IMG/VR virus record: IMGVR_UViG_3300005077_000586
Location: 1-31,803 of that record
DNA length: 31,803 nt
Strand: one strand, 5' to 3'
Source: a virus
Taxonomy: Duplodnaviria; Caudoviricetes
The notes below the pieces were generated by a model. That model had not been told where the DNA came from and made no database searches. It worked only from the letters and a program-made list of their open reading frames with translations. This document shows positions 1 through 31,803 of this stretch, piece by piece (within the stretch, counting starts at the first letter, position 1; each line of letters begins with the position of its first letter). Position numbers and translations under genes: made by a program.

Positions 1-1014
1 ATTTTTATGAACGTAAACGGCTTCGATAGAATGATTTCATATCCATTTGAAAACAACATGTTCGAGTTTGGGCAAGAATTTGTAGATAACTGTATTAGTG
101 AAATGGGGATGGGTGAGGCTAAACACGATGACCTCGGAGGTTATTTATTGTCCGTGTTTGGACGCACCGCATATGAAACATATCACAAACCATATAATAC
201 TAAAATATGGGAGTGCGATATAAATAAAATAGGCACTTCGTGGATTCATCCTTCAAAGGTGCCAGTTCAAGATATTGAAAACATTAGACTGGCAAACAAA
301 CTTGGTGGCCAAGCTGATAAAAACATGGACCATAACCAGTTCATGTATCCTAAAGTTGGAGGCATTGAAGGCGTCTTAGTGGCTATAAGTACTTCTAATA
401 CGAGTGCGAGTTTATTCCCAATCAATAATGGTGTCGAAGTCATATCTATTGAAGTAGACCATGGTTATATAGTTACTACTAATATTGGCACCTTCCGATG
501 CAAATATATTGTAAATACTTCTCCTCTAATAAAGTTTGCCCATCTTGTTGGAATGGAACTAAATCCTAACTATTTTATGTATCATGGCACAGATTTTGTT
601 GTCTGCAAGTCTGAATGGTATAAGAAACACGCAGGTCGAACATGGACGTATGTTCCAGATTCAAAATACTTTTTCCACAAAATAGACGGCGTAGCCTATC
701 TTACTCATGATAACCATGACTTAGTTGTAGTAAATGCCCCATTCGGCACTTTTAGGAAATGTGGAAAACCCAAGTTCACGGTTGATGACATTGACTTTGA
801 AGTTTTGGACTATCATTCTGCCACAATGACATATCCAGTTGAGGCCATTGGTGGACATGAATACATAAAGATAGCTCTAAATACTCTTGCCAATGAAGGA
901 CTGTATTCCATAGGAAGATGGGGAAAATGGAGTTATAGCAACATTGACCGATGTATTGAAGAGTCAATAAAAGTTGCGAATAAAATATCTAATAGACTGA
1001 AAGAAAATAAATGA
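1..1014 (+). CDS. FAD-dependent oxidoreductase, UDP-galactopyranose mutase / protoporphyrinogen-oxidase-like family (5'-truncated by window edge)
   Basis: Frame is open from base 1. Motifs YPFENN, FG..AYETYHKPYNTKIW, FMYPKVGG, and C-terminal SIGRWGKWSYSNIDRC. The N-terminal GxGxxG motif is absent and presumably lies upstream. Confidence 0.7.
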   Translation: MFMNVNGFDRMISYPFENNMFEFGQEFVDNCISEMGMGEAKHDDLGGYLLSVFGRTAYETYHKPYNTKIWECDINKIGTSWIHPSKVPVQDIENIRLANKLGGQADKNMDHNQFMYPKVGGIEGVLVAISTSNTSASLFPINNGVEVISIEVDHGYIVTTNIGTFRCKYIVNTSPLIKFAHLVGMELNPNYFMYHGTDFVVCKSEWYKKHAGRTWTYVPDSKYFFHKIDGVAYLTHDNHDLVVVNAPFGTFRKCGKPKFTVDDIDFEVLDYHSATMTYPVEAIGGHEYIKIALNTLANEGLYSIGRWGKWSYSNIDRCIEESIKVANKISNRLKENK

Positions 1015-1039
1015 GCGAACGAAAAATAACAATCGCAAT

Positions 1040-1285
1040 ATCAGTAACCCACGACTAAAGTTATGGGTCTGTCTGAAAGGAACTAACCACTTCTGGAGGA
1101 TGGATTAAACCACTGATTAGACGCATGATTTCACGGTGAAATCAAGCTAGCCAACTGGACGTGGTAGTCCGAAGAATATGCAGGATGCTCCTCAAGTCCT
1201 GCTTCCCTTCGTTGGCCAGTGTCGATGGGGTGCATACACGAGTTTGTCCGTTCTTGGCTTACCGCACCGAAAAAACGGACACTTG
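1040..1285 (+). ncRNA. omega-RNA (HEARO-like) scaffold of IsrB; the guide would be the 5' flank (~1020-1039)
   Basis: ATCAGT (1040-1045) pairs with ACTGAT (1112-1117). Hairpins TGATTTCAC-G-GTGAAATCA, CGAAG..GCAGGATGCTCCTCAAGTCCTGC..CTTCG and TGTCCGTT..AACGGACA match the typical IscB/IsrB omega-RNA layout upstream of the ORF. Confidence 0.75.
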
Positions 1286-1298
1286 TTTAGGAGTAAAC

Positions 1299-2306
1299 AT
1301 GTTCGTACCAACAATAAACAACCAAGGCATTCCGGCAATGCCAACAACGCCCCAAAGAGCAAGGAGGCTTATATGCTCTAAATCTGCTACTCCATTCTGG
1401 AGTCACGGCATTTTCTGTATTCGACTAAACGTAGATGTGCAAGACAATAAACAAGATATAGCCATCGGTATAGACACAGGTAGTAAAAAGGAAGGCTTTA
1501 GCGTGTGCTCTAAAAAGCACACGTACCTAAATATTCAGGCAGATGCATTGACCTACGTAAAAGCTAAAGTAGAAACCCGTAGAATGCTTCGCCGGAGTCG
1601 CAGGAGCCGAAATACTCCATATCGCAAGTGCCGATGGAATAGAAAGATAGGAAGACTACCGCCTTCGACCAAAGCTCGATGGGATTGGAAACTGCGGATT
1701 GTTAATATTCTAAGGCGAGTAATACCTCTTACTCACTCTTGCGTCGAAGACATTAAAGCCAAGGCCAAGAAAAGAAAAAGGAAGTGGAACATATCGTTTA
1801 GTCCTATTGAAGTTGGGAAGAAATACTTCTATAATGCACTTGATTCGACACTAAAGCTAAAAGTAATTGGTGGAACTAAGACGGCTAAGCTACGAAAGGA
1901 AGCCGGACTCAAGAAAAACAAGAAAAAACTGAGCGAAAAGTTCGAGACTCACTGCGTTGATGCGTTTGTGTTAGCGTGTCATATCATTTGGCGACCTATA
2001 ATTCCGGACAATAAAGTCATCCTTTGCGTTTCGCCAATAGAATTAAAACGCAGAATGCTACATGCCATGGTGCCTTCAAAAGGAGGAACTCGAAGAAAAT
2101 ACGGAGGAACAAGATCATTAGGACTAAAACGTGGGAGTTTAGTCAAACATAAAAAACACGGAATATGCTACGTTGGCGGCACCATGAAAAATCGAATCTC
2201 ACTACATAACCTTAATACTGGTAAACGGTTATGCCGAAATGCTAAGCCAGAAGAATGTAAGAAACTAACATTTAATACATGGAGGCGGCATTCCTACAAT
2301 GGATAA
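1299..2306 (+). CDS. isrB: IsrB RNA-guided nickase (RRXRR family, split RuvC, no HNH), 335 aa
   Basis: AGGAG RBS then ATG at 1299. PLMP-like PAMP; RuvC-I GIDTG; Arg-rich bridge helix RRMLRRSRR; RuvC-II VED; RuvC-III HCVDA. No CxxC/HNH insertion between RuvC-II and III. Confidence 0.88.
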   Translation: MFVPTINNQGIPAMPTTPQRARRLICSKSATPFWSHGIFCIRLNVDVQDNKQDIAIGIDTGSKKEGFSVCSKKHTYLNIQADALTYVKAKVETRRMLRRSRRSRNTPYRKCRWNRKIGRLPPSTKARWDWKLRIVNILRRVIPLTHSCVEDIKAKAKKRKRKWNISFSPIEVGKKYFYNALDSTLKLKVIGGTKTAKLRKEAGLKKNKKKLSEKFETHCVDAFVLACHIIWRPIIPDNKVILCVSPIELKRRMLHAMVPSKGGTRRKYGGTRSLGLKRGSLVKHKKHGICYVGGTMKNRISLHNLNTGKRLCRNAKPEECKKLTFNTWRRHSYNG

Positions 2307-2335
2307 ATCCATTGGTACCCTGCCGCAAATTATTC

Positions 2336-2506
2336 ATGGAAGTATTACTTGTAATATTGTTTATCATATGTTGTGCACTAACAACTATTCTAATCTTTGT
2401 TGGACAAGAACTTAGTTGCGTCAATGATGAACTCAGATATGTCAAAAGAAAACTTGATAAATGCAATGATTTACTTGATGAATATTATGGATATGAAGAC
2501 CTGTAA
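2336..2506 (+). CDS. Small membrane protein (MEVLLVILFII...)
   Basis: ATG immediately after the IS right end; N-terminal hydrophobic helix and coiled-coil-like tail. Confidence 0.55.
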   Translation: MEVLLVILFIICCALTTILIFVGQELSCVNDELRYVKRKLDKCNDLLDEYYGYEDL

Positions 2507-2520
2507 ACAAAGAGAATAAT

Positions 2521-2799
2521 ATGACACCACTAGTATTTCTATCTATAGTTTTAGGGCTCTTGCTTATATGTGCCGTAAGTTCGTTATATGTTGCAATAAA
2601 AATAATAACTACATTAAATGTAAATATTATATCTAAAGAGGAAGAAATATATTCTATTTTGCAATGTGCCCGTATTCAAAATGTTGATTTATCGACCTAT
2701 TATAAAACCTGTACACATCTAACAGATGATGAAAAATTAAAAGTATTAGCAGACATATACAAGCCATTAGGATTGGATATTAGTATGGAGGAAAAATAA
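2521..2799 (+). CDS. Hypothetical protein with N-terminal TM helix
   Basis: ORF track; hydrophobic N-terminus; operon packing. Confidence 0.6.
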   Translation: MTPLVFLSIVLGLLLICAVSSLYVAIKIITTLNVNIISKEEEIYSILQCARIQNVDLSTYYKTCTHLTDDEKLKVLADIYKPLGLDISMEEK

Positions 2800-2921
2800 T
2801 GGAAATAGTAGCTCTAATAGTCGTGTGTATATTACCTATACTAACAATGGTATCAATATATAATCTTCTTGTTGCTGACGATAGACGATTTTGGAACAAT
2901 AATGATGATGAGGAAAACTGA
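2799..2921 (+). CDS. 40-aa small membrane protein MEIVALIVVCILPILTMVSIYNLLVADDRRFWNNNDDEEN (not in ORF track)
   Basis: GGAGG RBS; TAATG overlap upstream and TGATG overlap downstream. Confidence 0.6.
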   Translation: MEIVALIVVCILPILTMVSIYNLLVADDRRFWNNNDDEEN

Positions 2922-3982
2922 TGACGCCCGAAGTATTTGCCGATATTTTAAAGGAAGTAGAACTTGAAACAGTACACCGTCAAGATTTTGGACGTTATTC
3001 TGTATTCTGCTATTCGGACAAGTGTGCATATAAGGAACTTTGGAATGAAGTAAATATGCGATGTCGTGGCATTGTTATTGATACTGAAACATTGGAAGTT
3101 GTTTGTCGCCCTTTCGATAAGTTTTTCAATGTAGGTGAGCATCCAACTACTTCGCACACTGTTATTGATGCCAAGTTACTAAATACTCCATTTGAAATAT
3201 ATACTAAGCATGATGGAAGTTTAATAAATCTTTGGTATCATAACTGGGAATGGAACGTTTCCAGTAAGGGCTCTATGACTTCTGAACATGCCAAATATGC
3301 AAAAGAAAAAATATTCAACAAGTATGACCTTCGACAACTACCAACTGGATATACGTATATTTTTGAAATGATTACACCTTGGGATACTAAGGTAGTAGAT
3401 TATAATGGAATGGATGATGTCATTCTGCTGTCTATGTTTCATAATAGCTGGGAATGTATTGAACTTCCACGCAAAGAAGTAAATGAAATAGCTACATATG
3501 CTGGATTCAAGTGTGTTGATGTCATAGAAAATATAACAAACCTTGGTGATATTTATAACCGCATAGAAAAAGGACAGGAAGGATTCGTAGTAAGATTTAG
3601 TGACGGTCTTAGGTTCAAGGCCAAGTCTGATTGGTATATCAGGGCTCACAAATATATTAGTTTTTTGAATCCAAAACATGTATTAGAAATGATGCGAAAT
3701 AATACAGTGGCTGAAATGATTGATATGTTGCCACATTATAAAACTAAACTACAAGAAATAATCGATAGTTTGACTAAGATTATTCAGGAAATAAAGGATA
3801 AAGTAAATGAAGAATGGGCGAAAGTAATAGACCCAAATAATCATAAAGCTTGTGCTATACAGTTTGAACATTGTGAGCATCCAATACGTTCTATACTATT
3901 TTGTAGAATGCGTGGCAAAGATGAGAATAAAGCACTGTATAAGGCTGTAGAACTAAAACTAGTACAAAAAAAGAGTAAATAA
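2921..3982 (+). CDS. T4 Rnl1 (RnlA)-like RNA ligase
   Basis: Motifs CRGIVID, RPFDKFFNVGE, motif I KHDGSL, FE, EGFVVRF and motif V FKAK. Confidence 0.85.
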   Translation: MTPEVFADILKEVELETVHRQDFGRYSVFCYSDKCAYKELWNEVNMRCRGIVIDTETLEVVCRPFDKFFNVGEHPTTSHTVIDAKLLNTPFEIYTKHDGSLINLWYHNWEWNVSSKGSMTSEHAKYAKEKIFNKYDLRQLPTGYTYIFEMITPWDTKVVDYNGMDDVILLSMFHNSWECIELPRKEVNEIATYAGFKCVDVIENITNLGDIYNRIEKGQEGFVVRFSDGLRFKAKSDWYIRAHKYISFLNPKHVLEMMRNNTVAEMIDMLPHYKTKLQEIIDSLTKIIQEIKDKVNEEWAKVIDPNNHKACAIQFEHCEHPIRSILFCRMRGKDENKALYKAVELKLVQKKSK

Positions 3983-3985
3983 ATA

Positions 3986-4123
3986 ATGAAAACAAACACA
4001 TGGACTATACCAGATAAAAATTTAATAATGTTGCGAGCAATAAAGCGAGGTAATGTCATTCGTAAACTTTGTGGTTTTCCTCCATCTAATATAACAAAGA
4101 ATATTATTAAAAAATATAGCTAA
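3986..4123 (+). CDS. 45-aa basic hypothetical protein (MKTNTWTIPDKNLIMLRAIKRG...; not in ORF track)
   Basis: ATG 3 nt after the ligase stop; the ORF fills the gap exactly. Confidence 0.4.
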   Translation: MKTNTWTIPDKNLIMLRAIKRGNVIRKLCGFPPSNITKNIIKKYS

Positions 4124-4149
4124 AACAAACTAATGGAGCTAATATAAAT

Positions 4150-4647
4150 ATGCCATTAACATATATACTTGGTGCCACTGTAATAATATTATCGCTTATG
4201 TTAATATTGGTTACATTGTATATTATAAAAAATAGATCATTAACCATACTTCGATACAAAAAAGAACTTCAAGAATGGGAAAATACAGCATTTTACTATT
4301 ATCTAATAGTTAATCACGTAGATGGAATAGATAATAGAGATACAAATGATACCCAACCACCACCATCTATTCCAAGCGATAAAATATTACAAACATTAGA
4401 AAGACAGGCTCGAACTTTAGTTCAAGGTGCCTGGGAATATGGATTTCCAGCATTGAGAAATGTTACTATAGACCACGTATATTGGGAACGAGTAGATGAA
4501 ACTGATGAAATAGAAATAAATGACCTGTATTGTGAAAAACTATATTGTAACCATGAATCAATTCTACTAAAAATAAAACCAGAACATTTATATTGTCAAC
4601 CGTGTTGTTTTCCTAAACTTGTATTTTTCCGCAAATTAATCTGGTAA
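4150..4647 (+). CDS. Hypothetical membrane-anchored protein
   Basis: GGAG RBS; N-terminal TM helix. Confidence 0.6.
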   Translation: MPLTYILGATVIILSLMLILVTLYIIKNRSLTILRYKKELQEWENTAFYYYLIVNHVDGIDNRDTNDTQPPPSIPSDKILQTLERQARTLVQGAWEYGFPALRNVTIDHVYWERVDETDEIEINDLYCEKLYCNHESILLKIKPEHLYCQPCCFPKLVFFRKLIW

Positions 4648-4653
4648 AAAAAA

Positions 4654-5385
4654 ATGCCTAAAATATCACTAATAACACTGTCCAAAAATGATAATAAGGA
4701 GGAACCAAAACGTTTCTCTTTATTTGTTGATAGTCTATTGCGCCAAACTGAGCAAGATTGGGAACTTATATTTCTTGACTGCTCTGAAGACGGATGTCAC
4801 TTCAAAGCTCCAAAACATAAAAATATTCGTCAAGTGAAATATACAATAAAAAAGAAGGAAGACTTCAATCCTGCTTATCTACGTAATACTGGCGTATTAC
4901 TTGCGACTGGAGAAATGATTTGTCATACCAATACTGACTGTGTATTGGCACCTAACTTTTTAGAAGTAATAGTATCTAAATGTAAGAAGAATATATTAGT
5001 GCAGTGCGAACGTCGTGACACTACAGAAAAGGAGTTCAAAGGATTCTCTACATTAGCCTTAGTTGACTCTATTGCGACATCCTTGAAGGAAAAAGGGCGT
5101 GGATGTTGTGGTGACTGTCAAGCCATGCTACGGGAGCAATTCATTGATATTGGTGGCTATTTTGGCCTTATTTGTAATGGAATGGCATACGAAGGTAAAT
5201 ACAAAGAACATGCCTTTAGGGAAGATACATATCTACAATATAAAGTTAATAAAACCAACTGGGGTAAATATAAGTTTTCAGAAGAAGAGCATGGAATAAA
5301 AGAAATATGGGTAAATAATAAAACTTGGATTGTTCACTTGTGGCATCCAGAACGCAGAGCAATACAGGACTGGCGCAGTTCATAA
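4654..5385 (+). CDS. Glycosyltransferase family 2 (GT-A fold)
   Basis: KISLI, SLLRQT.QDWELIFLD, AYLRNTG, NTD (DxD variant), IGGY, RED, HLWH. Confidence 0.8.
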   Translation: MPKISLITLSKNDNKEEPKRFSLFVDSLLRQTEQDWELIFLDCSEDGCHFKAPKHKNIRQVKYTIKKKEDFNPAYLRNTGVLLATGEMICHTNTDCVLAPNFLEVIVSKCKKNILVQCERRDTTEKEFKGFSTLALVDSIATSLKEKGRGCCGDCQAMLREQFIDIGGYFGLICNGMAYEGKYKEHAFREDTYLQYKVNKTNWGKYKFSEEEHGIKEIWVNNKTWIVHLWHPERRAIQDWRSS

Positions 5386-5390
5386 ATAAT

Positions 5391-5470
5391 ACCACTTGTT
5401 ACCAATTGGCAAAACTTGTCACCTGTCCGCAAAAGATGTTACCTGGAATAATAACTTGTTACCAGTTGGC
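5391..5470. repeat. Four tandem degenerate 20-bp units, consensus approximately AAAACTTGTTACCAGTTGGC
   Basis: ACCACTTGTTACCAATTGGC / AAAACTTGTCACCTGTCCGC / AAAAGATGTTACCTGGAATA / ATAACTTGTTACCAGTTGGC, with TGTYACC at an exact 20-bp period. Confidence 0.85.
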
Positions 5471-5509
5471 GTACTAAAATAATGCCGACTAAATAAACGG
5501 AGGCCAACG

Positions 5510-6094
5510 ATGCCTAAAGTTTTATCTACACTAAAGACATTTAGTACTAATCCTCGTGAACTATACGAAAGTGTTACTAAAAAATGGACATTTTCATCTG
5601 CTGGAAATTCCAAATATTCACAAGTTATCCCATATTGTCTGATAACTGACGGCGACGATTATGTTACCTTTAATGTAAATGCTACTATTGATTTTGGTAT
5701 GTTATGTTATCCTACAAAGACTAAATTTTGGGAAAGAAAAACAAAACAAAATCTTATAAAAACATTTATAGGCAACATAAAAGAACGATTTTTGGCAACT
5801 TTTCAAGAGTTGAATATTCCTATCAGCAAAATAATAATTTCAGATACTCATAGAGCAGTTTATAGAGTTGATAGAAGTGCCGTGCATCCAATTCTTGGCA
5901 TTGTATTACCAAGTGATATTCTTGTAAAGTTCAAGCCTATCGAAGGTGTTCAAGTAGTTATTCTATCCAAAGAACACCTTGTTCAACTTGGAATGCTAAA
6001 TGCTGGTAGTACACTTTTATCTCGTGCCGTTGCGTATTTGATGGCAATGAAAGAAGTAGATTTTGGACAAAACAGGGAAATAACAAATGTCTGA
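5510..6094 (+). CDS. Hypothetical protein (weak resemblance to Nudix-like phosphoesterases through QVIPY)
   Basis: GGAGG RBS; no Nudix box recognisable. Confidence 0.55.
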   Translation: MPKVLSTLKTFSTNPRELYESVTKKWTFSSAGNSKYSQVIPYCLITDGDDYVTFNVNATIDFGMLCYPTKTKFWERKTKQNLIKTFIGNIKERFLATFQELNIPISKIIISDTHRAVYRVDRSAVHPILGIVLPSDILVKFKPIEGVQVVILSKEHLVQLGMLNAGSTLLSRAVAYLMAMKEVDFGQNREITNV

Positions 6095-6623
6095 AACTGA
6101 AAAACTTTATTACATAAACAAATGGAAGCCTTTTATTAGAAAATTGGCTTTTAGATATAAAAATACTATTGCATCAGTAGATGATCTTATTAGCGAAGGA
6201 GTTATAGGTGTACTAAAGGCACTAAAAACATATAATGAACAAAGAGGTAATATAGATTCTTACATATGCAAATGTATAAAGTCACAGATTATTATTTGTG
6301 CTATAGAAAATGGCTCAATGTTATATTGTCCAGCTGGAACTTTTATTGGTAATAAAAACCATATTCAATACCAGCATTCAAGTGTACCTATAGATTATAA
6401 TGATGACACAATAGTTGATGATAAACGTTTATCAACTGAAGAAATGACCGATGCGATGGATGAGATTACTACTTTTGACAACACTAATATTGCGACACTA
6501 TATTATTTAGAAAATAAAACATACAGAGAAATCGCCGACATAAAAGGTATGCAGTTGAGTCATGTATACAATCATCTGTCTATTTTAAAGAATATAATGA
6601 AGAGGAGAACAAACAATGGCTAA
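6087..6623 (+). CDS. Phage RNA polymerase sigma-70-family factor (regions 2 and 4 only)
   Basis: Region 2 DDLISEGVIGVLKALKTYNEQRG; region 4 HTH YYLENKTYREIADIKGMQLSHV. Confidence 0.85.
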   Translation: MSETEKLYYINKWKPFIRKLAFRYKNTIASVDDLISEGVIGVLKALKTYNEQRGNIDSYICKCIKSQIIICAIENGSMLYCPAGTFIGNKNHIQYQHSSVPIDYNDDTIVDDKRLSTEEMTDAMDEITTFDNTNIATLYYLENKTYREIADIKGMQLSHVYNHLSILKNIMKRRTNNG

Positions 6624-6789
6624 GTCAGGAATGCAATCAGATAAGGATGCCGCAGCACTAAATCGTTCTCTAACAGAGCGCCCATGTCCAAAGTGTAAGG
6701 CAGTTATGAAGCTTGCAATGAAGTGGCCAAAGAAGACAATGGTATTTTACTGTCAAAACTGCGGATATGAGGAGAAGAAGCGTGCATAA
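6616..6789 (+). CDS. 57-aa zinc-ribbon protein (CPKC...CQNC; not in ORF track)
   Basis: AGGAG RBS; MAKSGMQSDKDAAALNRSLTERPCPKCKAVMKLAMKWPKKTMVFYCQNCGYEEKKRA. Confidence 0.75.
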   Translation: MAKSGMQSDKDAAALNRSLTERPCPKCKAVMKLAMKWPKKTMVFYCQNCGYEEKKRA

Positions 6790-7762
6790 GATATTGATTG
6801 TCGGACCTTATAGAGATGGAAATGATATAAGTCTTCATCGTGCCGAAGTTGGTATACATAAAGCCTTTATGCAACTTGGCTATGAAACTTGGTTATACGA
6901 TCATCGAAAAGGCGATGTATGGTATAATGACCAAATAATTATAAGTTCAAGCGATGCGTGGGAGCCAGATTTTCTTATCAAAGCAGGAGTTACAAACTTT
7001 GATTTAGTACTGGCCGTAGGACCTGGGCTTCCAGACAATATCATTCACAGTAAATGGTGGGAATCTCTATCTGGTTTGAAATGCCTGTGGACAAGTGAAC
7101 CAGTACGCCTTAAGTCTTATTTTGACCGAATGGCTACTCAAAAAGACTCATTTGACATGTTCTTTACGTTTGATGAAAGTGAAATACCAATCTTCACAAA
7201 AGAGTTGGGTATATTAAATATACACTGGATACCACAAGCTTATAATCCTGACTGGTATTATCCAATAGAAGTACAAAATAAAATGGATTATTGTTTTTGT
7301 GGAAGTATTGGTGGCAAATGGTCCAGCAGAGAACATTTTTTAAGTCTCGTGGCCAGTTGATGTAAGAAACACAATAAAACTTGTAATTTCGCCACTGTAT
7401 TTGATGCTCCGAAGGTAAATAAATTCTATGCATCGCATAAGGCTGTTCTAAATCTTGGACTATCAGTCGATGGTCAAACTCATTCACTTGAAGCATTTGG
7501 ACTGCAACAGAGATGCTTTGAAGGCATTGGCTCAGGACGTATAGTCATCACAAATAGAATACCCGAAGGGAGCAATAAGCTATTTGTTCACGGAGTTAAT
7601 ATATTATTCTATCGTAGTTTGCAGTCATTAGATGATGCATTGGAATATGTTCAACATGATGAAGTGCGGACACAGATGGAACAAAATATTCTAAACATAA
7701 GACATTTACATAGTTATAATAATAGGGTGCGAAAGATAATAAGTTTGGCGACACAATACTAA
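6782..7762 (+). pseudogene. CgeB/YkvP-like GT-B glycosyltransferase interrupted by an in-frame TGA at 7358-7360
   Basis: GTG start (MHKILIVG). The frame continues 133 codons past the TGA, with YASHKAVLN, QRCFEGIGSG, LF..G and HSYNNRV, typical of the family C-terminal domain. Confidence 0.75.
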
Positions 7763-7775
7763 AAATCTTTGGCAA

Positions 7776-7806
7776 AAATAAACAAGTCGTGCAAAATAAT
7801 ATATAC
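7776..7806 (+). promoter_or_regulatory. Putative phage promoter, copy 1 (AAATAAACAA-N8-AAATAATATA)
   Basis: The same bipartite motif and spacing occur at 8391 and 16812, each at the start of an intergenic or leader region. Confidence 0.65.
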
Positions 7807-7809
7807 TAT

Positions 7810-8345
7810 ATTAGTAACAATAGATTTTTCGATGTAACAAACACTTGTGTCAATAGAAAGGTAGGTCGGCTATATCGATACTCAGCCCAGAGATGGGTAG
7901 TGTAGCAAGAAGCTATGACAGGCGCTGCTATTCCTCGATGAACATCAGTTGAGGGAAGTGCGACAAAAAAAACAATTAAATGAGTACGTGCTAAGGCCGT
8001 GAGACACGGGGATCATATGGATGCATATTATTTATTATTTCACCTGGATGAACTCTGTAGTTAGTTCCGGGTTAATATGCTTAGATACAGGATGGTGTTC
8101 ATCCTGGTTTAAGTCTAAAACTAATATGTATACTCCACTTGTTCCTGCAAGTGGACTGTCGGTCCTCCGACAGTTTGTTCTAATCAGGTATTCACGGGAG
8201 AAACTCCCGATGGTTATCGTCGCATGAGTCACAGTCTGTTCCAGACTGCTGCTTGTTCAGAGCAACAAGCACGACATCACATAAGGAATAATCTGACGTG
8301 ACCAACACGTTGACCAGTAGTGTATCAAAATAATACATTCCCTTT
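7810..8345. other. Highly structured non-coding region (candidate ncRNA and/or replication origin)
   Basis: No credible ORF. About ten hairpins, e.g. 7885-7898, 7997-8009, 8088-8106, 8134-8155, 8155-8174, 8195-8209, 8232-8248, 8250-8271, 8296-8310. Confidence 0.65.
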
Positions 8346-8390
8346 GCAAACTCGATATTATTTTCGGCGTCCGCCAAAAAAACTTCTGCG

Positions 8391-8420
8391 AAATAAACAA
8401 AGACGCCGAAATAATATACA
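8391..8420 (+). promoter_or_regulatory. Putative phage promoter, copy 2
   Basis: AAATAAACAA-AGACGCCG-AAATAATATACA, about 50 nt upstream of the protease ATG. Confidence 0.65.
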
Positions 8421-8469
8421 CTTAGATGTGTCCTTGTGATTTTCTACCATCATAGTGGAGGATTAATAG

Positions 8470-9621
8470 ATGAATAAACTTCTTGTAATTCTTATTGCTA
8501 TTTCTTCGGTTACTATTTCCTCTTGTGGCTTTGTAAGAAACACAACTGTATCTGTTGAACAACAACAATACAATGAGTTAATTCGTCCAATTGTCCGGCT
8601 GACTGGCCAAGTTATTATGCCAGATGGACGAGTTACAGGTTGGCATGGTTCTGGCGGAGTTATTTATAGTCAGCCAAATGCTACTAACTCTGGTTATGAT
8701 AACTATGTTCTTACATGCAATCATTGTGTTGAATGTCCAGTTTTTGACAAGAAAGCTTCACTAGATGTTGCACGAGTAACTGGTTATAAGTATGAAGTTA
8801 ATAATATTGAAATATTTGATAACAACATGTCTCCTAGAAATCTTACTGGCTTTGTTGTAGCACAGAGTAATAATAATATTTTTATGCAAGATTCTCGTGG
8901 TTTCTTATATGTTGATGTTGGAGAGTCTATTGATACAGAATCTGGACTATTGGCTGGAGAAGATTTAGCTCTAATTAAACTCGATACTACAGAAAAATTA
9001 TTCGCAGCAAAAATTTTGCCACCAGATAAAATAGAAACGCTTGTTAGATTCACAAAAGTTCGTGTTGTTGGATGTGCACTTGGTGGCTACCCATATAATA
9101 CTTTTGGAGAAATTACACTAACCATTCCAAAGACTAACTACATGGGAATCAATGCTCCATTTAGTCCTGGTAATAGTGGTGGACTTTGTTACTTAGACGA
9201 TACACATGAATTTATTGGCATTACTAATGCAGGAGTACGTGGAGAGAGTCATTTGGGACTGGTTCGTCCATTGTCACATATTTATCCTTGGCTTGCTAAA
9301 GTAAATCATCAGTTCATATTCGATACTTCTATCTCTAATGAGGATAAGTTTGCTATTATTCTTGAAGATGTTAGTTTGGCCAACACAAATCGCAAAGAAG
9401 AACGAGAATCTCTTGTTAAGGAAGTAGTCTTTTTGCGAGCATCGGTGGCTCAGATAGTCGAACAACTCAAGTTACTACAATCTCAAATAAGTGCACTACA
9501 ACAACAGGTCAATAAGTCCACTGAAGCAACTCCTCCCACACAAGAACTTCCAACTTTTCCAGTATTTGAAAATCCCCCAACAACAAATGATAATGTGGAA
9601 AATCTTCCTCAGAGGTTTTAA
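8470..9621 (+). CDS. Trypsin-like (S1) serine protease, probable lipoprotein, with C-terminal coiled coil and Pro/Thr tail
   Basis: Triad TCNHC / EDLALI / PGNSGG; signal peptide with ISSC lipobox; GGAGG RBS. Confidence 0.85.
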   Translation: MNKLLVILIAISSVTISSCGFVRNTTVSVEQQQYNELIRPIVRLTGQVIMPDGRVTGWHGSGGVIYSQPNATNSGYDNYVLTCNHCVECPVFDKKASLDVARVTGYKYEVNNIEIFDNNMSPRNLTGFVVAQSNNNIFMQDSRGFLYVDVGESIDTESGLLAGEDLALIKLDTTEKLFAAKILPPDKIETLVRFTKVRVVGCALGGYPYNTFGEITLTIPKTNYMGINAPFSPGNSGGLCYLDDTHEFIGITNAGVRGESHLGLVRPLSHIYPWLAKVNHQFIFDTSISNEDKFAIILEDVSLANTNRKEERESLVKEVVFLRASVAQIVEQLKLLQSQISALQQQVNKSTEATPPTQELPTFPVFENPPTTNDNVENLPQRF

Positions 9622-9623
9622 TA

Positions 9624-10046
9624 ATGCGAGCAGTAGACCCAGGTGCAAAAGCAATAAGTGAACATTTAAATCATCGCATGTTGGCCACTATATTAGCCCT
9701 GCAAGAAGTCCAAGCAGCGTTTAGTGACCCAGATGGAGTTGAGCATTTGCTGGGTCGGCAACTATTTGAGTTTGGACGTGCGACATTAGAACATTTTCCT
9801 TTTGTAGAATTTAATATTAACATAGCATATGATTATTCGGTTTTCATGAATGAGGATAACAGAAATGGACTATTAATAATTTATCAGCTTCAAGATGATG
9901 TATGGCTGTCATTTATAAATCTTAATAAAATATGTAGAGAACATAATATTACTGTTAGTTTTAGTGGCAAACAAGTTTCAGATCCTTCTTTTGATGGAAA
10001 AGTACAATGCGAAAATTTAGAAATAAAAAATACGATGATGCAATAG
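9624..10046 (+). CDS. Hypothetical protein
   Basis: ORF track; tight packing. Confidence 0.55.
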   Translation: MRAVDPGAKAISEHLNHRMLATILALQEVQAAFSDPDGVEHLLGRQLFEFGRATLEHFPFVEFNINIAYDYSVFMNEDNRNGLLIIYQLQDDVWLSFINLNKICREHNITVSFSGKQVSDPSFDGKVQCENLEIKNTMMQ

Positions 10047-10396
10047 CTGATAGTCTAACATTTATTGCAGAAACTGCCAATGTAAATGGATGGAGCGCTG
10101 GCTTTGGTTTAGCTGTAAGTTCGGATATTTTAGAAACTGCAATAGAAATAATTAATTACATACAAGATGAGATGGATGTTGAGCCACTCCATGTAATGTG
10201 TGACGAAAGTGGTGTTATTCATATGGAATATGATATATTGGCATTGACAGAAGAATTTACTGTTTCACTTGAGATATGCAGTAAAAACATGATAGATATG
10301 ACATTAACAGACCATCAAAATAATATAAATTTTTATACAAATAATATTCAAACAAAGTCAGCAATGTCATTTTTAAGAAGGATAATTCATGGCTGA
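10007..10396 (+). CDS. Hypothetical acidic protein
   Basis: ORF track; overlaps its neighbours. Confidence 0.55.
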   Translation: MRKFRNKKYDDAIADSLTFIAETANVNGWSAGFGLAVSSDILETAIEIINYIQDEMDVEPLHVMCDESGVIHMEYDILALTEEFTVSLEICSKNMIDMTLTDHQNNINFYTNNIQTKSAMSFLRRIIHG

Positions 10397-10625
10397 GTTA
10401 TTTGGTTGGGTAAGTAATCTATTATTTATTACTGGTGCTATTATATTGGCACGACATAATGCTATTTTATCACAGAAGCTAAACTTGGTGGCAAATATTA
10501 TTTGTTTCTTCGCAGGAGTATTTTCGGGACTATATTTTATTATGTTTATTTCGGTATTTCTGTCTATTGTAAATATATATGGAATATATTCGTGGAATAA
10601 GGAGCGACACAATGGAAAGACGTAA
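10389..10625 (+). CDS. Small 3-TM membrane protein (PnuC/SWEET half-size-like)
   Basis: GW...L.ITG, N, and C-terminal NIYGIYSW motif; AGGA RBS. Confidence 0.6.
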   Translation: MAELFGWVSNLLFITGAIILARHNAILSQKLNLVANIICFFAGVFSGLYFIMFISVFLSIVNIYGIYSWNKERHNGKT

Positions 10626-10929
10626 GTTTTTGGGTGGTTTATTTGCAGTCCCAGCAGCGGCCATCGGAGTATTGTGCACCAAAATATTTGGACAAGAAGT
10701 GCCAAAGACAGAGTGTGAAAAATTAGTACAGTGTGCCGAAAATCTATGTATTGCACCAGCGAATCCACATATAGCCGCTCTCCAGGTATCTATATCTGAT
10801 ATGCCAAGCAATGGATATTTTTCCAATGAAGCTAAAATAGGTGGCATTATAATAGAAGCTGTTACAAAAGATGGAATTTCTCACAAGTATAGTTTAATAG
10901 ATATTTTGACTGCATTGGCAAAGAAATAA
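10612..10929 (+). CDS. Protein with twin-arginine (Tat)-like N-terminus
   Basis: AAGGAG RBS; MERRKFLGGLFAVPAAAIG. Confidence 0.65.
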   Translation: MERRKFLGGLFAVPAAAIGVLCTKIFGQEVPKTECEKLVQCAENLCIAPANPHIAALQVSISDMPSNGYFSNEAKIGGIIIEAVTKDGISHKYSLIDILTALAKK

Positions 10930-10941
10930 TAAAGGTGATAT

Positions 10942-11319
10942 ATGCCTATTTATAATTTTATATGTAACGATGATGAGTGTGGAAATCAACAGGAATATTG
11001 GGAGTCTATTAAGAATGGTCCACCCAAGAATGTTATATGCTCCAAATGTGGCTCTACTATGTATCAAGAACTACAATGTAATTTTGAGCTTAAGGGAGAC
11101 GGCTGGCCAGGCAAAGATATAAAGTCAGACACTCAAATGGGTCAAGCAGCAGAAAAGGCCGAAGAGTTTTTGTCAAAAGAAGATGATAAGCAAAAAGAAA
11201 ATAAAGAAGTATTATCTAAGCGTCGTCTTGGTAGGCGAAAATTTGCTGAATGGTCTCAGCACAATAAGCCAAAAGTTGATAGGTATATGAAGAGAAGAAG
11301 TCCAACTAAAAATGTCTAA
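10942..11319 (+). CDS. FmdB-family zinc-ribbon protein
   Basis: MPIYNFIC...C and CSKCGS, followed by FELKGDGW. Confidence 0.8.
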   Translation: MPIYNFICNDDECGNQQEYWESIKNGPPKNVICSKCGSTMYQELQCNFELKGDGWPGKDIKSDTQMGQAAEKAEEFLSKEDDKQKENKEVLSKRRLGRRKFAEWSQHNKPKVDRYMKRRSPTKNV

Positions 11320-11554
11320 AAACAATATAAAAAGAGCCATTTGTGTAAAATGTGGCAAACATAATATTATAAAAATTGAGGATATTGGTGGGCATTATGA
11401 AAACGTAAAAGAATTTTTATGCGTCAAATGTTGTAAAGCCGAAAACTGGCAAAGTAAAATGTGTACAAAATGTCCTGATATAAATGTATGTAGTGGAAAA
11501 TGGAAAGAATTATTTATAGAAGAGATTACCAAAAGGACACAACCAAATGATTGA
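11312..11554 (+). CDS. Small Cys-rich zinc-binding protein
   Basis: Three CxxC motifs. Confidence 0.6.
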   Translation: MSKNNIKRAICVKCGKHNIIKIEDIGGHYENVKEFLCVKCCKAENWQSKMCTKCPDINVCSGKWKELFIEEITKRTQPND

Positions 11555-12269
11555 CCCGTATAATAATTATCATATAGAAGATGTTGAGATTATTTGTACA
11601 CGTTCGGGTGGCATTTCAGCAGTAGAAGGACTAATGTTATATAATGCTGTAATGTCGGCAGGAAAAGACTGTAATGCTATCGAGTTTTCACCAAATGCTG
11701 GTTATAGCACTATTTGTATGGCACTTGCTCTGCGTCGAATGGGAAGTACAAAAAAGATAGCAACATTTGAAATTGACCGTCGAATAGAACAAAAACTAAC
11801 AGAAAACATAGCTAAACTTGGTCTACAAGATTATGTAGATATTATTTGGGGTGATGCATTAGTAGAAGTGCCAAGGTATATAAAAGCACATGGAATAGAA
11901 GATAGAGTAGATGTCTTATTTATTGACTCATGTCATTCTAAGTCATTTGCAGAAGCATATATAAGAGATATTTTCCCGCTATGCAACTGTGCATTAGTTA
12001 TGGTTCACGATATAGGGGCATTAGGACTAAATAATCACGATGATTTCAACGAAACATTATTTCCAAACGATAATAATTGTGGAGAGTATTTAGCGCTGAA
12101 GTCTTATTTACGTTGTAAATATGTTCTAACACACGCTGTTTATGGAGGACAACACGAAGCATCTTGTAATTTGCCAGTAAATAAGATGGCATATGATAAA
12201 CTTAGTGACTCTGTTGGATATACAGTTCCTATTGATATACCGCCAAAAAGTTTAATATTTTTCATTTAG
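11547..12269 (+). CDS. Class I SAM-dependent methyltransferase (Methyltransf_24-like)
   Basis: IEFSPNAGYST, TFEID, GDA, LFIDSCH, VHD. Confidence 0.8.
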   Translation: MIDPYNNYHIEDVEIICTRSGGISAVEGLMLYNAVMSAGKDCNAIEFSPNAGYSTICMALALRRMGSTKKIATFEIDRRIEQKLTENIAKLGLQDYVDIIWGDALVEVPRYIKAHGIEDRVDVLFIDSCHSKSFAEAYIRDIFPLCNCALVMVHDIGALGLNNHDDFNETLFPNDNNCGEYLALKSYLRCKYVLTHAVYGGQHEASCNLPVNKMAYDKLSDSVGYTVPIDIPPKSLIFFI

Positions 12270-12278
12270 GAGGATACT

Positions 12279-12566
12279 ATGCAAAATGATGGAGTGATTA
12301 TTTGTACAGAAGATGAGGATGAACAAAAATATGACGGAAAAGTGCATAAGTGTAAGATCATATTTACAGATGAAGATACTGGTGCGAGTTTGGTAGCAAT
12401 TTTACCATCCACTAAAGGAGAATGTCCTTGTTTGGTTTTTGCAAAACGAGTTGGAATTGTAGATGATTATAATATTAAACAATCAGTATTTATTCTTGCG
12501 ACTGATAAAAAAGACCAATATGTAAATATTTCAACTAAACAACTAAATAAACTACTGAGAAAATAA
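12279..12566 (+). CDS. Hypothetical protein
   Basis: AGGAGG RBS. Confidence 0.6.
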   Translation: MQNDGVIICTEDEDEQKYDGKVHKCKIIFTDEDTGASLVAILPSTKGECPCLVFAKRVGIVDDYNIKQSVFILATDKKDQYVNISTKQLNKLLRK

Positions 12567-12577
12567 GGAGATATATA

Positions 12578-12772
12578 ATGTCAAACTCAACTGAGCGTGT
12601 AAAGTTTGGACGTGCTCTTCGTAGTCTGTTCCGATTTGTTCAAAACGATGGTCTATCACAGACACGACAGGTATTTCGCACTTATGGCCCACTATTTGGA
12701 GTAACAGAGTGGCGAGCACGCAAGCTTTTTGGATCATTCGGCAAGGCTCGTGATTTTGCATATAAGGCATAA
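12578..12772 (+). CDS. Small basic hypothetical protein
   Basis: AAGGAG RBS; Arg/Phe-rich. Confidence 0.6.
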   Translation: MSNSTERVKFGRALRSLFRFVQNDGLSQTRQVFRTYGPLFGVTEWRARKLFGSFGKARDFAYKA

Positions 12773-12775
12773 CTT

Positions 12776-13447
12776 ATGATTATAGCTACGCCAAACTCAA
12801 CTACATATGTAGATAAGAACTTTGCGATGGCTCTAATGGCACTACAAAAGCCAGAAAAGTGGCGAATGCTAATGCCATCTGTGTTGCCGGTAGGAGCCGC
12901 ACGAAATGAAGTGTTTCGAAAAGCCCGTGAAGCAAAAGAAGAATGGATATTATTCCTTGATTATGATAATACGTTTCCACCAGATATTATTGATATTCTA
13001 ATGAAGGTTCATGAGAGCACTGGAGCCGACCTAACTGGCGGTGTTTATTTTGAACAAGGATGGCCAAACTATCCAGTTCTTGGAAATATAAATAAGGATC
13101 TATTTTCATATCGTGTAGCACTTCAAGATGAAGTTCTAAAGGAAGGTTCGGTATTTGTGTGCGATGTTATTGGTATGGGATGTTCTTTAGTTCATACTCC
13201 AAAGTTTTTTGAATATCCAGATGATTGGTTTGGATACACTCTCGACGACAAGAAATGGGATACTGAAGACATGAGAGCATTTGTACTAATGAAACAACGT
13301 GGAATAACAGTTGCTGCAACTACTTGTGGCATCGGACATTCTGGCACTTATATTTTTGGAGCACACGACTGGGCACTTGGCAGAAAAGTAATATTCGAAA
13401 AATACAGCGAACAACAACAGAAGACTAACACTGGACTGGAGAAATAA
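12776..13447 (+). CDS. GT-A fold glycosyltransferase (GT2-like)
   Basis: ARN, LFLDYD, GMGCSLV, TEDMRAF, GH.G. Confidence 0.8.
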   Translation: MIIATPNSTTYVDKNFAMALMALQKPEKWRMLMPSVLPVGAARNEVFRKAREAKEEWILFLDYDNTFPPDIIDILMKVHESTGADLTGGVYFEQGWPNYPVLGNINKDLFSYRVALQDEVLKEGSVFVCDVIGMGCSLVHTPKFFEYPDDWFGYTLDDKKWDTEDMRAFVLMKQRGITVAATTCGIGHSGTYIFGAHDWALGRKVIFEKYSEQQQKTNTGLEK

Positions 13448-14592
13448 TGTTAAAATATCTAATAATCTTATTGTTCGTGGCCACTCTATTGCCTGCACAA
13501 AGTTTTGAATATGACTTTGGTGCGAAAGTAGAAGTTGGTGCCATCTCAAATAGTGCGAGAGAAAGTGGTGGCAATGAGGTTAGTCTTGGTGATTTTTTGT
13601 TCAATCCAAGATTAGCACTTCGGTATCCAACGAATATCGAGTGTGTTTCTGGACTATTTATAAAAGCAGATTATGTGCCAGATATGTGCCTGCTAAACTT
13701 CGCCGATGAAGATAAAGTCAACATGCACAATCAAAATTGGTTACGTGCAGATGGATACGTGAGTCGTCCAGACTTGTTATTTGATATCAATATTTTATTT
13801 ACGTGCGATATGCATTTGCGTGCAGGTGCATTTATGACTTCTGGACTAGAGCCATTGAGCAAATCAAGTTATTATTTACTAACGCCTGCACCAATGTTTT
13901 TGACTCAACATTTTGATAAGGGTTTTGAAATAGCATTAACAAAAGATTGGTTGAAATTGAAGGCATCTGTAGTAGATGGAGACTGGACCGTAGGTCAAGT
14001 GTCAGTTTTTACACCAAGTGATAGTCGTGCCAATTCTACCCCAACCGTGGCAGGAATGGCAGAAATAGATGTTTTGAGTTGGACTAGTGATAAGTCGCTT
14101 ATCTTTGGGGTCACTGGCAACTATGGAGATATAGGTTCATATCCTGGACAAAAACGTTGTACTGACAATTATATATTCTACACTGGTAGTAGTACAGAAT
14201 TATTCGGAGCCGAGTTATCATCAAGGGTTGGATATTATATCGCAGTACGTAATCCAAAAGGAGATGGTTCTGGCGTTCACGTAGACCAAATAGATACAGA
14301 TGGATATACTTTAGAGTTATCATATAGCAAAATAGAAACAGGACAGGGCAAAATAGGAGTTCATGGCAACTACTGGGTTATGCACAACGAAGGAGGAGTA
14401 GACGGCGAAATATGGCCATATGCATGTTCTAAGATGACTGGCTATGGAGTTGTTGTTAGATGGACGGAAATGTTGAATGTAGATATTCTTTATTCTGAAT
14501 TTGGATATTCGCATATTACTGCCGATGAAGAAGTTATTTATGGTGAAAGTGAATTTGATATATATGTCATTAGCACAGGAATAAACTTCTGA
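13447..14592 (+). CDS. Putative outer-membrane beta-barrel (porin-like) protein
   Basis: Cleavable signal peptide (LPA-QS), alternating amphipathic beta-strands rich in Gly and aromatics, C-terminal ISTGINF (beta-signal-like terminal Phe). Confidence 0.6.
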   Translation: MLKYLIILLFVATLLPAQSFEYDFGAKVEVGAISNSARESGGNEVSLGDFLFNPRLALRYPTNIECVSGLFIKADYVPDMCLLNFADEDKVNMHNQNWLRADGYVSRPDLLFDINILFTCDMHLRAGAFMTSGLEPLSKSSYYLLTPAPMFLTQHFDKGFEIALTKDWLKLKASVVDGDWTVGQVSVFTPSDSRANSTPTVAGMAEIDVLSWTSDKSLIFGVTGNYGDIGSYPGQKRCTDNYIFYTGSSTELFGAELSSRVGYYIAVRNPKGDGSGVHVDQIDTDGYTLELSYSKIETGQGKIGVHGNYWVMHNEGGVDGEIWPYACSKMTGYGVVVRWTEMLNVDILYSEFGYSHITADEEVIYGESEFDIYVISTGINF

Positions 14593-15482
14593 TGCAATCA
14601 ATAGCAATATCACAAGTATATAACGAAGAATTATTTGTATCAAAATCATTATCTTGGATATATCCACTGGTAGACAAGATAGTTATATCAGAAGGGCGTC
14701 TTACACCACATGGCAACTTGCCACAACATTCTTCTGATAATACACGAGATGTTATTCAAACATGGATTTATAATAACGATGCGCAAAATAAGGTTGTATT
14801 AGTAGATGCATTTGAAGGTTCACCAAATAATCGAGAAAGTGCGGAGGCAAATAATAAAAACTATCTATTGTCCAAGTCTGGAATAGAAAATGGAGACATG
14901 TTGTTTATCTTAGATGCAGATGAATTTCCAGAGCCAGAAGGATTTATATTTATTCAAAATAAGTTTAAAGATGATGATACAATAAGACATGTTCCGCTTG
15001 GATGGTATAACTTTGTCTATAATCTAAGACAAGGATTTAAATATTCTATTGATGGTCGATTTTTTAGGTGGACAACTGGATGTAAGTTTAAATCTACTAA
15101 TCATCTAATAAATTCTAATCAAGAAGATTTATCAAAAGATTACAAGTTTTTTGTTCCTTTTGAGCAGTCCAAATGGTTACACTTGAGTTATGCTAAACAT
15201 CCTAAACTTATTAGAGAGAAAATAATTGGTTTCGCACGTCAGTCTCTAATAGATTGGTACAATTATTGTTACTTGATAGGTGCTATAAATATAGAAAAAG
15301 CCTATGCAAACAACACGGCATTGTCGGCACCTCATGGCTGGAAGGGCGGTGGCTTTTGTGAGGGTTTAGATGTTAAACTTGAGCCATTTACAGGTGAACT
15401 TCCGGCATCAATACGTGACTTAGCATTTATAGATTATACAGATTTTATAAAGACAAATATAAATTCACTAGTCATAAGATAG
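14592..15482 (+). CDS. GT2-like glycosyltransferase
   Basis: VYNEE, VDKIVISEG, SSDNT, ILDADEF, HLSYAK. Confidence 0.8.
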   Translation: MQSIAISQVYNEELFVSKSLSWIYPLVDKIVISEGRLTPHGNLPQHSSDNTRDVIQTWIYNNDAQNKVVLVDAFEGSPNNRESAEANNKNYLLSKSGIENGDMLFILDADEFPEPEGFIFIQNKFKDDDTIRHVPLGWYNFVYNLRQGFKYSIDGRFFRWTTGCKFKSTNHLINSNQEDLSKDYKFFVPFEQSKWLHLSYAKHPKLIREKIIGFARQSLIDWYNYCYLIGAINIEKAYANNTALSAPHGWKGGGFCEGLDVKLEPFTGELPASIRDLAFIDYTDFIKTNINSLVIR

Positions 15483-15491
15483 GAGTAAATA

Positions 15492-16268
15492 ATGTCTATC
15501 GACGTATATAGCAGTGGAGGCATTGGAGATGCATTGATTGTTATTTCTAAAATAGCTAGATTGCATCGTATTACTGGTGCTATGTTCAACTTCAGAATGT
15601 ATGGCAAGCATCGTTGTTATGAAAAGCCTTGTAATGAACTAATGACACTGCCAAAGTTTTTAGATGCATCATCGCACTATGTACTTAGTGATAATCCAGA
15701 AATAGATGCAAAGGCATTTGCCCATAGTAATGGTTCTATATACATGAATACTCGTGTAGATGATATAAATAATCCAGTTGAGCCATTTTATGATATACTA
15801 CAGGATACAATTCCACTAATTAATAAGCATATGCCATCTAATATTTGTATTCAAGTATTAGCAGGAAGACCAAATGATGGCAGTGCACGAATGGTGACAG
15901 CGACGGCCATCCGACAATTATTTAAATCGATACGACATCGTAATATAGTTTTGGTAGGACAGGATGAAATTTCTACACCAGAAGATTTCTATGAGCCCGC
16001 ACAAAATAAAATTATAAATTTATGTGGACGCACAGGAACTATTTCACAAGCATTGTGTATCGTGCGACATTCTCATGCATTCGTTGGACAAGATGGAGTT
16101 TTAGCTTATTATGCCATGATGATAGGCAAAAGAGTAGTAGTTAATTGGCATGTTCCAACATTGCCTGGACATTATATGCATCCATCGTGGGTAGCACATA
16201 CCAAGTCACTGTATGGCGGTTCAGCACTTTATAACTTCGATGAAGATACGATCAAATTTTTGAGTTAA
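15492..16268 (+). CDS. GT9 (heptosyltransferase)-like glycosyltransferase
   Basis: GGIGDAL, IVLVG, INLCGRT, FVGQDG (variant of FIGxDSG). Confidence 0.65.
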   Translation: MSIDVYSSGGIGDALIVISKIARLHRITGAMFNFRMYGKHRCYEKPCNELMTLPKFLDASSHYVLSDNPEIDAKAFAHSNGSIYMNTRVDDINNPVEPFYDILQDTIPLINKHMPSNICIQVLAGRPNDGSARMVTATAIRQLFKSIRHRNIVLVGQDEISTPEDFYEPAQNKIINLCGRTGTISQALCIVRHSHAFVGQDGVLAYYAMMIGKRVVVNWHVPTLPGHYMHPSWVAHTKSLYGGSALYNFDEDTIKFLS

Positions 16269-16271
16269 ATT

Positions 16272-16817
16272 ATGTCTAAAATAGAAATAAAAAGAACTGA
16301 CCAATGGGACTTTGAATATATTAGCCAAGAAGTGTTGGCTGGACACTGTGGAAATACGGTTCTTCAAATAGGTGCTCGTCCAGGTAAAGGCTGGTTGGCC
16401 ACCTGGGATTGTTTCTGTAATGCCGGGTTCACACAGCACGACATTTTAGAAATTTGGGAAAAGAATGTTACAAAATTACAAGAAATAGATACTGGTGGCT
16501 CTGTAGTTCTTGGCGATGTTCGTAAAATAAAAAATATAAAATTGCCACTAGAACAATATGACTGGCTTGTATGGCAACACGGGCCAGAGCACATTCGCAA
16601 TGATGAGTTCAAAAATATACTTCCAGATTTACTACAAAGATGTAATATTGGACTTCTTATTGGTTGTCCAAATGGCACCTGTTACCAAGATGCCTTTAAT
16701 GGTAATCCGCACGAGGAGCATGTTATGCATTGGCAACCAGAAGATTTTATAAAACTTGGCTTTAATGTCGTGGTTGCTCACACTACTAATATAATCGGAT
16801 GGATTTACAAGAAATAA
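16272..16817 (+). CDS. SAM-dependent methyltransferase-like protein
   Basis: VLQIGA..G, LEIW, GDVR, YD, PEH, GNPHEEH. Confidence 0.7.
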   Translation: MSKIEIKRTDQWDFEYISQEVLAGHCGNTVLQIGARPGKGWLATWDCFCNAGFTQHDILEIWEKNVTKLQEIDTGGSVVLGDVRKIKNIKLPLEQYDWLVWQHGPEHIRNDEFKNILPDLLQRCNIGLLIGCPNGTCYQDAFNGNPHEEHVMHWQPEDFIKLGFNVVVAHTTNIIGWIYKK

Positions 16818-16840
16818 ACAAACTCATTGAAATAATATAC
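16812..16840 (+). promoter_or_regulatory. Putative phage promoter, copy 3
   Basis: AAATAAACAA-ACTCATTG-AAATAATATAC. Confidence 0.65.
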
Positions 16841-16847
16841 TCTGATG

Positions 16848-17288
16848 TAGATAGGTATGCTGACAGACAGATAGACAGATAGTAATACAGGAGGATAATA
16901 TGATACTAAAAGTAGGAATAAGAACAGGCACTAATGATACATCTATAAATAAGACTAAAATAATATGGAGTTATTTTCCTAGATGTATAAGCTTGGATGT
17001 TTTGGGCGTTGATACATATGAGTTCAAAAATTCATATATAAATCAATATACAGTATATAAAACGTGGAACGTGAAACAAGAGAAGATTACTATTGATGGA
17101 GAAGACGGATTACGTTATTTTGCTAATCTAATAAGATTATTTCTTGATACTAATAATAAGTCAATAGTAGAGGTGCTTGTTAATCCAGATGCTGCATTTA
17201 TTTATATTTGCGATGATGATGGTAAGACTATTGACCGTATTTATTTTTAATTAAATAATAATCAAATTAGCATACCTATCTATTTTTT
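16848..17288 (+). repeat. 14-bp perfect long-range inverted repeat (16848-16861 / 17269-17282) enclosing one gene, followed by T6
   Basis: TAGATAGGTATGCT is the exact reverse complement of AGCATACCTATCTA; the pairing extends with G-U wobbles. Confidence 0.85.
16900..17250 (+). CDS. 116-aa hypothetical protein ending in YICDDDGKTIDRI
   Basis: AGGAGG RBS; own promoter motif upstream. Confidence 0.75.
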   Translation: MILKVGIRTGTNDTSINKTKIIWSYFPRCISLDVLGVDTYEFKNSYINQYTVYKTWNVKQEKITIDGEDGLRYFANLIRLFLDTNNKSIVEVLVNPDAAFIYICDDDGKTIDRIYF

Positions 17289-17717
17289 ATGCGAATACCA
17301 CAATCCTGGGAACAAACATGGTTATCTATAATAGATGTAATAGCCCAACGAAGCAAAGACCCAAATACGCAAGTTGGTGCGGCGCTTATATCTCCAGATA
17401 ATAGAATAGTGCATCTTGGCTATAATGGTTTTCCATTCGATATTAGTGATCCAGAAGAGCGTTTGCAACGTCCAACTAAGTATAAATATGTTGTACACGC
17501 AGAAGCTAATGCAATACTAAATAGCAAGACAGATCTACATGGATGGACATTATATGTGACTATTCCACCATGTGCAGCTCGTGCCAAACTTATTATTCAG
17601 TCTGGTATTAAGAGGGTGATCTATCAAAATGCACCAAATGCTTCATCTATGTTGGATTATAAGTTTTCACAAGATTTACTAAATGAAGCTGGTATAGAAC
17701 TAATACAAGGAGTGTAA
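17289..17717 (+). CDS. dCMP deaminase (second Zn-ligand Cys replaced by Arg)
   Basis: RSKDPNTQVGA, GYNGFP, HAEANAI, PPCAAR, IIQSGIKRV. Confidence 0.85.
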   Translation: MRIPQSWEQTWLSIIDVIAQRSKDPNTQVGAALISPDNRIVHLGYNGFPFDISDPEERLQRPTKYKYVVHAEANAILNSKTDLHGWTLYVTIPPCAARAKLIIQSGIKRVIYQNAPNASSMLDYKFSQDLLNEAGIELIQGV

Positions 17718-17718
17718 A

Positions 17719-18171
17719 ATGCCGTACATTAAGCCAGAAGCTCGTGTTGAATTAGATACTTATATTGATAAAATTGTTGAACAATATCCACAAGATGTAT
17801 CTTATGAAGATATCTGGCGTGTCTTGTGCACTCTATTGGGTGCCAAACAAGATATTTCTATAGTTTTAAATCAATCGGTTATGATTGAAATGTCATCAAG
17901 ACTTGGTGCAGTTCTTGCCATCAGATCAGTTGGTGATTTAAACTATAGTATTTCAAGACTCATTTGGGAACTATGGTTCCAGAGAGAAATAAGCTACACC
18001 AAGATAGATACAATAGTTGGACTATTAGATAGACTAATAAAACAATTTCCGAAATGTTCTTCAACGCTTAGGTGCGTGCAATTTGAGATTTACAGGCGAC
18101 TTGCCGCAAATTACGAAAATGAAAAAATGAACACACATGGGGATGTTTTTATAAATAATAAAATATTATAA
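17719..18171 (+). CDS. DUF6899-like phage protein
   Basis: MPYI...R, GDLNY.I, E.YRR..A.YE.EK....GDV. Confidence 0.7.
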   Translation: MPYIKPEARVELDTYIDKIVEQYPQDVSYEDIWRVLCTLLGAKQDISIVLNQSVMIEMSSRLGAVLAIRSVGDLNYSISRLIWELWFQREISYTKIDTIVGLLDRLIKQFPKCSSTLRCVQFEIYRRLAANYENEKMNTHGDVFINNKIL

Positions 18172-18180
18172 TATAAATTT

Positions 18181-19128
18181 ATGAAACCAAAAAACTATTG
18201 GGCATCTATTTTTACAAAAGATATGTTAGTTGGCGCATTCAATGCAGGTTCTGGATGTGCAGATATTGGTAAATTATTTGACGTTAATTTGCATACAGTA
18301 TACAAATATGCAAAAATACACGGCGTTGATCATTGTCCTAGTGGAACATTTATTAAAACATGCGACTGTTGTAATGAGCAGTATGAAGCAATTATTAAGC
18401 ATGGCATTGGAAGAAGACAAAGATTTTGCTCTAGTAAATGTCGCACACGATATTGGCAATTACAAAATCCAGAGCTGTATAAACAAATGGTTAGAAAAAG
18501 TGTATTAAAATTACATCCAATATTTTGTAAACATTGTGGTAAAAAAATTGAAGATAAAGATCGTAAGGCTGGTAAAACTATATGTTCTGTAAATTGCACA
18601 AAAGCTACTCGCAAAATAGGTTCCATAAAAAGACGCAAAAAAGCCAGCAAGGCATTTGAAGAATATAAATGCAATATTGGATGTCAAATGTGTGGATATA
18701 AACAATACGGAGGATCATTAGATTTTCATCACATAGATCCAAAACAAAAGGATCGTAGAATTGGCAGTACCCACTTGACATCTTTGTCAAAAATATCTAA
18801 AAGTGAACTCGATAAGTGTGTATTATTATGTAAAAATTGTCATTATTATATTCATCATATTATGAGGCAAGATATTAATGCTTATAATGAAATAATATAT
18901 AAAATAACTAATGAGGACCAAAAGTGCGATGAAAATGGGGAAGTTTTTCTTCCAAAGGAGTATAATATCAATGTTACACCAGAAGGTCGGGAAAATATTA
19001 TCAGCGTTAATACTCCTGATATGTCTGTGCCCGATTGGCTGCTCAAGCTTATCGGTGACCCTAACTCCGGAACATGTCAAGGAGGCTGTTGCCCGGATGG
19101 CTGCCGTTACAAAGACGGCCACGTATGA
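18181..19128 (+). CDS. HNH homing endonuclease with HTH and zinc-finger repeats, plus a C-terminal extension
   Basis: RFCSSKC and ICSVNC fingers; GCQMCGY...LDFHHIDP..K...ELDKCVLLCKNCH...H. Confidence 0.85.
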   Translation: MKPKNYWASIFTKDMLVGAFNAGSGCADIGKLFDVNLHTVYKYAKIHGVDHCPSGTFIKTCDCCNEQYEAIIKHGIGRRQRFCSSKCRTRYWQLQNPELYKQMVRKSVLKLHPIFCKHCGKKIEDKDRKAGKTICSVNCTKATRKIGSIKRRKKASKAFEEYKCNIGCQMCGYKQYGGSLDFHHIDPKQKDRRIGSTHLTSLSKISKSELDKCVLLCKNCHYYIHHIMRQDINAYNEIIYKITNEDQKCDENGEVFLPKEYNINVTPEGRENIISVNTPDMSVPDWLLKLIGDPNSGTCQGGCCPDGCRYKDGHV

Positions 19129-19228
19129 TCCACCATCTTCTCTTGAAATGCCACTATTCTTGAAACTTAATGCTGACGCATGGCAAGAGTTGGCAGAATA
19201 TTATGGAGTCGCTACAGATGCCAAATAA
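18971..19228 (+). CDS. Small lipoprotein
   Basis: AAGGAG RBS at 18955-18960; MLHQKVGKILSALILLICLCPIG-C lipobox. Confidence 0.65.
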   Translation: MLHQKVGKILSALILLICLCPIGCSSLSVTLTPEHVKEAVARMAAVTKTATYDPPSSLEMPLFLKLNADAWQELAEYYGVATDAK

Positions 19229-19520
19229 TATAGATGAACTTCAACAATGGATGCAAGATAATACTAAACTAATAGAGCAAGTTGGCGTAATAAAAACACG
19301 AGAGATGCTCGCCGCACTAAATGCTCCACCAGAAAATAGAGTTGCCTATTATGAGTCGGTTTTTTCTAAGATGCCATGGCACGATAGATTTCGTATCATG
19401 ACTTTATCAATAGAAGACCTAAAAAACGCTAGCAATGAAAATTTACAATGGGCGGCACTATTTCAACTTGCAAGTAATATTGCAGTAAAACTTTTACCTA
19501 TAGCGATGGCACTACTATGA
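19218..19520 (+). CDS. Hypothetical helical protein with hydrophobic C-terminus
   Basis: GGAG RBS before ATG at 19218. Confidence 0.6.
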   Translation: MPNNIDELQQWMQDNTKLIEQVGVIKTREMLAALNAPPENRVAYYESVFSKMPWHDRFRIMTLSIEDLKNASNENLQWAALFQLASNIAVKLLPIAMALL

Positions 19521-20029
19521 AAGAACATTTACCATTATTTTCAGATATCGACGGCGTTATAACTTGTGGGCAAAAAATATGGAATGCACACTACGAAGTT
19601 GTAGAAGGTGTTTACACGCCGCAAGCATACGAAAGACTTTCTTTGTCCAAAATGTTCTCTGACAAAGATAGCTGGGTATTGAATAATTATGGTGCATTAA
19701 TAACTCTAGTCTCTAACGACATGAGAATATCTAAGCAGCGATGCAAGGATAATGATTGGAATTTTATTTATGTTCCTGAAAATAAGGAAAAAAAAGATTA
19801 TATTTGTAAGGAATCTGGCATGTATTATTATGTAGGTGATGCAATGCCAGACCTTCAATGCTTATTGCACGCTAAAATAGGCTTTATTCCATCGGATGCA
19901 TCTAGTTTGCTCAAGCGAAAGTGTGAAAAATTATCTAATATTGTATTACTTACAGTGAAATCAGGCGAAGGCGTTTTGGACAATGTTGTCAGTCTACTTA
20001 TAGAAGCACAACTATGGTCAGAAAAATAA
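19517..20029 (+). CDS. KdsC/YrbI-like HAD phosphatase
   Basis: DIDGVIT, F..KD, YVGDAMPD, P.DA, SGEG. Confidence 0.75.
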   Translation: MKEHLPLFSDIDGVITCGQKIWNAHYEVVEGVYTPQAYERLSLSKMFSDKDSWVLNNYGALITLVSNDMRISKQRCKDNDWNFIYVPENKEKKDYICKESGMYYYVGDAMPDLQCLLHAKIGFIPSDASSLLKRKCEKLSNIVLLTVKSGEGVLDNVVSLLIEAQLWSEK

Positions 20030-20484
20030 AGATTATTATTAGTACTTTGCTTATTGCATTGGCACTAAAACTCGTTGGATGCTCGCCACTTTGGGTTATT
20101 GGACCCAGTATGTATCCAACGTTTATACAAGGTAAGTCGCTACTTCTTGTTCTATATATAGATAAAACTCCAGATCGTGGTGAAATAGCTATTATAGACC
20201 GTGGCGAACTAAAACTTTGCAAAAGAATAGTGGCAGTTCCAGGCGACGTAGTTGAAATGTACGATGATGTAATTACTGTAAATGGCGAAGATGCTACACT
20301 GGTTTATAATGCAATACCTGACCACTATAAAACTGCAAAATTTACATTACTGCCAGGATATTATTTTGTAATTGGTGAAAATAGACCTAACAGTATGGAT
20401 TCACGAGACCTTGGGCCAATACTGAGAAGTGAAATAGTTGGCACACTTGGTCCGTATATAGTCATTTTTGAAGAAGGATTTTAA
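20014..20484 (+). CDS. lepB: Signal peptidase I (S26)
   Basis: GPSMYPT (catalytic Ser), KRIVAVPGD (catalytic Lys), YFVIGENRPNSMDSR. Confidence 0.9.
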   Translation: MVRKIKIIISTLLIALALKLVGCSPLWVIGPSMYPTFIQGKSLLLVLYIDKTPDRGEIAIIDRGELKLCKRIVAVPGDVVEMYDDVITVNGEDATLVYNAIPDHYKTAKFTLLPGYYFVIGENRPNSMDSRDLGPILRSEIVGTLGPYIVIFEEGF

Positions 20485-20486
20485 TA

Positions 20487-21479
20487 ATGAGAGCAAGTAT
20501 AGTTGTTCCAGCCATTCCAGGACGCATTGATAGACTCAAGAGCGTCATTTCTCGTCTAATGCTGAATGCAGCAAGACATCAAGACATAACGTTTGAAACT
20601 ATTGTAGTCGATGGTTCAATAGATGGTGAATATAAGCAACTGTGTCTATATGCTAATAACTATATTCCGATTATTTATGTATCTTTGCCCATCGGTAAAT
20701 TTATAAATGCAGCATATCCACGTAACGTTGGACTTAGACTATCACGAGGCGAAATAGTAACACAAGTAGATATTGACTGGTGGCTTAGTGAAGATTTTAT
20801 TGAAGGATTATATGAGCCATATAATAAGGGACTGTCGGTAGTCAATCGTGGATTCATGATTGATACGTGCAAGGCTAGCCAGTGTCAGAAAAATGGACAG
20901 TCATATTTGGAGTCAGTAGGAGAATTTCTATTGAGCCCAAACGGTAGTGAAAAGGAGTTCTTGGCTATCTGCAAGCATATCGGTATCGATGGACCAAAGC
21001 CAGCCTCATCCGTGTGGCTATGGGCCGCTCCTCGTGGAGCATTTATTCACATTGGTGGATATGACGAACAGTTTTGTAGATCGTATGCTAGAGAAGATGA
21101 CAGTCTCTTGTGGCAGCTTATTACACTTTTGCCACCGTATTTTGATGCATTTTCCAAGTTTTGCGGACTGCATGTTTGGCATCCTGACTACACTGCCGTA
21201 CAACGTAATGATCCCAAAAATCAAATAAATAAAGATTATTATAAGAAGCAGTGCATTAATCAGGATGGATCAGTTGTAGTGAAAAATACCGTACGAAATA
21301 TTGGTTGGGATTGGGGCAAGATGTTGAAAAATGCATACTCTATTATCAACACTGAAGTGCGAGATTACGAGGCTACTGAAGCGTGGATTGCCCAAAACGT
21401 AAATGATATTCGTCCATATACGGCTGCGCCATGGGTGGATACTGACGAACTAGTCAGGTCATTGCCACAGGTGGTATAA
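20487..21479 (+). CDS. GT2 glycosyltransferase with GT7C-like C-terminus
   Basis: ASIVVP, IVVDGS, PRNVGL, DID, IGGYDE, RED, HVWH. Confidence 0.85.
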   Translation: MRASIVVPAIPGRIDRLKSVISRLMLNAARHQDITFETIVVDGSIDGEYKQLCLYANNYIPIIYVSLPIGKFINAAYPRNVGLRLSRGEIVTQVDIDWWLSEDFIEGLYEPYNKGLSVVNRGFMIDTCKASQCQKNGQSYLESVGEFLLSPNGSEKEFLAICKHIGIDGPKPASSVWLWAAPRGAFIHIGGYDEQFCRSYAREDDSLLWQLITLLPPYFDAFSKFCGLHVWHPDYTAVQRNDPKNQINKDYYKKQCINQDGSVVVKNTVRNIGWDWGKMLKNAYSIINTEVRDYEATEAWIAQNVNDIRPYTAAPWVDTDELVRSLPQVV

Positions 21480-21751
21480 TGAGTTACAATAAGTTTGATT
21501 CGCCTAATCCTATCATTGGAGAGTTTAGAGATAAGTTCAATAAAGTAGCATATGAAGTTTCTACCGATGGAACTTGCGTAGATTCACATCCATCGATACC
21601 AGCAAGAGTATTACTGGAAGTAGAAAACTCCAATGATTCATATGAGATAGTTGGAATAGATGTAGCTCAATTAATTGGATGTGGATGTTGGAGCGATGTA
21701 ATAATAATGGCAAGGAAAATAGATGAAACTACTAAGCAAAGAAAAGTTTAA
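21479..21751 (+). CDS. Hypothetical protein
   Basis: TAATG overlap; ORF track. Confidence 0.55.
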   Translation: MSYNKFDSPNPIIGEFRDKFNKVAYEVSTDGTCVDSHPSIPARVLLEVENSNDSYEIVGIDVAQLIGCGCWSDVIIMARKIDETTKQRKV

Positions 21752-21865
21752 TCCTATAGATATAAATAGGATATTTTCTACAAAACTTGCTTGTGGAATA
21801 TTATTTCAACTAAGCGTTGGCAATATTTGCACAGTAGCATATATAAAACAGGAATGGTTAAATAT

Positions 21866-22288
21866 ATGGTAATAGGTATAAAAACTGGAACATTTGTAAT
21901 TTTGCATTCCGGGCACATCGAATGTTTTAGACAGTGCAAGTCTATGTGTGATAAGCTTATAGTTCTTATCAATAACGATGATTATATTTTGCGCAAAAAA
22001 GGTTGTATACCTATGCCAGCAGTTGATAGAAAGATTATTCTTGAAAGTATAAAATATATAGATGAAGTGCATATCTTCGACGAGCCAACCGAAGATAGAT
22101 GGATAGCAGAGTTTAAAAAAAGCGATTGGGCACAAGAAAACTGCGATAAACTAATAGTATTTCATTCGTCTGAGTATGCCAATCGGGAAAACGTGCCGGG
22201 GATAAACAACGCAGACGAAATAATATATATATATAAGGGAAGCAAGTCAACTAGCAACATTTTCGAAATTATACGCAATGCAAAATAA
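21866..22288 (+). CDS. Cytidylyl/adenylyltransferase (HldE domain II / TagD-like)
   Basis: GTFVILHSGH (HxGH), LIVLINND, R...LESIKYIDEV, KSTSNI. Confidence 0.85.
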   Translation: MVIGIKTGTFVILHSGHIECFRQCKSMCDKLIVLINNDDYILRKKGCIPMPAVDRKIILESIKYIDEVHIFDEPTEDRWIAEFKKSDWAQENCDKLIVFHSSEYANRENVPGINNADEIIYIYKGSKSTSNIFEIIRNAK

Positions 22289-23246
22289 TAAATCTATATT
22301 GGTTATAGGCGATGGAATAATAGATATAGCTATTCGTGGCAACGTAACTCGCTTATCACCAGAAGCGCCAGTTGCAGTTGTAGAAGTAACGTCCGAGCAT
22401 GCTACGCTGGGTGGTGCGGCTAATGTGGCCGCCCATATTTCTAATGCAAATATCAAGTGCATCTTAGCTTACAAAACAAGTAATCCAGATGCAATAGAAG
22501 ATAGAGAGTTTGTTGAAAGTTGCAATAAGTATAATATTGATAGAGTGCCACTTGTTCCGCACGACAGTCAAGCAAATGGTAAATGTTTAGTACCAAAGAA
22601 GAAGCGAGTTTGGGGTGCATCTCAACAGCTATGTAGGTTAGATTGGGAAATAAATATTCAGCCAAATACTCAAACAGAAAATTTATGGATAGATAAGATT
22701 ATAAATGCTTGCTTGAACTACAATGTTGGCATTATACTTTTTTCAGATTATAATAAAGGAACACTAAGCGATAGAATAATAGAAACAGTGGCCGAATGGG
22801 CTAAACAATATAATATAAAGACACTTTTAGATCCAAAGCGACCAACATGGACAAATATTCATGGACTATTTGCTATAAAGCCAAATGGCGTCGAAATCAA
22901 ACAAACAAATCTTTCTGCTGATTTATGTTCTATTGCAATAGGTGATACTTATCTAATCAATACTATAGGCGAACATGGTGTGAAATGTTGGCAAAATGGT
23001 GAAGAACTATTTTGGTATCCATCTTTTGCCAAAAAAGATGATGTCAAGGACGTAACTGGTTGCGGCGATGAAATGGCTTCAGTTATTGGCATTGGCTTAC
23101 ATCGTAATGTTGACTTAGAAGAATGTATTATCGCAGCAAATAAAGGTGCATATTATTGTATCCAAAAAATTGGCACTTATGTTCTAACTACTGAAGAAAT
23201 ACAATCTTGTTTTGAATATGCCAGAAAGCAATATAGAAAAACATAA
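22278..23246 (+). CDS. PfkB-family kinase, HldE/RfaE domain I-like (heptose-7-phosphate kinase)
   Basis: ILVIGDGIID, RLSPEAPV, LGGAANVA, SDYNKG, DPK, KPN..E, DVTGCGD. Confidence 0.85.
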   Translation: MQNNKSILVIGDGIIDIAIRGNVTRLSPEAPVAVVEVTSEHATLGGAANVAAHISNANIKCILAYKTSNPDAIEDREFVESCNKYNIDRVPLVPHDSQANGKCLVPKKKRVWGASQQLCRLDWEINIQPNTQTENLWIDKIINACLNYNVGIILFSDYNKGTLSDRIIETVAEWAKQYNIKTLLDPKRPTWTNIHGLFAIKPNGVEIKQTNLSADLCSIAIGDTYLINTIGEHGVKCWQNGEELFWYPSFAKKDDVKDVTGCGDEMASVIGIGLHRNVDLEECIIAANKGAYYCIQKIGTYVLTTEEIQSCFEYARKQYRKT

Positions 23247-23491
23247 TGGGACGCAAAAAAAAGTATAGTTCAGAATGGGATGTTCATCTAAAGAATTTGT
23301 ACGAAAATGGAGCATCTTTGCACGAAATATATAAGGAATATGGCATTCATCCAATGACCATTAGAGATAGATTAATAAATCAGGGTGTCAAAATCAGAGA
23401 TGCGAATGAAGCCAGGGAAAATTTTAAGAAACAAAGGAGTTCTAATGTCAAAAAGCGTAGATCTAAACGAACAGGTAATGACGCTTCCTGA
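23246..23491 (+). CDS. Small HTH DNA-binding protein
   Basis: LYENGASLHEIYKEYGIHPMTIRDRL...GVKIR. Confidence 0.65.
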   Translation: MGRKKKYSSEWDVHLKNLYENGASLHEIYKEYGIHPMTIRDRLINQGVKIRDANEARENFKKQRSSNVKKRRSKRTGNDAS

Positions 23492-24104
23492 TGGAACACA
23501 GTCACCTCTTCTTACTTATTTCAATGAAGAAGGTGACTTTATAAATATTGATGGTAATCCTTTTATTAAATACAATGGACTACTACGGATTGCTAAACTT
23601 ATTTGTGGTATACAGTCATATAAGTGCGAAGTTATTCAAGTGCCACAAATAGAAAATGAATGGTGTGCTACAGTTGTGGCAAAATATACGTTTGGCAAGA
23701 CTTGGGATACTACTTTTACATGGGAAGGTGCGGCAGATTGTAGAGCCTCAAGTGCTGCACCAGGATTTGACAAATATATTGTTGCATTGTGCGAAACTAG
23801 GGCCAAGGCTAGAGCACTGAGAGATATGCTTGGCATTGCAATATGTTCAATAGAAGAGATAGCTAAGCCATTTGAGAAACAGCAAGAGCGACAATTTATT
23901 ACAGAAAACAGTGTTGAAATGGCTGAAACTACACAGCTTATGCTAATTGAAAAGAAGTTTATTGGCGAAGCAGGAAAAACAATTGGAGATATTTGTGCTA
24001 TAGTAGATAGGCATATTAGTAACATTTCAGAACTAACTAAAGAGGAGGCCAGTAACGTATTAGAAGTATTCAATAAGTCCAAGTCTAAGTCTAAAAAGGC
24101 ATAA
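23445..24104 (+). CDS. Putative ssDNA-annealing protein (Rad52/ERF-like, tentative)
   Basis: AAGGAG RBS; GLLRIA, WEGAAD, ETRAKARALR..LGI...SIEE, and C-terminal LTKEEAS motif. Confidence 0.5.
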   Translation: MSKSVDLNEQVMTLPDGTQSPLLTYFNEEGDFINIDGNPFIKYNGLLRIAKLICGIQSYKCEVIQVPQIENEWCATVVAKYTFGKTWDTTFTWEGAADCRASSAAPGFDKYIVALCETRAKARALRDMLGIAICSIEEIAKPFEKQQERQFITENSVEMAETTQLMLIEKKFIGEAGKTIGDICAIVDRHISNISELTKEEASNVLEVFNKSKSKSKKA

Positions 24105-24119
24105 AGGAGATAATAAAAC

Positions 24120-24548
24120 ATGGAGACGCTAACTACATTTTTTTGGCAAGTTCTACCACTACTTCTTACGGTAGCAATTCCAACACTACTTGTTCTGGTT
24201 ACAGTTCTATGTAAGAAATTTGGACTCGCACTTGATGCAGAACAAAAGGCTAAGCTAAATACGTTTATGATTTCTATTGTCAGTCAAGGTATTACTTATG
24301 CAGAACAAATGGCTAAGAAGTCACTTGCTGAAAATCAAACTGCTGTAAATGGAAGTCAAAAGATGTATATGGCAACTCAATATGTAATAGATGAACTAAA
24401 GAAGAATAATATAACAAACATAGCATCCACAGAGATTGCTAAGAAAGTTGAAAGTCTACTTGGAGTAGACACTATTGCAAAGCAAGATGCTAATATTTTT
24501 TCACAACTAATGTCTGGCGACATTGGCGAAGAACAGGGCGAAGAATAA
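24120..24548 (+). CDS. LL-H-family-like holin
   Basis: Single N-terminal TM helix, then YAEQ...G.QK...A..YV...L.....I...VE. Confidence 0.65.
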   Translation: METLTTFFWQVLPLLLTVAIPTLLVLVTVLCKKFGLALDAEQKAKLNTFMISIVSQGITYAEQMAKKSLAENQTAVNGSQKMYMATQYVIDELKKNNITNIASTEIAKKVESLLGVDTIAKQDANIFSQLMSGDIGEEQGEE

Positions 24549-24561
24549 TAAGGAGATATAT

Positions 24562-25008
24562 ATGTTCAAGAGTATCATTGGAGCATTATGCATTGTAAGT
24601 ATCGTTGGTTGTGGTATCGTAAAGCCAAATACGGAAGTTACGATTACACAAAAGTGTGCCCTTGTTAGAAATGCAGCTACTACAGCAATGTTTTTTGGAC
24701 TACAAATAGTCGATGTACAAGACAGAGAGGCTATTGCGGCAGATGTTGCACATAAGGTATCTCTTGCTCTATCTAAGCTTAGAGATGTAGAAGCTACACC
24801 CGGAGTTATTGTAGTTACTGATATTGTGGCACTTTTTAATATTGACCCAAAGTATGGACTATTCCTACAAAATGCAGTTGATATCTTTAATACATATTTC
24901 GTGCTTGTTCCACCGAGCGAAGCCATTGGACAGGATAATTTCAAGTTAGTTGTTGCGTTTGCCGAAGGTGTCATTAATGGTTGTAGATTAGTAGTTGATA
25001 ATCAATAA
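24562..25008 (+). CDS. Lipoprotein
   Basis: AAGGAG RBS; MFKSIIGALCIVSIVG-C. Confidence 0.65.
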   Translation: MFKSIIGALCIVSIVGCGIVKPNTEVTITQKCALVRNAATTAMFFGLQIVDVQDREAIAADVAHKVSLALSKLRDVEATPGVIVVTDIVALFNIDPKYGLFLQNAVDIFNTYFVLVPPSEAIGQDNFKLVVAFAEGVINGCRLVVDNQ

Positions 25009-25019
25009 GGAGTCAATAT

Positions 25020-25247
25020 ATGACAGCGAAAGAAGAAGAAGTATTCAATATTCTAAGTTCAGTTCTAAAGTATGCATCTAAGAAAACACTAAGGGAGGCT
25101 GCAACTAAGATTGTAGAATTTTATACGCCAGTTGCCACGCAGCAAGCTGCTACACAACAAGCCGTTTCAGTAGTTCAAAATAAGCCAGTTAAGGCCATTG
25201 TGGCAGTACCAGAAGGTGAGGAAACTGTAACTAAGGCCATTTACTAA
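25020..25247 (+). CDS. Hypothetical protein
   Basis: AAGGAG RBS; ATQQAATQQA repeat. Confidence 0.6.
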   Translation: MTAKEEEVFNILSSVLKYASKKTLREAATKIVEFYTPVATQQAATQQAVSVVQNKPVKAIVAVPEGEETVTKAIY

Positions 25248-25257
25248 TAATATATTT

Positions 25258-25458
25258 ATGATATTAATAGAATCACCACAACAAGCCTTGCCTTATGGCA
25301 GATTTTCAATGGAGATACGTGATAAGTTTTCTTTACAATGTAAACTTTTAGATAACATTCTTTTATTTACTACGGAAATAAAAGAACATGTACGTCAATG
25401 CATGAATGGAAATGCCAATTATGATAGGCCAGTAATACATACACCACGTATATATTAA
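25258..25458 (+). CDS. Hypothetical protein
   Basis: ORF track; TAATG coupling to the next gene. Confidence 0.45.
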   Translation: MILIESPQQALPYGRFSMEIRDKFSLQCKLLDNILLFTTEIKEHVRQCMNGNANYDRPVIHTPRIY

Positions 25459-25763
25459 TGTTTATAAAACATATTACAGATAAATTTTATACAACAGAGA
25501 ATGAGCGTCTTCGCAAGATCGAACAAAACCAACAGTTGATACAGGAGTTTACGGACCAAATAAAGGATATTTTGGACACCATAACTTCACAAGGTATACG
25601 ACTATGGATATTCGAAATATGCGAAGATACTCATCCTCCAATGCTATATGCTGGGCTTGGAAAATGTTGTAATGAAGTATTTGATATTGAACACTATAGG
25701 CACATTGTAGAAGAGAGTATTTATACCAACACAAAGTTTAAAAAAATAATATGGGAGATATAG
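25458..25763 (+). CDS. Hypothetical protein
   Basis: ORF track. Confidence 0.5.
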   Translation: MFIKHITDKFYTTENERLRKIEQNQQLIQEFTDQIKDILDTITSQGIRLWIFEICEDTHPPMLYAGLGKCCNEVFDIEHYRHIVEESIYTNTKFKKIIWEI

Positions 25764-25767
25764 TCCG

Positions 25768-26529
25768 ATGTTGGAAGTATACACTACTGAAATGCTAAAA
25801 GAAATAACGCCAACGGGGTTGATTGCCCAATTGAAACTAATTTCTTTTGACAAGAATGGATGTGCCGTAGTTAGAGTGCCTCCAGATAAAAAAATAGAAT
25901 ATGGCGAACTCAAAAACAAGATTGAATATAAATATTATATGCCTATTGTTTTTAATGGCGACAGCTTATGGTTTAATAAGTATTCAACGGCAAAGTTGCT
26001 AACATTGCTGGCTGGTAAACTAAAAATATCAATACGTAGTAAAAAAACTATTGAGTTACAACAGGTAATGTCAGATGCAATACATAGTACAGTGTATGCA
26101 GCGGGTGCCATAGAGCGTGCTCCTGATCATGGTGTCGGATTCAGGAATGCTTGTCATGATATATTTCGTCGTACAAAAATTGATATTATTAGTCCATGTG
26201 ATTTTACATATAATAAAACTTGTCATACGCTTGCCAAACATGGCACAGAAAACGATATTTTAACACATTATAAGTTTTCACGCATGATTGTCGCAGGTGA
26301 TCTAAAGGCCGTCGCATCGTGCGATGCAACTATAGTAAATATAGACCAGTATCTTGGAGTAGGGACAACAAGTGAGGCCACGGTTGCATTCGCTCTACAA
26401 AAGCCACTGTATGGCATTCTTGCTAAAGATTATCAAGTAAATCAAGTATCACCTTGGCTTCTAGGAACTATGACAAGAGTTTTTAGTTCATTGCAAGAGT
26501 TTAGAGATTTCGTAGTTAACGGTGAATAA
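25768..26529 (+). CDS. Protein with C-terminal nucleoside 2-deoxyribosyltransferase-like domain
   Basis: VYAAGAIE, IISP, DLKAVASCD, GTTSE...A....KPLY; the ~100-aa N-terminal domain is unrecognised. Confidence 0.7.
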   Translation: MLEVYTTEMLKEITPTGLIAQLKLISFDKNGCAVVRVPPDKKIEYGELKNKIEYKYYMPIVFNGDSLWFNKYSTAKLLTLLAGKLKISIRSKKTIELQQVMSDAIHSTVYAAGAIERAPDHGVGFRNACHDIFRRTKIDIISPCDFTYNKTCHTLAKHGTENDILTHYKFSRMIVAGDLKAVASCDATIVNIDQYLGVGTTSEATVAFALQKPLYGILAKDYQVNQVSPWLLGTMTRVFSSLQEFRDFVVNGE

Positions 26530-26530
26530 T

Positions 26531-27058
26531 ATGAAAAAGGTATTGCATGTAGGCTGCGGACAATCTACGTTGCCATCTGATTTATACAATCCTTCTGAAT
26601 GGCACGAAACTAGAGCCGATTTTGATAGCGATGTACATCCAGATGTCCTATGTGATATCATGAATTTGCCATTTCAAGATGAAACATATGATTCCATTTT
26701 TGGTTCTCATATATTAGAACATTTCGATAAATATCAACGAAATATGTTTATGAAATCCTGTATTCGCACTCTAAAGGTTGGTGGTAGTATAGTAATGTTA
26801 CTACCAAATATATGTGCACCACAGGTATTAAATGCGATGCGTTCAGGCAATCTAGATGCACAGATATATGTATCACCGGCTTGTCCAGTTGCCGCTTACG
26901 ACATGATATTCGGTGGATATTATAATCATCCAGGATATATGCACAAGTGGGGTTATTCTAATGTTACATTGCATAAGTTTATGAGTTTATATCTTACACA
27001 AGTAAAAGTTCATATTATCAATGATTTTGAACTATTGTCAATGGGAATAAAACCATGA
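26531..27058 (+). CDS. Class I SAM methyltransferase (Methyltransf_11-like)
   Basis: LHVGCG, LPFQDETYD, SHILEH, RTLKVGG...LP. Confidence 0.8.
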   Translation: MKKVLHVGCGQSTLPSDLYNPSEWHETRADFDSDVHPDVLCDIMNLPFQDETYDSIFGSHILEHFDKYQRNMFMKSCIRTLKVGGSIVMLLPNICAPQVLNAMRSGNLDAQIYVSPACPVAAYDMIFGGYYNHPGYMHKWGYSNVTLHKFMSLYLTQVKVHIINDFELLSMGIKP

Positions 27059-27768
27059 GAGTCGCATTGTGTTTATCTGGACAACCACGAGTAATAGCAC
27101 CTGGCTTCAAAAGCATTAAGGAATCAATAATAGAGCCAATTCTTCATCGTGCTGGTACTTTAAAGCAGTGGGATACTGATGTATTTGTTCATACATGGAC
27201 TGATTGGAAATATGTAAATAGACATGGAGGACAACTTGATGGAATATCTAACATTGGTGAAATAAGTAATTTATATTCGCCAAAAAGTTTATTAGTTGAA
27301 AGTCAGATGTATGAATATGACAATTTTGAATGGACTAAACATCCATGCAATGGTGTGCCACGTTATTTCAACGCTATTGCTATGTTCTATAGTATTATGA
27401 AATGTAATGAATTACGTAAACAATATGAACAATACATGAATGTAAAATATGATGTTATTATTCGTAGTCGATTTGACGTTGAAATTATAGATACGCAAAA
27501 TTTTATAATGGGTGTTTTGCCACCTGAGAAATATAATAATAATATCATTTATGGCTGGCAACAATGTGAAGAGTTCTTCAATGACCAGATTTTTTGGGGT
27601 AATCCGACAGCCATGAATAGTATTTGTGATACATATAAACATCTTGAGTCTATTACTGAGCCACGGCTATGGCGAACTGGCGAGTTTCTAATGATGGAAG
27701 TTGCTAAAATGCATAATATTCAACTGAGTAATTGTGGCGGAATACGATGGAGACTACTGCGACCATGA
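27055..27768 (+). CDS. Putative glycosyltransferase (VALCLSGQPR family)
   Basis: ALCLSGQPR, DVFVHTW, MFYSI, YDVIIRSRFD, NDQIFWG, E. Confidence 0.7.
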   Translation: MRVALCLSGQPRVIAPGFKSIKESIIEPILHRAGTLKQWDTDVFVHTWTDWKYVNRHGGQLDGISNIGEISNLYSPKSLLVESQMYEYDNFEWTKHPCNGVPRYFNAIAMFYSIMKCNELRKQYEQYMNVKYDVIIRSRFDVEIIDTQNFIMGVLPPEKYNNNIIYGWQQCEEFFNDQIFWGNPTAMNSICDTYKHLESITEPRLWRTGEFLMMEVAKMHNIQLSNCGGIRWRLLRP

Positions 27769-28133
27769 GTTCCAATAATACTGTATCTTGCAAATTAATT
27801 TTATCTAATAATGAAACTATATACGAAGATGTGAATAATGTTGGCTGGTGGCGACACACGTTACAGTATATAAAGTCAAATAAACTAAAAGTAAAGGCAT
27901 TCTTTGTAGATGGACAGCAGTGGGATGGTACAGCAGATGGATTTTTTATGTTATTTTCAATGTCGGCAAACTCTGGAGGTCAATCATCTTCAGCCAAAGG
28001 ATATGGATGGTACAAGAGAAGTATCAATAAAGCTAGAATAGTATGGTATGGAGACAATGGAGAAAAAATGGCAGAAGTAAGGCGACCAGCCGATGCATTT
28101 ATAAATGATATTATAGCAGAAAGGCTTACATAA
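27765..28133 (+). CDS. Hypothetical protein
   Basis: ATGA overlap with the previous gene. Confidence 0.55.
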   Translation: MSSNNTVSCKLILSNNETIYEDVNNVGWWRHTLQYIKSNKLKVKAFFVDGQQWDGTADGFFMLFSMSANSGGQSSSAKGYGWYKRSINKARIVWYGDNGEKMAEVRRPADAFINDIIAERLT

Positions 28134-28684
28134 TGCAATGTCCACATCATCCAAAGTATATGGGTTCACTTCCGCCAAAAGGTAAACACAACAAAGATTG
28201 CGAAGCGTGCTGGGCTCTATACAAGGAAGTTAGTAAAACAGTTAGAGGCTACAAATCACTAACTACTCCTGATTTTCATTGTGACTTAGCACATATATTA
28301 GCAGAAGTTGGTACTATTATGCTATTTGGGCAACAGCCTGCTTTCTTTTGGAGACTTAATGTAGAAGCTCCTGCTAATGTAAAGAAGTATTTTGGACAAC
28401 AATATAGATTTATTAAACGCAAGATTACCAATGAACCAGAATATTTTAGCAACATAAAAGAACTATTGGGCATTATATATTTGGCAGAAGCAAAAAAAAT
28501 ATCCGCAAAACAAGTTCGAAGTGGTTCTGTTTTAGACGATGCACAACCTAAAGACACCATTGAAGTTACACAAGATATAGAAAATGTCATAGAAAGATTG
28601 CCAATTCCACTCAGCGGTGGTCGTAAGATGTCTAAATGGGAATCATGGAAAAGAATAGGAGACACAAGCAGTGGCCAAGAATAA
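28133..28684 (+). CDS. Hypothetical protein with N-terminal Cys/His motif
   Basis: CPHHPKY...CEAC; YKSLTT. Confidence 0.6.
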   Translation: MQCPHHPKYMGSLPPKGKHNKDCEACWALYKEVSKTVRGYKSLTTPDFHCDLAHILAEVGTIMLFGQQPAFFWRLNVEAPANVKKYFGQQYRFIKRKITNEPEYFSNIKELLGIIYLAEAKKISAKQVRSGSVLDDAQPKDTIEVTQDIENVIERLPIPLSGGRKMSKWESWKRIGDTSSGQE

Positions 28685-29690
28685 AAAGACCGATGAGTCA
28701 GATGTAGCAAAAGAAGCCGTAGACCTGTTTGGAATCATCAAAGATATAGGATGTAACGTATCTAATGATATTAGTACGGAAGAAAATGGTATCAAACTAA
28801 GCACTGGACTGTTTTCTCTAGATCTCATTCTAAGCGAAGAAGGTGGATTTACATCTGGCGTATCTGAGATATACGGCCCTCCCGGAGTGGGAAAATCCCA
28901 CGTTTCTTTGAGTGTTCTTGAACAGGCACAATTGTCTGGTATTGGTAGCTTTTACATCAACATGGAACGTGGAATAAATAAGAGCACTACTAAGTGCTTC
29001 CCGGGTATTGATACATCCAAAGTATTATGGATTGAGCCAGATGATGGGCAGTGTGCACTAAATGCAATGGAACATATACTTAGAAATACCACTAAGTCAC
29101 TTATTATTCTTGATTCTATTCCGGCTTGCCTAACGCCAGCACAAATAGATGCTAAGTCAGGCGATAGTTTTATGGCAGTAATAGCTCGAAGTATGTCCGC
29201 CTTTATGCCAAAGGCTAAGATTTTGGCAAAGAAAAATAACTCACACGTCTTGCTAATCAATCAATGTCGAGATAATCTAAAGTCTCCACAGGGAGGAAAG
29301 CTAACTCCTGGTGGCTGGGCTATAAAATATAACTGTGACTGGCGTATAGAGTTAATGTTAATGTATGGCGTTGGTGGCAGCAAGGCATACATCGAAAAGG
29401 ATGGGAATACTATCGGACAAAGAATCAAGGCAGAGGTTGCTAAGAGTAGGTATGGGCGACCATTTCAGACTGCTATTTTTCCATTAATATATGGTGCCGG
29501 ATTTGACAAAGAACTTGAAGTAGTAGAACTAGGACTACAGTTTGGACTCATCAAGAGAAGTGGTGCATGGTATACTGTCATGGATGGCGAAGATAAACAT
29601 CAGGGAGAGGCTGGAGTAGCTAACTTTTTACGAGCCAATAAGCCTATATTCGAAGCACTTAAAGAAGAAATTAGGAAGCTATTTAAATGA
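28671..29690 (+). CDS. recA: RecA/UvsX-like recombinase
   Basis: STG..SLD, EIYGPPGVGKS, IILDSI, INQ.R, TPGG.A.KY, LIKRSGAWY. Confidence 0.92.
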   Translation: MAKNKKTDESDVAKEAVDLFGIIKDIGCNVSNDISTEENGIKLSTGLFSLDLILSEEGGFTSGVSEIYGPPGVGKSHVSLSVLEQAQLSGIGSFYINMERGINKSTTKCFPGIDTSKVLWIEPDDGQCALNAMEHILRNTTKSLIILDSIPACLTPAQIDAKSGDSFMAVIARSMSAFMPKAKILAKKNNSHVLLINQCRDNLKSPQGGKLTPGGWAIKYNCDWRIELMLMYGVGGSKAYIEKDGNTIGQRIKAEVAKSRYGRPFQTAIFPLIYGAGFDKELEVVELGLQFGLIKRSGAWYTVMDGEDKHQGEAGVANFLRANKPIFEALKEEIRKLFK

Positions 29691-30088
29691 AGTTTATAGG
29701 TCCGGATGGCCGTATTTATGGCAAAAATATACAAGAATATAAATGGTCTGGCGAAAGTCGCTCTGAAGGGCAGCGGCAGCTTGGCGAGATATTAACATCT
29801 ATATTGCCATATAGTATATATAGTGAAGTGCCATGTTTTGGCGCTGGGCTATATATGGACTTTTATATCCCTCAAATAAGCATGTGCATCGAGTTTGATG
29901 GCAAGCAACACGAAGAATATGTTAGTTTTTTTCATGGCAGTCGTGCCGGATATTCTAAATCTGTAAGGAACGATGTTGCCAAGCAGTTGTGGTGCGAATC
30001 TAATAATATAAAACTAATACGGGTAAATGATAAAGACCTAACCACAGATACAATAAAGAGTAAAATACATGATGCAACTTCTTCATGA
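29687..30088 (+). CDS. Vsr/DUF559-like PD-(D/E)xK endonuclease
   Basis: MDFYIP...IEFDGKQH, ND..K..WC..NNIKLIRV. Confidence 0.75.
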   Translation: MKFIGPDGRIYGKNIQEYKWSGESRSEGQRQLGEILTSILPYSIYSEVPCFGAGLYMDFYIPQISMCIEFDGKQHEEYVSFFHGSRAGYSKSVRNDVAKQLWCESNNIKLIRVNDKDLTTDTIKSKIHDATSS

Positions 30089-30551
30089 AGACAATATTAA
30101 TAAATGGCAATCACACTGTGGATTGTCAGACGTGATACCAAACTTTCTTACAACAGAATATGCTTCTGCTTTTGCCACCTTAGATCTAAACACAATGGAA
30201 ATAGGTGCAATCGAAGAGTTTCTAATGAAACTTTCATCTTATAATATATTTCTAAAGGCAGAGAAGGGTAGGGTAACGGCCCGTTATAAGTATATAAATG
30301 AAAGACTAAAGAGATTATTGTATATTGAAACTCAGCGTTTGGCCACTGTAAATAAATACATGACCAAAGAAGAAAAAGAGGCCAGTGCCATAACGCAGAA
30401 TTCAGATATTTGTGCATTAAAAGAAGAAGTAATGGAACTTGAATATAAGTTAGATCTAATAAAAGACATTCCATATGCTATTGATGGAAAAATAGATACA
30501 ATCAAAACCATATATAATCGTCGCATCAAAGAGGGGAAAGTAGAAGTATGA
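30069..30551 (+). CDS. Coiled-coil protein, possible UvsY-like recombination mediator
   Basis: Helical, and located between recA and the helicase; assignment by context. Confidence 0.5.
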   Translation: MMQLLHEDNINKWQSHCGLSDVIPNFLTTEYASAFATLDLNTMEIGAIEEFLMKLSSYNIFLKAEKGRVTARYKYINERLKRLLYIETQRLATVNKYMTKEEKEASAITQNSDICALKEEVMELEYKLDLIKDIPYAIDGKIDTIKTIYNRRIKEGKVEV

Positions 30552-31803
30552 CACATAAAAATATAAATATCGGTGCTGAGCGTCAACTGTTGGCCGCATT
30601 AGCTGCCAATCCCAATATGATATTTGACATCGATGGTATAAGTATAAGTGCTACCGACTTTTCCAATGGACTAACGCAGGCTATTTATGAGGCCATTAGA
30701 GATATCGCACAAGAACTAAAAACTGGTGGCACATCTGATATTGATGCTATTGTGCTGGAAGAAAAAATAGCGTCCAAGTGCCCGAATACTTATAATGCCC
30801 AAAAGGCAGAGTTTGCATCTTCTATTCAGTCTATTAAAAATTCTCCAACTACAACTGACATAAATGATTATATAAGAATCATAGTGTCTGAATCTGTCAA
30901 GCGTAAGTCTAAGGAGGTATTAGGAGATATTATTTCTGGTATTGATAAAATCGACACTCCGCAGAAAATAGTAGGACACATCGAGGAGGGTATTTTCAAG
31001 TTCACAAGTGGATTAGTAACTAGTTCAGATATTGAAAATATTGCACTTGGATATGACGAACGACTTGCAGCACTTGCTCTTGAGATAAAAGATAAAGGCA
31101 AGGCAGAAATAGGGCTTCCAACTGGACTTCCTACATTCGATGCGGCGATAGGCGGAGGACTTAGACGAGGAACCGTCAATACTATAGCGGCCCGGGCCGG
31201 ATTTGGCAAGTCGATGCTTTCGGCCTTTTTTGCATCTAATCTAGGAATAGAATCAAGAGTTCCAGTATTATATCTTGATACAGAATTAAACAAGAAAATG
31301 CAAATGGATAGATTCGTAGCCATCAATAGTGGCGTATCTATTCATAATGTAGAAACTGGTAAGTTCATGTCTAACCTTGAAGCATTTGAAAAAGTGCAAG
31401 CAACACAAAAGAAACTACTTGATGCACCTATTGATTATATATCTATCAAAGGTTGGTCTATTCAAGAACAAATCAGTCTTATTCGTCGCTGGTTCAATAA
31501 GAAAGTTGGCCGTCTTGCCGACGGAACATTTAGGCATGCAGTAGTGATACTTGACTACCTTAAACTAATGAATGACTCCGACAAAGGTGATAGCAAGGAA
31601 TGGGAGGCACTTGGTTATAGAATGACAGTATTACACAATCTTATGTCGCAATATGAAGCAACAATGATTATGTTAGCACAACAGAATAGGTCTGGACTTG
31701 AAAAAGACGACGAGTCTACGATTAGTGGCTCTGATAGAATTATTTGGCTGTGCGACAATTTCTCGGTGCTGTTCAAGATGCCCACAACTAATGATCCTGC
31801 ACA
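30548..31803 (+). CDS. dnaB: DnaB-like replicative helicase (3'-truncated; missing from ORF track)
   Basis: MTHKNINIGAERQLLA..., GLPTGLPTFDAAIGGGLRRG, IAARAGFGKS, YLDTE, LDYLKLM, AQQNR, SGSDRI. Confidence 0.92.
   Translation, partial: MTHKNINIGAERQLLAALAANPNMIFDIDGISISATDFSNGLTQAIYEAIRDIAQELKTGGTSDIDAIVLEEKIASKCPNTYNAQKAEFASSIQSIKNSPTTTDINDYIRIIVSESVKRKSKEVLGDIISGIDKIDTPQKIVGHIEEGIFKFTSGLVTSSDIENIALGYDERLAALALEIKDKGKAEIGLPTGLPTFDAAIGGGLRRGTVNTIAARAGFGKSMLSAFFASNLGIESRVPVLYLDTELNKKMQMDRFVAINSGVSIHNVETGKFMSNLEAFEKVQATQKKLLDAPIDYISIKGWSIQEQISLIRRWFNKKVGRLADGTFRHAVVILDYLKLMNDSDKGDSKEWEALGYRMTVLHNLMSQYEATMIMLAQQNRSGLEKDDESTISGSDRIIWLCDNFSVLFKMPTTNDPA

Follow-up and report, generated by a model that had tools for sequence, protein, structure and literature searches.

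A candidate structured RNA of about 570 nt in a gene-free gap of a tailed-phage contig

A gap without called genes in a phage contig probably specifies a functional, lineage-restricted structured RNA of about 570 nt, encoded on the plus strand (7814–8385, both ends being predictions). That a single RNA runs across the whole gap is, in our estimate, evenly balanced. The 210 bases originally flagged (7810–8020) would likely be the front part of this larger RNA.

The window, by which we mean the whole stretch of DNA analysed, is an IMG/VR record of 31,803 bases with a completeness estimate of 21%. Its gene content includes an RNA ligase, a sigma factor, RecA, a holin, an RRXRR (IscB-type) protein and several glycosyltransferases, and every gene scanned lies on the plus strand. 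The gap (7763–8469) has on its 5′ side a glycosyltransferase-like gene (6767–7762, plus strand; Pfam DUF3880 and Glyco_trans_1_2), whose stop codon at 7760–7762 marks the start of the gap, and on its 3′ side a trypsin-like peptidase gene (8470–9621, plus strand; Trypsin_2, E 7e-9), called the protease gene below.

Putative promoter, predicted fold and extent of the candidate RNA

A motif of ~33 bases occurs four times in the contig. Three copies, at 7776, 8391 and 16812, are intergenic, and the fourth, at 22199, sits within the ORF 21791–22288. Copies 1 and 2, which are 615 bases apart, bound a gene-free span of ~620 bases. Copy 1 (7776–7807, plus strand; repeat family D1) reads as a putative promoter of sigma-70 type, TAAACA and TATACT separated by 17 nt, with a transcription start predicted near 7814; copy 2 (8391–8422, plus strand) would serve as a promoter before the protease gene. 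Given that a scan for sigma-70-type sites found 8 where 3.7 were expected, the argument for promoter function is the repetition of the motif rather than its agreement with the consensus.

The initial annotation had proposed a promoter-driven structured phage RNA in 7810–8020, and all of the stems that it listed were recovered in the predicted plus-strand fold. This fold includes a four-way junction domain (7879–7986; closing helix 7879–7884/7981–7986), which is predicted on the plus strand only. It holds the stem GCCCA-GAGA-TGGGT with its GNRA loop (7885–7898; mean pair probability 0.97), a second hairpin at 7900–7919 that includes TAGC-AAGAA-GCTA (7903–7915; pair probability 0.83 for 7902–7916), and a long hairpin at 7923–7962 with its loop at 7940–7947. 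The stem TTCCTCG..TGAGGGAA, placed by the annotation at 7931–7957, corresponds to a 9-bp helix of this long hairpin (7931–7939/7948–7956; pair probability 0.96), and the A-rich linker that the annotation described is an 18-nt segment at 7963–7980. A weak AU-rich hairpin (7824–7862, plus strand; pair probability about 0.7) lies 5′ of the junction, and the hairpin CCGTG-AGA-CACGG (7997–8009, plus strand; pair probability 0.73) lies 3′ of it. The 5′ half thus carries marks of tertiary folding, namely the GNRA loop, the A-rich linker, G-U pairs and a possible loop-loop pair, in which loop 8095–8099 is complementary to loop 7940–7947 over 5 bp, extendable to 11, at a level that does not reach significance (P 0.10).

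The stems are present, and the flagged interval as a whole had a z of only −1.72, with 15 of 200 shuffles folding as well. The core at 7876–8012, whose boundaries were picked after the fold was seen, had a z of −3.20 on the plus strand (4 of 200 shuffles) and −0.12 on the minus strand (86 of 200). We conclude that the core folding signal is real but modest, since the ends were chosen post hoc and since a cruder scan found 4 of 106 contig windows of 150 nt at z ≤ −3.1. The accompanying statement that no ORF follows the promoter holds for ORFs of at least 60 aa starting in 7810–8020; however, a 68-aa plus-strand ORF begins at 8021.

Position 8020 did not stand as the end of the unit: structure and conservation continue to about 8380. 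The interval 7810–8400 had a z of −4.31 on the plus strand and −3.27 on the minus strand. Next to the core is a predicted three-way domain on the plus strand (8021–8131; closing helix 8021–8030/8122–8131, arms 8042–8072 and 8079–8114), and 8015–8160 folds better on the plus strand (z −5.27) than on the minus strand (−3.81). It is followed by a hairpin array at 8134–8271 (8134–8155, 8155–8174, 8187–8218, 8232–8248 and 8250–8271), over which folding is symmetric (8130–8275, z −4.80 on plus and −4.99 on minus); of the 20 perfect hairpins in the contig with 7 bp or longer stems, 5 lie in 8088–8271. The 3′ region (8272–8385) has weak hairpins and is still conserved, and folding of 8270–8385 leans to the minus strand (z −0.45 on plus, −1.74 on minus). 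What survives of the original proposal is a putative promoter-driven RNA, supported indirectly by the motif repeat, a core that folds on the plus strand only, conservation above that of genes and the lack of an Rfam match; its extent changes, in that the unit is probably ~570 nt long and includes the hairpin array.

Conservation and distribution

Two wastewater runs from one study contain related phage sequence. Four contigs from this related phage, at 93–97% identity, span 7865–8013, 8031–8233 and 8242–8380, and differ from the window at 4 of 150, 5 of 150, 6 of 199 and 10 of 139 letters (25 of 638 in total). Counted without overlap, 20 of 488 letters differ in the element (4.1%); for 11 coding pieces the figure is 293 of 2163 (13.5%; Fisher p 1.7e-10), so that divergence in the gap is about one third of that in coding genes; this comparison uses the 11 long pieces among the 16 listed of 48, leaves out two in-element and three short partial matches, and is biased in that words from 7400–8800 served to find the runs, which makes close matches there more likely, and in that the pieces may derive from several phages. 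Within the 7400–8800 query, matches fell in the gap and none in its coding 60%. Over 2400–22390, the related phage was represented by 26 and 20 contigs from the two runs, mostly less than 90% alike. The lower divergence of the gap compared with coding pieces points to selection at the nucleotide level across the whole gap.

Contig depth in the gap was like that of the coding pieces and both runs are flagged as probably DNA; hence, the conservation is no demonstration of an RNA. None of the runs recorded as RNA contains the candidate stretch. A reading of selective transcription, based on four of four contigs falling in 7865–8380 and none in the flanks, was dropped because the wider comparison found the related phage genome-wide at similar depth. 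The listed substitutions, which come from near-identical pieces only, broke predicted pairs in 3 of 10 cases against 4.25 expected (P 0.27), no significant preference for the predicted fold. Pairs at variants 7957 and 8069 are kept by wobble on the plus strand, one insertion falls within the A-rich linker and one change falls in a loop. The variant at 7895 breaks the GAGA hairpin unless it is compensated at 7888 (differences near contig ends are unlisted), and the variant at 8309 breaks a weak hairpin.

The clade is sparsely sampled: the nearest proteases are 36–48% identical, and the best relative of the sigma factor is at 41%. Alignment of the protein at 23385 identified G031, a complete phage of 168,570 bases, to which 25 window ORFs were matched at 25–54% identity with their order largely kept. 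In the syntenic slot of G031, near 121 kb, a ~120-aa ORF follows the glycosyltransferase gene and precedes a protease-like ORF (read by eye), and neither nhmmer nor the models R2 and R3 matched the candidate RNA in that genome. Given that the slot there holds an ORF and yields no RNA match, it is variable by this comparison, and the RNA would not be core to the clade. The slot appears to behave like an accessory-gene site.

Comparison with G031 also touches on the surrounding genes. An in-frame TGA at 7358–7360 interrupts the glycosyltransferase-like gene at 6767–7762, the frame going on with its Pfam match, and the G031 counterpart is unbroken; the TGA is a nonsense change, a site of read-through or a sequence error. 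Across 4654–27768 the window is dense in glycosyltransferase, methyltransferase and other sugar-pathway-like genes, mostly common to G031, which suggests surface or DNA glycosylation.

Searches for homologues of the RNA were empty. With blastn, phage and plasmid records gave only chance matches of 20–46 letters. Four patterns taken from the RNA returned from IMG/VR, respectively, no loci, 119 loci (best nhmmer E 0.18), 13 loci, none related, and no loci. The promoter pattern returned 29 loci, and 19 of them searched whole, together with 11 of 11 protease records, gave only matches of 14–29 letters. A protease-neighbour search (19 viral and 34 metagenome loci) found no RNA homologue, two protein queries of GTDB genomes found none, models R2 and R3 found none over 36 sources, and models run over 32, 32 and 45 records matched only the window itself. 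R2 and R3 are single-sequence models and weak, and empty homologue searches do not show absence. A literature search, to which the sequences themselves are invisible, found no description of the candidate RNA. For the catalogue of candidate viral structured RNAs in PMC10690425, whose alignments may bear on novelty, six short words from the RNA had no match in the three of its six supplements searched.

Comparison with known RNAs and alternative readings

The initial annotation could not match the interval to tRNA, tmRNA, 6S RNA or introns, and cmscan found no credible Rfam match: it returned one snoRNA elsewhere at E 2 and RAGATH-25 over the promoter, whose 18 bits fall short of the threshold of 49. 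No tRNA or tmRNA was found in the window, the RF00023 search was empty at E 10, and tRNA-like ends and a tag ORF were not found. GOLLD (RF02032) gave no hits at E 10, with seven candidates scored and the conserved 3′ domain unmatched. ROOL (RF03087) gave no cmscan match, and a separate single-family search was empty, its control having failed to score. ROOL and GOLLD are described as phage-encoded, often near tRNAs, cage-forming and of unknown function (10.1101/2024.12.08.627333). The candidate shares with them a phage origin, a length of several hundred nt, many helices, an A-rich linker, a possible loop-loop contact and the lack of a known function. In contrast to them, it matches no model, has no tRNAs nearby in the contig and is narrowly distributed. 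We conclude that the candidate would resemble the large orphan phage RNAs in its working and is a member of no family tested.

The symmetry of the hairpin array is consistent with a different arrangement, which we nonetheless consider unlikely: two convergent RNAs, one on the plus strand from promoter copy 1 (about 7814–8130) and one on the minus strand running leftwards from about 8385, whose GGA loops would sponge a CsrA/RsmA-type protein. The interval 8130–8275 folds as well on the minus strand and 8270–8385 folds better there, 3 of 4 paired variants in 8270–8350 retain their pair in the minus-strand fold, and a weak promoter-like site lies on the minus strand at 8440–8411 (9 of 12 positions). 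That site, however, differs from the phage's repeated motif, and no minus-strand terminator was found. GGA occurs in 4 of 10 minus-strand loops (P 0.0008 for GGA), but the triplet was chosen after inspection of the loops and the value is 0.35 if any triplet is allowed. CsrB, RsmY and RsmZ, as well as the TwoAYGGAY RNAs, proposed to be Csr/Rsm sponges (10.64898/2026.09.22.753630), are like the candidate in having short stable hairpins in a row whose loops repeat a triplet, which in the candidate is GGA on the minus strand. Unlike these sponges, the candidate has no match to CsrB (RF00018) at E 10, it shows no excess of ANGGA (1 found, 1.8 expected), and its GGA loops are on the strand opposite to the good promoter.

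T4 and ColE1 have promoter-primed origins of replication, and, as in the T4 R-loop origins and ColE1 RNA II, a promoter is followed here by a non-coding, hairpin-rich stretch. The gap might accordingly be read as a transcription-primed origin, with a pre-primer RNA from promoter copy 1 and the hairpins acting as loading signals in single-stranded DNA. The hairpins consist mainly of Watson-Crick pairs, either strand folds well as DNA (z −4.8 and −5.2), and strong nucleotide conservation would also suit a DNA element acting in cis. However, the gap contains no iterons and no DnaA-box-like site, the cumulative GC skew climbs along the window without a switch, and the 5′ core requires G-U pairs and folds on the plus strand only. 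In G031 the skew changes direction near 72 kb and at the ends of the genome, a long way from the slot near 121 kb; this is weak evidence, because skew is tied to the coding strand. The G031 slot also lacks the element. The idea in the initial annotation that the RNA primes the neighbouring hairpin array found no support: there are no iterons and no skew switch, the G031 slot lacks the element, and a reverse transcriptase (PF00078) was found in neither of two genomes, namely our contig, 21% complete, and the complete G031, itself without the RNA. The small ORF in the G031 slot and the lack of a reverse transcriptase in G031 count against a primer or an origin. In these two genomes there is accordingly no linked reverse transcriptase gene of the kind that marks RT-associated template RNAs (retron, DRT, UG27). 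We regard an origin as improbable.

The gap could instead be a long cis-regulatory leader of the protease operon, in which local folds compete with long-range pairings. Such alternatives exist, in the form of a 7-bp helix between 7958–7964 and 8219–8225 and of a strong 16-bp inverted repeat (8355–8371/8402–8417; z −5.29) that overlaps promoter copy 2 and may adopt a cruciform or, as RNA, a hairpin. T4-type phages have promoter-linked stem-loops, to which we liken this repeat. We also found no clean plus-strand terminator between the candidate RNA and the protease gene. Against a leader, a separate copy of the promoter motif lies ahead of the protease gene at 8391, the searches matched no riboswitch or leader family, and G031, which lacks the element, keeps this gene order. 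We give this reading about one chance in ten.

A diverged or domesticated ribozyme that current models miss, either an RNase P RNA or domain I of a group II intron, is more doubtful still. It is suggested by short motifs that look like those of known ribozymes: a stretch at 7951–7964 that we take to be CR-I-like, with its 7-bp long-range partner at 8219–8225, and a GAGA hairpin followed by a loop-loop pair and, at 8187–8218, a D5-shaped hairpin, a presumably intron-like order. Class A and B RNase P RNAs have a P4 helix with a bulged U, a CR-V and the order P1-P2-P3. In the helix list, read by hand, the P4-like helix has no bulged U or CR-V-like stretch, the P1-P2-P3 order is absent, and the D5-shaped hairpin has no catalytic triad; in addition, one variant alters the A at 7957. 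The RNase P look-alikes were followed up because class A RNase P RNA is present in G031 (L228:10407–10724, plus strand; 165.7 bits against a threshold of 100, among 20 tRNA hits), so that the clade does carry this RNA, and because diverged forms have been reported in CPR bacteria (PMC8172020). However, alignment of the candidate to the G031 RNase P RNA did no better than shuffled sequence (under four scoring schemes, between 80 and 249 of 300 shuffles scored as high), and model R2 scored at background on the G031 RNase P locus and on four intron loci, though none of the latter showed the motif class expected. The class A and B models (RF00010, RF00011) and the group II models (RF00029 for domain V/VI, RF01998 and RF02001) gave no hits at E 10 with controls working, and the other group II D1–D4 models, run by cmscan only, gave no match. 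The candidate therefore differs from bacterial RNase P RNA in lacking a model match, a significant alignment and catalytic-core features.

Finally, an mRNA for the 68-aa ORF (8021–8227) with structured untranslated regions is very improbable: a GGGGA precedes the ATG by 9 nt and 2 of 3 listed internal variants are at third positions (read by hand), but the ORF is uncalled in a collection of 15 billion proteins, has no Atlas hit and crosses the strongest of the hairpins, and divergence here is much lower than in coding sequence.

Proposed role and other observations in the window

The reading that we prefer, to which we assign roughly an even chance in its complete form, is a stand-alone plus-strand RNA of ~570 nt that likely acts as a decoy. 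A host polymerase of sigma-70 type would start near 7814 at promoter copy 1, and the product would be an untranslated RNA that ends or is trimmed near 8380; the RNA would be a separate unit because promoter copy 2 restarts the protease operon. The predicted fold comprises the four-way junction domain, the three-way domain and the row of stable hairpins, and the GNRA loop, the A-rich linker and possibly the loop contact 7940–7947/8095–8099 may give it a compact shape of the kind that ROOL and GOLLD have. The stable hairpins form a putative protein-binding surface with repeated loops: UCC occurs in 4 of 10 plus-strand loops of 8015–8390 (P 0.008 for that triplet, 0.27 if any triplet is allowed). 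No complement of at least 13 nt, as an antisense target might provide, was found elsewhere in the contig. Given that absence, and given stable stems with repeated loops, protein binding is favoured over antisense pairing, and we therefore adopted the decoy reading, under which the RNA would bind a host RNA-binding protein. Taken by itself, the claim that the RNA is a protein decoy during infection is possible, with the balance against it.

A more speculative and rather doubtful extension is that the gap represents a new class of ~570-nt multi-domain phage RNA, carried as a self-contained promoter–RNA cassette at an accessory site of large phages. Such an RNA might be compact or oligomeric through loop-loop and A-minor contacts, and might titrate a host RNA-binding protein or nuclease, as an RNA-only means of host takeover unrelated to ROOL and GOLLD. 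To our knowledge, few large structured phage RNAs have been described (ROOL, GOLLD), none of them of known function. If the extension were true, an unrelated class with its own promoter, at a site where a relative has a protein gene, would suggest an exchange of large RNAs in the manner of accessory genes, and the 570-nt unit would provide a defined construct on which probing, cryo-EM and pull-down could be done. For now this carries limited weight, the RNA being a candidate from a single lineage with an uncultured host.

Three further features of the window lie outside the gap. Upstream of the RRXRR (IscB-type) gene (1030–2306) is a hairpin-rich stretch (z −1.57 for 1040–1189) that may be its omega RNA, and for which no Rfam match was found. 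The ORF preceding the sigma factor (5510–6094, 194 aa) had no relatives among 5.8 billion proteins in a word-index search. The ORF at 25458–25763 contains a long rod-like fold at 25501–25650, with a z of −4.78 and none of 200 shuffles as low.
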